A stretch of 64,000 nt of DNA, from NCBI GenBank assembly GCA_963555995.3, contig OY821641.1, positions 2,560,001 through 2,624,000 on the forward strand, given 5' to 3'. How positions within the stretch are numbered: position 1 is the first letter of the stretch; the number at the start of each line of letters is the position of its first letter. The notes below the pieces were generated by a model. It was not told where the DNA came from. It ran no database searches and was given only the letters and a program-made list of their open reading frames with translations. Below, one piece after another: positions 1-64,000 of this stretch. Source of the DNA: Vicinamibacteria bacterium. GTDB lineage: Bacteria; Acidobacteriota; Vicinamibacteria; Marinacidobacterales; Marinacidobacteraceae. A program made the translations under genes and the position numbers.

Positions 1-1741
<1,741 letters not shown>

Positions 1742-2178
1742 CGGAGTGGACGAGACGGCCAAGCCGGACGCCTGGGCGTACTAACGTTCCCGCGGCCCGG
1801 AGGACATTCTGCGCCGGCCGGCCGAGGGATCGTCGGAGTGGGGCTGCGCCTGGTAGCCCCGTGGGACCGCCCAGCGGTTTTCGACGCCGCCGTTTGACCC
1901 CCTTGAACCGGACCAGGCATCCGGCCAGCTCTCGCGCAACACGGGGGAGCAGTCCTTGTCGAGCATGGTAGCCGTCCTGTCGAGCCGGCAACCGCCCCAC
2001 GGCGGCCAGATGCCGGGTGCGATGGATCAGCCGCGCACCCGCAGGGTCTCTGAGGGGGCGCCCGGCGTGGCGTCAGACAGGTCACGAGGAGGCATCGCAA
2101 CGGCATTCGACCCGGAAATCTCGATATGTCGCACCGGATTTTCCGGGTTAAAACGCTCCGGCGGCACCGGCCGTTCCA

Positions 2179-2262
2179 CTAGGAGCGCCAATTTTCGAGC
2201 CGGAGGCCGAGGATGCTCCCCAGATGGGTGGTGTTCTCGCTCACCAAGACTGCGTCGAACAT
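2179..2262 (-). pseudogene. C-terminal remnant of a PIN/VapC toxin
   Basis: MFDAVLVSENTTHLGSILGLRLENWRS* starts right after the antitoxin stop and resembles the VapC tail (LVTxNxxHFxxIxGLxLENW). The N-terminal PIN core is missing. Confidence 0.55.
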
Positions 2263-2484
2263 TCACGGCTCCGGAGGCCGCCTGCTCTTCCGGTTCGCCT
2301 TGATGGCTGTGCGCATCTGGGCCAGGATCCGCTGGAGTTCCGGGTCGCTGCCCGCCGCCCGGAGTTCCTCCACGAACGCCGGGCTCCACGCGGCGTCGCC
2401 AAGGAGGCTGCGTTCGAGCGCTTGGACGATGTAGCGATTCCGCGTGAGCCGCAGGTCCTTCGCTCGGCGGTCCACGGCGGCCAA
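2263..2484 (-). CDS. Ribbon-helix-helix (CopG/VapB-like) antitoxin
   Basis: In-frame upstream STAIHLSGDLL + AAVDRRAKDLRLTRNRYIVQALE fits the RHH pattern. The true start may be ~30 nt further upstream. Confidence 0.65.
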   Translation of the reverse strand: MAAVDRRAKDLRLTRNRYIVQALERSLLGDAAWSPAFVEELRAAGSDPELQRILAQMRTAIKANRKSRRPPEP

Positions 2485-2610
2485 CAGGTCGCCGGAGAGG
2501 TGGATGGCGGTGCTTATGGATGGAACACTATCTATCCGGTGGTTCGGGTGGCGGAGGATGGATGCCTTCCCCCGCTATCAGCGCTGCGCGCTCTGCGGCC
2601 CTGCCGGGCC

Positions 2611-2845
2611 GCGTGCCGGCTGAAGCCGGCGCTCCAAGCCGTACGTGCCACCTCCGCTCTTGAGTTCCACGCCGAGGTGGGGGCCGTCTTGTCCGGGTGG
2701 GGTTGTGACGTGCGCGGTGCGGAGCACCGCGCGTGCCGGTCTGAAGACCGGCGGTCCCGGTCGGCGCGCCACCGGGTCCGTCCGGCGTTGGCGGTTTCGC
2801 GGCCCGGGTGGGCCGCGATGCCGGCCGGAGGCCGGCGCTCCGAGC
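2611..2845. repeat. Cluster of three REP-like palindromes
   Basis: GTGCCGGCTGAAGCCGGCGCTCC, GTGCCGGTCTGAAGACCGGCGGTCC and GATGCCGGCCGGAGGCCGGCGCTCC; the same families recur across the window. Confidence 0.8.
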
Positions 2846-2889
2846 GCGGAACCGGGTAGGCTGCGCAGCGTAGTGGTCCGTAGGCGGCA

Positions 2890-3621
2890 ATGAACGGGAA
2901 CGGCAGCGGAGCGGACGGCGCGCTCGCCGTGTCCATGCGGGACGTGACGAAGGTGTACCAGATGGGGGAGGTGGAGGTGCACGCGCTCCGGGGGGTGAGC
3001 GTGGACCTGGAGGTGGGGGGCTTCCTGGTGCTGCTGGGGCCGTCGGGGAGCGGCAAGTCCACCCTGCTGAACATCCTGGGCGGGCTCGATGTCCCGACCT
3101 CGGGGCGGGTGCTCTACCGGGGGCAGGACCTGACGCGCGCCGACGAAGGTGAGCTGACCCGGTACCGGCGGCGGCGGGTGGGGTTCGTGTTCCAGTTCTA
3201 CAACCTCATCCCGTCGCTTACCGCCCGCGAGAACGTGGAGCTCGTGACCGAGATCTCCGAGGACCCGCTCCCCGCACAGGAGGCCCTCGACATCGTCGGG
3301 CTCAAGGGCCGGAGCAGCCACTTCCCCTCGCAGATGTCCGGCGGCGAGCAGCAGCGGGTGGCCATCGCCCGCGCCATCGCCAAGCGGCCCGACATCCTGC
3401 TCTGCGACGAACCCACCGGAGCGCTCGACATCACCACCGGCATCCAGGTGCTCGAAGCGCTGGAGCGGGTGAACCGCGAGTACGGGGCGACCACCGCGAT
3501 CATCACCCACAACGCCGCGATCGCCACCATCGCGGACCGGGTCATCTCGCTCGCCGACGGCCGCATCTCCCGCGAGCAGGTCAACGACACGCGGGCCGCC
3601 GCCTCCACGATCCAGTGGTGA
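2890..3621 (+). CDS. ABC transporter ATP-binding protein (LolD/MacB-like)
   Basis: Walker A GPSGSGKS, signature MSGGEQQRV, Walker [12 protein letters not shown]. Confidence 0.95.
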
Positions 3622-3628
3622 GGACGCC

Positions 3629-5995
3629 GTGATCCGCGCGCTCGACCGCAAGCTGCTCCGCGACCTCTGGCGGGTCCGCTCCATGGGGCTCGCCATCGCG
3701 GTGGTGGTCGCGTCGGGGATCGCGCTGCTGGTCGCGTCGCTCATCTGCTTCGACTCGCTGGAGACGACGCGCGACCGTTACTACGCCCGGAACGAGTTCG
3801 GGGACGTCTTCGCGAACGCCAAGCGCGTCCCCCGCTGGGTCGCCGGGAGCCTCGACGAGCTGCCCGGGGTGGTCCGGGCGGACACCCGGGTGGTCGCCGG
3901 CGTGACGCTCGACGTGCCGGGCAGCAGCGAGCCGGTCAACGGCCGCCTCATCTCGCTCCCGGACAGCGGCCGTCCGGTCCTGAACGGCGTGACCCTGCGC
4001 AGCGGGCGCTGGCCCGACCCCGGACGCGCGGAGGAGGCGATCGTCAACGAACGCTTCGCCCAGGGGCACGGGCTCGAACTCGGCGACCAGGTCTTCGCCG
4101 TGATCAACGGCCGGCGCCAGCGGCTCGAGATCGTCGGGACGGCGCTCTCCCCCGAGTACGTCTATGCCATCGCCGGCGGCGACCTCCTGCCGGACCCGAC
4201 GCGGTTCGGGGTGTTCTGGATGGCGCGCCGGCACCTCGCCACCGCCTTCGACATGGAGGGCGGGTTCAACGACATCGCGCTGTCGCTCGCCGAGGGCGCC
4301 GCGCCGGAGCCCGCGATCGCCGAACTGGACCGCCTGCTGGAGCCCTACGGCGGCCTCGGGGCCATTCCCCGCGCCCAGCAGATCTCCCACTGGTACCTCC
4401 AGAACGAGTTGACCGGGCTGCGCGGCATGGCGCTCCTCATGCCCATGATCTTCCTCGGGATCGCGGCGTTCCTCCTGAACGTCGTCCTCCGGCGGATGGT
4501 CGCGGTCCAGCGGGAACAGATCGCGGTGCTCAAGGCCATCGGCTACTCCAACCTGCGCCTCGGGCTGCACTTCACGCAGTGGGCGGTGGTGGTGTCCGTC
4601 CTGGGCGGCGTGCTCGGGATCGCGCTGGGCGCCCTGATGAGCGCCGGGATGCTCAACCTCTACATGGAGTACTTCCGCTTCCCGGACCTGATCCTCCGCT
4701 GGAGCTGGGGGCACATCCTCGGCGCCCTGGTGGCCTGCGGGGCGGCGTCGGTGCTGGGCGCCGCCGCGGCGGTGAAGAGCGTGGTGCGCCTGCCGCCCGC
4801 GGAGGCGATGCGGCCGGCGGCGCCGGACACCTTCCGGGTCTCGCTGCTGGAACGGCTGGGCCTGCGGCGGTGGCTAACGCAGCCGCTCCGCATGGTGCTC
4901 CGCAACCTCGCGCGCCGGCCGGCCCGCGCCGCCATGTCCGTGATCGGCATCGCCTTCTCCGCCTCGATCATGGTGCTCGCGAGCGCCGCCATGGACTCGT
5001 TCGAAGAGCTGATGCAACTCCAGTTCAACGTGGTCCAGCGCCAGGACGTGACCGTGACCTTCTTCGAACCGGAGGGGCGCGCCGCGTTCTACGAGCTGGC
5101 GTCGGTGCCGGGCGTCGTCGAGGTCGAACCCCTGAACGGCGCCTCCGCGCGCCTGCGGAACGGGAACCGGAACCGCCAGGTCGGGATCCAGGCGCTCCAG
5201 CCCGACGCCCGGCTGCAGCGGGTGGTGGGCGCCGACTACCAGCCGGTGCGGTTCGACCGCACGGGCCTGATCCTGTCCCGGAAGCTGGCCGACGTGCTCG
5301 GCGTGGCGCCGGGGGACACGCTGCGGGTGGAGGCGCTCCAGGGGACGCGGCCGGAGCGGGACATGGTGGTGAGCGCCACCGTGGACGACCTGATGGGCGT
5401 TTCGGCGTACATGGAGCCCGAGGCGCTCCGCCGCTTCCTGAGCGACTCGGCGACCATGAGCGGAGCGGCGCTCGGGCTCGATCCGGCGGCGCGCGACTCG
5501 GTGTACGCCGCGCTGAAGGGGATGCCGGTGGTGGCGGGCGTCGCGCTCCAGCACGCGATGCTCGAGAACTTCGAGACCTTCGTCGCCGAGAACATGAACA
5601 ACACGATGGCGGTCAACCTGCTCTTCGCGATGGTGATCGCGTTCGGCGTCATCTACAACACGGCGCGCATCTCCCTCTCCGAGCGGAGCCGCGAACTCGC
5701 GAGCATGCGGGTCATGGGCTTCACCCGCGCGGAGATCGGCATCGTGCTCTTCGGCGAACTCGCCATCCTCACGGCGGCGGCGATCCCGGTGGGGCTCGGG
5801 CTCGGCTACTCCATGCTCGCCGGCATGCTGGCCGCCTACGAGACCGAGCTGTTCCGGATGCCGCTGGTCACCGAACCGGGCACCTTCGCGTGGGCCTCGG
5901 CGGCGGTGGTCGTCGCGATGGGGCTCTCGGCGCTGGTGGTTCGCCATAAATTGAACCGGCTCGATCTCGTGGAAGTCCTCAAGACGCGGGAGTAA
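3629..5995 (+). CDS. ABC transporter permease (double FtsX/MacB-like)
   Basis: 788 aa with two periplasmic + multi-TM halves; REQIAVLKAIG and SRELASMRVMGF motifs. Confidence 0.92.
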   Translation: MIRALDRKLLRDLWRVRSMGLAIAVVVASGIALLVASLICFDSLETTRDRYYARNEFGDVFANAKRVPRWVAGSLDELPGVVRADTRVVAGVTLDVPGSSEPVNGRLISLPDSGRPVLNGVTLRSGRWPDPGRAEEAIVNERFAQGHGLELGDQVFAVINGRRQRLEIVGTALSPEYVYAIAGGDLLPDPTRFGVFWMARRHLATAFDMEGGFNDIALSLAEGAAPEPAIAELDRLLEPYGGLGAIPRAQQISHWYLQNELTGLRGMALLMPMIFLGIAAFLLNVVLRRMVAVQREQIAVLKAIGYSNLRLGLHFTQWAVVVSVLGGVLGIALGALMSAGMLNLYMEYFRFPDLILRWSWGHILGALVACGAASVLGAAAAVKSVVRLPPAEAMRPAAPDTFRVSLLERLGLRRWLTQPLRMVLRNLARRPARAAMSVIGIAFSASIMVLASAAMDSFEELMQLQFNVVQRQDVTVTFFEPEGRAAFYELASVPGVVEVEPLNGASARLRNGNRNRQVGIQALQPDARLQRVVGADYQPVRFDRTGLILSRKLADVLGVAPGDTLRVEALQGTRPERDMVVSATVDDLMGVSAYMEPEALRRFLSDSATMSGAALGLDPAARDSVYAALKGMPVVAGVALQHAMLENFETFVAENMNNTMAVNLLFAMVIAFGVIYNTARISLSERSRELASMRVMGFTRAEIGIVLFGELAILTAAAIPVGLGLGYSMLAGMLAAYETELFRMPLVTEPGTFAWASAAVVVAMGLSALVVRHKLNRLDLVEVLKTRE

Positions 5996-5999
5996 CGGA

Positions 6000-7229
6000 A
6001 TGAAAAAGCGACGCCGGCTCATCTTCTGGGGCATTGGCCTGACCGCGCTCATCGCGCTGATCGCCCTCGGGTCCCGCCCGCGCCCGATCCCGGTGGACAT
6101 CGCTTCGGTGGTCCAGGGGACGCTCTCGGTGACGCTCGACGAGGAGGGCGAGACGCGCGTCCGCGACCGCTTCGAGATTTCGGCGCCGGTGGCCGGCCGC
6201 GTCCTCCGCATCGAACTCGAACCCGGCGATCCGGTGCTGGCGGCGGAGAGCGTCCTCGCCACCTTCCTGCCGGCCTCCCCCGTGCCGCTCGACCCCCGCC
6301 AGCGGGCCGAAGCCGGGGCCGCGGTCGAGGCGGCCGAGGCGGCGGTGGGACGGGTCGAGGCGCTCCACGAGCAGGCGGCGCAGGAGCGCGCCTTCGCCGA
6401 GTCCACCCTGAACCGGCTGCGCCGCCTCCGGGAAGAGGGCGTCTCCTCCGCGGAGGCGCTGGAGTTGGCCCAGCTCGAACTCGATACCCGCCAGGAAGCG
6501 CTCGAGGCCGCCGAGTTCGCGGTCCGGGACGCCCGCGGCAACCTGGCGCTCGCCCGCGCCCGGCTGCAGCGGTTCCGCTTCCGCACCGGCGACGCGGCGA
6601 CCGGGAATCCGGAGGCGATCCAGATCTTCTCGCCGGTGGACGGGGTGGTGCTGCGGCGGCTCCGCGAGAGCGAGGCGGTGGTGCCCGCCGGCGAGCCGCT
6701 GCTGGAGGTCGGGGACCCCCGCGAACTCGAGGTCGTGACCGACTACCTCTCGAACGACGCGGTGCGGATGCGCGCCGGACAGGCGGCGCTCATTGACCGC
6801 TGGGGCGGCGACCGCCCGCTCGCCGGCCGGGTGCTGCGGGTCGAGCCCTCGGGCTTCACCAAGATTTCGGCGCTCGGCGTCGAGGAGCAGCGCGTCAACG
6901 TGGTCATGGAGCTCGAAGAGCCCTACGAAACGCGTTCCAGCCTCGGCGACGCCTACCGCGTCGAGACCCGGGTGGTGGTCTGGGAGGCGGAGGACCAGGT
7001 GAAGGTGCCCGTCGGGGCGCTCTTCCGCCGGGGCGAGAGCTGGGCGGTCTTCGTCGTCGAGAACGACACCGCCAGCGAACGGGCCGTCGAGATCGGCGAG
7101 CGCAACCGGCAGGAGGCGCAGGTCCTCGGTGGCCTCGCGGTCGGCGACCGGGTGGTCGTGTATCCCGGGGACAGCGTGGCCGACGGAGTCCGGGTGGCGC
7201 CGGCGGCGGCGAGCGCGGCGTCCGGATGA
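6000..7229 (+). CDS. Efflux periplasmic adaptor subunit (HlyD family)
   Basis: N-terminal TM, lipoyl half-motifs ISAPVAGRV and SPVDGVV around a coiled coil, ISALGVEEQRV. Confidence 0.92.
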   Translation: MKKRRRLIFWGIGLTALIALIALGSRPRPIPVDIASVVQGTLSVTLDEEGETRVRDRFEISAPVAGRVLRIELEPGDPVLAAESVLATFLPASPVPLDPRQRAEAGAAVEAAEAAVGRVEALHEQAAQERAFAESTLNRLRRLREEGVSSAEALELAQLELDTRQEALEAAEFAVRDARGNLALARARLQRFRFRTGDAATGNPEAIQIFSPVDGVVLRRLRESEAVVPAGEPLLEVGDPRELEVVTDYLSNDAVRMRAGQAALIDRWGGDRPLAGRVLRVEPSGFTKISALGVEEQRVNVVMELEEPYETRSSLGDAYRVETRVVVWEAEDQVKVPVGALFRRGESWAVFVVENDTASERAVEIGERNRQEAQVLGGLAVGDRVVVYPGDSVADGVRVAPAAASAASG

Positions 7230-8482
7230 CGGACGACTCGGGGGCGGCCGAGCTTCGGGAGACGTTCCGGCGGGTGCGGCGGCAGACCGCCGAACTCGCG
7301 GCGCCGCTCGCCATCGAGGACTACGTGGTCCAGTCCCTGCCGGAGGCGCGTCCGGCGAAGTGGCACGTGGGCCACACCTCGTGGTACTTCGAGACGTTTG
7401 TCCTGGGCCGCGAGGGCGCCGGCCAGGCTCCGATCCGACCGGACTACCGGGAGATCTTCGGCGTCTCCGACGCCGGCGTCGAGATCCGCCACGACCGGGG
7501 CGTGCTGTCGCGGCCCACGGTGGCGGAGGTGTACGAATACCGGCGCCAGGTGGACGACGCGATGTCGGAGCTGCTCGCCGACGAGCTTCCGGAGGAGGTC
7601 CGCGAACGGGTGGTGCTCGGGCTGCACCACGAGCAGCAGCACCAGGAGCGGATGCTCGCCGACCTGAAACACCTGTTCTCGCGGAACCCGCTCCACCCCG
7701 CTTACCGGGAGGCGTCCAGCGAGCCGCGAGGCGGCGCCGTCCCGCCGCTCCGGTTCGTCTCGTTCGCCGGGGGGAGGCAGACCGTCGGGTATGCGGGAAC
7801 GGGGTTCGCGTATGACAACGAGAGGCCCCGGCACGAGCGGCTGGTCGCTCCGTTCCAGCTCGGCTCGCGCCTGATCACGAACGACGAGTACCGGGAGTTC
7901 ATCGAGGAGGGCGGCTACCGCGAGCGTTCGCTGTGGCTCGCGGACGGGTGGGAAGCCCGCGTGGCGGGCGGCTGGGAGGCGCCGCTCCACTGGGTCCGGC
8001 AGGGCGACGGCTTCAACGAGTTCTCGCTCGCCGGGCTGGCGCCGCTGGCGCCCGCGGCCCCGGTCGTCCACGTGAGCTGCTTCGAGGCCGACGCCTTCGC
8101 GCGCTGGCGGGAGGCGCGGCTGCCCACCGAGTTCGAATGGGAGTCGGCGGCGGCGGACCAGCCGGTCACCGGGACGTTCCTCGAAGACGGCCACCTGCAC
8201 CCCCAACCCGCGCCGGCCGCGGCGCACCGCGGGGCGTCCGGCCCCGTGCAGCTCTTCGGCGACGTCTGGGAGTGGACGGCCAGCCCCTACCTCCCCTACC
8301 CCGGCTTCCGCCCGTCCGGAGTCTTCGGCCAGTCGAGCGGCCGTTCCATGTCCGGCCGCATGGTGCTCCGCGGCGGCTCCTGCCTCACCCCCGCCTCCCA
8401 CATCCGCGCCACCTACCGCCACGTCCTCCGCCCCGACGCGCGCTGGCAGGCCACGGGCATCCGCATCGCCCGCGACGGATAA
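7226..8482 (+). CDS. egtB: Ergothioneine sulfoxide synthase EgtB-like protein (divergent active site)
   Basis: DinB_2 part with KWHVGHTSWYFETF and iron motif HEQQHQE; FGE-sulfatase part with RLPTEFEWE, GDVWEWT and VLRGGS; adjacent to egtD. Confidence 0.85.
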   Translation: MTDDSGAAELRETFRRVRRQTAELAAPLAIEDYVVQSLPEARPAKWHVGHTSWYFETFVLGREGAGQAPIRPDYREIFGVSDAGVEIRHDRGVLSRPTVAEVYEYRRQVDDAMSELLADELPEEVRERVVLGLHHEQQHQERMLADLKHLFSRNPLHPAYREASSEPRGGAVPPLRFVSFAGGRQTVGYAGTGFAYDNERPRHERLVAPFQLGSRLITNDEYREFIEEGGYRERSLWLADGWEARVAGGWEAPLHWVRQGDGFNEFSLAGLAPLAPAAPVVHVSCFEADAFARWREARLPTEFEWESAAADQPVTGTFLEDGHLHPQPAPAAAHRGASGPVQLFGDVWEWTASPYLPYPGFRPSGVFGQSSGRSMSGRMVLRGGSCLTPASHIRATYRHVLRPDARWQATGIRIARDG

Positions 8483-8490
8483 CCGTGTGC

Positions 8491-8708
8491 CGGCTTGGAA
8501 CGCCGGTCTCCAGACCGGCACCGTCCCGCACAGCGGGACGAAACCGCGTACCCCCACCCACCCTCACGGCACCGCCGGCTTGGAACGCCGGTCTCCAGAC
8601 CGGCATCGTCCCGCAGAGCGGGGCGAAACCGCGTACTGCGGCGCACTCTGACGGCACCGCGGGCTCGGAGCGCCGGCCTCCGGCCGGCATCGCGCGGGAG
8701 CGCGGAAC
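8491..8708. repeat. REP cluster with ~86-bp direct duplication between egtB and egtD
   Basis: CGGCTTGGAACGCCGGTCTCCAGACCGGCA(C/T)CGTCCCGCA(C/G)AGCGGG(A/G)CGAAACCGCGTAC at ~8491 and ~8577, plus GGAGCGCCGGCCTCCGGCCGGCATC at ~8667. Confidence 0.85.
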
Positions 8709-8762
8709 CAGTTCTGATGGCCCAACGTCACGCCAACGAGAGGTCGCCCGGCCACGCTGTCC

Positions 8763-9701
8763 ATGCCTGACTTCGCGGTAACCCGCGCCGCCGCCCGCGC
8801 CGAGATCCGCTCCGATCTCCTCCGCACCCCGCCCTCCATCTCCCCCAAGTTCTTCTACGACCGCGTCGGCTCCGACCTCTTCGACCAGATCACCCGCACC
8901 CCCGAGTACTACCTGACCGCGACCGAGATCGCGATCCTCGAGACCAACCTCGACGAGATCGCGGCCGGCAGCGGCCCGCGCGCCGTCCTCGCCGAAATCG
9001 CCGCCGGCAGCGCCCGCAAGGCGCGCATCGTCCTCGGCGGGCTCGTAGCTCCCGCCGCCTACGCGCCGGTGGACATCGCCGAGGACACGCTCGCCGGCCA
9101 GGCGGCGGCGGTGCGCCGCGACTTCCCGGACCTGAACGTGATCCCGGTCGCCGCGGACTTCTCGCGCGACTTCGCCCTCCCGGCGTTCCACTTCGACCAC
9201 GGCCGGATCGCGCTCTTCTACGCGGGCTCCTCGCTCGGGAACTTCGAGCCTGCGGAAGCGTCGGCTTTCCTCGGGCGGCTCGCGCGCGCCGCCGGCCCTG
9301 GCTCCCGCCTCCTGCTAGGGGTGGACCGGAAGAAGGACCCGGCGGTCCTCAACCGCGCCTACAACGACCCCGGCGGCCTCAACGCCGCCTTCAACCGCAA
9401 CATCCTGAACAACGCGAACCGGCTGGCGGACGGCGACTTCGACCCGGAGAAATGGATCCCGCACCAGTTCTACGCCGAAGAACGTGGCCGCATCGAGCTG
9501 TGGCTCGAAAGCGCCGCGGACCAGACGGTCCGGGTCGCCGGGGAGACCCTGCATTTCGCCGCCGGCGACCGCATCCACACCGAGAACTCCTACAAGTACG
9601 ACGTCGAGGAAGTCCTCGCCCTCGCGGCCCCGGGATGGCGCCCCCTCCACCACTGGAGCGACCGCGCCGAGCGCTTCAGCGTCTTCCTTCTCGCCGCCTG
9701 A
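8763..9701 (+). CDS. egtD: L-histidine N(alpha)-methyltransferase EgtD
   Basis: PKFFYDRVGSDLFDQITRTPEYYLT, GSSLGNF, AYND..G..AAFNRN and IHTENSYKY motifs. Confidence 0.93.
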   Translation: MPDFAVTRAAARAEIRSDLLRTPPSISPKFFYDRVGSDLFDQITRTPEYYLTATEIAILETNLDEIAAGSGPRAVLAEIAAGSARKARIVLGGLVAPAAYAPVDIAEDTLAGQAAAVRRDFPDLNVIPVAADFSRDFALPAFHFDHGRIALFYAGSSLGNFEPAEASAFLGRLARAAGPGSRLLLGVDRKKDPAVLNRAYNDPGGLNAAFNRNILNNANRLADGDFDPEKWIPHQFYAEERGRIELWLESAADQTVRVAGETLHFAAGDRIHTENSYKYDVEEVLALAAPGWRPLHHWSDRAERFSVFLLAA

Positions 9702-9708
9702 GTTCGAT

Positions 9709-10347
9709 TCAGGACGAAGGGGCGAGGCGTGCGATCGTCGCGTCGAGCACCGCCGTCCATCCCTCCCGCGTCACCTCGCGATACGCCACCTCGCCGACGA
9801 AGCCGCTGCTCATCACGTGGTCCGGACTGACCTCGCGCAGTTTCGTCAGGCTCTGGGCCAGATCGGCAGCGCTGCCGCCGGAACCCGGCAGCACCAGCGT
9901 GGACCATTCCCCGTCCCACTGGAAGATCGTGTCGCCGCTGAAGAGATAGGACTTGCCGTACGGCGACTGGTAGAAGAAACAGATACTGCCGTCCGTGTGT
10001 CCCGGCGTGTGGATGATGGCGACGTTCTCGATCCGGTCAGCGCCCGCTTCGAACAGGAGATCCGGTTCGCCGTGGACGCCGACGAATGGGGCCTCGATCG
10101 CACTACAACCGAGCTTGCAACCGAACCGGGCTCGGATCCGCGTCTGGGACGGGCCGGCCTCGTCCCGGTGGGTGAGGAGCTGATAGGCAATCCCACCCAA
10201 TGCCGCCATCTCCTTCAGATCGTCTTCGTTTCCCGTGTTGTAGAACAGGATGTTCCCCGTCGGGCGCACGAGAAAGTAGGCGTGGGTATTCAGGATTCCC
10301 GCACGATGGATCGTGCTCTGCCACAGGTCGGGCTGGAGCTGTTTCAT
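9709..10347 (-). CDS. MBL-fold metallo-hydrolase
   Basis: [16 protein letters not shown] and LFSGD; likely start MKQLQPDLW at 10347. Confidence 0.8.
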
Positions 10348-10459
10348 GGGGGAATGATGGCTCCCCAATGATCGCCGGTATGCTCGTGGTCTCGGCATCC
10401 CGGACGTCGGGCAATCGCCGCCCGGAGACCCACACCCTCGTAGTCGAGGTTCCGAATCC

Positions 10460-10927
10460 ATGCTGGCGACAGGCTTCCTCGGGACGCGGGCGGACGCCTT
10501 CGTGGACGCGGCGGTGGTGTTCTTCGTGGCCGCTCCGTTCCTGATGGCCCTTGCGCTGCGGCTCGCGGCGCAACACCGCTACCGCGCCCACCGCGGGCTT
10601 CAGGTGGGGGTGCTGCTCGGGGCGATCGTGGCAGTGCTCCTGCTGGAGGGCAGCATCCGATTCGGCGGCGCCATGGATGCCTTCGCGTTGAGCGCGTACC
10701 ACGGCACCGCGACGCTGGCTGGCCTCTTCGGCGTTCACCTCGCGGTCGCGATCCCCACGTTTGTCGCCTGGTGTGTCCTGGCGGTCCTGTCGTGGCGCCG
10801 TTTCCCCGGCGTCTTGCCGGGTTCCTTCGGGCCGCGACACCAGTTCTGGGGCCGGCTCACCTTCGCCGGCCTGTGGTTCACCTGCGCAACCGGCGTGGGC
10901 CTCTACGTAATGAGCTTCGCCCTCTGA
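10460..10927 (+). CDS. DUF420-like membrane protein
   Basis: Four hydrophobic helices with the family's His residues (AHRGLQ, VHLAVA, RHQFWGR) and C-terminal TGVGLY. Confidence 0.75.
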
Positions 10928-11140
10928 GACCTCGGTCAGTCCTCGACCGCATCGTCGCAACCCCTCATCCGCTTTCCGGATCCTTCACCCGTGGCCGGCC
11001 CGCCGTGGCCACCGGCGCCAGGACACTCTCCATCTCCCGCACCCTCGCCCCCCGGGGAACGCCGGCGCCCAAGCGTAGAATGAGCCGATGCTCACCCGTG
11101 ATCCGGGGTTGAAGCGCCGCATGTGGGAGAACCCAGCGGC

Positions 11141-11446
11141 ATGAGTCCCAGACTGCACATCTCCCGGGATGACATCGCGGCGTTCTGCAGAAAACACCGG
11201 ATCCGGAAGTTCTCGCTGTTCGGGTCCGTGCTCCGCGACGACTTCGGGCCGGACAGCGATGTGGATGTGGTGGCGGAGTTCACGCCGGACGCACGGTTCG
11301 GGCTGTTCGAGCTCGTGGACATGCAGGACGAGTTGAGCGCCATCGTGGGAAGAAAGGCGGACATCCACGAGTTCCGGTCGTTGCGGCCGTGGATGCAGGA
11401 GGAAGTCGCCGCGTCCATGGAACTGTTCTATGAAGCGCCGGAGTGA
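11141..11446 (+). CDS. Minimal nucleotidyltransferase (MNT/MntA-type antitoxin), orphan
   Basis: LFGSVLRDDFGPDSDVDVV = GSx10DxD. No HEPN/DUF86 partner gene follows. Confidence 0.88.
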   Translation: MSPRLHISRDDIAAFCRKHRIRKFSLFGSVLRDDFGPDSDVDVVAEFTPDARFGLFELVDMQDELSAIVGRKADIHEFRSLRPWMQEEVAASMELFYEAPE

Positions 11447-11567
11447 CGCCGGGCCCGTTCGGGGCCTTTGATTCCGAACGGCGTTTTTCTGGAATTGACG
11501 GCAAAGGTTGCACTATCTTGAGACGGGGTTGCGGTGCGCGCCGAGGTGAGCACCGTCCCGCGGGTCA

Positions 11568-11802
11568 GCGTTGCGCCGTGCGCGGTGCGGAGCACCGCGC
11601 GTGCCGGTCTGGAGACCGGCGTTCCAAGCCGGTGGCGCCGCGGTGGGCGGGGGTGGCGTTGCGCCGTGCGCGGTGCGGAGCACCGCGCGTGCCGGTCTGG
11701 AGACCGGCGTTCCAAGTCGGTGGCGCCGCGGTGGGCGGGGGTGGCGTTGCGCCGTGCGCGGTGCGGAGCGCGGCGGGTGCCGGGCTGGAGACCGGCGCTC
11801 CC
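11568..11802. repeat. 88-bp tandem repeat (~2.7 copies), each unit carrying a REP palindrome
   Basis: Unit GCGTTGCGCCGTGCGCGGTGCGGAGCACCGCGCGTGCCGGTCTGGAGACCGGCGTTCCAAG...GGGGGTG starts at 11568, 11656 and 11744. Confidence 0.9.
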
Positions 11803-11830
11803 ACCCCCCCACTCCCCGATAATCCGCGGC

Positions 11831-13771
11831 ATGACCCGACTTGCTGTTCTGCTCTTCCTTGCCGCGTTCGCGGCTGAAGCTTCCGCGCAGCCGGAGGACT
11901 CCGCGACTCCGCGCGTGGAATGGCCGACCTGGGGCGGGGATCCCGGCTCGATGCACTACTCCCCGCTTGCCCAGGTGAACCGGGAGAACGTCGCCGGCCT
12001 GCAACTGGCCTGGGAGTGGGACACCGGCGAGGGGCCGCTCCGGGGGCCGCGGCTTCCGGTGCCCGACAACCCGGTGCGGCCGGGGAGCTTCGAGAACACC
12101 CCGCTGGTGTACGACGGGGTGATGTACGTGAGCACCTCCTACAACAAGGTGGTGGCGCTGAACCCCGACACCGGCGAGGTGCTCTGGACCTACGACCCGC
12201 GGATCACCGAGTGGGGACAGGTCCCGAACGGCACCGGGTTCGTCCACCGGGGGGTCGCGCTCTGGGAGAACGACACCGGTGACCGGCGCGTCTTCCTGAA
12301 CAGCCGCTGGCGGCTCATCTCGATCGACACCGTCACCGGCGAACCCGACCCCTCCTTCGGGGACGGCGGCGAGATTGACCTCACCGCCCAGCTCCTCTGG
12401 CCCATCAACCGCCTCCACTACACGCAGACCTCGCCGCCGGTCGTCTTCGAGGACCTGGTCATCATGGGGAACGGCGTCTGGGACCGGTTCGTCTATGAGC
12501 GCGACCCGCCGGGGAACGTGCAGGCGTTCAGCACCCGCACCGGCGAGCTGGTCTGGTCCTTCAACCTGATCCCGCAGCCCGGCGAGTTCGGGAACGACAC
12601 CTGGGAAAACGGCGCCTGGGACCGGGTGGGCCACACGAACGTCTGGGCGCCCATGTCCCTCGACGCCGAACGGGGGCTCGTCTATCTCCCGGTGGGGACG
12701 CCGAGCAACGACTACTACGGTGGACACCGCCTCGGCGACAACCTCTTCGCGGAGGCCATCGTCTGCCTCGACGCCCGCACCGGCGAGCGGGTCTGGCACT
12801 TCCAGACGGTGAAGCACGGACTCTGGGACTACGACCTGCCGGCCGCGCCCACCCTGCTCACCATCAACGTGGACGGCCGGGAGATCGACGCGGTCGCCGC
12901 TCCCGCGAAGACCGGATTCGTTTACGTCTTCGACCGGGTGACCGGCGAGCCGGTCTGGCCCATCGAGGACCGCCCCGTCCCGGCGAGCGACGTCCCCGGC
13001 GAACGGGCCGCCGAGACCCAGCCCTTCCCCACGAAGCCGGCGGCGTTCGCGAAGCAGACCTTCACCGAGGACGACGTCATCGCCTTCACCCCCGAGCTGC
13101 GCGACGAAGCGCTCGCGATCATCCGCAAATACCGCATGGGAGGGCTCTACACCCCGCCGTCGCTCGGCGGCACGATCGCCAACCCGGGGATCCTCGGCGG
13201 CGCCAACTGGGGCGGCGCGGCGGCCGATCCCGAGACCGGGGTCATCTACATCAAGGCCAACGAGTTCCCGTCGCTCCTCGCCATCACCGAGGCCGACCCC
13301 GACGAGACCGAGGGCCGCTACTGGCTCGACCGGGACCGCCGGTCCCTGAACCTGCCGAACGGGCTGCCGATCAACAAGCCGCCCTACGGCACTCTCACCG
13401 CCATCGACCTGAACACCGGCGAGCACCTCTTCCAGGTCCCGGCGGGCAACAACCCGCTGGTCCGGGATCACCGGGCGCTCGAAGGCGTGGACCTCGGGGA
13501 CGAGCGGCTCGGGATCGTGGGCGCGCCGGGGCCGATGGTCACCGCCGGCGGGCTCGTCTTCTTCAGCGGGGGCGCCGACCACCTCTTCGCCCTGGACAAG
13601 ACCACCGGCGAGGAGCTCTGGGCCCACCCGCTCGGGGCGAGTTCCTACGCGAACCCGATGACCTACGAATCCCCGGAGGGAACCCAGTTCGTGGTGATCG
13701 CGGTGGGACGCGGCACCGGCAACAAGCTGGTCGCGTTCTCGCTCGGGGAGCCGGCCGCCGCCGGCAACTGA
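11831..13771 (+). CDS. PQQ-dependent dehydrogenase (quinoprotein glucose dehydrogenase family)
   Basis: Signal peptide MTRLAVLLFLAAFAAEASA; HYSPLAQVNRENV, Trp-docking repeats (TGEVLWTY, TGELVWSF, TGERVWHF) and HGLWDYD. Confidence 0.92.
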   Translation: MTRLAVLLFLAAFAAEASAQPEDSATPRVEWPTWGGDPGSMHYSPLAQVNRENVAGLQLAWEWDTGEGPLRGPRLPVPDNPVRPGSFENTPLVYDGVMYVSTSYNKVVALNPDTGEVLWTYDPRITEWGQVPNGTGFVHRGVALWENDTGDRRVFLNSRWRLISIDTVTGEPDPSFGDGGEIDLTAQLLWPINRLHYTQTSPPVVFEDLVIMGNGVWDRFVYERDPPGNVQAFSTRTGELVWSFNLIPQPGEFGNDTWENGAWDRVGHTNVWAPMSLDAERGLVYLPVGTPSNDYYGGHRLGDNLFAEAIVCLDARTGERVWHFQTVKHGLWDYDLPAAPTLLTINVDGREIDAVAAPAKTGFVYVFDRVTGEPVWPIEDRPVPASDVPGERAAETQPFPTKPAAFAKQTFTEDDVIAFTPELRDEALAIIRKYRMGGLYTPPSLGGTIANPGILGGANWGGAAADPETGVIYIKANEFPSLLAITEADPDETEGRYWLDRDRRSLNLPNGLPINKPPYGTLTAIDLNTGEHLFQVPAGNNPLVRDHRALEGVDLGDERLGIVGAPGPMVTAGGLVFFSGGADHLFALDKTTGEELWAHPLGASSYANPMTYESPEGTQFVVIAVGRGTGNKLVAFSLGEPAAAGN

Positions 13772-13812
13772 ACGGTATCCTTCCGGGTCGCCCCGTCCGA
13801 GGAGATTCGCCG

Positions 13813-14337
13813 ATGCCCCTGCCCCCGCTCTACGACCCCGACGCCGTCCGGCCCATGTGGGAGGAACTGGCCGACTGCCGGGTGGACCCGCTCCACCAGC
13901 CCGAAGACGTGGACGACCTGCTGGCGAAGCCGGGGACCGCCCTCGTGGTGGTCAACTCGGTCTGCGGCTGCGCGGCCGGCTCGGCGCGCCCGGGCGTCAC
14001 CATGGCGCTCCAGCACACGAAGATCCCGGACCACCTCGGGACGGTCTTCGCGGGGGTGGACCGCGACGCCACCGACCGCGCCCGGTCCCACATGACCGAC
14101 GTGGCGCCGTCGTCGCCGTCCATCGCGCTGTTCAAGGACGGCCAGTTGATCCACATGCTCGAGCGGCGGCACATCGAGCGGATGTCGCCGGACATGGTCG
14201 CCGGCAACCTGGCGGCGGCGTTCGACGCGCACTGCGAGGCCGAGGGGCCGTCGGTGCCGCGCGAGGTCTGGGAGCGGTCGGCGCGCGAGCGGATGTGCGG
14301 CTCGAACGTCCCGATCTTCAACCCGACGTTCCGGTAG
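13813..14337 (+). CDS. Bacilliredoxin BrxA/BrxB family protein
   Basis: VVNSVCGCAAGSARP (CxC motif), TVFAGVD.DAT..AR, PSSPSIALFKDG. Confidence 0.9.
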   Translation: MPLPPLYDPDAVRPMWEELADCRVDPLHQPEDVDDLLAKPGTALVVVNSVCGCAAGSARPGVTMALQHTKIPDHLGTVFAGVDRDATDRARSHMTDVAPSSPSIALFKDGQLIHMLERRHIERMSPDMVAGNLAAAFDAHCEAEGPSVPREVWERSARERMCGSNVPIFNPTFR

Positions 14338-14359
14338 CCGGCGCGACCCCGTTTCCGGC

Positions 14360-15034
14360 GTGTCGGGGAACGCGGAGCCCGGGTTCCCGGCCTCGGCGCT
14401 CTTCCTGACCGTCGAGGGCATCGAGGGCAGCGGCAAGTCCACGCTGGTCGGGGGGCTCGCGGACCGGCTGCGGAATCGGGGCCGCCAGGTCACCGTCGCG
14501 CACGACCCGGGGGGCACCGCAGTTGGCACGCGAATCCGGGAACTGCTGCTGCGCGGCGATGGACCGCTCGCGGCGGAGGCGGAACTCGCCCTTTTCTTCG
14601 CGGCGCGGGCGCAGAACATCGCCGAGGTGATTCGCCCGGCGCTCCTCAGGGCCGAGGTGGTGATCTCCGACCGCTTCACCGACTCCACGATCGCGTATCA
14701 GGGCGGCGGCCGGGGACTCCCCGTCGAACGGATCCTGGCGGTGGACCGGGCGATCACCGGTGGTTTCCGCCCGCACCTGACGTTGTTGCTCGACTTGCCG
14801 GCAAAGAGTGGAATCGCGCGGCTTTCGCGGCCCGGTCTCTTCGGGCCTACCGACCAAGGTAAAGGCACCGACCGGATCGAAAAGGAGGACTCCCAGTTCC
14901 ACACGAAGGTTCGCGAGGAGTTCCTCCGGATCGCGCGCGAGGAACGCGAGCGGGTCAAGGTGATCGCCGCCGACCAGACGCCGGGCGCGGTTCTCGAAGC
15001 GGCGTGGACGGCGGTCTCCGCCCGGCTCGGCTAA
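14360..15034 (+). CDS. tmk: dTMP kinase
   Basis: EGIEGSGKST, SDRFTDSTIAYQG, DRIE. Confidence 0.95.
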   Translation: MSGNAEPGFPASALFLTVEGIEGSGKSTLVGGLADRLRNRGRQVTVAHDPGGTAVGTRIRELLLRGDGPLAAEAELALFFAARAQNIAEVIRPALLRAEVVISDRFTDSTIAYQGGGRGLPVERILAVDRAITGGFRPHLTLLLDLPAKSGIARLSRPGLFGPTDQGKGTDRIEKEDSQFHTKVREEFLRIAREERERVKVIAADQTPGAVLEAAWTAVSARLG

Positions 15035-15037
15035 GCG

Positions 15038-16135
15038 ATGGCCTCGTTCCCCATCGGCCCGCCGTTCCCCCGGCTCGCCGCCCTGGCGGCAGGCGGCCGG
15101 CTGCCGCAGAGCCTGCTCCTGACCGGCCCGTCCGGCGCCCCCACGGTGGAGGCGGCCGTCGCGCTCGCGGCCATCGTGAACAGCGCCGACCGGGACCCGG
15201 AGTCCGAGGCCACCCGGGTGCTGCACCAGCGGATCGTCCACACCGATGCGGCGGCGCAGGCCGGCGGAGCGGCGGGCGAGTGGACGGGTCCGGCGGCCGG
15301 CCCCTACCCCGACGTGCGCGTCCTGCGGCCCGAGAGCGGCAAGCCGATCCGGGTGGACGAGGTCCGCGAGGCCATCGCCGGGACCCGCACGCATCCCTTC
15401 GAGGGACGCCGCCGGGTGCTGGTGATCGAGGCCGCCGACACCATGAACCCGCCCGCGGCGAACGCGCTCCTCAAGACCCTCGAGGAGCCGCACCCCTGGC
15501 TCGGGCTCATCCTCTGCGCCGGCGGCGAGGCGGCGCTCCTCCCCACCATCGTCTCGCGCTGCCAGCGCTGGCGCTTCGCCGCGCCGACGACGCCCGAGGT
15601 GGCGGCCCGGCTCCGCGAGGAACACGACTACCCCGCCGACGAGGCCGCCATCGCCGCGGCCGCCGCCCGCGGGGACCTCCGGCGGGCGCTCGCGCTGCCG
15701 CGAGACCGGCTGCTGCCGCTGGCGGAGGAGGCCGAACGGATCGCGGCGGTGGTCGGGAAGGGAATCCCCCCGGCGGCCCGGACGAAGCTGACCGAACGCT
15801 TCACGCGGGCGGCGCCCCGCGGCCGCAAGACCGGCCAGCTCGACGAGCTGGCGACGGTGCTGGTGCTGCTCCGCGCCACGCTCCGGGACCTCGCGGCGCT
15901 GCGGTCGGGCGGCGCGGCGCTCTCCGGCGACCATGAGCGCCTGCAGAAGATCGCCGACCTCGCCCCCGAGCGCGCCTTCGCCGAGGCGCTGCTGCTCGTC
16001 GAGGAGACCGACCGCGCCATGTACCGCTCCTACGGCAACAAGCGGATGCAGTTCGACGCGCTCCTCCTCGCGTTCAACGAGATCGCCCGCCCCATCGTCC
16101 TCGCCCGCCGCCGCGCCCAGCCGACGAGCCGGTAG
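15038..16135 (+). CDS. holB: DNA polymerase III subunit delta'
   Basis: YPDV, AANALLKTLEEP, LLPTIVSRCQ; usual position after tmk. Confidence 0.9.
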   Translation: MASFPIGPPFPRLAALAAGGRLPQSLLLTGPSGAPTVEAAVALAAIVNSADRDPESEATRVLHQRIVHTDAAAQAGGAAGEWTGPAAGPYPDVRVLRPESGKPIRVDEVREAIAGTRTHPFEGRRRVLVIEAADTMNPPAANALLKTLEEPHPWLGLILCAGGEAALLPTIVSRCQRWRFAAPTTPEVAARLREEHDYPADEAAIAAAAARGDLRRALALPRDRLLPLAEEAERIAAVVGKGIPPAARTKLTERFTRAAPRGRKTGQLDELATVLVLLRATLRDLAALRSGGAALSGDHERLQKIADLAPERAFAEALLLVEETDRAMYRSYGNKRMQFDALLLAFNEIARPIVLARRRAQPTSR

Positions 16136-16285
16136 GCGGTTGGGAACGCCGGCCTTCAGGCCGGCACCGTCCGCCACCGGCGGACGAAACCCCGGAGTGC
16201 TCGACGGTCCGGTCGTGGAGCCCTCCTGACATGATCCGGAACCCCAGACCCGGCGCTCCGTAAACCTCCCCGAAGGAGACCACCC

Positions 16286-16840
16286 ATGACGACCGTCCTC
16301 TCCCTCTGGCTGCCGATCCTGGTCGCCGCCGTCGCCGTGTTCCTCGCCAGTTCCGTGATCCACATGATGCTGGGTTTCCACAGGAACGACGTCGGGGCGA
16401 TCCCCGACGAACGGAAGGTCGCCGACGCGCTCCGGCCCTTCGCCATCCCGCCCGGGGACTACGCGATGCCCCACGGCCACGCGAAGGAAATGCACACGCC
16501 GGATTTCATCCGGAAGATGCAGGAGGGGCCGGTGGCGATCGTCACGATCCGGCCGAACGAACCGGCGAAGATGGGCAAGAGCCTCGCCCTGTGGTTCGGC
16601 TACTCGCTGGCGGTCGGGGCCGTCACCGCCTACGTGGCGGGCTCGACCCTGAGCATCGGAGCGGAATACGGCGAGGTGTTCCGAGTGGTCGCCGCGGTGG
16701 CCTTCGCGGGCTACTCGCTCGCCATCCTCCAGGCCTCCATCTGGTGGGGACGAAGCTGGGGTTACACGTTCCGCACGATGGCCGACGGGCTGATCTACGG
16801 CCTGCTCACCGGGGGCGTCTTCGGCTGGCTCTGGCCGTAG
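16286..16840 (+). CDS. Hypothetical integral membrane protein
   Basis: AGGAG RBS, coding-like codon usage, about 4 TM segments. Confidence 0.75.
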   Translation: MTTVLSLWLPILVAAVAVFLASSVIHMMLGFHRNDVGAIPDERKVADALRPFAIPPGDYAMPHGHAKEMHTPDFIRKMQEGPVAIVTIRPNEPAKMGKSLALWFGYSLAVGAVTAYVAGSTLSIGAEYGEVFRVVAAVAFAGYSLAILQASIWWGRSWGYTFRTMADGLIYGLLTGGVFGWLWP

Positions 16841-16850
16841 CAGAAACGGG

Positions 16851-17270
16851 ATGTTCCGCCGACGAGGCGCCGCCCGGTCGCTGGCGGCGGCCGGCCTCGC
16901 CCTCGTGATGGTCGCCGGAAGCTGCTCCATCGCCCTGGTCCACGGTCCCCCGAGCGCGGGCGAAGCGGACCACGACCCGACGGGCCGCTACGAGACCGGC
17001 GTGCCCTGCACCGCCAGCCGGACCTGGCCGGTCGTGGACGCCGTCGTGCTGCTGGCCACCCTCGTGAAGGTGGCGAACTACGGGGAGGACCAGCGGGACG
17101 AGACGCTCAGCGGCCTGCTCGGGGCGGCGGCGTTCGGGATCTCGGCGTGGATCGGGCACCGGCGGACCAGCGCCTGCCGCGACGCGCAGGCGGCGGCCGT
17201 CGGGCCTGCGATCCAGACCGGGCACCGCGGCGGTGCGACGGGGCCCACGCCTGGACCCGTCCGTCTGTAA
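16851..17270 (+). CDS. Hypothetical exported/membrane protein
   Basis: Signal-like N-terminus (LALVMVAGSC) and two hydrophobic segments. Confidence 0.55.
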   Translation: MFRRRGAARSLAAAGLALVMVAGSCSIALVHGPPSAGEADHDPTGRYETGVPCTASRTWPVVDAVVLLATLVKVANYGEDQRDETLSGLLGAAAFGISAWIGHRRTSACRDAQAAAVGPAIQTGHRGGATGPTPGPVRL

Positions 17271-17354
17271 CTTTCCCGCGCGGCGCACGTAGAAGGAGAG
17301 AGACCAGCGCGGTCGGCCTCACGGCCGGGCTGGTCGGACCGACGGGGAAACGCC

Positions 17355-17858
17355 ATGAAGTATCTGTTGCCGTTGTCATTGATCCTGGCGTCGGGGTGCG
17401 TGAACTCCGCCATGCGGGTCGAGCACACCATCGCCGAGCTGGACCGCCTGCCGGGCCGCGCGGAACCCGTGCGCACGGCCTGTCGCGACCAGTCCGAAGG
17501 AGCAGCGAACCATCTGCCCGTGCAGCTCCGGTCTGAGGCCGGACCGCGCGCGGCGGAAACCGCGTTCGTGGACTGCATGGACGTCATGAGCGTCTTCGTC
17601 TCCGTGGCGATGGAGAACGGGGATACCACCGGCGACGGGTTGGGAACCATCCGCAACCGGTTGGCGGGCCTCGATGCCGAATCGCTCACCGATACCTGCG
17701 ACGAGCACTACCCAGCCTGGCTGGCGCTGTGGGTTCAGGAAGGCCGCTTCCGGGTGCTGGACACCAGCGTTGTGCACGACGAGACCCTGGTGCGGTACGA
17801 GTTCTGGATGCAGCGCTGCCGCCGGGTCCTGCGCCCGGTCGCGGCAGCGGCCCCGTAG
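17355..17858 (+). CDS. Hypothetical lipoprotein
   Basis: MKYLLPLSLILASGC lipobox and paired Cys. Confidence 0.65.
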   Translation: MKYLLPLSLILASGCVNSAMRVEHTIAELDRLPGRAEPVRTACRDQSEGAANHLPVQLRSEAGPRAAETAFVDCMDVMSVFVSVAMENGDTTGDGLGTIRNRLAGLDAESLTDTCDEHYPAWLALWVQEGRFRVLDTSVVHDETLVRYEFWMQRCRRVLRPVAAAAP

Positions 17859-17898
17859 GGCCGCCGACCATCGGGAGCTGAAGCCGCGGGAAGGGCCT

Positions 17899-18054
17899 GG
17901 AGCGCCGGCTGAAGTCGGCGCTCGCAGCGCGGCGCGCAGCGGACGGCGCGACGCTGGCGCGCGCAATACCGTTCGGCTTTCGGTCCATCACCGCGAACAG
18001 CGGGACGACGTCCGCGAGCCTTCGGCTCGCTGTGCCGGCTGAAGCCGGCGCTCC
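17899..18054. repeat. REPIN-like element (two inverted REPs + conserved core), copy 1
   Basis: Shares core GTCCATCAC...GACGT..GCG(A/G)GCCTTCGGC(T/C)CGCTGTGCCG with 37133-37294 (reverse) and 59194-59356. Confidence 0.75.
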
Positions 18055-18199
18055 AGGCCTTTCCGCCGTTCGATGCCCGGCGGGGTGCGCGGGAGAACAC
18101 GCGCGTGAGCGTTGCTCCCGGTGGGGGTTCGTGACCGGCGCCGCCGTCGCGTCGGACGGGTCCGGGGGAGGCCGCCGGGCGGCTGGTAAGGTGCGGGGC

Positions 18200-19744
18200 G
18201 TGACCCGGCGCCGCCTGCCCATCGGCATCCAGACCTTCCGCAAGATCCGCGAGGGCGGCTTCTACTACGTGGACAAGACGGCCTTCGCGCGCCAACTGAT
18301 CGAGGAGGGGACCCACTACTTCCTGTCGCGGCCGCGCCGGTTCGGGAAGAGCCTGTTCCTCGACACCCTGAAGGAGCTGTTCGAGGGCAACGAACCCCTC
18401 TTCCGGGGGCTCGCCATCCACCCGGACTGGGATTGGTCGAAACGCCACCCAGTGGTACGGCTGAGCTTCGGGAGCGGGGACTTCCGAACGGACGGACTCG
18501 CCGAGGTCGCGGAGGCGCGCCTCGAGGAGATCGAGGAAGACCTCGGGGTGGCGGGCCGCCCGGGGCTGGCGTCCGAGCGGTTCCGCCGCCTGCTCCGCGC
18601 GCTGCACCGGGAGACCGGGGAACGCGTGGTGGTGCTGGTGGACGAGTACGACAAGCCGATCCTCGACGCCCTCCGGGAGCCGGAAGTGGCGCGGCGCAAC
18701 CGGGACTTCCTGCGCGGGCTCTACAGCGTGGTCAAGGACGCGGACGCGCACGTCCGGTTCAGCTTCTTCACCGGCGTCAGCAGGTTCTCGAAGGTGAGCG
18801 TGTTCTCCGGGCTGAACAACCTGACCGACCTCACGCTCGAGCCGCCGTATTCCTCGCTGTGCGGGTACACCGAGGCGGACCTCGACGAGGTGTTCGCCCC
18901 GGAGCTCGCCGGGCTGGACCGGGAGCGCGTCCGGGAGTGGTACAACGGCTACCGCTGGCGGGGGCCGGAGCGTGTGTACAACCCGTTCGGGATTCTGCTG
19001 CTGTTCCGGCAGCGGGAGTTCCGGGCGCACTGGTTCGAGACCGGTTCCCCCTCGTTCCTCGTCGAAACCCTGGCCGAGCGGGGCCTGGGACCCCTCGATC
19101 TGGAGACGATGATCGGGGAGGAGGCCCTGCTGTCGCGTTTCGACGTGGACGACATCGGGGCCGAGGCGCTGCTGTTCCAGACCGGCTACCTCACCATCGC
19201 CGGGGAGGTGGAGGCCGGGGACAAGCGACTGTTCCGCCTGGGGTATCCGAACCGGGAGGTGCGCCAGAGTCTGAGCGCGGAGCTCCTGCGGGTGCTGGGG
19301 GCGGATCCCTCGCGGCAGGGGGCGCGCGAGCTCCGGCTGCGGGAACTGCTGGCGGCGGACGACTTCGCGGGGATGGAAGAGCTGTTCCGGGGGGTGTTCG
19401 AGGCGATCCCCTACGAGTGGCACACGAAGAGCCCGGTGGCCCGCTACGAGGGGTACTACGCGAGCGTGGTGTACGCCTTCTTCGCGTCGCTGGGGCTGGA
19501 CATCCGGGTGGAGGAGAGCGGGCGGCGCGGACGGGTGGACCTGGCGGTGCTCGCGCCGGGGCGGGTGCTGCTGTTCGAGTTCAAGGTGGTGGAGGAGGGG
19601 CCGACGGGCGCGGCGCTCGGGCAGTTGCGGGCGAAGGGGTACGCGGAGAAGTACCGCTCGCGGGGGGAGCCGATCCACCTGATCGGGGTGGAGTTCAGCC
19701 GGAAGACCCGGAACCTCGCAGCCTTCGAGGTGGAGCGCGCCTGA
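18200..19744 (+). CDS. AAA-ATPase-like protein with C-terminal PD-(D/E)XK nuclease (AAA-ATPase_like + PDDEXK_9)
   Basis: LPIGIQTF...YYVDKT...SRPRRFGKSL, LVDEYDKP, WYNGY, YNPF, GRVDL..LFEFK; GTG start at 18200. Confidence 0.92.
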   Translation: MTRRRLPIGIQTFRKIREGGFYYVDKTAFARQLIEEGTHYFLSRPRRFGKSLFLDTLKELFEGNEPLFRGLAIHPDWDWSKRHPVVRLSFGSGDFRTDGLAEVAEARLEEIEEDLGVAGRPGLASERFRRLLRALHRETGERVVVLVDEYDKPILDALREPEVARRNRDFLRGLYSVVKDADAHVRFSFFTGVSRFSKVSVFSGLNNLTDLTLEPPYSSLCGYTEADLDEVFAPELAGLDRERVREWYNGYRWRGPERVYNPFGILLLFRQREFRAHWFETGSPSFLVETLAERGLGPLDLETMIGEEALLSRFDVDDIGAEALLFQTGYLTIAGEVEAGDKRLFRLGYPNREVRQSLSAELLRVLGADPSRQGARELRLRELLAADDFAGMEELFRGVFEAIPYEWHTKSPVARYEGYYASVVYAFFASLGLDIRVEESGRRGRVDLAVLAPGRVLLFEFKVVEEGPTGAALGQLRAKGYAEKYRSRGEPIHLIGVEFSRKTRNLAAFEVERA

Positions 19745-19844
19745 ACGGCGCGCGGGCCGGGCGCGCCTCGGGCGACGGATTCCCCCGGTGGGGGTTCCCG
19801 GCCGGTCGGCGGGCTCCGGCGCCGCTTGACTACGATAAGGCCCC

Positions 19845-20687
19845 ATGCGACGCGCCATCCTCCCCGTCCTCCTGCTCACCCCGCTCGCCGCCGGCTGCGG
19901 CGGCGACCCGGCGCCCGAAGCGGGCGGCCCGGACCCCGCCGCCGGGGCGGACGCGACTCCAGCGGCGGAGGAGGCGCTGTGCCTCGACATGGGGCCGCAG
20001 ACACCGCGGGACATCGCCGACCCGGCGGGGCTGAACACGGACATGTTCCCGCTGGCGCCCCCGGCCGGCGAGTTGAACCTCTGCAACCTCCACACCCACA
20101 CCAACGCGGAGCACAAGGGCCCGGGATTCAGCGTCTTCGTGAGCGATGCCGAGGACGGCGGCTACGCCTGCAACGAGACGGCGGATCTCACCCCCGCCGA
20201 GCTGGAGCCCGCCGAGGGGGCCTACGGCGGCGTGAACCCGGGGGACACGATCGAGGTCCACTGGGTCCACACCTCGTGCGACGCGGCGCCGGGCGTCGGG
20301 CTCGGCTCGTGCGTCCCCGAAACCTGCGAGGACCCGCTCCTCCGCGTGGAGGCGCAGGTGTTCCTCGTCGTCAACGACCCGGAAGCGCTCGACTTCACCA
20401 CGATGACCTACGGCGGCAACATCAGCGGCGGCCGGCATCAGGCGAAGGCGATCCCGTCCACCACCGGGGAACCGGTGCTGTTCCGCGGCTCGACCACCGG
20501 CCCCTCCTACGACCAGAGCACCTGCTCTCCCGTCCGGGTCACCTGGAACGTGCGGCCGCAATGCGCCCGGCTGGACATCCACTCCCTCCACCGCTGGGCC
20601 GCGTCAGGCAACGTCTTCGACGAGACGAAATCCCACGGAGTCCGGCAACTCGTCACCGCCCCGGAACTCCTCGCCCCCATCGAGTAG
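19845..20687 (+). CDS. Delta-class carbonic anhydrase lipoprotein
   Basis: Lipobox LAAGC; GPQTPRDI, LCNLHTHTNAEHK, GDTIEVHWVHTSC, GSTTGPSY, HGVRQLV. Confidence 0.85.
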   Translation: MRRAILPVLLLTPLAAGCGGDPAPEAGGPDPAAGADATPAAEEALCLDMGPQTPRDIADPAGLNTDMFPLAPPAGELNLCNLHTHTNAEHKGPGFSVFVSDAEDGGYACNETADLTPAELEPAEGAYGGVNPGDTIEVHWVHTSCDAAPGVGLGSCVPETCEDPLLRVEAQVFLVVNDPEALDFTTMTYGGNISGGRHQAKAIPSTTGEPVLFRGSTTGPSYDQSTCSPVRVTWNVRPQCARLDIHSLHRWAASGNVFDETKSHGVRQLVTAPELLAPIE

Positions 20688-20721
20688 GTCGCCCCCCGAC
20701 GGGGCCGGCGGAACGGCTCAG

Positions 20722-20925
20722 GCTCGGAGCGCCGGCCTCCGGCCGGCATCGCCGACCGCAGGAAGGCGAAACGCACGCCGCCGCCGATTCCCATGGCGCG
20801 GTCCCAACCGGGAACGGGCGGCGCCGCCCGAAACGAGCCGATGTGGCCCCGTTCAAAGGGAGGAGCGCTGTCAGCACGGGTTTCGCGCTCCCGCGCGATG
20901 CCAGCCAGAGGCTGGCGCTCCGACC
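20722..20925. repeat. Inverted pair of REP-like palindromes
   Basis: GCTCGGAGCGCCGGCCTCCGGCCGGCATCGC and the inverted GCGATGCCAGCCAGAGGCTGGCGCTCCGACC. Confidence 0.7.
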
Positions 20926-21069
20926 CGGATCGCCCGTCGAACCCCGCGTGGGTCTTGCCACAGGCTATTGAGCAAGGGCCGCTCGGGGAGAGCGGCCCCT
21001 GAGCCGACAGCACGCTGCCGGCGGGTAGCTATGCGGAATGGTGCGCCAGTCGGAGCCGCGCGGCGCGCG

Positions 21070-22875
21070 TCAGTGGCGCCCCGGGCCGGCCCCCGGTCCC
21101 GCCGGGATGATCGGCAGGATGACCTTCGAGGGCCGGTCGGCGTCGTGGTAGATCGTGTTCTCCGCGATGACCACCGGCATGTCCTCGTCCATCTCGCGGC
21201 CGGTGTTGCCGTTCGGCAACCACTTCGGGAAGGAACTGCTGGAGACCGTCATCCGGATGCGGTGGCCCGCCTTGAAGAGGTTCGAGATGGGGTACATCTC
21301 GATGGTGAACTTGTACACCTCGCCCGGGTTCATCAGGACGGGCGCCTCGTCACCCTCGCGGTAGCGCGCGCGCAGGAGGTTCTGGCGGAGGGTCTGCGAG
21401 TAGCCGTCCGGGTGCACATCGGTGATCGTCACCGTCCAGTCGGTGTCCACCGCGCTGGATGAGGCCCAGAGTTCCACCGTCGGCATCCCGGTGACCTCGG
21501 TGTCCTCCTCGAGCACCGGCGTCGTGAAGGTCAGGCTGCGGCGGTCGGCGGGCCGGTTGTCGCGGGCGCCCATGGGCTGGATGAACAGGTCGCCGCCGAT
21601 GGACAGCACCGGATCGCGCGGGTCGTACTCGTAGGTGTCCGGCGCCTCGTCGCCGGGCGGTTCGGTGGAGAGCGTCCCGTCGTTCAGCGAATCAATGGAA
21701 TCGCTCTTCGCCGCCCGGAAGTAGTAGTCCGTCCGCACCTCGCGGGCGATCGGATACTCGTTCTCCCGCCGCCAGGTGTTCGCGCCCATGATGAACAGGC
21801 TCACCTTCGGCTCGTCCATGATGCCGTTGTCAATGCCCTTCAGGTGGTAGTCGAACCACCTGAGGCGCAGCGCGTTGTAATCAATGGCCGCCTCCGGCCC
21901 GAAGTCGAGATCGCCGATCACCCGGGCGTTGATGAGGCCGGCCCCGTGGAGCCACGGCCCGATGAACAGCCGCTGGGTGTCCCGGGCGTTCGCCATGCCC
22001 TGGGCCTGGATGCCGTTGAAGTGCCCCACCTGCGAGTGCGGATAGCGGTCGTACCAACTCGCGTAGTGCATGATCGGCGTGTCGATCTGGTCCCACTGCT
22101 CGTCCACCGCGTACTGCCGCCAGTAGTCGTTGTAGTACGGGTTCTCGATCATGTCGGTCATCATGCGGGTGAGCATGCTCCGGCCCATCGGCGCCTCGGT
22201 CTCGAGTCGCTGCTGGTGCCACTGCATCCAGGCCTGGTCGGCGCCGACGTAGCCGGTCCGCCGTCCGGGGTCGTCGAGCGGCACCGGCTGGACCATCTCG
22301 TTCTGCGAGAGCAGCCAGGTCGGCATGATCATGTGGAGCGCGCCGCCCGCCCAGTAGAGGTCCTTGTAGGCGTTCGAGGCCGAGTGCGCGCAGAACATGG
22401 CGGCCAGGTGCGGCGGCCGGGTCGGCGCGGTCAGGTACTGGTTGAAGCAGGTGAACGAGAGCCCCTGCGTCCCGACCTTACCGGTGGACCACGGCTGGGT
22501 GCCCGCCCACTCGATGGTGTCGTAGCCGTCCTGCCGCTCGTGCCACGCCTGGTCGAGCAGCCAGTGGTAGGTGCCCTCCGAGTTGTAGCGGCCACGCTCG
22601 TCCTGGACGATCGCGACGTAGCCGCGCTGGGCGAAGTACGGCGCGAACCGGTGCGCGCAGTCACCCTTGTTGTACGGCGTCCGCTCCAGGATGACGGGCC
22701 ACGGCCCGTCCCCCTGGTTGTTGGGCATGTACACGTCCGTGGCCAGGTTGGTGCCGTCGCGCATCGGCACCATCACCTCCTCGCAGGTGTAGGGCTGGGC
22801 AGCGGCGGCGCCGGCCGCCAGCAGCATGAGTGCGGCGCCAAACAGAATCCGCGTCGAACAGCTATTCAAGACCAT
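21070..22875 (-). CDS. CocE/NonD family hydrolase (S15)
   Basis: MRDGTNLATDVY, RTPY, DERGRYNSEG, nucleophile elbow GLSF, GPWLH and a PepX-like C-terminal domain; signal peptide after the start at 22875. Confidence 0.92.
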   Translation of the reverse strand: MVLNSCSTRILFGAALMLLAAGAAAAQPYTCEEVMVPMRDGTNLATDVYMPNNQGDGPWPVILERTPYNKGDCAHRFAPYFAQRGYVAIVQDERGRYNSEGTYHWLLDQAWHERQDGYDTIEWAGTQPWSTGKVGTQGLSFTCFNQYLTAPTRPPHLAAMFCAHSASNAYKDLYWAGGALHMIMPTWLLSQNEMVQPVPLDDPGRRTGYVGADQAWMQWHQQRLETEAPMGRSMLTRMMTDMIENPYYNDYWRQYAVDEQWDQIDTPIMHYASWYDRYPHSQVGHFNGIQAQGMANARDTQRLFIGPWLHGAGLINARVIGDLDFGPEAAIDYNALRLRWFDYHLKGIDNGIMDEPKVSLFIMGANTWRRENEYPIAREVRTDYYFRAAKSDSIDSLNDGTLSTEPPGDEAPDTYEYDPRDPVLSIGGDLFIQPMGARDNRPADRRSLTFTTPVLEEDTEVTGMPTVELWASSSAVDTDWTVTITDVHPDGYSQTLRQNLLRARYREGDEAPVLMNPGEVYKFTIEMYPISNLFKAGHRIRMTVSSSSFPKWLPNGNTGREMDEDMPVVIAENTIYHDADRPSKVILPIIPAGPGAGPGRH

Positions 22876-23127
22876 GGGGACTACCTCCAATCCGTCAAGT
22901 CGGTAGGACCGGCGACGGTACGTGCGACCCTCCGGCTCTGTCAACGGGGATAGTGGCGCGCCGGCTTGGAACGCCGGTCTCCGACCGGCACGCGCGGCGC
23001 TCCGCGCCGCGCACGTCGTGCCGCTCCTCGCGCCCGATGACACCACCGGCTGGAACGCTCTCCCACCGGACGGCACCCCCGCCCGGAACGCCGGCTTCAG
23101 CCGCCACCACCCGCCGCAGGCTGCCGG

Positions 23128-23200
23128 CCTTGCCTCCACGAAACGACGGGAGGCGAGGATGCGGCAGACATCCCGGCCGGAAAGAACGCGCCGCCTACTG
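23128..23200 (-). pseudogene. HicA toxin N-terminal remnant
   Basis: SRRRVLSGRDVCRILASRRFVEAR right after hicB matches a HicA start, then breaks into REP sequence before the GSH motif. Confidence 0.6.
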
Positions 23201-23416
23201 GGCGGCGACCTCAACCTGCGTCACGTAGATCTCTCCACGAAGGCGCCGGTCGAGTTCCTCGGCGGAGGCGGTCTCGAAGAAGAGGGTCAGCGCTTCCGTC
23301 AGGTTCGCGCGTGCTTCGGCAACGGTGTCTCCCTGGCTCGCGACATCCACTTCGGGACACAGCGCGACATATCCGTCGGCCTCACGTTCAACGATTGCAG
23401 TCAGGTGGCGCGTCAT
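23195..23416 (-). CDS. hicB: HicB-family antitoxin
   Basis: LTAIVEREADGYVALCPEVDVASQGDTVAEARANLTEALTLFFE. Confidence 0.9.
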   Translation of the reverse strand: MTRHLTAIVEREADGYVALCPEVDVASQGDTVAEARANLTEALTLFFETASAEELDRRLRGEIYVTQVEVAAQ

Positions 23417-23589
23417 CGCGCCCTCATCCTATCGCCACTCCGACGCCGATCCCCACCCTCCCGGACGGCGCCCCCGGCTGGGAACGCTCTCCCGCACGAC
23501 CGCACGACGGCTTGGAACGCCGGTCTCCAGACCGGCACCGCCCGCCGCAGGCGGGCGAGAAGCGGAGCAGCGCTCCCGGCGTCCAGCTC

Positions 23590-25194
23590 TCACTTCGGAA
23601 TCTGTCCAGCCCGGGATTCCGGGAGGGCCCCGCCCAGCAGCAGGTCCCGGAACCACTCCGGCGGCGCAGCGCCGGGCCGGAGCGTGATCGCCCCGACCCG
23701 GTTGTCCGCGACGAATGTTTCATCCGCGAGCCACGATGCCGCGCTCACGTCTGGCACGAGCAGCAGGGTCGCGTCGGATCGTTCCCCGTCCCAGCGGAGC
23801 GCGTCCTGATAGGGGTGGGCGGATTCCGCCATTCCGCCCACGATCCCCTCCGGGCGCGCGCGGTACTTCGCGTCAAGGACCACGAAACCGGAACCTTCCG
23901 CCAGCCCCTCCCGATGCAGGACGAGATCCGGCACGAACTGGGCGGAAACCGACCGCAAGTCCGCTCCGTGCCGCGACGCGGTCTTCTGCAGGAAGAGAGA
24001 GATCGCAGCGCGGTCGCCGCGCCGGAACCGGACCCACCGGCGGTCGCCCTTCTCCCGTCCCTGTGACTTCCGCCATTCCGCCTCCGGAAGCCATTCCCGC
24101 AGCCGACGCGCCAACTCCACGAAGCACCACCGCTCGTAGATCTCCCAAGTCGGGCTGAGCGGGAGGTCGTCCTCGGCGTCGCGATGGATTCCGGGCCGGA
24201 GGGCCTCCCACCCGGTCCGCCAGAACTGCGCGTACATCGGGTGCGCGGCGACGGCGTTCAGCCCGGCCGCGGTGATCTCGGGCCGCCGGGCGTCCCGGAA
24301 GGGCGACTTCCGCTCGGCGCGCTCGAAGCGCCGGGACATCCGGTCCAGAATCTCTTCCCAGCGGGGTAGCCGCGTCCGGAACCCGGTCCGGGTCTCGGCC
24401 TCGCCTTCCTTCCCCGCCTCGTCCCGCAGCCGTTCCCGCACCCGTCCGGCGCGTCGCCGGAGCGCCCGCAGCATGGTGAGCGCGGCGCGGTTCGCGGGAG
24501 CGTCGAGGCTGCGCTCGGCGGCCGGCGTGTCCAGGAACGGCGGGCTCGCGGGTGACGCCCCCATCTCCGCCGGGCGCGTCTGCGGGAGCGCCGCAAGCGC
24601 CGCCGGTTCGCGCAGCGCGGTGCGGAGCGTGCGGAGGTCGGCGCGGCGCACCCGGTGGAGCGGGACCCACTCCCGCCGGGTGCGCAACACGCTGCGCGGC
24701 TCACGGTGGATCGCGGCGATGGCGCGGACGAGCGCCCCTTCCCGGCGGCGGAGGCGCTCCAGCGCGACCAGCGGATCGTCCGCTTCCCCGAGAGCGCCGA
24801 GCCGTTCGCGGGCAGGCTCCGTCCCGAGCACCAGTTCGGGATCGTGGTCGAGGATCTCCGTCAACATGCGGTCGAAGGTTTCCGGGTCCGCCTTGTCCGG
24901 GTCCGGACTCACGCCGAGCCGCCAGCTCCCGAGCGCTGTTCCATCCGGTGCGAGAAGTTCGGCGCGCACCGGCCCGGCGTAGTAGCCGGGCCTCCAGACC
25001 CAGATCGCCTCTCCCGCTTCCAGGGGCTCGTCGTCCACCAGCAGACGGCATCCCTCAGGCATTCCCCGGCCTTCGGGAATCCGGAGCTCCGCCTCGCGCA
25101 ACTCGGAGAACGCGACGTTCGGCCCGGCGGGGTCGAGGGTCACCCACCCCTCTTCCCGCCGCACCTGGAGAGGAACGTGAGGAACGGTTGCCAC
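23590..25194 (-). CDS. McrC-like DUF2357/PD-(D/E)XK nuclease
   Basis: TWEIYERWCF, VPDLVL...VVLDAKYR and YQDAL; directly downstream of an McrB-like ATPase. Confidence 0.85.
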   Translation of the reverse strand: MATVPHVPLQVRREEGWVTLDPAGPNVAFSELREAELRIPEGRGMPEGCRLLVDDEPLEAGEAIWVWRPGYYAGPVRAELLAPDGTALGSWRLGVSPDPDKADPETFDRMLTEILDHDPELVLGTEPARERLGALGEADDPLVALERLRRREGALVRAIAAIHREPRSVLRTRREWVPLHRVRRADLRTLRTALREPAALAALPQTRPAEMGASPASPPFLDTPAAERSLDAPANRAALTMLRALRRRAGRVRERLRDEAGKEGEAETRTGFRTRLPRWEEILDRMSRRFERAERKSPFRDARRPEITAAGLNAVAAHPMYAQFWRTGWEALRPGIHRDAEDDLPLSPTWEIYERWCFVELARRLREWLPEAEWRKSQGREKGDRRWVRFRRGDRAAISLFLQKTASRHGADLRSVSAQFVPDLVLHREGLAEGSGFVVLDAKYRARPEGIVGGMAESAHPYQDALRWDGERSDATLLLVPDVSAASWLADETFVADNRVGAITLRPGAAPPEWFRDLLLGGALPESRAGQIPK

Positions 25195-25198
25195 CGCG

Positions 25199-27451
25199 CT
25201 ACCGCCAGAAGCGGAAACTTCCGGTCTCGTCGAGATCCTGGACGAGTTCCCTGACCTTGCGCGCCGAGTCCTTCAGCCCGGCGCCATCGAGCACTTCCCG
25301 GCACTCCTTGAGGGCCTTCCGGTATCGCTCCGAGTCGTCGCCGCGCAGCTTGGGAAGCACCTTGGCGTAGGCGATCTGATCGAGCGCCTCCTCGAACGAC
25401 ATCTCGGCGGAATCCGCGGCGCGCCGTTCGAGGAAGGCGACGAACTCCGAGATCACCCGCCAGCCGAAATGGAGCCGGGCCGGACTCAGCGCCGCCATCA
25501 ACTCGTTCAGCAGCTTCCGAACACGATCCCGTTCGTCGCCGGCCAGCTCGCACGCCTCCCAGCCCGGCCACGCGTCCACCTCGATGTCCCAGAACTCCCG
25601 CGTGAACGCCCGGTCCAGCACCTTGTCCGAGAGTCCCATCGTCGTCTCGTCCATGTTCACGGTGCCGATGAGGACCAGGTTCCGGGGATAGGGAATGCGC
25701 TGCGGCACGCCGAGCGCCATCTCGTCGGAGTCGTGGAACTCCACCATGCCGCCCTCCCGCTCCATCGCGCTGAGCAGCGGCGCGAGGTACTGCTCCGGAT
25801 GGGACAGGTTCATCTCGTCCAGCACGGCGACGTGGACCTCCTTGGGATTCCCCGCCGCGTGCAGCAGGAAGCGCTGGAAGTCGGTTCCCGCGTAGGCGCC
25901 GTCCAGCGGGTTCACGTACCCGAGGAGCGGGCTCGGGTCGTGCCAGCCGGGCGCGGCGGACACCGCGCAGAGCCGGACGGACGACTCGTCGTCGGCGCCC
26001 GTCAGGGCCCGCCCGTACTCCATCGCGAGCTGGGTTTTGCCGCTGCCCGAGAGCCCCGCGAGGATGGCGAAGTGGCGCCGTTCGTTCGCCCAGAGGCCGA
26101 GGTGGAGCGACTCGATCAGCTCGCGGGAGAAGGCGAGGTCGCGTTCGCTAGCGGCGGCCTGGACCCTTTCAACGATCTCACCGAGCGGCGGCACGAACAC
26201 CACCGGGATCGGGTCGTCGTCCTCGTAGCGTTTGGGGAACCAGTGACGCAGGAACCTGTCGTGGTCCTGCTCGGCTCCGTTGAACGTGAAGTCAATCAAG
26301 GCGTCCGCGGCCCAGGGAAGCGTTCCTGAACCGGGCGTGACTTTCCAAAGCGTCGTCCGTTCCGTGTAGAAGTACCACTCGCGGTGTGGTTCCATGGGCG
26401 TCCACTGCACACGGAGTTTGCGACCGTCTCCCATGTTCTCGGTCACGACACCGGTCGCCTTGATCGCCATCGTGGATGTGCTTTCACCCCTGTTGTCGAA
26501 CGGGAGACCGTGTTTCTTGGTGTAGGTGGACTTGATGGCGATACGGTCTCGGCGCTCTATCGACTTGACGCCATCCAGATACCTGTCGTCGTAACCGTTC
26601 TCCCATACACCGTCCCGCAGGAAGCGATCGGTCTGGTCCTCGTTGCCGAAAATCGCTCCGACGAACCAGCAGGGGCGATCTTCTGCGGGCTCAGGCGCGG
26701 CTCCCCCGCCACCGGCGACCGCGAACAAGACCGACTGCGCTTCCAGCCGGTCCCTGGGCCGTTCAAGGCCGGATTCGCGAGCGCGTCGAACGAGTTCGTC
26801 GAGGAATCCCAGTGCGTGGTCGTAGTGTGAGCCCTCGTCGCCGCTGGGGGCAGACGCCGGATGTCCGGTGCGTTCGTACGTCTCGGCGAACTCCGTCACC
26901 TTGTAGGGCGGAAACTGGCGGGCGTCGCGAGCCATCAGGAGAACGGCGATCCATCTCAGACGTGTGCCGGTGCCCTTAGTGGGCGCTTGCTTACCGCTGG
27001 GCAACCTGTCGGGAATCAGAGCCGTGAACGCGCGAATCCGATCGGCAGTTGACAGGCCGATGTCCTCAGCCCAGATTACTCGCAGAGCTTTCCGAGCTTC
27101 GTCCGGCTGCTCGCTGAACCAGTTACGCAGGCCGGTCTTGTCATAAGTGGAGGTGAGGTTGTTGCTGATCGCCTTCGCGACCGCGTCGAGGCAGTTCTCA
27201 TCACCCTGCAGAACGGCCCGACGGGCTTCCTGAAGCTGTCGCTCGATGGCGCGCTTGTAGTCGAGTTCTTCGCTATCCAGACGGCCAGTCTCGATGTAGC
27301 TACGCACTTCATCGAGGTAGAGGTTCCATCGACGGGTCACGCGCGCTCTTCCGGCAATCTCCGAAAGCCCCTCTGGCCCGTACTTGCGGCGTTTCGTCTC
27401 TATTGCCTTCTGCCCCGCCGATGGCGGTCCGCTTGGTAGATCCCTCGTCAT
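25199..27451 (-). CDS. McrB-like AAA+ GTPase with long N-terminal recognition region
   Basis: GLSGSGKT, LDEMNLS, GTVNMDETT..LSDKVLDRA, KVLPKLRG; likely ATG at 27451. Confidence 0.9.
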   Translation of the reverse strand: MTRDLPSGPPSAGQKAIETKRRKYGPEGLSEIAGRARVTRRWNLYLDEVRSYIETGRLDSEELDYKRAIERQLQEARRAVLQGDENCLDAVAKAISNNLTSTYDKTGLRNWFSEQPDEARKALRVIWAEDIGLSTADRIRAFTALIPDRLPSGKQAPTKGTGTRLRWIAVLLMARDARQFPPYKVTEFAETYERTGHPASAPSGDEGSHYDHALGFLDELVRRARESGLERPRDRLEAQSVLFAVAGGGGAAPEPAEDRPCWFVGAIFGNEDQTDRFLRDGVWENGYDDRYLDGVKSIERRDRIAIKSTYTKKHGLPFDNRGESTSTMAIKATGVVTENMGDGRKLRVQWTPMEPHREWYFYTERTTLWKVTPGSGTLPWAADALIDFTFNGAEQDHDRFLRHWFPKRYEDDDPIPVVFVPPLGEIVERVQAAASERDLAFSRELIESLHLGLWANERRHFAILAGLSGSGKTQLAMEYGRALTGADDESSVRLCAVSAAPGWHDPSPLLGYVNPLDGAYAGTDFQRFLLHAAGNPKEVHVAVLDEMNLSHPEQYLAPLLSAMEREGGMVEFHDSDEMALGVPQRIPYPRNLVLIGTVNMDETTMGLSDKVLDRAFTREFWDIEVDAWPGWEACELAGDERDRVRKLLNELMAALSPARLHFGWRVISEFVAFLERRAADSAEMSFEEALDQIAYAKVLPKLRGDDSERYRKALKECREVLDGAGLKDSARKVRELVQDLDETGSFRFWR

Positions 27452-27668
27452 TCTCGCTACTCCTTGCCCAAGGCCTCCATAGCCTCCCCTCAAGCTAAGG
27501 GGCTACGTCTTCGGGGTGGCGTCCGCAGCCCTTCTGCTCCAGGCCCAAACTGAGTTCGGTCATTCCGTTCCCCTCTCCCGGACGGCGCCGGGGCGCGAAT
27601 GATCCCAACGTGGCGCGCCGAAACCTGTCATTCATCGGGCCGGCGGCGCGGCCCCGCGTTCCCGGCGC

Positions 27669-28859
27669 CTACGGGGCCTTCTCCAGGCGCACCGCCCGAG
27701 TGCGCACCGCGAGTAGCCGGCGCTCACCGTCCAGCTCGTGGTACACGACGATGGAGTGTTCGCGCGCCTCATCTGCGGCGACGTCGAAGGCATTGAGCCA
27801 CTCTGCCATCCGCGCCCGGACGGCGTGGTCCGCCTGGCGGATCGCCTCGATCCGCCGGAGGCGGGCGTCCGACTCCCTCTCCAGCCGGCGGCGCACCATG
27901 TCCGGCAGCTTCTCCACCCACCACCTCCGAGACTCCGCGTGCTCCTGGCGGAGTTGGCGCTGGAAGGCCCCCACCCGGTCCGCGTCGAAGGCCGTGTGGA
28001 AGTCGCCGACGCACCGTTCCGCCTTCTTCCGGAGCTCCGACTCGCGGTGCTCCACGAACTCGTGATCGTTCTGGAGCGTTAGACACACGTGGAGCATGTC
28101 GGCCCGGAGGTCGAGAATGGCGGCGAGGTGGAACCGGGCGAGATCGGCGACGGCGTGCCGCGCCTCGGGCTCCGAGGTGACCGGCGCCTCCACCAACAAC
28201 CCGAACTGGGCCCGCAACTCGCTCGCGGTCTTCCGGGCCAGCGTCAGCGTCGTCGCGCTGTCGGCCCCGAAGCGCCCGAACCGCGCGTACTCGGCCGCCA
28301 AGCCGTCCACCATGCTCGCCGCCGACTCAAAGCAGGCGTAGTCCCGGGCCTCCAGGACCTTCCGCACCCGCTCGACCTCCTCGACGAGCGCACCGAGTTC
28401 CCGCTGCACCCGATTGAGCCGCGCGGTCACCACGACCGCCGAGACGGTTGCAAACAGCATCAGCGGCGCCACCACCGGCGTCAGGGCGGTGCTGGCGGCG
28501 ACGAAGGGCGCTTGGGCGACGATTCCGCCCGGCCCCATGACCGCCGAGCCGACGCCGGTGCCGATCGTCATGAGCGTTGCCGGATTCGCCGTTGCCAGAA
28601 AGACGTTCCCCGCGAGCAGCGAGGAAGACGCCACGCTCCCGGCGCCCAGCGCCGGCAGGAGCCAGGCGCTCTCGACGATCCCGCCCGATTCGTGCGGTTG
28701 CTTCCCCGACTCGCGCCATGCCGCCCGCAGCAACTCGCTGGCGCTGGTCCCGAGGTCCACGAGCGCGAGCGAGCGCCCCTCGCGGGTCAGAACCTGTCCG
28801 ACCGGGTTCTGCGGCGCTTCCGGCGCAGGCTCAGACTTGTTCACGGCGTCCATCTCCAC
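27669..28859 (-). CDS. Hypothetical protein with Gly/Ala-rich hydrophobic segment and coiled coils
   Basis: 396-aa ORF with coding-like usage; hydrophobic stretch LLPALGAG...VVVTAR followed by heptads. Confidence 0.7.
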   Translation of the reverse strand: MEMDAVNKSEPAPEAPQNPVGQVLTREGRSLALVDLGTSASELLRAAWRESGKQPHESGGIVESAWLLPALGAGSVASSSLLAGNVFLATANPATLMTIGTGVGSAVMGPGGIVAQAPFVAASTALTPVVAPLMLFATVSAVVVTARLNRVQRELGALVEEVERVRKVLEARDYACFESAASMVDGLAAEYARFGRFGADSATTLTLARKTASELRAQFGLLVEAPVTSEPEARHAVADLARFHLAAILDLRADMLHVCLTLQNDHEFVEHRESELRKKAERCVGDFHTAFDADRVGAFQRQLRQEHAESRRWWVEKLPDMVRRRLERESDARLRRIEAIRQADHAVRARMAEWLNAFDVAADEAREHSIVVYHELDGERRLLAVRTRAVRLEKAP

Positions 28860-28899
28860 ATCGCGATGTTACGGGTTCGGTCCGGCGCATACCCCGAGG

Positions 28900-29517
28900 T
28901 CACGCGAAGTCACCCCGCGCCTCCCCTTCCGCGGCGGCGATGGCCCGGCGGTTCTCTCCCCGCTTCAGGAGGGCCAGCGGCGTGACGCCATCCAGCGACG
29001 ACCGCGGCGTGGTCAGCCAGACCCACGCGGCGTAGCCGTCGGAGAAACAGGGGACGATCCGGTCCAGCCCATCGGGGGGTCGGCCCCGCTCGTCGAGTTG
29101 CCCGGCCGGAAAAACATAGCCGCGCCGAGCGCTCTGCCAGCCGACGATTCTGCCCTTGCCGAGGTGGTTGAGGACGGATTGGCGGGTCTTGAAGCCCATG
29201 CGGGCGGCAAGTTCGTCGGAACTCAGAACGACTTCGCCGGGTCCGGGGCGCGTGATGGCGGATAGCCGTCGTGCCGCCTCCTCGGCGCTGACCTGATGGG
29301 GCGCCTCACCACGGATCGTCTCGGGCTCCACGGCCGGTGCGGACGTTCCCTCGGTCGCCAGGGTGGCCGCCACCGCCGCCAATGCGGAACCCACGGCCTC
29401 GGGATGTTGCGCCAGGGTGGCGATGTGGCGGGCGCTCAGATGGCGAGCGGCCGTGTGGACCACGTTTTCCAGCGCCCGGACTGGGCTTGTCTCTGCCTCG
29501 ATGACCGTGTTCTTCAT
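28900..29517 (-). CDS. Xre/MbcA/ParS-type antitoxin
   Basis: HTH (SSDELAARMGFKTRQSV), YVFPAGQ, C-terminal AWVWLTTPRSSLDGVTPLALL toxin-binding domain. No intact RES toxin downstream. Confidence 0.8.
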   Translation of the reverse strand: MKNTVIEAETSPVRALENVVHTAARHLSARHIATLAQHPEAVGSALAAVAATLATEGTSAPAVEPETIRGEAPHQVSAEEAARRLSAITRPGPGEVVLSSDELAARMGFKTRQSVLNHLGKGRIVGWQSARRGYVFPAGQLDERGRPPDGLDRIVPCFSDGYAAWVWLTTPRSSLDGVTPLALLKRGENRRAIAAAEGEARGDFA

Positions 29518-29537
29518 GCCGTTGGCCTCACGACTGG

Positions 29538-29566
29538 ATATTCGTCCATTTCGCCTATTCTGTCAA
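29538..29566 (-). promoter_or_regulatory. Putative sigma70 promoter of the Xre antitoxin
   Basis: Minus strand TTGACA-17 nt-GAATAT, about 20 nt before the ATG. Confidence 0.4.
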
Positions 29567-29676
29567 CATGGTGTTTGGACCCGTGTTGTTTTTCCGCGTA
29601 AATCGGATCCCGGAGGGAACGACTTACCAGAAAGACGAGCGGTCCCGCTTTTGCCGCACGGCGTCACGCCGCGACG

Positions 29677-30804
29677 TTAGGGGTCCGGTGCAGCGTCCGG
29701 CCCGGTGGGGCGGGTCGCCCGGTAGGCCTGGCGGGGGTGGCTGCGGCTCTCGGGGTAGTGCAGTTCGAGGTGTCCGGCCTTCGTCATCGGGGTCAGGTAC
29801 CGGCGCTTCAGGTAGTTCGTGTCGAAACCGAGCCATGCCGCCAACTCGGCGGGACGGGTCCAGCCGCGAGCCTCCGTGATCTCAAGAATCAACCGGCGCA
29901 CAACGTCGGGGAGCGGGCGCGACGTCTGGCGGATCGCGCGGAGCTCGATCTGCATGTACTCGGGGATGTCGTCCGGCAGCGGCGGCGGGGTCGCCGGAGC
30001 GGGGACGGACGCCGGTTTCGGAGACGCCTTGCGCCGTCGGGCCGGCGCGGGGGACGGTTTCGGTCCGGGTCGCGGTTTCGGCGCAGGCGGCGGTCTCGAC
30101 TCGGGCGGCGGTCTCGACTCAGGCGGCAGTCCCCGCTCCGGGCGTGCCGCGGACCCGACCGGCCTCTCCGGGCGGACGGCTTCCGGTGCGGAGGCGGAGG
30201 ACGCCTCCCGTTGGGCGGCGGGTGCCGGCGGGTCGGGGGCGGGACCGCCACCGTCAGCGGTCCGGTCCGGGTCCGGCGCCGGAGCCGGGACCGGGTCGTC
30301 CATGACCTCTTCCAGGAACCGGGCGGCCCGCTTGGTGAGATCCGTGGCGCCGTCGGTGAACGTGGCGAAGGCGGCCCCCCACAGCACCATACGTTCGCCG
30401 AGGACGGCGCACCAGACCCCGAGCCGACCCAGCCGCCCCTCGGCGCTGCTCCAGTTCCGGCCCCAGGAGCCGACCCGCGCGCCGAGGTTCTGCACTCGGC
30501 GGCCGAGGAATCCGGCGAGCCGCAGGGCCTTGACGACCCGGCCCGAGCCGCGTCCCAGCCAGCGGAGGAAGCGGAGGAACCACTCGCCCAGCCGGACGAG
30601 CCACAGCCAGACGCCGACCCCGAACGTCCAGAGCCGCGGGCGCGGCTTCAGGACGAAGCGGCGGATGCCGGCGAGCCCGGGCGGCTGGCGCGACTCCAGG
30701 AGTCTGCGGACGGACTCGACCGTCTCGACCTCACCGGGATCCTCGCCGTGGGAGGAGGACGGAGGCGGCTCGTCCAACGGCTGCCGAAGGTTCAGGACGC
30801 CCAC
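29677..30804 (-). CDS. Hypothetical protein: amphipathic N-terminus, Pro-rich linker, C-terminal winged-HTH
   Basis: C-terminus VVRRLILEITEARGWTRPAELAAWLGFDTNYLKRRYLTPMTKAGHLELHYPESRSHPRQAYRAT resembles the wHTH tail of Fic-like and Schlafen-ATPase proteins. Confidence 0.7.
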   Translation of the reverse strand: MGVLNLRQPLDEPPPSSSHGEDPGEVETVESVRRLLESRQPPGLAGIRRFVLKPRPRLWTFGVGVWLWLVRLGEWFLRFLRWLGRGSGRVVKALRLAGFLGRRVQNLGARVGSWGRNWSSAEGRLGRLGVWCAVLGERMVLWGAAFATFTDGATDLTKRAARFLEEVMDDPVPAPAPDPDRTADGGGPAPDPPAPAAQREASSASAPEAVRPERPVGSAARPERGLPPESRPPPESRPPPAPKPRPGPKPSPAPARRRKASPKPASVPAPATPPPLPDDIPEYMQIELRAIRQTSRPLPDVVRRLILEITEARGWTRPAELAAWLGFDTNYLKRRYLTPMTKAGHLELHYPESRSHPRQAYRATRPTGPDAAPDP

Positions 30805-30884
30805 GCCGGTCAGCGCGCCCCGGCGGTTCGGGGAGTGGACGGGGAGCCGGGCATGTGCTTTCGGAGGAACCGAGGCGCGGTCGT

Positions 30885-31416
30885 CAACCTGTGTGATTCA
30901 GGCCGCCTGCGAGTCCGAGCCTGTGTGATTCAAACCGCCTGCCGGGTCAAGCCTATGTGATTCAGCCTGTCTCACGCCCCGAGCCTATGTGATTCAGCAC
31001 GTTTCGCGCCCCGAGCCTATGTGATTCAGACCGTCTCACACCCCGAGCCTATGTGATTCGGCCCGTCTCGCGCCCCGAGCCTATGTGATTCAGCACATCT
31101 CGCGCCCCGAGCCTATGTGATTCGGCCCGTCTCACGCCCCGAGCCTATGTGATTCGGCCCGCCTCGCGCCCCGAGCCTATGTGATTCAGCACATCTCGCG
31201 CTCCGAGCCTATGTGATTCAGCACGTCTCACGCCCCGAGCCTATGTGATTCGGCCCGTCTCACGCCCCGAGCCTATGTGATTCGGCCCGCCTCGCGCCCG
31301 AGCCTATGTGATTCGGCCCGTCTCACGCCCCGAGCCTATGTGATTCGGCCCGCCTCGCGCCCGAGCCTATGTGATTCGGCCCGTCTCACGCCCCGAGCCT
31401 ATGTGATTCAGCACGT
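30885..31416. repeat. 17-unit tandem array, 32-bp period, core CCGAGCCTATGTGATTC
   Basis: Core starts at 30887, 30919, 30951, 30983, 31015, 31047, 31079, 31111, 31143, 31175, 31207, 31239, 31271, 31302, 31334, 31365, 31397. Confidence 0.97.
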
Positions 31417-31426
31417 CGGCCCACGC

Positions 31427-31474
31427 TGTCAAGCGACAGATAAAACTGGGCCGCTGGCGACATCTAAAACTGGG
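31427..31474. mobile_element. IS21-family-like terminal end (continues at 32852, after the ISL3)
   Basis: TGTCAAGCGACAGATAAAACTGGGCCGCTGGCGACATCTAAAACTGGG|CCACC: TGT end plus repeated GCGACAnnTAAAACTGGGCC subterminal boxes, as in IS21 ends. No istA/istB recognised. Confidence 0.6.
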
Positions 31475-32851
31475 GGCGCTTCACGGTTTCGTGTGGAAAC
31501 AGGCCGCAGCCGGGCTGAGGTCCAGCCCGCCCAGGTGGAAGTAGATCGCCTCCCGGAAGCGGGCGCGGTTTCGGTAACCGCAGGCCATCTTCTTGAGCCA
31601 CTGGATGCGCGAGTTGATGGCCTCGGCGCGTGCATTGGTGACGGTGGAGGTGGCGGCGTTGATCACGCCATCCCAGTGTCGCTTGATCATCCGAGCGACA
31701 CGCTTGATGGGTTCCAGGCGTGAGCGGATGGCCCAGCCGTACCACTGCTTCCACCGGCGTTCGGCCCAGCCCCGGACCCGGTATCCCCACAGGGTTGCGG
31801 CCAACTGCTTGATCGCCCAGGCGCGCGCCACCCGGAGTTCACTGTTCCGCAGGGTGGCGAATTTCAACTGCTGCCGGCGATTCAGCGTCCCCGGCTTCAT
31901 CTGCCACAGGTACCTGCTCTTGTTGAGCCGGTCGTCCCCGGAGCGCAGCAACTCCCGATGCTCCTCCCGGCGCACCCGGTCCACCGCCTGTCCCAGGTGC
32001 TGAAACACGTGGAACTTGTCGAACACGATCTCCGCTTCGGTGTTCTCCCGGACCGACCGGATGTACGGCTGCGCCATGTCCATCGCCACCTGCTCAAGCT
32101 CGGCACACCCTTCCGACCCCAGTTCCTCGAAGAAGCCGTCAAGAGCCGTTTGGCTCCGCCCGTCAGCGACATACAGGACGCTGCCTGCCAGATCGTTCAC
32201 CACCGTCACATACTCGTGCCGCTTCTGGAAGGAGGTCTCATCCACCCCGATCCGACGGGGCGGACGGAGCTCCCGGCGCGCCAGCCCCCGCCGCACCGCC
32301 CGGTGCTGGATACCCGCCACCTGACCCCACGAAAGACCGAACTGCCGCGCGACCGCCGAGGCGCTCGCTTCCAGAAGCCAGGCGATCACCAGCCCCTCGA
32401 AACGGGCCGTGAATCGGGAGTTCGCATCCGCCCACGGGGGAACCACCTGTCGCACCCCATGCACCGTGCAGCGCACCCGCGGGATCTCCGCCACCAACCA
32501 GGTCTGATACTGCATCGTGTCCAGATGCCGCCAGCGCCGCCGCCGCCCGTCGTGCCGCTGACCCGCCTCGCCGCACTCCGGGCACGCCAGGCGGCCTCCC
32601 GTCCACACCACCATCACCTCAACCTCCTCCGTCTCGTGGCGCACCAGGACCTCCGACACCTGCCACGGGGGACGCAAGCCGAGAAGCGATTGGTAATGCT
32701 GGGTGATGTACGTCATCACGCCAGCATAAAACGACGCCTCCCGAGCACCCTCCCGAAACCGCGCCCGCTTCCGGGAGGCGATCTACTTCCCCTGGGCGGG
32801 CTGGATCTCAGCCCGGCTGCGGCCTGTTTCCACACGAAACCGTGAAGAGCC
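31475..32851 (-). mobile_element. ISL3-family insertion sequence, 1377 bp, 8-bp target site duplication AAACTGGG
   Basis: Ends GGCGCTTCACGGTTTCGTGTGG... and ...CCACACGAAACCGTGAAGAGCC; AAACTGGG at 31467-31474 and 32852-32859. Confidence 0.95.
31481..32719 (-). CDS. ISL3 transposase
   Basis: zf-ISL3 CPECG..RRWRHLD..PRVRC.VHG, IGVDETSF, VAMDM, FDKFHV, TNARAEAINSRIQ...GYRN. Confidence 0.96.
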   Translation of the reverse strand: MMTYITQHYQSLLGLRPPWQVSEVLVRHETEEVEVMVVWTGGRLACPECGEAGQRHDGRRRRWRHLDTMQYQTWLVAEIPRVRCTVHGVRQVVPPWADANSRFTARFEGLVIAWLLEASASAVARQFGLSWGQVAGIQHRAVRRGLARRELRPPRRIGVDETSFQKRHEYVTVVNDLAGSVLYVADGRSQTALDGFFEELGSEGCAELEQVAMDMAQPYIRSVRENTEAEIVFDKFHVFQHLGQAVDRVRREEHRELLRSGDDRLNKSRYLWQMKPGTLNRRQQLKFATLRNSELRVARAWAIKQLAATLWGYRVRGWAERRWKQWYGWAIRSRLEPIKRVARMIKRHWDGVINAATSTVTNARAEAINSRIQWLKKMACGYRNRARFREAIYFHLGGLDLSPAAACFHTKP

Positions 32852-32995
32852 AAACTGGGCCACCCCCGAGGGTTGGACGGCATCATGATGGTGTCTGGGG
32901 CGTGGGGGTTGATCCGGGGTTCGGGGGACAAGCGGCTCTCCGAACTGGTGTTCATGGTGGAGCAATAGCCGGGTAGCGGCTCTCCGCTCCCTCCC

Positions 32996-33427
32996 TCAAT
33001 CGCGCTCCTGATCCCGGAACCGGTCGAGGAACGCGGCGGGGCTGAGAATCGGTATCCCGCGGAACGGGGACATATCCAGCAGGTCCAGATCGCCCGTTAC
33101 CAGGCAGTTTGCGTCCCCCATCAGCGCCGTCTCAAGCATCTTGTCGTCATCGGGGTCGCGACACCCCAGCTTGGCCCCGGCTATCGAGACGAATTCCGAG
33201 ACTGCCCGCAGTTGGGCCAGGTAGACCAGCCGGTGTTCCCGAGCTGCATACCGGTCGAACTTCGACCGAAGCAGGCGAGTCCGAAGCTCCTCGAAGGTCT
33301 CCTCGGAGAACAGCAGCACGCCGTTTTCCGCCCGGAGCACGTCCACGACCGCCCGCGGCGGGCTCTCTCGTCGAAGCGCAGCGCTGATCAGTACATTCGT
33401 GTCCAGAACAAGCCGCTCAGCTTTCAT
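32996..33427 (-). CDS. PIN-family toxin (PIN_3 type)
   Basis: LVLDTNVLISA...E...CRDPDDDKMLETA...LVTGDLDLL. Confidence 0.92.
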   Translation of the reverse strand: MKAERLVLDTNVLISAALRRESPPRAVVDVLRAENGVLLFSEETFEELRTRLLRSKFDRYAAREHRLVYLAQLRAVSEFVSIAGAKLGCRDPDDDKMLETALMGDANCLVTGDLDLLDMSPFRGIPILSPAAFLDRFRDQERD

Positions 33428-33668
33428 CGGCCAACAGCGCGTTCAGCTCGGACTCGGTCAATCCGCGGGCGGCTGCTTCCTGACCCAGAGCGTCCATCGT
33501 CTGCGTCAGCCGTTCCCAGGCGGCGCCGCGAAGACGCTCATATTGCTGGACCGACATCACGACGCTGACGGGCCTCTCCTTCTTCGTGACGAGTACCGGG
33601 GCGCTCTGGGAGGCGTCAAGCAGACGTCCGAAGCTGTTCTTGGCCTCTCGGGCGGCGATCCTTCTCAT
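33417..33668 (-). CDS. Phd/YefM antitoxin
   Basis: IAAREAKNSFGRLLDASQSAPVLVTKKERPVSVVMS; overlaps the toxin. Confidence 0.92.
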   Translation of the reverse strand: MRRIAAREAKNSFGRLLDASQSAPVLVTKKERPVSVVMSVQQYERLRGAAWERLTQTMDALGQEAAARGLTESELNALLADES

Positions 33669-33674
33669 TAAGCC

Positions 33675-33694
33675 ATTATAGCTATTAGAGCTAT
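33675..33694 (-). promoter_or_regulatory. -10 box and palindromic operator of the Phd-PIN operon
   Basis: Minus strand ATAGCTctaatAGCTATAAT-ggctta-ATG: an inverted repeat overlaps a perfect TATAAT 6 nt before the ATG (probably leaderless). Confidence 0.6.
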
Positions 33695-33744
33695 GTCATT
33701 CGTGATCCTCCCCTCCCTACCGCCACCGTGTTAGCCTCGATTCC

Positions 33745-34647
33745 GTGGAACGGGAATCGGGCGGCGCGGCCACGGAGACCCCGGTCGGCCCGGACGGGAA
33801 CTGGACGGAGCCGGCGCGCAGGGAGCGCAACCGGGACGCCATCCGCCGCTTCTTCGAGACCGGGGAGTACCCCTACCGGCGGAAGCTCGCCCGCCGACCG
33901 TACGAACGGCAAAAAGCCGCGCTGCAGGTCGAGCTGCTCAAGGTGCAGGACTGGGTGAAGGCGACGAACGAGAAGATCGTCGTCCTCTTCGAGGGCCGGG
34001 ACGCCGCCGGCAAGGGCGGGACCATCAAGCGGTTCACCGAGCATCTCAACCCGCGCGGCGCCCGGGTGGTCGCGCTGGAAAAGCCGACCGACGGCGAACA
34101 GACCGAGTGGTTCTTCCAGCGCTACATCCACCACCTGCCGCGGGGCGGCGAAATCGTGCTGTTCGACCGTTCCTGGTACAACCGCGCCGGCGTCGAGCGG
34201 GTCATGGGGTTCTGCGGCGGCAGGGACTACCTGGAGTTCATGCGGCAGGCACCCGAGCTGGAGCGGATGCTCGTGCGCAGCGGGATCCGACTCATCAAGT
34301 ACTGGTTCTCGGTGACCCAGGAGGAGCAGCGCCGCCGCTTCGAAGCCCGCGAGCAGGACGTGCTGAAGCGGTGGAAGATGTCGCCGATCGACCGCCAGTC
34401 CCTCAACAAGTGGGACGAGTACACGGCGGCCAAGGAGGCGATGTTCTTCTACACGGACACCGCCGACGCCCCCTGGACGATCGTCAAGTCGGACTGCAAG
34501 AAGCGCGCGCGGCTGAACTGCATGCGGCACTTCCTGGCCGCGCTGCCCTACACGAACAAGGACGAGCGCGTCGTAGGGCGTCCGGATCCGCTCATCGTCG
34601 CCAGCGCCGACCTCAGCGGCGCGGGCGAAGCGGTGCCCGGCGCCTGA
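33745..34647 (+). CDS. ppk2: Polyphosphate kinase 2
   Basis: FEGRDAAGKGGTIKR, FDRSWYNRAGVERVMGFC, KRWKMSPID, DCKKRARLN. Confidence 0.96.
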   Translation: MERESGGAATETPVGPDGNWTEPARRERNRDAIRRFFETGEYPYRRKLARRPYERQKAALQVELLKVQDWVKATNEKIVVLFEGRDAAGKGGTIKRFTEHLNPRGARVVALEKPTDGEQTEWFFQRYIHHLPRGGEIVLFDRSWYNRAGVERVMGFCGGRDYLEFMRQAPELERMLVRSGIRLIKYWFSVTQEEQRRRFEAREQDVLKRWKMSPIDRQSLNKWDEYTAAKEAMFFYTDTADAPWTIVKSDCKKRARLNCMRHFLAALPYTNKDERVVGRPDPLIVASADLSGAGEAVPGA

Positions 34648-34735
34648 CGCGGGCGGCGTGCGGGTGCCTCGCGTCGTCCGCGTCGAACAGCGCGACGAGC
34701 GCCGACGAATCCACGAAGACCGGGAGCGGCGCCAT
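34613..34735 (-). pseudogene. Truncated PIN/VapC toxin (N-terminus only)
   Basis: MAPLPVFVDSSALVALFDADDARHPHAA is TGATG-coupled to the antitoxin and then runs into the ppk2 3' end. Confidence 0.7.
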
Positions 34736-35172
34736 CAGCCGCCCTCCTCCACCGCGCGGGCGAACTCCTCGTCGTGGTTCTCCGCGAGCCCGCCGCCGCC
34801 CGAGCGGTAGCGACCGATCACCGACTTCATGGCTTCGCAGTCTTCGTCGAGCCGCCGCCGGTCGGTGTCGGCATCCAGCAGTTCGCGCAGCAGCACTTCC
34901 GGAGCCACGCCGCGTTCTCCGGCCGCCTGGCGGAGCCGCTCCATGACGCCCTTCGGAGCCGTCCCGGCGACCGCCGCACCGTAGGCCGCCCGCGGTTCGG
35001 CGACCCGATCGGCGGCGGCCTCCGGCGGAGCGTCCGCCGCCCCGGACGCCGGCACGAGCCGCGCCACCGGTCGGCCCCACTTGGTGATGACCACGGGCGT
35101 CCCGGTGGCCGCGACCTCGTCCATCGTCTTCAGGCAGATGTCCTTGAACTTGCCGGCGGGAAGAGTGCGCAT
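34735..35172 (-). CDS. Phd/YefM antitoxin fused to a second RHH/VapB-like segment
   Basis: MRTLPAGKFKDICLKTMDEVAATGTPVVITKWGRPVARLVP, then ERLRQAAGERGVAPEVLLRELLD...IGRYRSG..GLAENHDE. Confidence 0.8.
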   Translation of the reverse strand: MRTLPAGKFKDICLKTMDEVAATGTPVVITKWGRPVARLVPASGAADAPPEAAADRVAEPRAAYGAAVAGTAPKGVMERLRQAAGERGVAPEVLLRELLDADTDRRRLDEDCEAMKSVIGRYRSGGGGLAENHDEEFARAVEEGG

Positions 35173-35362
35173 CCGCCGATTGTAGCCATGGCCATATCTC
35201 GGCTCGCGGACCGCCAGCGCGAGACGACCGGACGCTTCCCGGCCATCTCCCGAACCCCGTACCCCCGATGGCTTTCGTGTGAGGGTAGATCGTTGAATAG
35301 CGGTCAGCCTCCCTGCAGCGCGGCGGCTAGACTTGCGTTCCGCGGAGCGAGAGACCAGCCAG

Positions 35363-35674
35363 ATGACTGAAGCGCGACTGAACGACGTTCGGGAGATCGT
35401 GGCGCAGGTGCTCGCCGAGATCTTCGGCGACACGGTGCGATTCGGACGGATCCACATGGGTTCCCTCGTGGATCACGACGGGTTCGAGTACGTGACCGCC
35501 CGCGTCATCTACGAGTCCCCGGACGAATCGCTCGATGCCAGGAAGATGGTGAGCGTCCATGGCCCCCTGAATGATCGGGTGCTGGCAATCGGGGTGGACG
35601 CCATTCCGGTCGTGTCGTACATCGCCAAGTCGGAAGAACGGGAATGGCTCGGTGATCGCGCGCAATCTGATTGA
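35363..35674 (+). CDS. Small hypothetical protein (possible degenerate MNT-like partner of the HEPN)
   Basis: 103 aa with a DHDG motif; overlaps the HEPN-like gene. Confidence 0.6.
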   Translation: MTEARLNDVREIVAQVLAEIFGDTVRFGRIHMGSLVDHDGFEYVTARVIYESPDESLDARKMVSVHGPLNDRVLAIGVDAIPVVSYIAKSEEREWLGDRAQSD

Positions 35675-36116
35675 GACCGCCCGTTCCCTGATCCCGGCCG
35701 GTCGGGGGCGGCCCCGGGAGACGGACCTTCGCCGCGCCGCGAGTACGACCTACTACGCCGCGTTCCACCGCCTCATGCAGTGCTGCGCCGACCGACTGGT
35801 CGGAACCGGTCTCGCTCGGCAAACTCCCGCCTGGAACCGCGTGTACCGAGCGTTGAACCACGCTCAGTGCGCACGGGTCCGCAGGCGGGAAGCGAGGGGT
35901 CTTTCGATCCCGGTTCGAGCGCTGACAGACCTGCTTCCGGACCTGATGGGTCGCCGACACGCCGCCGACTACGACCCCGGTGCCGACTTCACGAAGTCGG
36001 AGGTCCTCGGAGACATTGGCGCGACCGAAGCTGCGTTGGACGCGTTCGACAGATCATCGGCCAACGATCAGCGCGAGCTCGCCGTCTTCCTGCTGTTCCG
36101 CGAGCGGCCCGACTGA
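35652..36116 (+). CDS. HEPN-like protein
   Basis: DLRRAASTTYYAAFH and RHAADYDP, typical of HEPN subfamilies. Confidence 0.75.
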   Translation: MIARNLIETARSLIPAGRGRPRETDLRRAASTTYYAAFHRLMQCCADRLVGTGLARQTPAWNRVYRALNHAQCARVRRREARGLSIPVRALTDLLPDLMGRRHAADYDPGADFTKSEVLGDIGATEAALDAFDRSSANDQRELAVFLLFRERPD

Positions 36117-36174
36117 TCTCACGGCGACTGCCGTTCCCCATCACGGCCGGACCGCGGGAATGCCCGGCTTTCGG

Positions 36175-36391
36175 CCACCTCGCTGCCGGGCGGCTCCGGC
36201 GCATCCTGTTCCGGCTCCAGGAGGCGACCGACCCACGCAGCGCTGATGCGCCCGAGTTTCGGCTGCATCCGCTGAATGGCGACCGCGCGGGCGAGTGGAG
36301 TGTTCGCGTCTCCGGCAACTGGCGGGTCGTGTTCCGTTTCGAGGACAAAGAGGTCGTGGACGTGAACCTGATTGACTATCACTGTCGGTAG
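36175..36391 (+). pseudogene. HigB/RelE-type toxin, 5'-truncated
   Basis: RLRRILFRLQEA...FRLHPLNGDRAGEWSVRVSGNWRVVFRFEDKEVVDVNLIDYH; the usual N-terminus and start codon are missing. Confidence 0.75.
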
Positions 36392-36413
36392 AGGAGTGCC
36401 GACAAGGAACGAC

Positions 36414-36704
36414 ATGACGAACGACCGCGTCGGCCCGATGCGGAACCCGCCGCATCTCGGCGAACTGATCCGGGAGAGCATGGACGAACTGGGTTGGACC
36501 GTGACCCGGACGGCGGAGCAACTCGGCTGCGAGCGGGGCACGCTGTCACGCCTGCTGAACGGCAAGGCGGGGCTGTCGGCCGCCATGGCGCTGGCGCTGG
36601 AGGACGTCGGCTGGGGCACCGCCGACCACTGGATGCGGATGCAGGCGAGCTACGAACTCGCGCAGGCGCGCCGGGACCGGGCGTCCGCGGCGGCTACGGC
36701 CTGA
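36414..36704 (+). CDS. higA: HigA-family antitoxin
   Basis: MRNPPHLGELIRE...LSRLLNGKAGLSAAMALAL...WMRMQASYEL. Confidence 0.92.
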   Translation: MTNDRVGPMRNPPHLGELIRESMDELGWTVTRTAEQLGCERGTLSRLLNGKAGLSAAMALALEDVGWGTADHWMRMQASYELAQARRDRASAAATA

Positions 36705-36722
36705 CCGAACCGGCCGCGCGAC

Positions 36723-37058
36723 TCACCGATGGCTCGGCGCGCCCTGTCCGGCCGCGTCCGAATCGAGCGCCACTTCCGGGCGCAACTTCAGGCCCAGAGC
36801 GTCGAGGACCCGGAGAACGGTGTCGAGCGTGGGATTGCGCTCCCCCGAAAGCGCCTTGTAGAGGCTTTCGCGGGACAGGCCGGCGTCGGACGCGACCTGC
36901 GACATCCCCCGGGCGCGGGCCATATCGCCGAGCGCCTTGGCGATGAACGCGGCATCGCCGGCCGCCTCCTCCATGCAGGCTTCCAGACAGGCGGCCATTT
37001 CCTCCGGCGTGCGGAGGTGCTCGGCCACGTCGTAAGGCGTAGTAGCGGTCGTGGTCAT
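36723..37058 (-). CDS. Addiction module antidote protein (HTH), orphan
   Basis: YDVAEHLRTPEEM...IAKALGDMARARGMSQVASDAGLSRESLYKALSGERNP; no killer gene upstream. Confidence 0.9.
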   Translation of the reverse strand: MTTTATTPYDVAEHLRTPEEMAACLEACMEEAAGDAAFIAKALGDMARARGMSQVASDAGLSRESLYKALSGERNPTLDTVLRVLDALGLKLRPEVALDSDAAGQGAPSHR

Positions 37059-37132
37059 GGTTCCCACCTACAGGTTTGCCGTGTGAACGCAGTCCCGCGG
37101 GTCCGCCAGGCGCCGTGATGGCGCCACCGGCT

Positions 37133-37294
37133 GGGAACGCCGGTCTCCAGACCGGCACAGCGGGCCGAAGGCCCGCGGACGTCGTACCGCTGTCTGCCGT
37201 GATGGACCAGGAGTCGAACCCATTCGTGCGGGGCAGCGTCGTGCCGTGCGCTGCGCTGTCGCGCAGCGCGTGCCGGTCTGAAGATCGGCGCTCC
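37133..37294. repeat. REPIN-like element, copy 2
   Basis: GGGAACGCCGGTCTCCAGACCGGCAC...GTGCCGGTCTGAAGATCGGCGCTCC; reverse-complement homologue of 59194-59356. Confidence 0.82.
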
Positions 37295-37472
37295 AGACAA
37301 CCATTTTCATGACCGACGAGGTGTGCAGGAGGACCGATCATGAGGATTTCGGGGAAGGCGTAGGGCCGTCGTCCAGCGATCCGCGTAGACGTCGGACTTC
37401 CGGATCGCAACGGACGGAACGTAGCCAGAAGGCTACAGCCTGTCGAAGAGCGTCGTCTGCCGGCGTTCATCA

Positions 37473-38636
37473 CTACGCGGCCCAGTCACGCACCCACCCC
37501 ATCATCTCCTCCAGCGGAATCCCCAGGATCTCCGCCCCGCGACCCAGGGAAATGCGACCATCTTCCAGAGCCCTTCTCACCAGTCGGGAAAGGCAATCTG
37601 GCCTGAAGTCGTGCTCCGACAGCGCCACCGGCTCGCTGGCGCGACTCCAGTTCCACGCGAACTCACTCTCCTGGAGCGCTTCCGGCTCATCCCGCTTTCC
37701 CGGAGTCCTTCCGAAGCGACTCCGGTGCTGCGTCTGGAATCTGCCCCAGACATCGCGACTCTCGCGGTCCGTCGTGACGAGCCGGTAGAGCACGGTCCTG
37801 TAGCTGACCCGGAACGTCCGCTTCACTGCGAGAACGCGCACCAGCAGCGGGTACCCGCGAGTGGCCTCCCACTCGACGGCGAAGGCCTCCTCCGGCATCA
37901 GGAACTCGCTGGCAAAGGCGTCCGCATCGGCCTCGGCCTTCCGTGGAAGGTCGGTTTGTTCGCTCCGGAATTCCCCCGGATGGAGAAGCAGATGCCCCAG
38001 TTCGTGGGCAGCCGTGAAGATCCAGCGCTCCACCGAGATCCGGTCCCAGACGTTGACCACCACCGCCGGACCACCGTCCTCCGGCCCCACGCTCAGCCCG
38101 AAGAACGAGTCACGCTTCTTGTCCAGCAAGAGGACCTTGACGCCGCTGTCTTCGAGCAACCGGCAGATGTTGGCGACCGGCGCCCGGGACCCGAGCCCCG
38201 CCGCCCGTCGCACGGCTCTCGCGACCTCCGCGGGAGGCCTGACGCCGTTTGACGCGACCAGTTCCTGAAACCGGAACGGCTGCGTTTCGTTCAGTTCCGC
38301 CTCCAGCCAGACGTAGGCGTCCAGCCTCGCCGAGACTTCCGCGAGCGTCTGCTCTCGCCCGTACATCGTCGAGTGAGCGCGGAAGCGGGCACTCCGAAGC
38401 GGCCGCACGGGGATGACCAGATCCCGGACCGGAACCCCAAGGGCCCGCGCCAGCCCGGCGAGCGTCCCCGCGCGGGGCACAACAACGCCACGCTCGATCT
38501 TCCCGATGGCGACCCGGGACACCCCAACCTGCTCGGCGAGCGCGGCCTGGGTCAGCCGCCGGTCCAGCCGCAGCCGGGCGACGTTCGCAGCGATCGCGGT
38601 CTCTTGAGACATGGCCCCTCGCTTGACAAGCTCCAT
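37473..38636 (-). CDS. XRE-HTH + ImmA/IrrE (M78) metallopeptidase fusion
   Basis: LTQAALAEQVGVSRVAIGKIERG; ERWIFTAAHELGHLLLH (HExxH); EADADAFASEFLMP. Confidence 0.92.
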   Translation of the reverse strand: MELVKRGAMSQETAIAANVARLRLDRRLTQAALAEQVGVSRVAIGKIERGVVVPRAGTLAGLARALGVPVRDLVIPVRPLRSARFRAHSTMYGREQTLAEVSARLDAYVWLEAELNETQPFRFQELVASNGVRPPAEVARAVRRAAGLGSRAPVANICRLLEDSGVKVLLLDKKRDSFFGLSVGPEDGGPAVVVNVWDRISVERWIFTAAHELGHLLLHPGEFRSEQTDLPRKAEADADAFASEFLMPEEAFAVEWEATRGYPLLVRVLAVKRTFRVSYRTVLYRLVTTDRESRDVWGRFQTQHRSRFGRTPGKRDEPEALQESEFAWNWSRASEPVALSEHDFRPDCLSRLVRRALEDGRISLGRGAEILGIPLEEMMGWVRDWAA

Positions 38637-38658
38637 AGTTATCTTATCTACATAGCCT

Positions 38659-39810
38659 GTGAAAACGATGCTCCATAGAGAGACTCAGAACGCCGACTAC
38701 ACTCGGGACCAGAGAGATCCCGCCGTGCCGTATCCCCAACCGACCTTCCCTCGCGCCGAGGTGGACGCCGCCGGGAGAGTCCTCACGGAGACCCCGACCG
38801 CGGACGCAACCGCGGGCGCGGCGCGACAGCGGGCAAGGGAGCTGGTGGACGACTGGCGGGCTTCCCACGCCCATCCGCTGGTCACGTTCCGCGTTCTTCT
38901 GGAGGAGCGCGCCCGCCGCATCGCCCCGGAGGCGCTGGTGGCGCAGCGGCTGAAGCGCCTCGCCTCTGTGGAAGCGAAGCTCCGCCGGTTCCCCTGGATG
39001 AAGGTCTCGCGGATGCAGGACCTCGGCGGCTGCCGGGCCATCCTCCCGTCCGTGCGGGAGGTGCGGGAACTCGTCGAGACCTGCCGACAGGGCCGCGAGG
39101 AACACGAGTTCGTCAAGGAATCCGACTACCTCGAGCAGCCGAAGCGCAACGGCTATCGCAGCGTCCATCGCGTCTATCGCTACCGCTCCCGGGCGGGCCG
39201 GAACGCGGCCTGGAACGGGCATCGGATCGAGATCCAGATCCGGTCCCGCCTGCAGCACGCCTGGGCGACTGCGGTGGAGACGGTGGACGCCCTGACCGGC
39301 ACCCGACTGAAGACGAGCGGCCCCGCGAACGGCCTCTGGGACCGCTTCTTCGCGCTCATGGGGAGCGTCTTCGCCATTGAAGAAGGGTGCCCGCCAGTGC
39401 CAGAGACTCCCGCAACGCGGTCCGAACTGCGGGATGAGGTCCGGGACCTCGTTCGGGCGCTTGACGTGGAGGGCGCGCTCTTCGGTCTGGGGAGCACCAT
39501 CCAGAATGTTCGACTGCCCGCCGACGCCGCGTGGTTCCTGATGAGCCTGGACGCCGCCGGCCGGAAGGTGTTCATCCGCAGCTACGGCCAGCGGCAGTTT
39601 TCCACCGCCCAGGCCGAGTACCTCAGGCTCGAAGCAGAGTACGAAGGCAGGCCCGGGTTCCAGGCGTGCCTCCTGTCCACGGACTCGGCGAAAGCCCTTC
39701 GGCAGGCGTATCCCAACTACTTCCTCGATGTCAGCGCGTTCTCCGAGTCGCTGAACCGGTTTCTCGACGGCCCGGACGATCGGGCCTCCGAGTACCAGCG
39801 TGCTTCCTGA
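38659..39810 (+). CDS. RelA/SpoT small alarmone synthetase, fused CapRel-like
   Basis: QRLKRLASVEAKL, MQDLGGCR, GYRSVH, IEIQIRSRLQHAWA; C-terminal domain ends LRQAYPNYFLD (YxxY). Confidence 0.85.
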   Translation: MKTMLHRETQNADYTRDQRDPAVPYPQPTFPRAEVDAAGRVLTETPTADATAGAARQRARELVDDWRASHAHPLVTFRVLLEERARRIAPEALVAQRLKRLASVEAKLRRFPWMKVSRMQDLGGCRAILPSVREVRELVETCRQGREEHEFVKESDYLEQPKRNGYRSVHRVYRYRSRAGRNAAWNGHRIEIQIRSRLQHAWATAVETVDALTGTRLKTSGPANGLWDRFFALMGSVFAIEEGCPPVPETPATRSELRDEVRDLVRALDVEGALFGLGSTIQNVRLPADAAWFLMSLDAAGRKVFIRSYGQRQFSTAQAEYLRLEAEYEGRPGFQACLLSTDSAKALRQAYPNYFLDVSAFSESLNRFLDGPDDRASEYQRAS

Positions 39811-39896
39811 CCCCATCTGAAGGCGCAACGCTGCTATCGAGAGCCGCTTCGAGTACAACACCACGGACCAGAACCTCCCGCCCCCCTGCTGACCCG

Positions 39897-41102
39897 ATGT
39901 TCGACACGAAAGACCAGATCCTCGACCAACTCCGCGCCGGGGAGGACAGCCGCGCCGAGTTCAAAGAAGTGCGCTTCGGGGGCCGCGGGGTGATCTCTCC
40001 CAATACCGAAGATCTGGCCGGCGAACTGGTGGCGTTCGCAAACGCCGGTGGCGGCGCGCTCTTCCTCGGTGTGGACGATTCGGGAAAAGTGCTCGGCATC
40101 CCGTCGGACCGAGTCGGCGCCACGGAACGCTGGCTGGTCAACGTGGCGACGAACAACTGTGATCCCCCGATTCGGCCGGACGTGCGCAAGGTCTGTCTTG
40201 CCGTCCCTAACGGAGATGAGCAGCCGATTCTGGTCATTCGCGTTCCCCGGGGCACCTTCGTCCACCAGACCTCGGGAGGCCGGTACTACGCACGGGTCGG
40301 CTCGACAAAACAGCGGCTCACCTCGCCGGAACTCGCGCGGCTCTTCCAGGATCGCGGCCGCGGTTACGTCTTCGACGAACAGCCGGTGTTCGCCGCCGAC
40401 GTGAACGAGCTCGACTGGGACCGCCTCGAAACATTCTTTGGTCGCTCGCCGAACATTCCGTGGCTCGACCTGCTACGCAACACCCGCGTCGTGCTGCGCG
40501 ACGAGGAGGACGCCGACCGGCCTTCGGTGGCCGGTCTGTTGACCTTCGGCAAACAGCCGACCGAGCACCTGCGGAGCGCCTGGATCGAAGCCGCCTGCTA
40601 CCGGGGAACCCGGCTTTCATCCGACGATCTGATCCACGAGGAGCGCCTCCGCGGCCCGGCCCCCGACCAGATGGACGCCGCGGTCGCCTTCGTCATGCGC
40701 TTCGGCGCCGCCGGTGACGACCCGGCCCGCCGACCGCCCTATGACATCGAGGTGGTGGACGAGGCCATCGTCAACGCCGTCGCCCACCGCGACTATTCCA
40801 TCTACGGCGCAAAGATCCGCCTCTTCCTGTTCGCCGACCGCCTGGAGCTCTACAGCCCGGGTAAGCTGCCCAACACGATGACGCTGGAGGAAATGCCCTA
40901 CCGCGTCTTCACCCGTAACCAACACCTCGTGAACTTCCTCTCCCGCATCCACAGCAAGCGCACGGGCCGGGTCTTCCTCGAATCGCGCGGCGAAGGCGTC
41001 CGTAGGATCCTTGAAGGCGGCGAAGCCCACTCCGGCCGCCGCCCCAAGTACGAACTCTTCGGCGAGGAACTCCGCCTTACCCTCTGGACCAAAGCACGGT
41101 GA
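39897..41102 (+). CDS. Schlafen/AlbA_2 domain + HATPase_c_4 protein
   Basis: GEDSRAEFKE, LVAFANAGGGALFLGVDD, YYARVGST, EAIVNAVAHRDY, SPGKLP, ESRGEGV. Confidence 0.9.
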   Translation: MFDTKDQILDQLRAGEDSRAEFKEVRFGGRGVISPNTEDLAGELVAFANAGGGALFLGVDDSGKVLGIPSDRVGATERWLVNVATNNCDPPIRPDVRKVCLAVPNGDEQPILVIRVPRGTFVHQTSGGRYYARVGSTKQRLTSPELARLFQDRGRGYVFDEQPVFAADVNELDWDRLETFFGRSPNIPWLDLLRNTRVVLRDEEDADRPSVAGLLTFGKQPTEHLRSAWIEAACYRGTRLSSDDLIHEERLRGPAPDQMDAAVAFVMRFGAAGDDPARRPPYDIEVVDEAIVNAVAHRDYSIYGAKIRLFLFADRLELYSPGKLPNTMTLEEMPYRVFTRNQHLVNFLSRIHSKRTGRVFLESRGEGVRRILEGGEAHSGRRPKYELFGEELRLTLWTKAR

Positions 41103-41271
41103 ACGCAGGTTGCGGACCGAAAGGGTACCGTCTGTCGCATTGTGGATCACGAGACAATTCAGAGGACAGTGTTCCACCCAACGCTACCGTAGGGCCGGAT
41201 AGGCGGTAGTAACCGGACGGTATCGCTTCGAAGTCGTGCAGGTGTGCGTCACCGAGACTCAAACGGGATAG

Positions 41272-43479
41272 ATGGGCTGGGGCGGAATGCATCGCGACGG
41301 GAAGGAAAACCGATTGCACTGCATGTGGCGTCGCGTCACGGAGATACTGGGGTCCCCTTGGCGCTGGTGGCGGAACCGAAAAGGACGCGCAGCGGGCCAG
41401 ATGCCGGCGGTGCTCGGCGATGGTTTGGGCGGAGCGAATTGGGACCGGCATCCAGTACCAACAAGCTCGGAGACTGCACCGCCCACAGCGGAACCAACCG
41501 AGGCAGAACCAAGTAACACGGCGCAGGAGAACGACACCGACCCACTACCGACTCCCGATAAGGATCGCGCCGGGGGCGAACCAATCTCGCACGGAATTGC
41601 TGAGAGGGAGCGCGACAGCGAAGCGTCGCGACGACCGCGGTCGCGCGGGGGCGAACGCGGGCGGGAGCATCGGGGCAAGGATCCTGCTGACGGGGAGACT
41701 GTGTGGCATCCGTCGGCAACAAAGGAGGGACAGGTAGAGATCGTGTGCCGTGAGCACGAAGGGCGGTGGGAGCTAGCGGTCGTGCCGCGTCGCGGCGTGG
41801 TGGTGCGCGGCACCGATGGGCAGCTGGCGTCAGCGAACGGCGAATTCGTTCCGGCATCCTTTCGCAGCGAGGTCTATATCGAGAACGTCGCAGGAGGAGA
41901 GCGCCGACTCCTGCCGCTGTATACGGACAAACCAATGGTCTTCCAAGTCGGCACGGACTGGCGGGGTCCGGGCCGCAAAGTGCGCGGAGTCGGTGTCGGC
42001 CACTTCGTGGCGATCGTGCCCATGGAGTGGACCCGTTGGGGAAGCGCGCCGGTGAAGCCGGAACCATGTGCGGATGCGGGTTTCTGCGCGCACTACTTCC
42101 ACGGGGCTCGAGGGGACGCACCGAAGGCCGAAGGGTTCGAAGAATTCGGCGCCGTGTCGACCTCGGTCATCGAACTTGTCGGTCGGCGGGTCTTCGACGA
42201 CTCGGATCAGGGCGAGCTGTACGTGGGGCATGTACCGGAGCTAAACGCGCCAGGCATGGCGTGGGCACATGTGGGCGAGGAGGGTCGAAAAGGCTGGCGC
42301 GAAACCTATCGCCTGGACAGCGGACAAACGCTCGCCGATGTCGTCGGGGATCGCCAAGGGTGGTTCTTTGTACGCGTGTACCGCGAGGGCGAAATAGTGC
42401 AGGCGGACAGCGTCCAGTTCCGATACCTCGCGAGTCTGCGGGAGATCCGCATCGACGGGAGGCCGTACACGGCCGACACGCTCTTGACTCCGGGGCCGCG
42501 AGGCCACGGAACGTCGCGGATCGATTTCGTCGGATCAACCAAAGCCCGCGTCCGCATCGAGGGAACGGTGACGAGCGGACTGAGTGTGGCGCCCGGTGGC
42601 ACGTCGGTCGCGTGTGCCCCGCACCCAGAGCTGGGGGAGTTGCAGTTTCGGTTGACCGATGGCCACGGAGCGGTGGATGTTGTGATCGACCTGCCGCGGG
42701 TGTGGTGGCGGCTGGAGCGCGCGGGACAGGCGCTGGCCTCCTGGAGGGACCGATCCGATACCGTGACTAGGAACGAGTACCGAGCGCTGGCGCTCGACGG
42801 GTTTGCGGTAACGGTAAGGGTGCCGGCACGGGCCGCCCCGGTCGGGTTCGGCTTCGACGAGGAAGGTCGAGTGGGGTACCCGGGCAGGCGGGAGGGACGG
42901 CGCGCGTTGTGCGTCGTGTCGCTCCGGGATTTCGCGGACCACGAGGAGATCGACCGGCGGTTGTTCCGGGATGCCGTCTTTGGCGCGCGCTGCGGGGAGG
43001 CCATAGTGGACCTCATGAAGGTGGCCGCCGACCCGTTACCCAAGATCGCTGAATTCACAGTCGCGCCTGCTCGCGCGCGGGTGGGGGAGACGGTGGCCGT
43101 ACTCTGGAGGATCGAGAACTGCGAAGGCGTCGAAGTCTCACTGGAGCCGGACGTCGGTCCGGTGGCTGCCGAGGGCCGGTACAAAATCCGAATGGACCGA
43201 CGGACGCGGGTGGCCCTGCGGCTCGTCGCACCCGGGATGAACGACCTCGTGCGCGAGTTCTTCGTCGACTTGGAGCCACCCGCGGCGTCCTTGGAGCAAC
43301 AGCCCATAGCGCGCGCAAGGCGAGCCGGGAGCTGGCGTCGCGCGAAGGGATTCAGCCCCGGGGAGATGGCGGAGGCCGCGGGCTCAGTGCGACTATCGGT
43401 AAGGCGCGACCGGCGCCGCAGAAGCGCGCACGCGATCAACATCGCGTCACTTGAGGACTGGATGAATGCACAACGCTGA
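41272..43479 (+). CDS. Large hypothetical protein, beta-rich, with C-terminal Ig/PKD-like and L13e-like segments
   Basis: 735-aa ORF overlapping the helicase start by 14 nt; exact start uncertain. Confidence 0.75.
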   Translation: MGWGGMHRDGKENRLHCMWRRVTEILGSPWRWWRNRKGRAAGQMPAVLGDGLGGANWDRHPVPTSSETAPPTAEPTEAEPSNTAQENDTDPLPTPDKDRAGGEPISHGIAERERDSEASRRPRSRGGERGREHRGKDPADGETVWHPSATKEGQVEIVCREHEGRWELAVVPRRGVVVRGTDGQLASANGEFVPASFRSEVYIENVAGGERRLLPLYTDKPMVFQVGTDWRGPGRKVRGVGVGHFVAIVPMEWTRWGSAPVKPEPCADAGFCAHYFHGARGDAPKAEGFEEFGAVSTSVIELVGRRVFDDSDQGELYVGHVPELNAPGMAWAHVGEEGRKGWRETYRLDSGQTLADVVGDRQGWFFVRVYREGEIVQADSVQFRYLASLREIRIDGRPYTADTLLTPGPRGHGTSRIDFVGSTKARVRIEGTVTSGLSVAPGGTSVACAPHPELGELQFRLTDGHGAVDVVIDLPRVWWRLERAGQALASWRDRSDTVTRNEYRALALDGFAVTVRVPARAAPVGFGFDEEGRVGYPGRREGRRALCVVSLRDFADHEEIDRRLFRDAVFGARCGEAIVDLMKVAADPLPKIAEFTVAPARARVGETVAVLWRIENCEGVEVSLEPDVGPVAAEGRYKIRMDRRTRVALRLVAPGMNDLVREFFVDLEPPAASLEQQPIARARRAGSWRRAKGFSPGEMAEAAGSVRLSVRRDRRRRSAHAINIASLEDWMNAQR

Positions 43480-46400
43480 AGAGCTGAGCGGCTGGACGGA
43501 GACCATCCGACAGCGTTATCGGAACTATTTGCGGACATCGTTCTTCTTCAAGGAACCCGCGCTGCGAACCTCGTTCGCAGTGGCGCTAGAGCAGGAGGCG
43601 GAGCTGCTGAAGGGACCGTTTCCGGAACCGGGACGGTTGTTCGCCCGTGGCGTGAGCGCGCCGGAGCTCGCGCAGGAATACCTCGGTAGTGAGTGCGACG
43701 GGTTGCGTCCGGCACTGCTTGACAATCCCTTGTACACGCACCAAGAGCGGGCTGTACGAATGACCTTCGGCGAAGCGCGCAACGTTGTGGTGGCCACCGG
43801 GACGGCGAGTGGCAAAACGGAGAGCTTCCTGTATCCGATCCTGTTCGAGTTGTACCGGCAGCATCTGGCCGGGCAGCTTGCGGTGCCGGGTGTTCGCGCC
43901 TTGGTGCTCTATCCGATGAACGCGCTCGCGAACGATCAACGGGAGCGTCTGCGGAAAATCTGCCGCACGCTAGAACACCACGGTTCGGATTTCATACCGA
44001 CGTTTGGGCAGTACATCGGCGAGACCCCCTACATTGCGCCGGCCGACGTGGCCGAGGAGGCTGCCCGTGGTGAACTGCTAGGCCGTGAGCAGATGCGGCA
44101 GACACCGCCACACATCCTCTTGACGAACTACTCGATGCTGGAATACCTGCTGATGCGGCCGGACGATAGTCCGCTGTTCGAGAACAGCAGCCAGTGGCAG
44201 TTCATGGTGCTTGACGAGGCTCACCAGTACCGGGGCGCGAAAGGCATGGAGATGGGGATGCTGCTGCGGCGCCTCAAACAACGCCTGCGCGACGGCGGGC
44301 GGGCGGACGCGTTCCGCTGCATCGCAACGAGTGCCACGATGAGTTCGGGGGAGGGCGGCAAAGAGCGCCAAGCGGTCGCGGACTTCGCGACGGCTCTGTT
44401 CGGCGAACCGTTCGAAATGGACGGCGTAATCTTCGGGGAACTGGACGCAACAGATCGCCCCATGGCCACTGCGGGGCGCTACCACGCGTTTCTGCGGGCC
44501 TTGGAGGGCGCCTTCTTGGTCCATCGTGGTGGCAGGGACGTAGTGGTTTTGAACCGCAGCGGTGGGGAGGCACCAGCGGGGCCTCCCGTGCCGCTCGAGA
44601 TCGCGCTCTGCAGGGAATGTGGGCAGCACTACTATGTGGGTCGCGAGCGCGGCGGGCGGCTCGCGGAAGGAATTCGGGATCCCAGCCACGAGTCGTTCGG
44701 CGTCGAGTACTTCCTGCCGACGGACTACGCGGCCACACACTGGCTCTGTCGCCGCTGCGGGGCGCTGTCCGGCGGCGGGCCTACGTGCGATTGCGACGCA
44801 GGCACGGGGGTGAAGCACTGCGAGGCACATCCGGACCGGCCGGACCAGTTGCGCGAATGCGCTGTGTGCGGCTACCAGCGGGGTAGTCTGGGCGATCCCG
44901 TCCAAGAGATCGTGCACGGGTCAGACGGGCCGAACGCAGTGATCGCCACGGCGCTCCACGAAGTGCTGCCAGCAGAGCGCCGCAAGGTGTTGGCGTTCGC
45001 GGACAGCCGGCAGGAAGCCGCGTTCTTCGCCTGGTACGCGGAGGACTCATACAAGAAGCTCCGCGATCGCAACCTCATGCTTCGGGCGCTCCGCTCGAGT
45101 CCCATCGATGTCGAAGGGTTGTCGGTGGACGACCTGGCGACACGGTTGGCACGGCAATGGGACGCAGCCGGTCTCCTGAAGGAATCCGACACTCAGGAGA
45201 CACGCAAGCGCGCGGTCCTTGGGTCGATCTTTGCAGAGGCGCTCACCGAAGAGCGGCGCCTTTCATTGGCGGGCGTAGGGCTCGTGAAATGGACGGTGAG
45301 AATCCCAGCAGATGTCTTATTGCCCGCTATCGTGCATGCGACGCCGTGGCGCTTGAGCGATTTCGAGGCGCGGGAACTGATCGGCTTCCTGCTGGAACAG
45401 ATGCGCACGCGGCGTGCTCTCGCGCTGCCGGAGGGACCGGGAGCGCCGGACTGGGCCGATGTGACGCCGTGGGCGACCCAGGCGTTCGCACCCGGCCCAC
45501 CCGGACGCCGAAAGGGCGTGGTGCAATGGGGCGGACCGCAATCGGCCGTCGTCACGCACTATCTCGCCAGGCTGCTCGGTGCCGAGGTTTTCGAGGAGCA
45601 GCGCCCGCAAACGTCTCAGGCGCTGATGCGGGCGCTGTGGCAGGCACTCCGGGACCGGGATCGCGCCCACCGTTCGGACGAACAGCTGTTGTGGGGTGGC
45701 CAGGGCAGGTGGAACGGGACGTTCCGGATTAGCCCACACTGGCTGCGGGTCCAGCTGGCCGACGCAGCCGACATCTGGGAATGTGACACGTGCGCAGGGC
45801 TGAGCGCACACCGCGTGCGCGGCATCTGTCCCCGCAACGGATGCCCCGGAACGCTTGGCTCGGTAGACGAGGGGCGATTAGGTCAGAACCACTATCGGAT
45901 TCTCTACGAGAGCGACGAACTTCCCGCCGAATTGGTGGCGGAAGAGCACACCGCGCAGATCGAAAGCGGTGAGGCGCGGCGCCGTCAACGGGATTTCAAG
46001 GATGGATCGACACACTTGCTCAGCTCGTCGACGACGTTTGAGGTAGGTGTCGACCTCGGCGATCTGGACGTGGTATTCCTGCGAAACGTCCCGCCCGAGC
46101 CATTCAACTACACACAACGCGTGGGGCGTGCCGGGCGCCGGGACAGGCCCGGGCTCGCGCTGACGTACTGCCGGCGGAACCCGCACGACCTGTACCACTA
46201 CGGCGACCCCGAGGAGCGGGTGATCAGGGGCAAAGTGGAGCCACCCAGGCTCCGGATGACGAATGAGAGGATCATCGTACGGCACATGGTTGCCGCGTCG
46301 CTTGCGGCCTTTTTCAAGGCTGACGACAACCGCGGCCGGTTCAAGAATGTGGAGGCGTTCGTGGGGGACTGGTCGGCACCTCGGAGCGTGTCGGACGTAA

Positions 46401-47677
46401 GGAGCTTTTGCACCGGCAACGCGGCGCTTGGGAAGGCGCTGCGTCGCATCGTTCCTGATGAGATGCACGACGCGGTCGGTCTGTCCTCGGACGGCTGGGT
46501 GAGGCGCGTCTGCGGGCCCGCGAGCCGCTTCGCGCAAGTTGAAGCGGAGGTAGTTTCTGACTACCAACGCATGGAAGACTTGCGACTGGCGCTATTCCAG
46601 AAGCGGGAGAGCACGGGTCGGGTCGAGGCTCGGATCAGGACGGTACGCCGTGAATCGACCCTGACTTTCCTGTCGCGCAAGGCGGTGATCCCGAAATACG
46701 GCTTTCCGGTGGATGTCGTAGAACTGGACACGCACTCGGAGGACGGGCGCGTGGCCCTGCAACGGGATCTGTCGCAGGCGATCGCGGAGTACGCACCAGG
46801 GGGGCGCGTTGTTGCGAACAAGCGCGAGTGGTCGTCGTACGGGCTGAAGATGGTAGCTGGGAAGGCGTGGCCCGTGCGGTCCTACGCGTACGACGACGCA
46901 CGGAGTTTCCGGCAGTGGCACGAGGGCGATCCGTCAGCGCCGCCTGATGCCCGCCGATATGTGATCCCGGAATGGGGGTTCGTGACCCAGTGGTCGAAAC
47001 AACCGCCACGGCCGCAGGGCCGCGCGCGGCGCTTCTACACTACCCGGCCGTTCTTCCGGGGCTTCGGCCGCGTGGATCGGCCGACCACGCGCGTCGTTCG
47101 CGGCGTGGAGGTGACGCAGGCGCAACCCGGGACGCTCGTGATTCTCTGCGAAGGGAGGAACCGGTCGGGTTTCTACATCTGCGGCATGTGCGGCGCGCAT
47201 GCCACGGCGCGAAAGAGGGCACATCGGACACCTGCGAACATCGCTTGCCAAGGTTCGATGGGCTGGTTCTCGCTCGGCCATGAACTCGTAACCGACGTGG
47301 TGCGCCTGAAGTTTCCGGGAGTCGGAGACGAGTGGCACGCATACTCGGTCGGGTATGCCGTGCTCCTGGGCGCCGCGGAGACGCTCGGCGTGCCCAACAC
47401 GGACTTGAACGTGACGATTGCAAGGGCTGAAGATCCAGGCACGTCCGCCATCGTGCTCTACGACGCGGTGCCGGGTGGGGCCGGACTGGTCGCGCAACTC
47501 GAGCGTGACGACGTGTTTTCACGCGTGCTGGTGCTCGCCCGTCAGCGCGTGGACGGCGACTGTGGTTGCGATTCAAGCTGTTACGGTTGCCTACGCAGCT
47601 ACCGGAATCAGTTCGCGCATCCGTACCTCCACCGGATGCGCGCGGCGGAGACGCTGGACGCGCTAAGAGGGCCGTGA
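43466..47677 (+). CDS. DEAD/DEAH helicase with Zn-finger inserts and C-terminal DUF1998 (DruE/MrfA-like)
   Basis: ATGTASGKT, YPMNALANDQ, TNYSMLE, DEAHQY, ATSAT, FADSRQ, STTFEVGVD, QRVGRAGRR, YDAVPGGAG, CGCDSSCYGCL. Confidence 0.93.
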   Translation: MHNAEELSGWTETIRQRYRNYLRTSFFFKEPALRTSFAVALEQEAELLKGPFPEPGRLFARGVSAPELAQEYLGSECDGLRPALLDNPLYTHQERAVRMTFGEARNVVVATGTASGKTESFLYPILFELYRQHLAGQLAVPGVRALVLYPMNALANDQRERLRKICRTLEHHGSDFIPTFGQYIGETPYIAPADVAEEAARGELLGREQMRQTPPHILLTNYSMLEYLLMRPDDSPLFENSSQWQFMVLDEAHQYRGAKGMEMGMLLRRLKQRLRDGGRADAFRCIATSATMSSGEGGKERQAVADFATALFGEPFEMDGVIFGELDATDRPMATAGRYHAFLRALEGAFLVHRGGRDVVVLNRSGGEAPAGPPVPLEIALCRECGQHYYVGRERGGRLAEGIRDPSHESFGVEYFLPTDYAATHWLCRRCGALSGGGPTCDCDAGTGVKHCEAHPDRPDQLRECAVCGYQRGSLGDPVQEIVHGSDGPNAVIATALHEVLPAERRKVLAFADSRQEAAFFAWYAEDSYKKLRDRNLMLRALRSSPIDVEGLSVDDLATRLARQWDAAGLLKESDTQETRKRAVLGSIFAEALTEERRLSLAGVGLVKWTVRIPADVLLPAIVHATPWRLSDFEARELIGFLLEQMRTRRALALPEGPGAPDWADVTPWATQAFAPGPPGRRKGVVQWGGPQSAVVTHYLARLLGAEVFEEQRPQTSQALMRALWQALRDRDRAHRSDEQLLWGGQGRWNGTFRISPHWLRVQLADAADIWECDTCAGLSAHRVRGICPRNGCPGTLGSVDEGRLGQNHYRILYESDELPAELVAEEHTAQIESGEARRRQRDFKDGSTHLLSSSTTFEVGVDLGDLDVVFLRNVPPEPFNYTQRVGRAGRRDRPGLALTYCRRNPHDLYHYGDPEERVIRGKVEPPRLRMTNERIIVRHMVAASLAAFFKADDNRGRFKNVEAFVGDWSAPRSVSDVRSFCTGNAALGKALRRIVPDEMHDAVGLSSDGWVRRVCGPASRFAQVEAEVVSDYQRMEDLRLALFQKRESTGRVEARIRTVRRESTLTFLSRKAVIPKYGFPVDVVELDTHSEDGRVALQRDLSQAIAEYAPGGRVVANKREWSSYGLKMVAGKAWPVRSYAYDDARSFRQWHEGDPSAPPDARRYVIPEWGFVTQWSKQPPRPQGRARRFYTTRPFFRGFGRVDRPTTRVVRGVEVTQAQPGTLVILCEGRNRSGFYICGMCGAHATARKRAHRTPANIACQGSMGWFSLGHELVTDVVRLKFPGVGDEWHAYSVGYAVLLGAAETLGVPNTDLNVTIARAEDPGTSAIVLYDAVPGGAGLVAQLERDDVFSRVLVLARQRVDGDCGCDSSCYGCLRSYRNQFAHPYLHRMRAAETLDALRGP

Positions 47678-47820
47678 GGTCTGCGGTGCGGCGACCGCCA
47701 AGAATGCCGAGGTCCGGCTCGAGGGCCGTCCGGACTCCAACGTTTTTCGGAGTGGGCGGACACGGGGTCATATGCCGCGTATCGGAGCGACCAGAGTCGT
47801 AACGGAGGTTGAGATCGGAC

Positions 47821-48663
47821 GTGAAGAAGCAACTTGGGTACAGCGAGTTCTCCTTCGGGTACGCCTTCACGGAGAACTTGGTGCGGTCGTCGGCGGCGGG
47901 TCCGCCGGCCGCACCGCGTTTTCCAAACCTGCAAGAGGAGGGACAGCTTGGCTATGACGTGCAGTTGACGGCGGGAGGAGTTCCGTTGTTCCTGCAGTTC
48001 AAGCTGCCGGAACGGATGGTGCGCACGACGGCGGCCGAGATTTCGAAGTACGGCCTCAATCGGAGTGGTCTGTCAACACCGTTCTTTCGGTTGTATCTGA
48101 TGAAGAGGAACGTGTCCCGGCAGCACGAGCTGCTGATCGAAATAGAACAGAAGGAGCCTGGAAGCGTCTTCTACGCAATGCCCCACCTGGTTGGACCGCG
48201 AGAATTCAGCACGGCCTACGCCGCTATGGCCGTGCATCGACACTCCGTGCTGTTTTCTCCCTGTGATATCGGTCCGTTGCGAGACGATGCGCAGCACACA
48301 GTTGCGTACGACCCGAGGTCGCGCGGCGCGTGGTTTTGTTCGGAGCCGAAACTCATTGAAGCCCACGATGTCGTGTCGGTGCTTGCGGAGAGGGGCCGGG
48401 CGGCGAGTGAGCAGGTGACAGGTGGTTTGGCAGCCGTGGCGCGAGCGATTTCCGGACGGATTCTGTCGACGAGACCCGGTGAGCTTGACGACGTAGCAGC
48501 TGCGGCGCGGGAACGGCGGCGGCGCATCGTCGCGGATTCGCGGCAGCGCGACGAGGCAGAGGAAGCCGTTGAGGAGCTGTTCATCGCACGAGAGTTAGCC
48601 CGCATCGGACTAGGTGTGGAGTTGCTGATCGCGCAGCCCCGCCCTGCGACGGCGACGAGGTGA
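47821..48663 (+). CDS. Hypothetical protein, putative PD-(D/E)XK-like nuclease
   Basis: SEFSFGYAFTE...EEGQLGYDVQL....PLFLQFK resembles an E...D...QxK restriction-fold motif; GTG start at 47821 (TTG at 47809 possible). Confidence 0.6.
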   Translation: MKKQLGYSEFSFGYAFTENLVRSSAAGPPAAPRFPNLQEEGQLGYDVQLTAGGVPLFLQFKLPERMVRTTAAEISKYGLNRSGLSTPFFRLYLMKRNVSRQHELLIEIEQKEPGSVFYAMPHLVGPREFSTAYAAMAVHRHSVLFSPCDIGPLRDDAQHTVAYDPRSRGAWFCSEPKLIEAHDVVSVLAERGRAASEQVTGGLAAVARAISGRILSTRPGELDDVAAAARERRRRIVADSRQRDEAEEAVEELFIARELARIGLGVELLIAQPRPATATR

Positions 48664-48781
48664 TAGCCAGAATCCGGATCGTGCGTAATGACCTAGTGAA
48701 TCATTGCCCTAGTGATCCAGAACAGCGACCACGGGGAGGGATGCCCACCAAAGACCGGCGTTCCCAGCCCGCGCGTCAGTC

Positions 48782-50374
48782 TCAGTTCTCCAGCTCGTCC
48801 TCCCGGACCGTCGGGTAGTCGATGCCGAGCTGCTCCAGGTAGGTGTCGTAGGTGTCGGGGTCGTAGTAGAAGGGGCGCATGGCTTCGCGGAACGAATCCA
48901 TCCTGTCCTTGTTGAGGTGGATCGCCGGGGGGTCGTTGGGGCCGATGAGGGGGCTGTACTGGTGCTCGGCGGTCTGTTGGGTGAAGTAGTTCTTGGCTGC
49001 CGTGACGAGTGAGGGGTCGAGGAAGAGGTCCATCAGGGTCATGGCGATGACCCGGGCGCCGGCGGTGACGCCCTTGTGGGCGATGGGGGTCGCCATCGCG
49101 ACCGCGTTGGCCCAGTGGTGGCCCGGGCCGCCGGGGATGTTCGCGGGATAACGCATGGTGACGGTGGGGACCTTCCAGGAGATGTCCCCGATGTCGTCGG
49201 AGAAGCCGCCGAGCCGGGGCTCGGGCGCCGGGCCGCCCATCCGGCCGAGTTCCGTGGCGAGGCCGCGCTGCTCGACGCCGAGTTCGCGCTGGAGGCCCCG
49301 GGCGAGCGTCTGGTCGGCTTCGCTCCACTCGGGAAGGCCCACGCGCTCGATGTTGGCCCAGACCGCTTCCGCGACGGGCTTGTTGAAGTGGCGGGGGTAG
49401 GCGTGGCCGAGGATGCGCCATGACGCCTTGGTGGAGGTCATCGCGGCGGCCGCCTCGGCCATCGTGTTGCCGAGTTCGTAGAGCTCCTTCATGTGGGGCT
49501 GGTCGAGCTCGCGGAAGTAGTACCAGACGGAGGCGAGCTGGGGGACGACGTTGGGCTGGTCGCCGCCGTTCGAGATCACGTAGTGGGAGCGGTGCGGCAG
49601 GCGGAGGTGCTCGCGCTTGACGTTCCACGCCATGTTCATGATCTCGACCGCGTCGAGGGCGCTGCGTCCGCGCCACGGCGCGCCCGCGGAGTGGGCCGAC
49701 TCGCCCTCGAAGGTGTATTCGACGGAGACGAGGCCGCTGCCCCTGCCCTGGCCCCAGCTCACCCCGAAGTCGGAGGCGACGTGGGTGAAGATGTTGATGT
49801 CTATGTCGTCGAAGTAGCCGGCGCGGATGAACCACGCCTTGGTGGCGAGCAGTTCCTCCGCCACCCCCGGCCAGATGACGATGGTTCCGGGGATGCCCTC
49901 GCGCTCCATGACCTCCTTGGCGGCGAGCGCGCCGACGATGACGACCGCCTGGCCGGAGTTGTGGCCCTCGCCGTGGCCGGGGGCGCCCTCGACGAGCGGA
50001 TCGAAGTAGGCGACGCCGGGCTTCTGGGACGCCTTCGGGATGCCGTCAATGTCGCTGCCGAGCGCGATGACCGGGGAGCCGGAGCCCCAGCGGGCCATCC
50101 AGGCGGTGGGGATGCCGGCGATGCCTTCTTCGACCTCGAAGCCGTGGTCGCGGAGGACGCCGGTGAGGTAGCGGGAGGTCTCGACCTCCTGGAAGCCGAG
50201 CTCGCCGAAGCTGAAGACGGAGTCCACCATCACCTGCGCCAGCTTGGCGCGCTCGGCGGCACCCTGGTCGGCGACGGGGCGGAGGGTTTCGGCGTCCTGG
50301 GCGGCTGCCGGGGCGAGCGCGAGCGCGCACCAGAGGGCCGACAGGGCGGCGGATTTCGGGATGCGGGAAGACAT
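48782..50374 (-). CDS. M20 amidohydrolase (AbgB-like), exported
   Basis: ELGFQE, SDIDG, GHGEGHN, AEE, GRSALDAVE, GGDQPNVVP, SDDIGDISW; signal peptide after the start at 50374. Confidence 0.92.
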   Translation of the reverse strand: MSSRIPKSAALSALWCALALAPAAAQDAETLRPVADQGAAERAKLAQVMVDSVFSFGELGFQEVETSRYLTGVLRDHGFEVEEGIAGIPTAWMARWGSGSPVIALGSDIDGIPKASQKPGVAYFDPLVEGAPGHGEGHNSGQAVVIVGALAAKEVMEREGIPGTIVIWPGVAEELLATKAWFIRAGYFDDIDINIFTHVASDFGVSWGQGRGSGLVSVEYTFEGESAHSAGAPWRGRSALDAVEIMNMAWNVKREHLRLPHRSHYVISNGGDQPNVVPQLASVWYYFRELDQPHMKELYELGNTMAEAAAAMTSTKASWRILGHAYPRHFNKPVAEAVWANIERVGLPEWSEADQTLARGLQRELGVEQRGLATELGRMGGPAPEPRLGGFSDDIGDISWKVPTVTMRYPANIPGGPGHHWANAVAMATPIAHKGVTAGARVIAMTLMDLFLDPSLVTAAKNYFTQQTAEHQYSPLIGPNDPPAIHLNKDRMDSFREAMRPFYYDPDTYDTYLEQLGIDYPTVREDELEN

Positions 50375-50682
50375 GGGGGCGCCTCCGGTCGGGGGGTGGT
50401 GGGACGGGTTGGCGATTCTACGGGCGGGGCCGCCCCGGACTCGTGCGCCTCCGAGCGGACCGCGCGCTCCTTGAAGCGCTGATTGCGGCAGTATTCGGGG
50501 CGCTGGTTCCCGAACTCCCCCAAATGACGCTACGGCACGAAACTCTGCTGATCGGGGCCTTCCCGCCACATGGGGTAGCGGTACGCCATGAGGCCAAACA
50601 ACCACGGGAGTTTCGCTGCGCGGAGCGCAGCGGTGCCGGTCTGGAGACCGGCGTTCCAGGCCGGCGGCGCCATCACGGACCC

Positions 50683-53253
50683 GTGGGGGGCGTGCTGCTC
50701 TTCCTCCTCGCTGCGGGCGCGGCCGGCGCCGAACCGCCGGTCCAGCAGCAGGCGGAGCCGCCGGGGGAGGAGGAAGCGGAGCCGGTGGAGGGGCAGCCCG
50801 AGACCGAGCCGGGGCCGCCGCGGTTCACCGAGGAGGTGGTGGTGGTCGGGACGCGGGCCACGCCGCGCTCGATCCTCGAGTCGGCCGCCCCGATTGACGC
50901 GATCCGGCCGGAGGAGCTGTTGAGCCAGGGGCCGCCCTCGATCTACGAGCGGCTGCGCACGCTGGTCCCGTCGTTCGCGGTGAACACCCAGCCGATCAGC
51001 GACGCCTCGACGCTGGTGCGGCCAGCGATGCTGCGGAACCTGGCGCCGAACCACACCCTGGTGCTCGTGAACGGCAAGCGGCGGCACCGGTCGGCGGTGA
51101 TTGACTGGAACGGGGGGAACGGGGTCTCCTTCGGGTCGCAGGGGCCGGACCTGGCGGCCATCCCCGCCATCGCGCTGCGGCGCGTCGAGGTGCTCCGGGA
51201 CGGGGCGGCGGCGCAGTACGGCTCGGACGCGATCGCGGGGGTCATGAACTTCCTGCTGCGGGACGACCGGTCGGGCGGCGCGGTCGAGTTCCTGAGCGGC
51301 GTTCACGGGGAGGCGTGGGACGGGGAGACGTGGAACGTCGCGGGGAACGTCGGGCTGCCGCTCGGGAACGCGGGCTTCGCGAACCTGAGCCTCGAATACG
51401 GCGGCGCCGCGCCCACCGACCGGAGCGTCCGGCGGACCGACGTGGCGGAGCTGATCGCGGCCGGGAACCGGCACGTCCGGGAGCCGGCGCAGGTGTGGGG
51501 CTCGCCGGATACGGACGGCGACCTGAAGCTGTTCGGCAACTTCGGCCACCTCTTCCGGCGCGGCCTCCAGCTCTACGGACACGCCGGGTACGCGCGGCGG
51601 ACGGTGAGCGGGAGCTTCTTCTTCCGCAACCCGAACACCCGGAGCGGGGTCTTCAGCAACGACGGCGGGCGCACCCTGCTGGTCGGCGACGTGCTGGCGG
51701 CGCGCGGGACGGGTGCGGCGGGCTGCCCGGTGGTACGGGTGGTGGACAGCGTCCCGGACCCGGAACCGCTCGCGCGGGTGCTCGCCGACGAGCACTGCTT
51801 CTCGTTCCAGGAGCGGTTTCCCGGCGGGTTCACCCCCACCTTCGGCGGGACCTCGGGCGACGCGACGCTGGTCTGGGGGGTCCGCCGGCTCTTCGCCGGG
51901 GGCGTCACCTGGGACGCGAGCGTCAGCGTGGGCAACCACGAGGCGAGCTTCTTTCTCGAGGACACGGTGAACGCGTCGCTCGGGCCGGAGACCCCGACGG
52001 ATTTCGACCTCGGCAGCAACCATCAGCGCGAGATCGCCCTGAACCTGGACCTGTCGCGGCCGGTGGGGGACCGCCTCCACCTGGCGGGCGGCGCGGAGTG
52101 GCGGCACGAGCGGTACGAGACGCGCGAGGGCCAGCCGGAGTCGTGGGAGGTCGGCCCGTACGCGGCGCAGGGTTTCGGGGCCGGTTCCAACGGCTACAGC
52201 GGCTACGGCCCGGTGGCCGCCGGGCGCTGGGGCCGCGGCAGCGCCGCTGCGTACGGGGACGTCGAGCTGAGCGGCGGAGCGGGGCGCTGGCTGCTCGGCG
52301 CCGCCCTCCGCGCGGAGCGCTTCGAGGACTTCGGGAACACCGTCAACGGCAAGCTGTCGGGCCGCTACGAGGTGAGCCGCGGACTCTCGCTGCGCGCCAG
52401 CGCCGGGACCGGGTTCCGGGCGCCGACGCCCGGGCAGCAGAACTCGTTCAACGTCTCCACGAAGTTCGATCCGATCCTCCGGGACCTGACCGAGCGGGGC
52501 ACGATCCCTTCCATCTCCCCGGTGGCCGGGCTCCGCGGCGGGGGGCCGCTCGCGCCGGAGACGTCCCGGAACACCTCGCTCGGGGCGCTGGTCGAACGCG
52601 GCCGGTTCACGTTGACCGCCGATCTGTTCCGGGTGGATCTCGCCGACCGGCTCGCGGTCACCAGCGACTTCACCCTGACCCCGGAGGAGGTGGAGGGGCT
52701 CCTCGCCGCGGGGGTCGAGAGCGCCCGGGGGCTGGCGAGCTTCCGCTTCTTCACGAACGACATCGCGACCCGTTCGCAGGGGGTGGACGTCGTGGCGACG
52801 TGGGCGCCGCGGGCGCTGGGGGGCGACACGCGCCTCGGCGCCGTCCTGAACCACACCACCACCACCGTGACGGACTTCAATCCGGAGACGCTCCAGGCGG
52901 AACGCCGGGTGCGGGAGTTCGAGTCGTCGCTGCCGCGGAACCGGTGGAACGTCAGCGTGAACAGCCGCGTGGGGATCGCGGAGGTGCTGGCGCGGGTGGG
53001 CTACTACGGGGCGTGGTTCGACTGGGACAGCGCCCAGACGCTGTTCGCCGGGAAGCCGGTGGCGGACCTGGAGGTGAGCCTGCCGGTTTCGGGGCGCGCG
53101 ACGCTCGCGGTCGGCGCGCAGAACGTCTTCAACACCTTCTCCGACGAGAGCCCGAACGCCGGGGACGTGGGGGAGCGGTACAGCGAGTACACGCCGTGGG
53201 GGTTGGGCGGGGTCTTCCTCTACGCCCGGCTCCGCTACGCCTGGGAGGGGTAG
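50683..53253 (+). CDS. TonB-dependent receptor
   Basis: TonB box EEVVVVGTR, plug LVLVNGKRR...RVEVLRDGAAAQYGSDAIAGV, FRAP, C-terminal YARLRYAW; start uncertain (frame open from 50443). Confidence 0.92.
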   Translation: MGGVLLFLLAAGAAGAEPPVQQQAEPPGEEEAEPVEGQPETEPGPPRFTEEVVVVGTRATPRSILESAAPIDAIRPEELLSQGPPSIYERLRTLVPSFAVNTQPISDASTLVRPAMLRNLAPNHTLVLVNGKRRHRSAVIDWNGGNGVSFGSQGPDLAAIPAIALRRVEVLRDGAAAQYGSDAIAGVMNFLLRDDRSGGAVEFLSGVHGEAWDGETWNVAGNVGLPLGNAGFANLSLEYGGAAPTDRSVRRTDVAELIAAGNRHVREPAQVWGSPDTDGDLKLFGNFGHLFRRGLQLYGHAGYARRTVSGSFFFRNPNTRSGVFSNDGGRTLLVGDVLAARGTGAAGCPVVRVVDSVPDPEPLARVLADEHCFSFQERFPGGFTPTFGGTSGDATLVWGVRRLFAGGVTWDASVSVGNHEASFFLEDTVNASLGPETPTDFDLGSNHQREIALNLDLSRPVGDRLHLAGGAEWRHERYETREGQPESWEVGPYAAQGFGAGSNGYSGYGPVAAGRWGRGSAAAYGDVELSGGAGRWLLGAALRAERFEDFGNTVNGKLSGRYEVSRGLSLRASAGTGFRAPTPGQQNSFNVSTKFDPILRDLTERGTIPSISPVAGLRGGGPLAPETSRNTSLGALVERGRFTLTADLFRVDLADRLAVTSDFTLTPEEVEGLLAAGVESARGLASFRFFTNDIATRSQGVDVVATWAPRALGGDTRLGAVLNHTTTTVTDFNPETLQAERRVREFESSLPRNRWNVSVNSRVGIAEVLARVGYYGAWFDWDSAQTLFAGKPVADLEVSLPVSGRATLAVGAQNVFNTFSDESPNAGDVGERYSEYTPWGLGGVFLYARLRYAWEG

Positions 53254-53286
53254 TCGGGCCGGCGCGCCGGACGCCGCCGGGGGCCG

Positions 53287-54036
53287 TCAGCCGCCGCTGC
53301 GGGCTTCGGCGATGAGCTGTTTGAGACGCGCGCCGTCCACCGCGCCCGGGACCAGCGTGTTCCCGATCACGAAGGCCGGGGTCCCGTTGATTCCCAGATC
53401 GCGGGCGAGACGCTGGGTGTCCTGCAGGTAGGAAATGATCTCCGCGTCGGCCATGTCCTGCTGCAGGCGTCGCACGTCGAGCCCGGCCTGTCCCGCGATC
53501 TCCATCACCGACTCCTCGGTGAGGCGCTCGGACGCTCCCATGAGCGCCTTGTGGAGCTCCAGGTACTTCCCCTGCTTCTGCGCCGCCATGGACGCGAGCG
53601 CGGCGAAGGTCGAGACCTGGCCCAGCACCGGAAAGTCCTTCCACACGACGCGCAGGCCCGGGTCGGTCTCCAGCAGGTCCATGACCGGTTCGAGCGAGCG
53701 CTTGCAGTAGCCGCACTGGTAGTCGAAGAACTCGACGAGCGTCACGTCGCCGTCGGGGTTGCCGGAGACCGGCGACATCGGGTGGTCCACCAGCGCCACG
53801 CGGTTCTTCACCAGCGCGTCGCGCGTCCGCGCCGCCTGGTCGGCCTGCCGTCTCGCTTGGAGCGCGCGGATCGCCTCCTCGATGATCTCGGGGTGCTCGA
53901 GCAGGTACTCGCGGACGATCTCCCGCACGGCCTCCTTGTCGGGGGGCGGTTGCGGTTCGGGTTGCGCCCGGGCGGTGGTGGCGACCGTCGCGCAGAGGAG
54001 CGCCGCGGAGAGTGCGAGCGCCGTTCTGGACATCAT
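53287..54036 (-). CDS. DsbA-family oxidoreductase
   Basis: EFFDYQCGYCK, GINGTPAF, signal peptide. Confidence 0.93.
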   Translation of the reverse strand: MMSRTALALSAALLCATVATTARAQPEPQPPPDKEAVREIVREYLLEHPEIIEEAIRALQARRQADQAARTRDALVKNRVALVDHPMSPVSGNPDGDVTLVEFFDYQCGYCKRSLEPVMDLLETDPGLRVVWKDFPVLGQVSTFAALASMAAQKQGKYLELHKALMGASERLTEESVMEIAGQAGLDVRRLQQDMADAEIISYLQDTQRLARDLGINGTPAFVIGNTLVPGAVDGARLKQLIAEARSGG

Positions 54037-54204
54037 GCGGAGCCTCCCTGGACCGCTCGAGCGACGGGGCGCCGCGTTCTTCGGACCTGACGTCCCCTGA
54101 TTGGGGGGGACGGAGGGATTGTAGGTGCGCCGTGCAGCGCGCGCCTGCAGCCCTGTCGCTGCGCTCCGCGCAGCGGTGCCGGTCTGAAGACCGGCGCTCC
54201 CCTT

Positions 54205-56166
54205 TCAGTGGGATAGGCCGGGGAGTTGCTCGAGGTAGCCGACGCCGGGGAGTTCTACGTCCTTGGCGAGGAGGTAGAAGTCGAAGAAGGCTTTCATGTC
54301 GGTGAGCATCCGGATCGTGTTGTCAAAGCCCCGGACGTAGAAGTTTTCGCCTGGGTAGGCCTGGTAGCGGGCGGGCTTGTAGAGGCGCTGGAGCTCGCGG
54401 AAGAACTCGGTCATCTGCGGGGAGCCGGGATAGCGGCCCTCGCCGTGGAGCACGAAGACGGGGACCCGGGCGTCGGCGAGGTGGTAGTAGGGGGAGTTCG
54501 CGAGGTAGCGGTCCCGGTGCTCCTCGAGCCGCCCCATCTCCTTGCGGAGTTGCTGCAGGTGGCGGAACTCGCCGTCCTCGAAGAAGGTGACCCGGTCGCA
54601 GTAGCCGGACGCCGCGATCACGGCCCCGAAGATCTCGCCGCCGAAGCTCACCGCCGCGCAGGACATGAACCCGCCGTAGCTCGTTCCCGTGGTTCCGATC
54701 CGCTCCGGGTGGACGTAGGGGAGGGTGCGGAGGTACTCGGCCGCCGCCACCACGTCCGCGAAGTCGCACTTGCCCCAGCAGCCGTCGTTGGCCTCCTCGA
54801 AGGCGCGGCCGTAGCCGGAGCTGCCGCGCACGTTGGGGAGCAGGACCACGTAGCCGCGCTGGACGAAGAACTGGACGGCGGGTTCGAAGCTGTCCTCCCA
54901 CTGCGACGTGGGGCCGCCGTGGGTCCAGACGATGGCCGGGTGGCGGCCTTCCCCGTCGTCCCGCCCGGCGGCGGGCCGATAGAGGTACGAGGGGATCGTC
55001 AGCCCGTCCCCGCTCGGGAACGCCACCTTCGCGGGGGTGACCAGGCGGCGTTCGATGGCCGCCAGCGGCATCGAATCGGTCCGCCGGGACGACTTCCCCG
55101 AGGCGAGGGCGTGGACGAACAGGTCCCCGGGGCGGGTGGGCGTTTCGAGGGTGTAGGAGATGCGGTTGCCGTCGGGCGACCACTGGGGCGCTCCGATGAT
55201 CCCGGACTCGGGGGCCGCGATGACTTGCGGCTCGCCGCCGCCCGCCGGCGCGACCCGGAGCTGGTAGGTCCCCCCGTGGTTCTCGACGTACGCGAACCCG
55301 CCGCCGTCCGGGGACCAGGCGCCTTCCGTCTGGTCGGCCGCTGCCGCCGCCAGCGGCGTGGGTTCGCCGCCCGACCGGGGCACGGACCAGTAGTTGATCC
55401 ACCCGGAGCGATAGGACGGGAAGACGACCGTGGCGCCGTCCGGGGAGACGAGGGGATAGCCGAACGTGCCGCCCTCGCCGTAGTCGAAGAAGTCCTCGTC
55501 GCGGGCGATGACCCGCTCTGCGCCGCCGCCGGCCGGGACTTCGACGATGGTGTGGTCCATCCATTCCCCGTCGAGCCGGACGAACAGGACCGACGCGGAG
55601 TCGGGGCTCCAGGCGGGATAGACCTCCAGGGCGGGTCCGTCGGTCAGCCGGCGGGACTCCCCGGACGGGACCTCCACCGTCCACACGTCGTACTGCCCGT
55701 GGCGGTTGCCGGCGAACGCGATCCGGCGTCCGTCCGGCGACCAGGAAGCGCCCTTGATGAGCCGCCCGCCGTTCCCGGTGAGGCGGGACGCTTCGGCTTT
55801 CTCGAGGGACCAGAGCCAGATCTCCGGCGTGCCGCTGCGGTCCGATACCCAGGAGATCCACCGTCCGTCCGGCGACCAGCGCGGCTCGGCGGACGCGAGG
55901 AAATGACCGCTGCCGCCCGTGGAGACCGGCAGCTCGCTGACCGCGCCGCCCTCGGCGCGGAGGAGACGCGGGTTCGCGCCGCCGAGGAGGATCCGGTCGC
56001 CGTCCGGGGACCAGCGGGGCGTCTCGCCGCCCACGGATGAGGAGAGCGACAGGAGCGTCTCCACGGGGAGCGGTTCGGGCGCGTCCCGGTGCTGGGCGGC
56101 GCCGGGGGCGGCGAGGAGGGCGAGCGAGAGGGCTGACAGTGCGCTGATTCTCGTGACTGGCGGCAT
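54205..56166 (-). CDS. S9 family peptidase with PD40 beta-propeller
   Basis: Repeated WSPDG, HGGP, NVRGSSGYG, GTSYGG nucleophile. Confidence 0.93.
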   Translation of the reverse strand: MPPVTRISALSALSLALLAAPGAAQHRDAPEPLPVETLLSLSSSVGGETPRWSPDGDRILLGGANPRLLRAEGGAVSELPVSTGGSGHFLASAEPRWSPDGRWISWVSDRSGTPEIWLWSLEKAEASRLTGNGGRLIKGASWSPDGRRIAFAGNRHGQYDVWTVEVPSGESRRLTDGPALEVYPAWSPDSASVLFVRLDGEWMDHTIVEVPAGGGAERVIARDEDFFDYGEGGTFGYPLVSPDGATVVFPSYRSGWINYWSVPRSGGEPTPLAAAAADQTEGAWSPDGGGFAYVENHGGTYQLRVAPAGGGEPQVIAAPESGIIGAPQWSPDGNRISYTLETPTRPGDLFVHALASGKSSRRTDSMPLAAIERRLVTPAKVAFPSGDGLTIPSYLYRPAAGRDDGEGRHPAIVWTHGGPTSQWEDSFEPAVQFFVQRGYVVLLPNVRGSSGYGRAFEEANDGCWGKCDFADVVAAAEYLRTLPYVHPERIGTTGTSYGGFMSCAAVSFGGEIFGAVIAASGYCDRVTFFEDGEFRHLQQLRKEMGRLEEHRDRYLANSPYYHLADARVPVFVLHGEGRYPGSPQMTEFFRELQRLYKPARYQAYPGENFYVRGFDNTIRMLTDMKAFFDFYLLAKDVELPGVGYLEQLPGLSH

Positions 56167-56312
56167 GGGGAACCTCCCGTGGGCGGTACGGTGGCCGGCG
56201 ACCGATTCTACGGAGGGGGGAGGCGGTCGCGCCGTTACGGGAGAGCAGCGATGTGCGGTTTCGCGGCCCTCTCGGGCCGCGATGCCGGCCGGAGGCCGGC
56301 GCTCCGGAGAGG

Positions 56313-57323
56313 CTACCCGGCGACTTCGTCGGGGGCCGGCGGGTGGTACCCGCCGTTCACCGTCACCCCACCGTTGCCGTGACGGTAGTGGTTGCGGCCC
56401 TTGAGGATCTGGTCGGCCAAAACGATGGCGTCTTGCGTGGACAGTTGTGAAAGACCGGCGAGATGCCCGATGAACGGCCGGAGATCGCCCTCATCCGCGA
56501 TTTCCAGCATTCCGATGTAGGCCGGCCTCCGTTCCGTGCTGATGATCGGCGGGAACTCGCCGTTCCGTACGAAGACGTAGGCCATCAGCAGTCGTGACAT
56601 CCGACCGTTGCCGTCCTGGAATGGGTGGATGCGGACGAACTCGTGGTGCAACCAGGCGGCCTCGACCTCCGCCGGGAGGTTCCGGTCCGCGTGGGCGTGG
56701 TGGAACTCCAGCAAACGGTCGAGTTCGGAGCGGACCTGCTCCGGGGGGCAGTACTCGTGGACGTAGCCGTCGGGCCGCCGGGGGTTGTTCGGACGGATCT
56801 TGTAGTCGCCCTTCCGCAGCGGAATCTGGATGCGCCTGCCGGTCAGCCCCTCGATCCCGACCGCCGTGTCCTGGTGGCCGGTCAGGACCTGGTGGAGAGA
56901 CTTGAAGACGTGATGGCTGAGGGGGGTCTTGCCCGTCGCCATGTCGAAGACGGCCTCCAGCGTCTCCTCCTGGTCTTCGAGGAGGCCCCGCAAGGTCTCA
57001 TCGGAGAGGTCGCCGATGAGGCTGTGCGCCCCGCGAACTCCCGCGAAGCCCTCGGTGATGAGCTGTTCCGTGACGCCGCGGCGGAGCACGTAGAGGTTCT
57101 CGACCTGGCCGGTCTCGATGGCGAAGGCGCGCTTCCGCTCCCGGAGCCAGATGTCCATGAGGGTCCGGTCGGCCTTCCGGTCCTCGAGCTTCTGCCGCAC
57201 CTCCCGCCACTCGGTGACCAACTCCCGGTAGGCGGGCACGCCCCAGGACTCGGCCTCACGGGGGAGATCGCGTACCGGGCGCCAGACAGCGCCGACGGGC
57301 TTCGGGCCGGGAGGTTCCGCCAT
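56313..57323 (-). CDS. Fic family protein
   Basis: Intact HPFQDGNGRMSR motif. Confidence 0.92.
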   Translation of the reverse strand: MAEPPGPKPVGAVWRPVRDLPREAESWGVPAYRELVTEWREVRQKLEDRKADRTLMDIWLRERKRAFAIETGQVENLYVLRRGVTEQLITEGFAGVRGAHSLIGDLSDETLRGLLEDQEETLEAVFDMATGKTPLSHHVFKSLHQVLTGHQDTAVGIEGLTGRRIQIPLRKGDYKIRPNNPRRPDGYVHEYCPPEQVRSELDRLLEFHHAHADRNLPAEVEAAWLHHEFVRIHPFQDGNGRMSRLLMAYVFVRNGEFPPIISTERRPAYIGMLEIADEGDLRPFIGHLAGLSQLSTQDAIVLADQILKGRNHYRHGNGGVTVNGGYHPPAPDEVAG

Positions 57324-57339
57324 GACGCGTTTCCCTGTC

Positions 57340-57852
57340 CTACCCGAGCGCTTCCCGCGCTTCCCGGTCCGCTTCCCGCCGGCGGAGGGTCTCGCGGCGG
57401 TCGCGGTTGCTCTTGCCCTTCGCGAGCGCCACCTGGACCTTGATCCAGCCGTTCCGGAGGTGGATGCGGAGCGGCACGAGCGTCAGGCCGGCGGTGGTGA
57501 GCTTGCCGGCGATCCGCCGCATCTCGTCCTCGTGGAGCAGGAGCTTCCGGTTCCGCTCCGGGTTCCCCTGTTCGGGCGGCGCGTTCACGTAGGGCGCGAT
57601 GTGGCAGTTGACGAGGAAGATCTCGCCGTTCCGCTCGCGGCCGTAGGCGTCCTTGAGGTTCGCCCCGCCGGCCCGGCAGGACTTCACCTCGGCGCCGGTG
57701 AGCGCGATGCCCGCCTCGAACTGCTCGAGGACCACGAAGTTCCGCCGCGCCCTCCGGTTCTCCGCGAGCACCTGCTCGTTGCGGAAGCCTCCCCCGTGCG
57801 CTCCGGCGGAGCGCAGTCTTCTTTTCTTCCTTGCCGTCTTCTTGCGACTCAT
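57340..57852 (-). CDS. smpB: SsrA-binding protein
   Basis: NRRAR, EAGIALTGAEVKSCR, RNRKLLLH..E, GLTLVPL, ALAKGK. Confidence 0.96.
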   Translation of the reverse strand: MSRKKTARKKRRLRSAGAHGGGFRNEQVLAENRRARRNFVVLEQFEAGIALTGAEVKSCRAGGANLKDAYGRERNGEIFLVNCHIAPYVNAPPEQGNPERNRKLLLHEDEMRRIAGKLTTAGLTLVPLRIHLRNGWIKVQVALAKGKSNRDRRETLRRREADREAREALG

Positions 57853-57923
57853 GCGAACGAGTCTAGCGGGCCGATGGAACGGGCCGCCGGGACCGGCGCG
57901 TTTACCATGCGGGGCGACACCCG

Positions 57924-59153
57924 ATGCCCGAATTCCTGTGCCAGGTCGGCGAACCGGCGGGCGACCTGCGGCGGCTCCGGCTGACCGCCCGCGACGCCGA
58001 CGCGGCCCGCCAGGAACTCCAGGAACAGGGGCTGCACGTCTTCGCGGTCCGGCGCCTGTCCTCGTTCGCCGCGTTCGGCCGCCTCTTCGAGGGCGGCACG
58101 CCCTTCTGGCGGCGGCGTCCGGTCCGAAGCCGCGAGGTGCTGCTCTTCAACCAGGAACTCGCGGCGCTGCTGCACGCCGGGCTGCCGCTCGCCGAGTCGC
58201 TCGGCATCATGGTCGAGCGCATGGAGAACCCGACCCTGCGGGAGGCGGTGCAGACCATCTTCGCCGAGGTCCGGTCCGGCGTGCCGATGAGCACCGCGGC
58301 CGCCCGCTATCCCTTCTTCCCGTCGGTCTATCCGGCGTGCCTGCAGGCGGGCGAGACCAGCGGGGACCTCCCGGGCATGATCGTCCGGTTCACGGACGCC
58401 ATGCGCGTCGCGGTGAAGGCGCGGTCGAGCCTGACCGCGGCCATGGTCTATCCCGCCTTCCTGCTCACCGCGCTGCTCGGCACCGCCGCCTACCTCCTGC
58501 TCGGGGTGGTCCCGAACTTCGTCCCCTTCTTCGCCGGGTTCGGGCAGGAACTGCCGCCGCTGACCACGGCGCTGCTGACCGCCGCGGAGTTCGTGCGGAC
58601 CCACCTGCTGTGGGTCGTCGCCGGCCTGCTGGCCGGGGTGCTGGTCTTCGCCGCCTGGTCCCGGACCGGCCGCGCGAAGCGTGTCCGGGACCGGGTGGTC
58701 CTCCGGCTGCCGGCCATCGGCGAGGTGCTCCGGCTGTACTCCGTCTCCCAATTCGCGCGGTCGCTGGGCACGCTGCTCGCCGGGGGGATGCCGCTCGTCA
58801 GCGCGATCCCGGTGGCGGCGCGCGGGGTGGGCAACCGCTACCTGCGGAGCGTGCTGGAGCCGACCGCCGGGGCCGTCCGCGAGGGCCGCTCCTTCGTCGA
58901 GACCCTGGCGGAGACCGGCGAGATCCCCGGCTTCGCGCTCCAGATGGTGCGGGTGGGCGAGGGGACCGGCGACCTCGCGCGGATGGTCTCCTCGGTCGCC
59001 GACTTCAACGACGAGGTGATCGAGAACCGGGTGACCGTGCTCCTCAGCCTCCTCACCCCGGTCGTGCTCCTCATCCTGGGCGGCTTCGTGGCGCTGGTGC
59101 TGCTCGCGATCTATCTGCCGCTCTTCAGCCTCGCCTCGGCGCCCCAGTTCTGA
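57924..59153 (+). CDS. Type II secretion / type IV pilus platform protein (GspF/PilC)
   Basis: QELAALLHAGLPL, AGETSGDL, AMVYP, MVRVGEGTGDL, AIYLPLF. Confidence 0.92.
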   Translation: MPEFLCQVGEPAGDLRRLRLTARDADAARQELQEQGLHVFAVRRLSSFAAFGRLFEGGTPFWRRRPVRSREVLLFNQELAALLHAGLPLAESLGIMVERMENPTLREAVQTIFAEVRSGVPMSTAAARYPFFPSVYPACLQAGETSGDLPGMIVRFTDAMRVAVKARSSLTAAMVYPAFLLTALLGTAAYLLLGVVPNFVPFFAGFGQELPPLTTALLTAAEFVRTHLLWVVAGLLAGVLVFAAWSRTGRAKRVRDRVVLRLPAIGEVLRLYSVSQFARSLGTLLAGGMPLVSAIPVAARGVGNRYLRSVLEPTAGAVREGRSFVETLAETGEIPGFALQMVRVGEGTGDLARMVSSVADFNDEVIENRVTVLLSLLTPVVLLILGGFVALVLLAIYLPLFSLASAPQF

Positions 59154-59193
59154 TGCGGCCCTTCCGTCCCGAACGCCAGCGCGGCTTCACGCC

Positions 59194-59356
59194 GGGAACG
59201 CCGGTCTTCAGACCGGCACGCGCTGCGCGACAGCGCCGCGCACGGCACGACGCGGCCCCGTGCGATGGCGTTCGACGCTGGGTCCATCACGGCAACCAGC
59301 GTTACGACGTGCGCGGGCCTTCGGCCCGCTGTGCCGCTCTGAAGAGCGGCGCTCCC
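59194..59356. repeat. REPIN-like element, copy 3
   Basis: GGGAACGCCGGTCTTCAGACCGGCAC...GCGGGCCTTCGGCCCGCTGTGCCGCTCTGAAGAGCGGCGCTCCC. Confidence 0.82.
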
Positions 59357-59407
59357 AACCGTCTCCGCCGGTTCCATGACCGGCGGAGCGACCAGGAGGA
59401 CCCGATC

Positions 59408-59938
59408 ATGACGGTTCCGCCCGGTAGGGGTTTCCCACCGGCACTGCCGTCCGCTGGCTCGCGCCCGGCGGCGCAGTCGGGCTTCACGCTCATCGAACTC
59501 GTCGTCGCCGCCGGGATCCTCGCGGTGCTGGCGATGGGGATCATCCCGGTGGCGAAGGTCGCGTCGGTCCGCGCCGACGAGATCGAGCTGAGTCGGAGCC
59601 TGCGGACCCTGCGGATGGCGATTGACGCCTACCACGAGGCCGCCGAGGCCGGGGAGATTGATCCGGACTTCATCGAGCCCGACCACGAGAACTACCCGCC
59701 GGACCTCGAGGCGCTGGTGGAGGGGGTGCCCGGCCCTCGGGACCCGGACGGCCGCGCCCCGGTCCTCCGCTTCCTCCGGCGTCTTCCGACGGACCCGATG
59801 ACCGGACGCGCCGACTGGCTGCTGCGCTCCTGGCAGGACGACCCGGACCGGCTCTCCTGGGGGGGCCAGAACGTCTACGACGTGCGCTCCGCGTCTCCCC
59901 GCCGCGCCCTCGACGGCACCCTCTACCGGTCATGGTGA
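59408..59938 (+). CDS. Pseudopilin (GspG-like)
   Basis: AGGAGG RBS; GFTLIEL prepilin motif; FLRRLPTDPMTG...VYDVRS...LDGTLY. Confidence 0.9.
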   Translation: MTVPPGRGFPPALPSAGSRPAAQSGFTLIELVVAAGILAVLAMGIIPVAKVASVRADEIELSRSLRTLRMAIDAYHEAAEAGEIDPDFIEPDHENYPPDLEALVEGVPGPRDPDGRAPVLRFLRRLPTDPMTGRADWLLRSWQDDPDRLSWGGQNVYDVRSASPRRALDGTLYRSW

Positions 59939-60339
59939 CGAAGAACCTCCCGACCCGGCGCGAGGCCGGGTTCAGCTTCATCGAGATGGTGCTGGTGCTG
60001 CTGGTCCTCGGGATTCTCTTCGCCATCGCGGTGCCCCGCTACCAGGCGCAGATCGTGAAGGCGAAGGAGGCGGTGCTGGAGCACAACCTCGCGACCATGC
60101 GGGAGCGGCTCGACCAGTACCGCGCCGACCACGACGAGTTCCCGGCCAACCTCGCCGACCTCGTCGTCTCCGGCTATCTCCGGGAGATCCCCGAGGACCC
60201 CATCACCCAGTCCATCCTCTGGGAGGAGGTGCGCGACGGCTACGACCCCATGTTCCCGGACGCCCCGGCCGGGGTCTCCGACGTCCGCAGCCGCTCGGAG
60301 GAGGTCGGAAGCGACGGGCGGCCGTACCGTGAGTGGTGA
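59932..60339 (+). CDS. Pseudopilin (GspG-like)
   Basis: GFSFIEM; AKEAVL..NL..MR..LDQY; GYLREIPEDPIT. Confidence 0.9.
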   Translation: MVTKNLPTRREAGFSFIEMVLVLLVLGILFAIAVPRYQAQIVKAKEAVLEHNLATMRERLDQYRADHDEFPANLADLVVSGYLREIPEDPITQSILWEEVRDGYDPMFPDAPAGVSDVRSRSEEVGSDGRPYREW

Positions 60340-60937
60340 CCGTCGCCGGGGCGAGGCCGGCTACGTGCTCTTCGGGGTGCTCATCGGCATCACGCTGCTC
60401 GGCGTGGGGCTGTCCGCCGCGGTCACGCTCTGGAGCCAGGTCGTCCAGCGCGAAGACGAAGCGGAACTGCTCTTCCGGGGCGAGGCGATCGTGCGCGCGC
60501 TGGAGCGCTTCCAGCAGGACCGCCCGGGCACGCTTCCCGAAACCCTCGACGAGCTGGTGGAGGGCAAGTACCTCCGCCGCGCCTGGCTCGACCCCATGAC
60601 CGGGCGCACCTTCCGCATCCTGCGCGCCGAGGAGGCGGCGGCCCCCGCCACCGCCGCAGCGGGCGTCATCGGTGGGCGGCCGCGCCCCACCAACCCGGCC
60701 GGCGCAGAGTTCGAAGAGCGGGAACCGCCGAACGACGAAGAGGGCCGGCAAGCGCCGGACGGAGCCGCCGAACCCTCCACCGGGATCACCGGCGTGGTCA
60801 GCACCAGCGACCTCCTCAGCTTCCGCACCTACGAGGGCGCCCGCCGCTACAGCGACTGGCGCTTCGAGGCCCAGGTCAGCGCAACGGCCGGAGGCGGCTC
60901 CCCGACCCGGGAAGCGCCCGACCGCGACCCACTCTGA
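60329..60937 (+). CDS. Type II secretion system pseudopilin-like protein
   Basis: AGYVL + TM, REDEAELLFRG, YLRRAWLDPMTG, YSDWRF. Confidence 0.82.
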   Translation: MSGDRRRGEAGYVLFGVLIGITLLGVGLSAAVTLWSQVVQREDEAELLFRGEAIVRALERFQQDRPGTLPETLDELVEGKYLRRAWLDPMTGRTFRILRAEEAAAPATAAAGVIGGRPRPTNPAGAEFEEREPPNDEEGRQAPDGAAEPSTGITGVVSTSDLLSFRTYEGARRYSDWRFEAQVSATAGGGSPTREAPDRDPL

Positions 60938-61026
60938 AATGCCGCTTCACTTCGACTTTTCCACAAAACGCCGCCGAGTGGGAAAAAATCGAGCAAATCT
61001 CGTCTATGCATGTGGAGGACTTCCAC

Positions 61027-61452
61027 ATGCACGAACACAACGTCCACGCCGCACGACCCGGGGCTCCGTTGCCCGAAGGCGCGGCCCACTCCTATACTCC
61101 GGAACGTGATGAGCCGGGAGCACCGATGAGCGGCGGCGAGGCGGCGCGGATCACACCCGCCGGAGGCCGGAGTGGCGAGCGGCTGACGCGCGCCGACCGG
61201 ATCGTGGTCACCATACTCGCGGCCATGCTCAGTGGCACGCTCGTCGGGTTCGTGGCGATCGGAAGCCAGCTCGTGGCGCTCCAGCGGCAGATCGGCGAGG
61301 TCCGCACGGACATGACCCGAGAGATCGGCGATCTCCGAACCGAGATGCACAGCGAGTTCGGCAAGCTCTCGGACCGGATCACCCGCATCGAAACGCTGCT
61401 CGAGACCCGCCTCGGTCCGGCGCCCGACGCCCGAGATCCGGCCGGGCCCTGA
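61027..61452 (+). CDS. Small TM + coiled-coil hypothetical protein
   Basis: GGAGGA RBS; TM IVVTILAAMLSGTLVGFVAIG, then 11-mer repeats IGEVRTDMTRE/IGDLRTEMHSE. Confidence 0.65.
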   Translation: MHEHNVHAARPGAPLPEGAAHSYTPERDEPGAPMSGGEAARITPAGGRSGERLTRADRIVVTILAAMLSGTLVGFVAIGSQLVALQRQIGEVRTDMTREIGDLRTEMHSEFGKLSDRITRIETLLETRLGPAPDARDPAGP

Positions 61453-61536
61453 ACGCGGTCTTCCGCCCGCGGCGGGCGGCGCCGGCCCCCTCCGGGAGAA
61501 CTGACCGGAGGTCGGCGCTCCAAGCCGGCGCGTCGC

Positions 61537-64000
61537 TCACTCCGGCCCGGCACCGTCCGCGAGGTGCTGCGCGATGTACTCGGCCGGGTGGATCGCGGAG
61601 CGGTGGGTCGCGTCGAAGACCTGGTGCCGGCACGAGGTCCCGGCCGCCACCAGCGCGTCCTCGGTCGCGAGTTCCCGCACCGCCGGGAAGAGCCGGCGCT
61701 CACCGATGGCCAGCGAGATCTCGTAGTGATCCGAGGTGTAGCCGAAGCTGCCGGCCATGCCGCAGCAACCCGAATCGGCGACGGTGACCTGGGCCCCGGT
61801 GGTGGCGAGCAAGCCCTGGAGTGGGCCGGTCCCGCAGAACGTCTTCTGGTGGCAGTGTCCGTGGGCGAGGACTTGGGACCCTTCGCCGCGGCCGCCGGTG
61901 AGCCGGGCGAGCTCCTCCGAGTGATCGGCCAGGAACTCGTCGAAGAGCACCGCGCGCTGCGCGACGTGCTCGGCCGCCGCCCGCTCTTCCTCGGGAACCA
62001 GCTCCGGGATCTCGTCGCGGAAGCTGAACAGGCACGAGGGCTCGAGCCCGACGATGGGCGTGCCTTTCGCGGCGACGGGGCCGAGGGCCCGGACACTCTC
62101 CCGGGCCAACCGGCCGGCCCGGTCGAGGAGACCCCGCGAGATCGCCGGCCGGCCGCAGCAGACCTCGGGCGCCAACGCCACGCGGTAGCCGAGCGCCCAG
62201 AGCACCCGGCAGGCGGCGATCCCGATCTGCGGCTCGAAGTAGTTCGTGAAGGTGTCGGGGAAGAGCGCCACCTCGCCCCGCGGAGCGGCCGGCTGGGAGG
62301 CGGCCTCCACCCTCCGGAACCAGCGAGCGAAGGGCTGGCGGGCGAGGCCCGGGAGGCTCCGGCGCCGGTCGAAACCGATGGTCCGGGCCAGCAGGGAGGC
62401 CGCCCAGCCCCGCCGGTCGACCCAGCGGGCGAGCGGCCCGAAGCGGCTTCCCCAGCGGGCCAGCACGTCGGGCGCGCCGAAGATGCGGTCGGCGAGCGGA
62501 CGCTTCCGGTCCCGGTAGTAGCGGTGCTGGAAGTCCGACTTGAGCCGGGCCATGTCCACCCCGGACGGGCACTCGGCCTTGCAGGCCTTGCAGCCGAGGC
62601 AGAGATCGAGCGCCTGGAGGACCCGGTCCTCCGACTCCCGCTCGGGCGGCAGCCGCCCGTCGAGCAGCGCCCGCAGCAGGTTGGCCCGGCCCCGCGTGGA
62701 GTGCTCCTCCTCCTTGGTCGCCATGAACGAGGGGCACATCGTCCCCACGAGTTCCTTGCGGCAGACCCCGGCCCCGTTACAGAGCTCGACCGCCCCTGCG
62801 AAGCCGCCGTGGCGCCGGTAGGGGTAGACCACCGGCAGTTCCTCCACCCGGTAGTCCCCTCCGTAGCGCAGGTTGTCGGTCATGGCCGGCGCGTCCACCA
62901 CCTTCCCCGGGTTCATGATGCCGGCCGGGTCGAACGCCGCCTTGAGACGCTTGAACGCGTCGTAGACCCGCGGCCCGAAGACCCTCTCGTTGAAGTGGCT
63001 GCGCGCGAGACCGTCGCCGTGCTCGCCGCTCATCGCGCCCCCGAAGTCGAGCACCAGCTCGCAGATCTCCTGGGCGAGGGTGTCCATCTTCCGGATCTCG
63101 GCGGGGTCCTTCAGGTTGATGAGCGGCCGGATGTGGAGGCAGCCGGCGCCGGCGTGGGCATAGAAGCTCCCCTCGGTGTCGCGGCCGGCGAGGATGTCCT
63201 CGAACCCGCGGATGAACTCCGGCAGCCGGGAGGGTTCGACCGCGGTGTCCTCGACGAAGGCGATGGGCTTCTTGTCGCCGGGGAGGCTGAGGAGGAGCGG
63301 GAGCGCGGCCTTCCGCACCGCCCAGACGTTCCTCTGTTCGGCGGGATCGAGCACGCGGAGGTGAGGGCGGCCCCGGTTTCCGAGGCGGCGTTCGAGGTCG
63401 GCCAGCTTGGACGCCACCTCCGCCCGGCTGTGGCCGGCGAACTCGACCAGGATGAGGGCCCCGGGCTCGCCCTCGATGAAGTGGAGGCGCCGCGAGTACT
63501 CGAGCGACTCGCGGGCGAGCTCCATGACCATCCGGTCCACGAGTTCCACGCAGGTCGGACGCAGTTCGAGCGCCGTCACCCCCGCTTCGAGCGCCGGGAG
63601 CATCCCGTCGAAGTGCAGGACGGCGAGCCCGACCGCGGGCGGCAGCCGGTAGAGCTTCACCCGCGCCTCCACCACGGTCCCGAGCGTCCCCTCGGAGCCG
63701 ACGACGAGGTGCGCCAGGTTCACCCCCCCGGGATCGAGCAGCACGTCCAGGTTGTAGCCGGAGACGCGCCGGGGGATGCGGGGGAACCGCTCCCGGATGT
63801 CCTCCGAATACTCGTCGCGAAGCGCCAGCAGCTCGCGGAGCAGGGGGGCGAGCGCCCCGTTCCCCCGCGCCCGGCGCCGGATGTCCTCCCAGCTCAGCCA
63901 GCCGAGCCGCTCGCAACTCCCGTCGGGCAGCACCACGGTGGCGTCGATGACGTTCTCCACCGTCTTGCCGTAGACGAGCGAGCGGGCGCCGGCCGAGTTG
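61537..64000 (-). CDS. FAD-linked oxidase / (Fe-S)-binding protein (GlcD/GlcF-like fusion), 5' end outside window
   Basis: GSEGTLG, HAGAGCLH, SGEHGDG, CNGAGVC, CLGCKACKAECP, CCG domains. Confidence 0.93.
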   Translation of the reverse strand, partial: NSAGARSLVYGKTVENVIDATVVLPDGSCERLGWLSWEDIRRRARGNGALAPLLRELLALRDEYSEDIRERFPRIPRRVSGYNLDVLLDPGGVNLAHLVVGSEGTLGTVVEARVKLYRLPPAVGLAVLHFDGMLPALEAGVTALELRPTCVELVDRMVMELARESLEYSRRLHFIEGEPGALILVEFAGHSRAEVASKLADLERRLGNRGRPHLRVLDPAEQRNVWAVRKAALPLLLSLPGDKKPIAFVEDTAVEPSRLPEFIRGFEDILAGRDTEGSFYAHAGAGCLHIRPLINLKDPAEIRKMDTLAQEICELVLDFGGAMSGEHGDGLARSHFNERVFGPRVYDAFKRLKAAFDPAGIMNPGKVVDAPAMTDNLRYGGDYRVEELPVVYPYRRHGGFAGAVELCNGAGVCRKELVGTMCPSFMATKEEEHSTRGRANLLRALLDGRLPPERESEDRVLQALDLCLGCKACKAECPSGVDMARLKSDFQHRYYRDRKRPLADRIFGAPDVLARWGSRFGPLARWVDRRGWAASLLARTIGFDRRRSLPGLARQPFARWFRRVEAASQPAAPRGEVALFPDTFTNYFEPQIGIAACRVLWALGYRVALAPEVCCGRPAISRGLLDRAGRLARESVRALGPVAAKGTPIVGLEPSCLFSFRDEIPELVPEEERAAAEHVAQRAVLFDEFLADHSEELARLTGGRGEGSQVLAHGHCHQKTFCGTGPLQGLLATTGAQVTVADSGCCGMAGSFGYTSDHYEISLAIGERRLFPAVRELATEDALVAAGTSCRHQVFDATHRSAIHPAEYIAQHLADGAGPE

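Follow-up and report, generated by a model that had tools for sequence, protein, structure and literature searches.

The window, that is, the whole 64,000-nucleotide stretch of DNA analysed here, carries a minus-strand gene for a 375-aa protein (29677..30804) and, beside it on the plus strand, a 17-unit array with a period of 32 bp (30883..31417). Each unit joins a conserved core of 15-17 nt, pointing away from the gene, to a variable linker of 15 nt, and TRF describes the array with a period of 32, 16.6 copies, 87% matches and a score of 715. A preliminary description of this DNA had reported 17 phased units that degenerate towards the gene, a fresh duplication at the distal end and a distance of ~80 bp to the start codon, all of which hold on inspection: the units run from 30883 to ~31417 in steps of 32 bp save two of 31, the three closest to the GTG are degenerate, a 63-bp dimer has been duplicated exactly in a recent expansion (31235..31360, plus strand, where 31235-31297 is identical to 31298-31360), and 78 nt separate the array from the GTG at 30804. 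The end that it had assigned to the array requires correction, as the distal end is interrupted by an IS21-like end that itself holds an ISL3. The terminal repeat that closes the array (31427..31474, plus strand), which we take to be IS21, a label supported by a full IS21 (rve + IstB) inside another array, resumes past the ISL3 at ~32860. The ISL3 insertion (31475..32851, minus strand) has an 8-bp target duplication and lies outside the system. IS21-type ends occur inside arrays or no more than ~50 bp from them at five places in the host genome (window 31427-31474 and, on contig C1 of host genome G000, 2171.6-2173.8 kb, 183680, 3309533 and 3614104) and at four loci of relatives (L098, L102, L105, L107), and look enriched at arrays.

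The window array is non-coding, given the 4-14 stops in each of its six frames. The unique spacers of ~25-45 nt that mark a CRISPR are absent from it; its 15-nt linkers are alike, and individual linkers recur 4 and 3 times. Contigs of three other studies hold the window gene together with repeat units, which makes an assembly artefact unlikely, and in two of these studies at least one contig among the matches listed spans the gene into the first units of the array.

Inspection of the AlphaFold model of the protein confirms the anatomy proposed earlier, a helical N-terminus followed by a Pro-rich linker and a winged helix-turn-helix. Long helices extend over residues 23-168 at a pLDDT mostly of 55-85, residues 170-280 are disordered, and the winged helix at 282-363 is modelled at a pLDDT of ~90 or above. 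Residues 41-168 (30301..30684, minus strand, as for all parts of the protein) are basic (+13) and form Trp-rich amphipathic helices with predicted peripheral membrane binding, with a mean hydrophobic moment of 0.44 versus 0.26 +/- 0.04 in shuffles. They are followed by a disordered, unconserved Pro-rich linker (residues 169-275, 29980..30300) and by the winged helix (residues 276-363, 29716..29979), which is kin of Pfam Fic-like_C and of the tail of Schlafen AlbA_2/HATPase_c_4 proteins. The predicted start of its recognition helix (residues 328-337, 29794..29823) differs among paralogues along with the array core. The N-terminal ~130 residues are more amphipathic than shuffles in 21/21 aligned homologues, in which this part has a net charge of +12 to +21 and a maximum hydropathy of 0.5-1.6. 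That is to say, of the membrane anchor claimed in the preliminary description, a peripheral, amphipathic association with the membrane is plausible as a prediction from amphipathicity, whereas a transmembrane segment does not fit a 19-residue hydropathy maximum of 1.35. Anchoring to polyhydroxyalkanoate granules was also considered and rejected, since no PhaC was found in the 93%-complete host genome.

Fold searches with the protein return matches only to the winged-helix part. These are to generic winged helices, with Z-alpha, IclR, MarR, ArsR and the Fic tail tied at Z 8-10 in the top rows and MerR-type winged helices not among the matches listed. By sequence, the closest PDB entry is the Fic protein 4RGL, matched in its tail (E 0.002), and the only Pfam match is Fic-like_C (PF21247) at 19.1 bits and E 0.01, under the 27-bit cut-off. 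Fic-like_C scores 18-24 bits across all six host paralogues and exceeds the cut-off in some relatives; these similarities point to a winged helix related to Fic-like_C, though the window protein itself scores below the cut-off.

The window gene belongs to a family. The source name of one homologue, together with run labels, points to sponge- or coral-associated Acidobacteriota. Five paralogues are present in the host genome (3.80 Mb, 70% GC), each with its own array by TRF, and the winged-helix profile matches 22 of 28 genomes of this marine Acidobacteriota family, 20 of which hold full copies, at most seven each; the other six genomes have no match. An automatic rule, which asks for three or more clustered repeats adjoining the gene, finds an array at 59 of the 67 full homologues in these 20 of 28 genomes (43 upstream, 16 downstream) and fires in 15 of 300 random control windows, 9 of which are the family's own arrays. 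The preliminary description had held that homologues lacking arrays would speak against its proposal, and most homologues have them. Inspection of the automatic results shows four matches to be an IS end or possibly the array of another gene (L107, L102, L126 and the second gene of L098), with L107 and L102 still owning arrays by TRF, and three misses to have arrays by TRF (the 914 kb paralogue, L101 and L125). Two of the array-less homologues sit at contig ends, and L123, L133 and L134 have no array by either the rule or TRF despite ample flank. The system is dispensable, as judged from the six genomes with no match and from the 19/67 full copies without the N-terminal anchor motif in frame. 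Outside this family of genomes, a scan of metagenomes for runs of three consecutive units gave 44 loci, none of this gene-array family; viral contigs held neither gene nor array, and plasmids gave no match.

DNA of the same kind is found away from the genes. The window core forms seven chromosomal arrays (18, 17, 8(+1), 3, 17, 5 and 14-15 units), and the six satellites among them contain no gene copy or remnant and share no flanks beyond REP-like pieces. That the satellites are decayed copies of the gene or plain transposon copies was rejected on these grounds and because their spacers have mostly diverged. An uncoupling of gene and array, as the six gene-less satellites, none of them next to a paralogue, had suggested, was overturned once TRF was run at 30 homologous loci and at the five paralogues. 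Paralogue cores form satellites too, in 28 clusters of three or more sites from six patterns, some overlapping. More than 20 family arrays lie on one host chromosome, with no origin, terminus or strand bias, and satellites occur on both replichores and in both orientations. Eleven of 18 satellites lie between convergent genes, compared with 202 of 1035 long spacers, as classed by a simple gene caller that probably misplaces one satellite.

Cores follow their genes across genomes. Among the 28 family genomes, the exact window core has 63 matches in the host, one in G002 and none elsewhere. When core presence, scored at three or more exact matches, is compared with presence of the matching gene for five cores in the 16 genomes of 20 contigs or fewer (12 fragmented genomes being left out), 78/80 cells agree; 61/63 gene-negative cells have no core, the 17 gene-positive cells agree trivially, and related genomes are not independent. 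The two exceptions are near-complete genomes with arrays but no full matching gene (G009, 27 sites; G004, 9 sites). Among fragmented genomes in which the gene was not detected, six hold one core and two another, through either assembly breaks or real orphans.

Several further arrays and repeats of the host chromosome (G000 C1) were recorded. In the window-core satellite at 1260293-1260766, steps of 32 and 21 bp alternate (53 bp, five turns). At 679.4-682.4 kb (L163) lie about ten tandem units of 300 bp, each holding a REP-like element and two family cores, which are co-amplified REP and putative binding sites. Phased arrays of other cores occur with no profile-matched gene at 1700637, 2278193, 3573943, 114452, 3440359, 3580870 and 3768470, two of them as two clusters around a spacer of 10.5-bp periodicity; they are either orphans or the sites of a more distant protein. 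A long stretch of multi-kilobase repeats at ~3.33-3.42 Mb, where GC skew drops sharply, probably consists of giant repetitive genes.

Between and within the seven arrays of the window core, units differ from one another at 0.0-2.3 of the 15 core positions but at 3.0-8.5 linker positions. A common scaffold runs through fourteen different arrays, with A2 in 10, C4 in 13, C11 in 13, T14 in 14 and C23 in 12, and vary at core positions 5-10. The spacing is likewise constrained. Among gaps of 70 nt or less, 676/765 deviate by no more than 1.6 nt from a multiple of 10.6, where 30% would do so if gaps were uniform and where gaps in one array are not independent; peaks lie at 20-21 and 31-33, with 12-14, 19 and 28-29 also present. 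Array spacing is ~21 or 32 bp, equal to two or three helical turns, and selection acts on core and phase. Arrays also adopt a second layout, in which two clusters flank a spacer of 125-260 bp and 25-43% AT. In 14/15 of these spacers an AA/TT/AT period of ~10 bp exceeds that of 95% of genomic controls, so that the spacer resembles bent or looped DNA and suggests looping.

Paralogues have specific cores on the common scaffold, and similar recognition helices accompany similar cores. With the register set by hand for the 57/67 rows that have a core, His at helix position 1 pairs with G at core position 10 in 22/22 cases and both are absent in the other 35/35; on the tree this pairing amounts to two changes and two independent pairs (p 0.5), and the rule fails in the distant gene L182. 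The best case is L025, which branches within a supported clade alongside L037 and L043, all at the same syntenic locus, and has a domain almost identical to that of L037; there helix and core switch together. The partial correlation with the core is 0.40 for the helix versus 0.35-0.41 in other windows of the domain, those that match the helix lying just ahead of the domain's first long helix. With an automatic register (55 loci, effective n 22), helix and wing columns are among the top mutual-information pairs, mixed with non-helix columns. Taken from sequence comparison, these patterns are suggestive of a helix-to-core recognition code, with covariation that is mostly inherited.

Independent support for the repeats as DNA sites of the winged-helix domain comes from Schlafen-type genes, which carry repeats of the same scaffold in frame. 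The winged-helix profile hits 2,831 cluster representatives. Among the best 150 of these, 148 are new, and 40 of the 148 share the N-terminus of the window protein; AlbA_2 or HATPase_c_4 is present in 11/43 scanned representatives, and 35/66 representatives that have another N-terminus show periodic peptide repeats right before the domain, 34 of them heptads. Scaffold repeats lie in frame before the domain in 6/6 Schlafen-type genes from 400 genomes of the phylum and in 13/13 domain hits of L193-L207 (Palauibacter and other taxa). These in-gene repeats are mostly 21-23 bp long and have the same scaffold on the same strand relative to the domain. Satellites of Schlafen-type genes were absent from two genomes that fit the pattern (4 and 2 matches, all within the gene), with three of the five genomes uninformative. 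The Schlafen-type gene of L199 has one set of repeat clusters ahead of the start codon and another inside the gene, in frame and preceding the winged helix (~1312-1468 and 2713-2976), a candidate looping operator. The Schlafen-type genes of L195, L198 and L206 have an internal repeat period of 22-23, and in L195 and L206 the domain is out of frame or split, by sequencing error, decay or phase variation.

The surroundings of the genes offer no fixed partner. Among 79 neighbours at 20 loci we found no conserved partner gene and, at E 1e-9, no Rep, ParA, ParM or TubZ family; no motor ATPase lies beside the window gene. The neighbours are a mixture of defence, toxin-antitoxin, IS and housekeeping genes, and each of the six host genes lies no more than two or three genes away from a restriction, toxin-antitoxin, Schlafen or PADLOC-candidate gene. 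The window locus lies in surroundings of the defence-island type (23590-29517, 32996-33668 and 37473-41102), with an McrBC-like pair (AAA_5, weak, and DUF2357/PDDEXK_7; PADLOC PDC-M26A), Xre/MbcA-like, PIN/Phd and HTH-IrrE genes, a RelA/SpoT domain and a 400-aa AlbA_2/HATPase_c_4 gene. The host genome also encodes ParB, SMC and DnaA. It has two ParB genes, at G000 C1 1618841 and 3465885, of which one is close to dnaA and the other to the skew maximum.

Paralogue-specific arrays coupled to their genes, conserved cores and phasing, and kinship with Schlafen tails preceded by repeats of the same scaffold make it very probable that the winged helix binds its own repeat array. Contact of the N-terminus with the membrane is favoured to a lesser degree, on its predicted amphipathic helices. 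That the selected role of the system is an accessory tethering of DNA to the membrane is a tentative proposal, to which we attach a little under even chances. The winged helix would bind the adjoining array and matching satellites elsewhere on the chromosome, one winged helix per core, so that the proteins would line one face of the double helix at intervals of two or three turns. The amphipathic N-terminus would then hold the bound DNA at the inner membrane, where weak amphipathic helices set side by side could give avid membrane binding, comparable to the multivalency of RocS. Occupancy of the array at the gene would, as a side effect, lower expression of the gene itself, and the tether would be accessory to ParB and SMC, gained and lost by lineage. 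Genes with no array (L123, L133, L134), gene-less arrays (G004, G009 and several fragmented genomes), the mostly inherited covariation and its failure in L182, the dispensability of the system, arrays that show no origin, terminus or strand bias, and the ParB, SMC and DnaA already encoded by the host speak against this reading. The preliminary description had proposed an iteron- or centromere-like array bound by a membrane-tethered protein. Binding by the product of the neighbouring gene has strong indirect support in the 59/67 arrays, the paralogue cores and the kept phasing, and tethering is retained as a predicted peripheral contact; there is no support for an origin as a classical centromere or iteron, given that neither a motor ATPase nor a Rep gene adjoins the array.

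Iterons have a similar 21-bp spacing and two-cluster layout. An iteron origin or the centromere of an integrated mobile element could thus be considered, and the two-cluster layout also resembles stbS/tubC as presented in the available text of bioRxiv 2022.04.29.490116, but with no Rep, ParA, ParM or TubZ at 20 loci, no conserved partner gene, no relatives on plasmids or viral contigs and more than 20 arrays on one chromosome we regard this origin as very doubtful. Hardly any weight attaches to a neutral minisatellite or an assembly artefact: the recent exact duplication does reveal slippage or unequal exchange, but the gene-array coupling, the conservation of cores over linkers, the fixed phasing and the contigs of other studies all argue otherwise. 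The preliminary description had also raised a processed repeat RNA with a small minus-strand hairpin, and its proposed 4-bp stem is complete in 34/66 window-core units genome-wide. No fold signal, pseudoknot or hairpin, was detected on either strand, with z-scores of +0.6 and -0.5 for the window unit and 3/28 strand tests over 14 families reaching -2; in addition, Rfam gave no match at E 5 and the same scaffold is protein-coding in Schlafen-type genes, and the RNA, for which this part of the description finds no support, is highly improbable.

Two further readings, each unlikely, deserve more room. One holds that the protein is only an autorepressor or roadblock, with arrays near the gene limiting expression and satellites near-neutral or selfish, persisting downstream of genes, at their 3' ends, because protein bound there may stop read-through. 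Arrays upstream, downstream or, in Schlafen-type genes, within the gene are in keeping with it, as are the excess of satellites between convergent genes and the looping suggested by the bent-DNA-like spacers of two-cluster arrays. It leaves the conserved 130-residue amphipathic domain unexplained, the cores of satellites are tighter than their linkers and mostly missing where the gene is missing, and the array region yielded no promoter consensus, which at 70% GC is a weak test. The other describes a defence or addiction module, in which a membrane-damaging N-terminal effector is kept bound to arrays of its own and satellites provide extra docking sites; were the chromosome lost or degraded, as happens during phage infection, the effector would be released. 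Schlafen AlbA_2/HATPase proteins terminate in the same winged helix, and 69.6% of the genes of this class lie near defence genes according to the available text of PMC13056530. The defence-type neighbours of all six host genes fit this module better than a tether, and patchy presence, several specificities per genome, broken copies and orphan arrays agree with it. The protein itself has no PADLOC match, however; the neighbour counts are raw counts in a host genome rich in defence genes; some copies sit stably next to housekeeping genes across several species; genes with no visible array exist; and mere titration would not need strict phasing. We hold it similarly improbable, as one joint claim, that a winged-helix module which brings along the DNA sites it docks on became joined, in many phyla, to a Schlafen nuclease and, in the window family, to membrane-active helices, as a parked effector released on chromosome destruction, with DNA acting as the antitoxin, swappable helix-to-repeat specificities and self-spreading satellites.

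Whichever role applies, the system explains a class of repeat arrays that would pass for minisatellites in these genomes. It provides a candidate ligand for the uncharacterised domain found at the end of many Schlafen and Fic proteins, its candidate DNA sites would account for the odd heptad repeats of Schlafen/Fic-type proteins, and ~60 natural pairs of a small DNA-binding domain and its likely site are enough to test a recognition code. Tethering, if true, would mean that the RocS/Par design arose a second time, independently, and exists in several orthogonal copies on a chromosome; defence would represent a new mode of infection sensing, and a parked effector would supply a mechanism for the common Schlafen-HATPase-HTH class.

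With known systems the family compares as follows. REP/BIME elements are dispersed, lie mostly at gene 3' ends and are targets of insertion sequences, as are the satellites described here; unlike REP/BIME, the satellites form no palindromic hairpin and are tied to a winged-helix gene in place of a Y1 transposase. Iteron replicons differ in their Rep, for which neither Pfam nor NCBIfam gave a match, and of the features of ParABS, ParMRC and TubZRC systems the phased repeats beside the gene of a putative binder are present while an adjoining NTPase motor gene is absent. Schlafen proteins of the HisKinase-HTH architecture (AlbA_2 + HATPase_c_4 + wHTH) share a homologous terminal winged helix and neighbouring repeats of the same scaffold, whereas the window protein has neither AlbA_2 nor HATPase_c_4 and its repeats are non-coding and have satellites. 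In the available text of PMC13056530, this architecture is counted at 19.2% and falls outside the four groups named as tested, and none of the three occurrences of the word 'repeat' refers to DNA repeats. Open-access literature gave no description of this gene family or of repeats beside this domain (subscription papers being outside the scope). R388 StbA/stbS and TubR/tubC likewise place phased direct repeats, commonly arranged as two sets, next to the binder's gene, and autoregulate; as far as the available text of bioRxiv 2022.04.29.490116 goes, they are plasmid-borne with an 11-12-bp period and one site that matters, in contrast to the chromosomal location, 21/32-bp period, many arrays and missing motor gene of the window family. 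RocS of S. pneumoniae, pSK1 Par and RacA combine a winged helix, a flexible or coiled region and a membrane or pole anchor; RacA and Par bind repeated centromere-like sites, and membrane binding by the amphipathic helix of RocS needs multivalency (PMC11500499, available text). The window family shares with them a winged helix, a flexible part, a (here predicted) anchor and the lack of an NTPase of its own. In the portions of that source available, their MerR-type winged helix is N-terminal, the reverse of the order given by our model and alignment, and RocS and Par have DUF536 and a short C-terminal helix where the window family has no DUF536 in Pfam and an anchor of ~130 residues. The window family further differs in its Fic-like_C-related domain and in the coexistence of several paralogues, private cores and satellites. 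Undescribed in the literature searched, the system is a member of neither group and would resemble RocS/Par/RacA or StbA/stbS in its working.

Follow-up and report, generated by a model that had tools for sequence, protein, structure and literature searches.

The genome of a Vicinamibacteria bacterium carries a two-gene unit, conserved across many phyla, in which a partner protein with an exchangeable C-terminal domain is encoded directly upstream of a compact DruE-type helicase. In the window analysed here (64,000 nucleotides of contig OY821641.1) this domain, or tail, is the core domain of eL13, the archaeal and eukaryotic ribosomal protein L13e; within the family the eL13 tail is conserved, and it has been replaced repeatedly by captured domains. 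We estimate at roughly 0.5 the probability that the pair is a Druantia III-B-like anti-phage system in which the exchangeable tail binds nucleic acid and serves the helicase as its recognition head. The conserved unit consists of two genes and not three, as had been proposed in an initial annotation of the locus as an undescribed three-gene defence module.

The three genes in question all lie on the forward strand. Gene 1 (41272..43479) encodes the partner, a protein of 735 aa that occupies the position of DruH without detectable DruH sequence homology; gene 2 (43466..47677) encodes a Druantia III-B-like helicase of the YprA/MrfA type with 1403 aa; and gene 3 (47821..48663), a mobile accessory gene outside the core, encodes a likely PD-(D/E)xK nuclease with an E..D..QxK motif. 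Genes 1 and 2 overlap by 14 nt (43466-43479), and gene 3 follows the helicase in the same orientation after a gap of 143 bp. The ORF of gene 3, 47809-48663, encodes 284 aa, but translation more probably starts from the GTG at 47821, with GGAGG at 47804-47808; this yields 280 aa, the length also of the database protein. The co-orientation, overlap and motifs that had been described are all confirmed. The segment from 41.1 to 48.7 kb is indeed richer in A/T, with a G+C content of 65.0% compared to 70.2% in the genome, though the dip is modest: of 500 genomic segments of 7.6 kb each, 2.8% have equally low G+C, and the left flank partly shares it (67.1% at 31.3-41.1 kb; 71.5% on the right). The surroundings are, as had been thought, those of a defence and toxin-antitoxin island, since the neighbouring genes are of toxin-antitoxin, IS and defence types, including ISL3, PIN/Phd, HigA-like, HI1420, HTH-IrrE (RmrA-like), RelA/SpoT (PDC-S33) and AlbA_2-RecG genes as well as a McrBC-like pair at 23.6-27.5 kb. 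Scanning of a subset of the ORFs of 17.7-56 kb revealed no methyltransferase.

Conservation of the pair is seen in 38 of 45 gene-1-family loci, where the helicase adjoins gene 1 directly downstream; several loci are broken (L015, L032, L033, L036, L037 and L038). The pairs are found in defence-rich neighbourhoods and their distribution is patchy, with occurrences in 7 of 60 relatives and, at the level of the phylum, in 1 of 400 genomes. Among viral contigs there were 126 pattern matches, none of which was confirmed.

The identification of gene 2 as a DUF1998 helicase is well founded. The Pfam models DEAD, Helicase_C and MZB/DUF1998 all score above cut-off, the last marking the zinc-binding domain at 47354..47593 (PF09369, E 2.9e-12), and the DruE models of PADLOC match partial stretches at E 8e-144 to 1e-98, with the DrmA and DpdJ models far below them. 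The protein retains Walker A (residues 113-118, 43802..43819, aligned with E. coli DruE 117-122), a DEAH motif that is invariant in 35 helicases (residues 250-253, 44213..44224), motif VI, the MZB cysteines and the wedge Phe (F1080, equivalent to F1327 in E. coli). Missing are the PLDs and the PD dimerisation subdomain: of E. coli DruE, 0 of 381 residues in the PLD region and 3 of 79 in the PD subdomain could be aligned. Two reports describe the PLDs as dispensable in E. coli DruE (10.64898/2026.05.13.724758; 10.64898/2026.05.12.722862), and in the former the PD dimerisation subdomain is required for defence; because this subdomain is absent from gene 2, its mechanism may differ from that of type III-A. 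In a FastTree phylogeny of 26 rows gene 2 clusters with NPD4_RS01535 of C. butyricum and is separated from III-A and ARMADA. Table S1 of Bell et al. (PMC12458937) gives NPD4_RS01535 and OXT64_14250 as III-B-like and places the tested M. smegmatis MSMEG_1254 in the same class as OXT64_14250. By locus tag, OXT64_14250 adjoins OXT64_14245 (P0018), a gene-1 homologue with 52% identity. The view of the locus as Druantia-III-like thus stands, by virtue of the compact DruE-type helicase, the upstream partner and the placement in the III-B clade. The description of the system as new applies to the partner; it does not apply to the helicase clade, which has been published as Druantia III-B-like.

The partner begins with a predicted amphipathic helix (residues 18-35, 41323..41376) that might act as a membrane-surface anchor; the structural model places a helix at residues 11-39 with low pLDDT, and in 101 of 119 homologues its hydrophobic moment is higher than the mean of shuffled sequences. 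It is followed by a disordered, variable linker (residues 33-150, 41368..41721; pLDDT <50, median identity of 19% between homologues) and by a conserved core of tandem beta-sandwich domains (residues ~152-588, 41725..43035; median identity 43%), which matches no Pfam, NCBIfam or PADLOC family and for which an Atlas search returned a best score of 0.77, a lead at most. Fold comparison assigns residues 589-670 (43036..43281) to an optional Ig-like domain, similar to several Ig-like folds (VIA Z 8-9.4, rmsd 2-3 A, ~78 residues) and absent in 52 of the 218 members whose core is complete. Fold and profile comparison therefore bear out the Ig-like plus L13e-like architecture ascribed to this protein. 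There is likewise no DruH profile match: none of 42 gene-1-family members is matched by the DruH models of PADLOC (E. coli DruH matches 10). Alignment of the gene-1 family with six III-A DruH sequences by hhalign gave a probability of 2.2% (P 0.022), profiles against single sequences gave nothing significant, and fold searches with the partner had no DruH structure among their matches, Foldseek on the whole model finding generic tandem-Ig proteins only. The C. butyricum partner of a listed III-B helicase also matches no DruH model; the PADLOC models therefore miss some III-B partners.

The eL13-like tail spans residues ~678-735 of the partner, with the core domain at 43303..43476. The family profile matches Pyrobaculum eL13 at E 1.2e-7 and free L13e proteins are matched at E down to 5e-17, while the fold agrees with eL13 at VIA Z 8.2 (rmsd 1.8 A, 60 residues). 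Pfam L13e exceeds its cut-off in 3 homologues; the window's own copy, taken alone, falls under family cut-offs, including that of PRK12277 (E 1.8e-4). The eL13 tails retain the signature G-F-S-x-x-E and D-x-R-R-x-x-x-H-x-x-N, the conserved residues of which may be structural, and they are basic, with a median of +11.5 charges per 100 aa compared to -3.6 in the core. Their identity is 46% (43% in the core) and their pN/pS is 0.48, compared to 0.71 in the linker. To our knowledge, eL13 is normally absent from bacteria. A scan of five host genomes with Pfam L13e found the fused copy as the sole match in 3, a result that cannot show absence of other copies because the control matched 0 of 14 genomes, Sulfolobus included. 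The deep forks of a donor tree of 80 columns do not resolve and name no donor lineage; 1 of 10 clusters looked up carries a taxon name (Desulfurococcales).

While eL13 is the tail in 178 of 220 gene-1-family members, others end in uS5, bS6, uS17, a NusA repeat, TrcR or unnamed domains, and one in a MacB periplasmic domain; at least 10 exchanges have taken place. Some tails remained without a name after searches of Pfam, NCBIfam and their own genomes, and were labelled by eye as HTH-like groups, basic helix, zinc ribbons and an S6-like pair (P0200, P0262). Not all tails are basic: charge per 100 aa is -17 in the TrcR part, -3.4 in the NusA repeat and -1.8 in bS6. The proteins uS5, bS6 and uS17 were captured whole and fused through their N-termini. 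For uS5, a native rpsE is kept beside the fused copy in 5 of 5 host genomes. Two fused copies are close to the host protein, at 89-91% identity. One of them, that of G019, shares 91% identity with the rpsE of its own host (dS 0.40), with which it also groups (95/98). In 4 of 7, drift has reduced the identity with native uS5 to 27-39%, and the drifted copies have lost the N-terminal loop sequence. The core of the G019 partner is 54% identical to that of a partner whose uS5 has drifted to ~30%. A single clade of fused uS5 copies is rejected (AU p 0.007 and 0.017), and the tree of the seven uS5-tailed partners needs two gains, its starred branches forcing one only. Pairs of fused uS5 copies have dN/dS values of 0.07-0.34. 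A literature search that did not extend to bioRxiv supplements and most subscription papers found no prior description of a partner with exchangeable tails, and the searched supplement text of PMC12458937 contains 0 mentions of L13e or ribosomal.

Like the Druantia III-B and III-B-like systems (PMC12458937; M. smegmatis MSMEG_1253-1254, PMC13316683), the pair consists of two co-oriented overlapping genes, the upstream one for a large partner and the other for a compact YprA/DUF1998 helicase devoid of PLD. It differs from III-B in the shorter helicase (1403 aa compared to 1559-1667 aa) and in the partner, which has ~750 aa instead of ~1100 aa, a disordered N-terminal linker, no DruH profile match and an exchangeable eL13, uS5, bS6, uS17, NusA or TrcR domain at its end. 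With Druantia III-A (E. coli DruH-DruE; PMC13192584) gene 2 has in common the helicase motifs, wedge Phe and MZB, but not the PLD and the PD dimerisation subdomain, and both partners are built on tandem Ig-like domains, although gene 1 is without the globular N-terminal and the large C-terminal domain of DruH and without detected sequence homology to it. In DruH (10.64898/2026.05.12.722862), six tandem Ig-like subdomains are described, and ssDNA is bound at the interface of Ig5 and the C-terminal domain via Arg, His and Lys. The tail shares core fold and signature residues with ribosomal eL13 (PF01294; short archaeal L13e, PRK12277) but comprises only the ~58-residue core, fused onto a bacterial defence-type protein. 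DISARM, ARMADA and Dpd have the YprA/DUF1998 helicase in common with the pair and differ from it by a methyltransferase, a SNF2 helicase or split DrmA/DrmB; methyltransferase and SNF2 families were found neither beside the pair in the window nor recurring beside it in the 45 loci, which agrees with the initial exclusion of DISARM and classical R-M.

In the mechanism we favour, the partner would be a beta-sandwich scaffold, perhaps held at the membrane by its N-terminal amphipathic helix on the long linker, and the tail would stand in for the ssDNA-binding C-terminal domain of E. coli DruH and bind exposed single-stranded DNA or RNA of the invader. Binding would load or license the helicase. 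Starting at a single-stranded overhang, the helicase would unwind phage DNA in the 3' to 5' direction and, though it carries no nuclease itself, stall replication. New tails would arise by in-frame fusion of host ribosomal or transcription genes, with altered specificity or escape from phage inhibitors as the outcome. Plant NLR receptors carry integrated decoy domains, and the main alternative, if on the unlikely side, is that the partner is an immune receptor of this kind. It would capture in-frame copies of the host's ribosomal and transcription proteins (once an archaeal ribosomal one) and refresh them as bait from the current host gene; a phage protein that hijacks gene expression by binding or modifying the genuine protein would engage the bait as well and so switch on the helicase. 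Such a decoy is consistent with the fact that all named tails but one are core gene-expression proteins, with the retention of native rpsE and with the grouping of the G019 copy with host rpsE; moreover, host ribosomes are bound by phage proteins, with uS5 among the pull-down hits of one, as reported in PMC11849849 and PMC10931766. Against it, eL13, the commonest tail, has no bacterial counterpart to mimic, the drifted uS5 copies are poor mimics and many of the tails are HTH-like or basic helical domains without a name. As bacteria offer phages no eL13 to target, this tail is easier to explain by binding than as a decoy. Rather less probable is a role of the tail as a tether that anchors the partner to ribosomes or RNA polymerase (uS5, bS6 and uS17, for instance, in 30S) and brings the helicase near invader expression. 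The N-terminal fusion of whole uS5, bS6 and uS17, the two uS5 copies close to the host's and the location of uS5 at the mRNA entry site (PMC10931766) argue for it; there is, however, no known eL13 site on bacterial ribosomes, and the loop sequence is lost from drifted copies. Repeated capture of the host's current uS5 is predicted more directly by a decoy or a tether than by the binding-head model. Also counting against a binding head are those tails (the TrcR part, the NusA repeat, bS6 and the MacB domain) that are acidic or are not known to bind nucleic acids. We attach little probability to the tails being neutral passengers at a recombination-prone gene end, or to the pair serving MrfA-like DNA repair rather than defence: the many tail types, some in rapid drift, the broken loci and the repair enzymes among YprA helicases (PMC12458937) would be accounted for, but the eL13 tail is as conserved as the core across many phyla, captured domains are in frame and whole, and the dN/dS values of fused uS5 are low enough to count against it. 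The patchy distribution and defence-island context likewise speak against housekeeping. For Druantia partners, sensing of ssDNA and sensing of phage proteins by DruH have both been proposed in 2026 papers (10.64898/2026.05.12.722862 and PMC13192584, the latter for phage proteins). The present family is a natural experiment on this question, with one scaffold, one helicase and >12 tails, among which are several complete ribosomal or transcription proteins, and swapping of tails makes it directly testable. If the tails were decoys, the family would be a prokaryotic counterpart of the plant receptors and the list of tails would map phage targets. The family also stands out in that an archaeal/eukaryotic ribosomal domain is under selection in bacteria of many phyla, which is rarely seen.

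It is very improbable that gene 3 completes a three-gene system as a dedicated effector nuclease in place of the missing PLD domains. Its position and orientation 143 bp behind the helicase suggest such a role, contigs from three other studies span the junction from the helicase end to gene 3, three close gene-1/gene-3 homologue pairs on equal-sized contigs (10287, 273287, 4660265) are circumstantial evidence, and in metagenome locus L066 a gene-3 homologue and a related helicase are convergent. Nevertheless, gene 3 is found in 0 of 45 gene-1-family loci, 35 of which were read at least 1.5 kb beyond the helicase, and gene 1 in 0 of 65 gene-3 loci, where the neighbours are instead hmaA and hmaB (15 of 65), HerA (6) or type I R-M genes (4). 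The neighbourhood comparison thus gives no three-gene linkage beyond close strains, and the proposed conserved module is not borne out. In the reading we favour, gene 3 is a nuclease gene independent of the pair, was inserted behind it in this lineage and is not required across the family; it may add activity in this lineage, possibly by cutting DNA unwound by the helicase. Of its earlier description, the nuclease part is plausible and the dedicated effector part is not upheld. Motif and fold comparison are compatible with a PD-(D/E)xK nuclease: E13, D50, Q63 and K65 are invariant in 69 of 69 aligned sequences, the best non-helical fold match is Hjc (Z 6.1, rmsd 3.7 A, 108 residues), and I-Ssp6803I (Z 5.8) and four more of restriction-endonuclease fold follow, all at Z <8. 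Foldseek returned nothing at E 0.001, an Atlas search gave unnamed clusters only (nearest named family DUF6615 at 0.84), and PADLOC v2.0.0, with HEC models if these are included, had no match to gene 3 or 9 homologues. Gene-3 homologues often lie between hmaA and hmaB of the Hma system, and 7 of 9 candidates tested from this position gave defence (Payne et al., 10.1101/2024.01.29.577857); in its own right, gene 3 is therefore a good candidate for a new nuclease defence that consists of a single gene.

The genes at 41272-43479 (gene 1, + strand, 735 aa) and 43466-47677 (gene 2, + strand, 1403 aa) encode a partner protein and a YprA/DUF1998 helicase that also occur as a pair in other genomes. 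Among 45 gene-1 loci (38 from a species-level genome collection and 7 from relatives), the helicase, whole or in part, directly follows gene 1 in 38; the seven loci that lack it comprise one at a contig edge, five in which gene 1 is truncated or divided, and one in which it is intact. At this last locus (L003:9410-15134), genes for GmrSD_N and for an AAA/DUF3696 ATPase follow the eL13-tailed gene 1, an arrangement that reflects either loss of the helicase or a different effector. The hosts, all MAGs, belong to Pseudomonadota, Acidobacteriota, Chloroflexota, Latescibacterota, Spirochaetota, Rhodothermota, Binatota, Gemmatimonadota and Verrucomicrobiota. Near-identical DNA is present in sequencing runs labelled sponge metagenome, and the taxa of the other host MAGs suggest that these are sponge symbionts as well. 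The distribution of the gene-1 family is patchy, with a full match in 7 of 60 relatives and, across the phylum, in 1 of 400 genomes.

Gene 2 contains DEAD, Helicase_C and MZB/DUF1998 domains, and its top PADLOC models are those of DruE. Alignment with E. coli DruE indicates that Walker A, DEAH, motif VI, the wedge Phe and the MZB cysteines are kept. Both the PLD region and the PD dimerisation subdomain are absent, with 0 of 381 and 3 of 79 residues aligned to gene 2, respectively. In E. coli, according to the accessible text of 10.64898/2026.05.13.724758, the PLDs are dispensable but dimerisation is not, and the lack of the dimerisation subdomain in gene 2 does not fit this requirement. In a 26-row FastTree phylogeny, gene 2 clusters with a 1559-aa C. 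butyricum helicase, away from type III-A and ARMADA. The available part of Bell et al. (PMC12458937) lists this helicase in Table S1 as "Druantia Type III-B-like", together with M. smegmatis MSMEG_1254 (tested) and OXT64_14250; the latter adjoins, as far as locus tags indicate, OXT64_14245, a gene-1 homologue with 52% identity. The grouping and the listing together place gene 2, by sequence, in a helicase class that is already known, in agreement with the Druantia-III-like reading of the initial annotation, and the system type is likewise known. The description of the module as undescribed can thus be retained only for the partner family with its captured tails, of which no prior description was found in the searched portions of the literature, including the PMC12458937 supplements, PMC13581612, PMC12839542, PMC10931766 and PMC10542128; bioRxiv supplements, outside that search, may describe III-B partners.

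The structure model of gene 1 (mean pLDDT 75.8) begins with an N-terminal helix of low confidence and a disordered linker; these are followed by consecutive beta-sandwich domains (the core), an Ig-like domain and, at the end, a small domain (the tail). The L13e-like and Ig-like features noticed previously are both recovered, the latter in the model and the former by profile and model comparisons that identify the small terminal domain as eL13: the gene-1 family profile finds archaeal eL13 with E 1.2e-7, all 60 of the 60 listed PDB matches are eL13, the terminal-domain model fits the same eL13 chain with Z 8.2 and rmsd 1.8 Å over 60 residues, and free-standing L13e proteins are recovered in a search with the tail profile. 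The window's own eL13 copy, taken alone, falls below the family cut-offs. Homology to DruH is not demonstrated: PADLOC DruH models match 0 of 42 gene-1 family members, and a profile-profile comparison of gene 1 with DruH gives a probability of 2.2%. Because the C. butyricum III-B partner likewise matches no DruH model, and because DruH consists of six tandem Ig-like subdomains (accessible part of 10.64898/2026.05.12.722862), gene 1 and DruH may still be remotely homologous. The most distant homologue, L133 (G051:C235), has the same core, a 1549-aa helicase and a basic helical tail with no eL13, and may connect the family with other III-B partners.

The tail is exchanged within the family. In a pooled set of 229 sequences (the best 150 of a profile search minus one repeat protein, word-search matches, and the loci), 178 of the 220 members with a complete C-terminal end of the core carry an eL13 tail, a proportion skewed towards eL13 because the profile contained that tail and only top matches were taken; about seven proteins are counted both as a locus and as a database entry. 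Other tails above the Pfam cut-off include uS5 (7), bS6 (1), uS17 (1), TrcR (1 protein, seen twice) and a MacB periplasmic domain (1); a NusA C-terminal repeat falls below the cut-off (E 1.7e-7), and further tails form several unnamed groups. A tree built from 112 cores, of which 36 have non-eL13 tails and 76 are drawn from the 178 with eL13 (6 short or cut tails excluded), shows 19 changes of the eL13 label, and strong branches force at least 10 of these. Tails other than eL13 fall within groups of eL13 tails, so that eL13 is likely the older tail. At two loci (L029:11315-11719 and L030:11306-11701), the eL13 tail carries an in-frame insertion of ~65 aa in its middle.

Sequence comparisons indicate that the tails are under selection. 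Median identity is 46% in the eL13 tail, 43% in the core and 19% in the linker, and pN/pS is 0.48 for the eL13 tail compared to 0.71 for the linker (six partly overlapping pairs, uncorrected pS near 0.5). All five genomes with a fused uS5 also contain native rpsE, and identity between each fused copy and the native protein of the same host is 91, 89, 54, 31 and 27%; dN/dS is 0.07-0.34 (unsaturated pairs) compared to 0.02-0.05 for the native genes. The fused uS5 of genome G019 groups with its own host's rpsE (support 95/98), and the AU test rejects placing the fused copies in one clade (p 0.007 with three, 0.017 with two; 8 rows, one long branch). Taken together, these results indicate that, within one family, the gene of the current host has on more than one occasion been the source from which a uS5 tail was acquired or renewed.

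We favour a role of the tail as a nucleic-acid-binding head over that of a decoy, i.e., a mimic of a host protein that phage proteins would engage, because DruH binds ssDNA, eL13 tails are strongly basic, and bacteria are not known to have an eL13 counterpart to mimic. In E. coli DruH, the ssDNA is bound by basic residues of a C-terminal domain adjoining an Ig domain (10.64898/2026.05.12.722862, accessible part). The decoy would better account for the re-copying of the host's own uS5 and for acidic tails; moreover, the available portions of two reports propose DruH as a sensor of phage proteins (PMC13192584) and name uS5 among the proteins pulled down by a phage ribosome-binding protein (PMC11849849). 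A binding head and a decoy need not exclude each other and could differ from tail to tail. The pair itself would act in defence; a III-B system protects M. smegmatis and requires both genes (PMC13316683, in the part available).

Gene 3 (47821-48663, + strand), which probably starts at GTG 47821, had been proposed as a possible effector nuclease. Residues E13, D50, Q63 and K65 do not vary across 69 sequences, and the best non-helical fold matches are PD-(D/E)xK enzymes at Z 5-6; the assignment as a PD-(D/E)xK nuclease is suggestive only. Conserved linkage of the three genes was not found: gene 3 occurs in 0 of the 45 gene-1 loci (35 of which read at least 1.5 kb beyond the helicase), and gene 1 in 0 of 65 metagenome loci of the gene-3 family (37 of which extend at least 5 kb). 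In close strains the three genes are nevertheless found together, as the junction between helicase end and gene 3 is spanned by contigs of three other studies at ~89-97% identity. Neighbours at the 65 loci include hmaA + hmaB (15), HerA (6) and type I R-M (4), with families named via one representative each, and a related helicase, convergent, at one. At nine loci (L062, L074, L075, L084, L087, L088, L093, L100, L102) the gene-3 family lies between hmaA and hmaB with overlaps of a few bases, and is a candidate for an unnamed Hma-embedded nuclease; Hma-embedded genes often act as stand-alone defences (10.1101/2024.01.29.577857, accessible part). At L134:7821-10168 (genome G001), a gene-3 homologue is cut in two by a 1.3-kb insertion beside a PDC-S01-like gene.

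Re-reading of the window sequence confirmed the common orientation of the three genes and the 14-nt overlap between genes 1 and 2. The segment, annotated as A/T-rich, has a G+C content of 65.0% compared to 70.2% for the genome; the dip is real but modest and is partly common to the left flank. As proposed, toxin-antitoxin, IS and defence genes form a cluster that ends with this segment; peptidase and other ordinary genes lie to its right. The cluster reaches further left than initially stated, to a McrBC-like pair at 23.6-27.5 kb (23590-27493, - strand) composed of a 764-aa AAA+ protein (PADLOC PDC-M26A, E 6e-34; Walker A and an NxxD-type motif by eye) followed by a DUF2357 + PDDEXK_7 protein. 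Between this pair and gene 1 lies a 375-aa ORF (29677-30804, - strand) whose N-terminal part is amphipathic and leads into a proline-rich linker; its C-terminal part gives a weak HTH match of Fic-like type (E 0.0012). Two small overlapping ORFs of 113 and 181 aa (35333-36116, + strand) resemble by eye a nucleotidyltransferase-HEPN pair and have no Pfam, NCBIfam or PADLOC match. An HTH + IrrE/M78 peptidase (37473-38636, - strand) is RmrA-like (E 2e-39). It is followed by a stand-alone RelA/SpoT-domain protein (38659-39810, + strand) that matches PADLOC candidate PDC-S33 along its length (E 4e-106), and, directly upstream of gene 1, by a protein with AlbA_2 and a RecG-like C-terminal part (39900-41102, + strand).

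Follow-up and report, generated by a model that had tools for sequence, protein, structure and literature searches.

Why should a bacterial gene that lies directly upstream of a helicase gene end in a domain that resembles a ribosomal protein of archaea and eukaryotes? The question is raised by a 64,000-nucleotide stretch of a Vicinamibacteria genome (GCA_963555995.3, contig OY821641.1; hereafter the window), for which an earlier note, made from the sequence alone, had proposed that an eL13-like basic module was recruited into a defence-associated helicase partner. The 58-residue tail at issue is encoded at 43303-43476 on the forward strand, is followed by a stop codon at 43477-43479, and forms the last part of ORF 41272-43479 (735 aa) rather than a stand-alone small protein. 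It follows the order of elements of the eL13 core, which runs from a β-hairpin through a G-F-S-x2-E helix and a D-x-R-R-R-S-x-H-x2-N loop to a C-terminal helix. The features of the locus are collected in Table 1.

Table 1. Features of the eL13-tailed partner, its helicase and their surroundings in the window
Feature	Position	Strand	Details and evidence
Defence/mobile island around the module	23590..48663		Pfam, PADLOC, GC3
Partner gene, 735 aa	41272..43479	+	No Pfam or PADLOC family; ORF analysis
N-terminal W/R-rich amphipathic helix	41323..41376	+	Residues 18-35; predicted membrane anchor
Acidic linker, predicted disordered	41377..41721	+	pLDDT <50 for residues 33-152
Conserved all-β core, tandem β-sandwich/Ig-like	41734..43032	+	Approximately residues 155-587
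Optional PKD/Ig-like domain	43033..43281	+	Residues 588-670
eL13 core domain	43303..43479	+	Residues 678-735; net charge +7; profile, fold and motif evidence
Shine-Dalgarno-like motif (GAGGA, 43453-43457) in the final eL13 helix, with gene overlap	43453..43479	+	Sequence
YprA/DruE-type SF2 helicase, 1403 aa	43466..47677	+	Motifs, Pfam, PADLOC

The only family matched by the tail alone was NCBIfam PRK12277 (L13e; E 3.7e-6, 26.5 bits), which was also the only NCBIfam match of the whole 735-aa protein (E 1.8e-4, 21.1 bits, residues 682-732); these scores of 21.1 to 26.5 bits lie far below the equivalog cut-off of 96 bits. The comparison with Pfam Ribosomal_L13e (PF01294) suggested in the earlier note gave a divided answer. 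Neither PF01294 nor any other family was detected in Pfam scans of the tail and of the whole window protein, but relatives exceeded the PF01294 cut-off. A homolog search returned 39 proteins, the window's own among them; PF01294 matched 8 of 38 scanned relatives, with 6 of the 38 passing the cut-off, and matched 19 of 31 partner ORFs from GTDB loci, with 7 of the 31 reaching it. A 4-residue deletion in the GLTx turn, which 29 of 177 fused tails share, accounts for the weak eL13 score of the window copy.

Searches with family profiles were more decisive than those with the single sequence. With phmmer, the tail alone found nothing significant in the PDB (E 0.61 and 0.74), and both of its top matches were eL13. 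A profile of 16 tails ranked archaeal eL13 (9e6q_AH) first at E 2.8e-14 and placed eukaryotic eL13 below it, with two IcmE rows, matched through a repeat, as exceptions. When 25 tails were used for the profile, 147 short proteins among 1901 candidates were matched; PF01294 was found in 118 of 120 among the matches listed, and 12 of the 13 taxon-named short proteins among these matches were from TACK archaea, with one labelled Paceibacterota. The window tail is at best 39% identical to a stand-alone eL13 and keeps R-x-G-[RK]-G-F-S-x2-E ... D-x-R-R ... N, with A in place of the first G and the 4-residue deletion. We also considered relatedness to IcmE/DotG and SinR and rejected it, as these matches span only the short GFS-x2-EL repeat or an HTH helix, and the tail-profile match to IcmE contains no single significant stretch.

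Structure prediction led to the same family. When a model of the tail (pLDDT 85) was compared with 48,161 chains, 9 had Z ≥ 2, and 8 of these were large-subunit ribosomal chains, five named eL13 in the sequence searches and the other three inferred; the ninth, outside this set, scored Z 2.1. The top match was again 9e6q_AH (Z 8.5, rmsd 1.8 Å over 60 residues), and residues 676-735 of the full-length model gave the same eL13 match. The predicted structure of the tail thus has the eL13 fold.

Conservation within the family follows that of the ribosomal protein. Of 177 bacterial tails, 95-100% retain each of the invariant eL13 positions (G, F, S, E, D, R, R and N), and 91% retain the Arg that precedes them. 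Conserved arginines of eL13 contact rRNA. Across 64 columns, the conservation profiles of the 177 fused tails and 118 stand-alone eL13 proteins correlated at rho 0.77, a value inflated by choosing the stand-alone set with the tail profile, and net charges were alike (+6.4 for fused tails and +6.6 for stand-alone eL13). That D-x-R-R and N are so strictly retained in distant tails is better accounted for by a specific site for structured RNA than by electrostatics alone, which counts against a general basic grip. Tail dN/dS was 0.14-0.43 (median 0.27, against a body median of 0.30) and below 1 in 15 of 15 pairs, calculated over 53 codons that exclude the overlap with the helicase gene; these 15 of 378 DNA pairs were the ones close enough, are not independent of one another and do not include the window. 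The tail is therefore under purifying selection in relatives. Profile, fold and selection tests together rule out a chance basic motif as the source of the eL13 likeness, and the tail of ORF 41272-43479 is a true eL13 homologue. The eL13-like C-terminal domain, its superposition on eL13 (with a predicted model) and its conservation among homologues, as the earlier note had anticipated them, were all confirmed.

Among prokaryotes, eL13 is described as archaea-specific in parts of 10.1101/2021.01.31.429008, and passages of PMC3353972 describe it as a non-ubiquitous archaeal protein that arose in the ancestor shared by Cren-, Thaum- and Korarchaeota. The genome of the window encodes bL19, which identifies its host as bacterial, and holds one copy of the fusion gene and no second eL13-like ORF at significance, in agreement with the expectation that the host lacks a stand-alone eL13. 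A contig from another study spans 42665-43934, covering the Ig domain, the tail and the helicase start with 46 substitutions and no gap; because this contig crosses the junction without a gap, the fusion is not an assembly artefact. The independent-contig support leaves out run X1, which may be the source. Both archaeal contamination and misassembly are ruled out by bL19 in the genome together with the independent contigs.

The protein that carries the tail matches no family in Pfam. Its true start may be Met18 at 41323, where an amphipathic helix begins: residues 18-35 have a hydrophobic moment of 0.72, which none of 500 shuffles equalled, and 143 of 173 relatives have their most amphipathic window beginning in the first 45 residues, 99 of the 173 beating all 20 shuffles. 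From this amphipathic character, membrane binding is predicted. The full-length AlphaFold model (pLDDT 76) contains the N-terminal helix, disorder to residue 152 and tandem β-sandwiches. Structure searches with the β-sandwiches returned generic Ig-like proteins only, with no DruH entry among the matches, and an ESM Atlas search of the core gave a single lead (0.77). The core is acidic across the family (median net charge -16), and the eL13 tails have a median of +7. Several relatives lack the PKD/Ig-like domain and retain the eL13 tail. Clustered at 50% identity, the partner family as found by core profile numbers 949 clusters, 638 of them matched at E 1e-30; none of its relatives was found in PLSDB plasmids, and viral contigs yielded no relative of the core.

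The helicase start at 43466 overlaps the partner stop by 14 nt, and this overlap and the GAGGA upstream of it suggest that the two genes are likely translationally coupled. The helicase has intact SF2 motifs, including Walker A GTASGKT (112), DEAH (250), SAT and motifs V and VI, together with CxxC zinc modules and DUF1998/MZB; no HKD/PLD motif occurs in its 1403 residues. Its best PADLOC matches were DruE1 (E 8e-144) and DruE3 (E 2e-134). A relative of the partner, P0016, is 52% identical to the window's and belongs to the same deletion subclade, and Table S1 of PMC12458937 labels the helicase next to P0016 Druantia III-B-like. Through the label of this adjacent helicase rather than by its own placement, the window helicase can be assigned indirectly to the III-B-like clade.

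This gene arrangement recurs in relatives. Among 32 GTDB loci, the helicase lies 3' of the partner in 29; in the exceptions, another gene comes next (L002), the contig ends 423 nt later (L029) or the partner is broken (L031). The helicases of the relatives' loci are full length and 54-74% identical to the window's. An eL13 tail is present in 25 of the 32 loci, with strict overlap of the partner and helicase genes in eL13-tailed loci. A DUF1998 helicase is next in 24 of these 25, so the idea that eL13-tailed genes always precede such a helicase held with one exception. By gene order and similarity, the window appears to contain a two-gene operon that constitutes a Druantia III-B-like module.

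The module is located in an island with a McrC-like nuclease, an ISL3 transposase, a PIN-Phd pair, HTH antitoxins, an HTH-ImmA (RmrA-like) protein, a PDC-S33 RelA/SpoT protein, a Schlafen AlbA_2-ATPase and a 284-aa ORF without a known family. Its GC3 is 0.75-0.77, as opposed to 0.90-0.94 in flanking genes. This setting bears out the proposed defence association, and the system is probably anti-phage. The 32 GTDB loci spread over many bacterial phyla, and the module is patchy near the host, occurring in 8 of 61 kin genomes and in 2 of 301 in the phylum, counting G000. PADLOC-matched neighbours were present at 7 of 18 loci (E 1e-25; 94 ORFs), a modest signal counted without a background control. 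Six copies in the host's own family are without eL13; the five scanned end in uS5, and the sixth looks uS5-like. Since these copies are uS5-tailed and branch far from the window's copy on the core tree, the window's copy was likely acquired by transfer.

The uS5 tails belong to a wider set of replacements at the same position of the partner. The eL13 tail is present in 116 of the best 150 of the 949 clusters, the remaining 34 including truncated sequences. Pfam identified replacement tails of uS5 (L027, L047-L051, P0090, P0155), uS17 (L007), bS6 (P0147, P0173) and NusA-KH (P0309), and further tails were a weak HhH of NusA type (P0105) and a MacB periplasmic domain (P0106). Other members have sigma-70 fused N-terminally (L024, L026, L030, P0142, P0166) or an SNF2 helicase fused (L029, P0183). 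Guesses of HARE-HTH and bS6 for some unannotated tails were not confirmed, bS6 reaching only E 0.017 in P0050. Among replacement-tail rows, 25 of 42 have a net charge of +4 or more and 6 of 42 are net negative; as a basic grip, bS6, the MacB periplasmic domain (P0106) and the tail of L032 are unconvincing.

We examined tail exchange on a core tree of 157 rows, built with FastTree and no outgroup after eL13 rows had been thinned at 62% identity and truncated ones removed. The eL13 tail is spread throughout this tree, and the tail label changes 18 times, at least 13 of them forced by starred branches. A single origin of the uS5 tails was rejected (p-AU 2e-50, for a group named after seeing the tree), and uS5 was captured at least twice. 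The uS5 encoded by the window's own genome shares 85-86% identity with two of the uS5 tails and 33-55% with others, which suggests recent capture from the host lineage followed by fast divergence. The slot is filled by eL13 in the majority of cases, and eL13 was probably also its ancestral occupant. Because eL13 is one occupant of a swappable slot, the function of the tail is probably not specific to eL13.

A single capture from a TACK archaeon is the likely source of the eL13 core. The identity of a tail rises and falls with that of its core (rho 0.49, n=115; 0 of 500 permutations), and for 107 of 115 tails the nearest sequence is another fused tail, a pattern that suits one old capture of eL13. 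The 64-column tail tree, in which bacterial and stand-alone rows mix (6 changes), is too weak to name the donor or to prove a single capture. No archaeal locus was found among the 32 named GTDB loci, and of 20 looked-up clusters, 19 were without an archaeal name or nameless and the rest bacterial. Table S1 of PMC12458937 lists III-B-like helicases in Korarchaeia also, such as Kcr_0698, and this offers a possible route for capturing eL13.

What, then, might the tail do? Our preferred reading, a tentative one with slightly less than an even chance, is that the tail is a basic nucleic-acid grip that ends an acidic, probably membrane-attached scaffold and serves the helicase. The eL13 core would grip single-stranded or structured nucleic acid through its basic surface, and the partner, as the functional counterpart of DruH that published type III-A work suggests, would present the gripped nucleic acid to the neighbouring helicase during anti-phage defence. 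The helicase, again by extension from type III-A, may load on fork or overhang DNA and unwind it 3'-5' with no nuclease of its own. This reading is suggested by the kept arginines, the charge, the RNA-binding replacements (uS5, uS17, NusA-KH and bS6, counted from those confirmed by Pfam) and the site near the C terminus of E. coli DruH that binds ssDNA. As the slot tolerates unrelated folds, the need is probably general, for a positively charged surface that can face nucleic acid where an acidic scaffold ends, and ribosomal proteins probably happen to meet it well.

Nearly all identified occupants come from gene expression, namely eL13, uS5, uS17, bS6, NusA-KH and the weak NusA-type HhH, with sigma-70 at the N terminus, and the tail could instead bind rRNA, ribosomes or transcription complexes as a tether or sensor. 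It would then place the helicase at expressed (phage) DNA near the membrane or report the translation state, consistent with the conserved N-terminal amphipathic helix (143/173) and with recent host-lineage capture of the two uS5 tails at 85-86% identity. We consider this unlikely, since eL13, which fills the slot most often, is no ribosomal protein of bacteria according to parts of 10.1101/2021.01.31.429008. In addition, captured uS5 copies decay to 33-55% identity, and assembly of a 70-kDa fusion into the ribosome is improbable. The slot may also hold a host-protein bait for phage effectors, whose binding or modification activates the helicase, for which the integrated domains of plant NLRs provide the decoy analogy. 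Such a bait agrees with the repeated, independent acquisition of essential host domains (at least 13 forced label changes and the rejected single origin of uS5), with their divergence after capture and with the proposal in passages of PMC13192584 that DruH senses phage proteins. We give it a rather small chance: it is hard to see why bacteriophages would target eL13, which fills most slots, is probably the ancestral occupant and is under purifying selection in bacteria, and no core relative was found in viral contigs.

Two further explanations were considered. The tail could bind the helicase as a protein contact and switch it, for which the docking of P. aeruginosa DruH on the DruE Stalk is a precedent (passages of 10.64898/2026.05.13.724313) and to which the strict gene overlap in eL13-tailed loci and the co-varying tail and core distances (rho 0.49, 0/500 permutations) would correspond. 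A specific interface would hardly tolerate unrelated folds in place of the tail next to helicases that are full length and still 54-74% identical, making this explanation very unlikely. Unexpected tails, MacB and several that are unannotated or truncated among them, could also mean that a recombination-prone 3' end picks up pieces of abundant genes, with the tail kept for stability or for the helicase ribosome-binding site, given that the Shine-Dalgarno sequence and the helicase start lie within its last codons; or the module might serve DNA repair, as YprA relatives include repair helicases (section 5 of PMC12458937). We see little room for either, because tail dN/dS is 0.14-0.43 over 53 codons without overlap, the core motif is near-invariant in 177 tails and the distribution is patchy and island-borne. 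A broader proposal, possible yet doubtful, is that the plug-in slot of a widespread Druantia-like immune system repeatedly acquires host gene-expression pieces, which then act from a membrane-anchored scaffold as ribosome tethers or integrated sensors, with capture ongoing. If true, this would be a bacterial counterpart of integrated-domain immune receptors, with eL13 taken from an archaeal host and sigma-70 added at the other end.

The preferred reading of a basic grip retains the central idea of the earlier note, a recruited eL13 module in a helicase partner, for which homology, coupling and setting now speak; the swappable slot and the III-B-like clade of the helicase had escaped it. That helicase clade is already published as Druantia III-B-like. 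We found no description of the partner family, its eL13 tail or the swappable slot in a literature search whose scope lay outside subscription journals and bioRxiv supplements. Specifically, neither the text passages, sections 5-6 and Tables S1 and S2 of PMC12458937 nor passages of PMC12839542 describe the partner family or the eL13 tail, and the portions of the Druantia/DruH literature searched hold no mention of a ribosomal protein bearing on the fusion. The eL13 tails cause mis-annotation, and NCBI automatically calls a 759-aa Chloroflexota member 'ribosomal protein L13e'. Although eL13 counts as a marker of archaea and eukaryotes, selection maintains its core across many bacterial phyla, in a non-ribosomal job. 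Ribosomal proteins have been recruited into probable immunity repeatedly and recently, and interchangeable tails on one scaffold make what a Druantia partner senses directly testable by domain swaps.

Compared with the short TACK-archaeal eL13 proteins (PF01294; PRK12277), the tail has the same motif, conservation pattern, charge and predicted fold, and it covers nearly the entire archaeal protein of 65-90 aa. Unlike them, it is fused to a 670-aa non-ribosomal protein in a defence island of a bacterium and has the 4-residue deletion. The module is closest to Druantia III-B-like systems (passages of Bell et al., PMC12458937, and 10.64898/2026.05.13.724758), in which a compact DruE without a PLD is accompanied by one partner; in the window, that partner ends in a captured ribosomal domain and has no PADLOC DruH match. 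The window helicase is also shorter than that of M. smegmatis III-B (about 1400 aa versus 1667 aa).

Relatedness of the partner to DruH found no sequence support. The PADLOC DruH model, which is of III-A type only, matched neither the window protein nor any of 32 cores, and core and full partner profiles did not match a DruH3-model protein from G130. Likewise, the 1069-aa partner of a Clostridium plasmid helicase did not align to the partner family (hhalign probability 0.15%). Given no sequence match, analogy with III-A is by architecture only. Four III-A papers, in the passages available, disagree on the role of DruH, which in such passages is viewed as a scaffold (10.64898/2026.05.13.724758), as a phage-protein sensor and nuclease (PMC13192584) and, in P. 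aeruginosa, as an exonuclease whose C-terminal helical domain docks on the DruE Stalk (10.64898/2026.05.13.724313); in M. smegmatis it is viewed as a binding partner (PMC13316683). E. coli DruH is described in part of 10.64898/2026.05.12.722862 as binding ssDNA near its C terminus, through R1031, H1062, R1064 and K1067 of 1119 aa. Like III-A DruH of E. coli and P. aeruginosa, as these sources portray it, the window protein is an upstream partner with tandem Ig/Fn3-like domains, is more divergent than its helicase and resembles a protein whose C-terminal part is implicated in ssDNA binding or helicase contact. Unlike DruH, it has an amphipathic helix and a disordered linker in place of the N-terminal helical (YjiT/nuclease) region, and the C-terminal domain of its family is eL13 or another captured module.

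In five relatives of the partner (loci L024, L026 and L030; proteins P0142 and P0166), the N-terminus was extended by sigma-70 regions 2-4, with a region 1.2 match too, and a diverged eL13 tail was retained at the C-terminal end. At L013, the eL13 tail was interrupted mid-domain by a short segment similar to the partner's own core motif (FDDS..G.LFVG). At L002, a different gene, which we take from its motif to be DUF262-like, occupied the helicase's place with unchanged ATG/TGA overlap geometry.

The uS5 tails at L047 and L048 were near-intact and 85-86% identical to uS5 of the window's genome, indicating recent capture; those of L049-L051 showed graded decay. The P0129 tail, shared by P0118 and P0127, resembled an uncharacterised stand-alone Chloroflexota protein of 105-146 aa (Atlas score 0.93), indicating a further captured host gene. 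L063 is a remote member of the partner family, with a long N-terminal part lacking annotation, a basic, helical tail, and a 42% identical helicase 3' of the partner.

Locations of features in the window, loci (L) and related partner proteins (P)
Feature	Location	Strand or context
Sigma-70 + partner fusion	L024:7595-11668	
Sigma-70 + partner fusion	L026:7430-11479	
Sigma-70 + partner fusion	L030:7253-11479	
Sigma-70 + partner fusion	P0142, P0166	
eL13-tailed partner overlapping non-helicase gene	L002:11859 onward	
Insertion within eL13 tail	L013:11942-12139	
Distant partner (1424 aa); helicase (1549 aa)	L063:5029-9303; 383-5032	(-)
uS5-tailed partner	L047:907-3723	(-)
uS5-tailed partner	L048:214-3411	(+)
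Replacement tail	P0129 residues 500-632	likewise P0118, P0127
Amphipathic helix (W/R/K), then acidic disordered linker	window 41323-41721	partner N-terminus
PDC-S33 RelA/SpoT-domain gene	window 38659-39810	module orientation, immediately upstream side
Schlafen AlbA_2-ATPase gene	window 39900-41102	module orientation, immediately upstream side
284-aa ORF	window 47809-48663	3' of helicase; low GC3
McrC-like gene (DUF2357 + PDDEXK_7) preceded by 764-aa ORF	window 23590-27493	(-)

Neither the RelA/SpoT nor the Schlafen gene showed conserved adjacency to the module across 32 loci. The 284-aa ORF, possibly encoding a nuclease, had no match in Pfam, PADLOC or NCBIfam and no counterpart in related loci, and the 764-aa ORF had no Pfam match.

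The N-terminal helix and linker recurred across the partner family. This arrangement, reminiscent of the N-terminus of FtsY, predicts membrane attachment of the partner.
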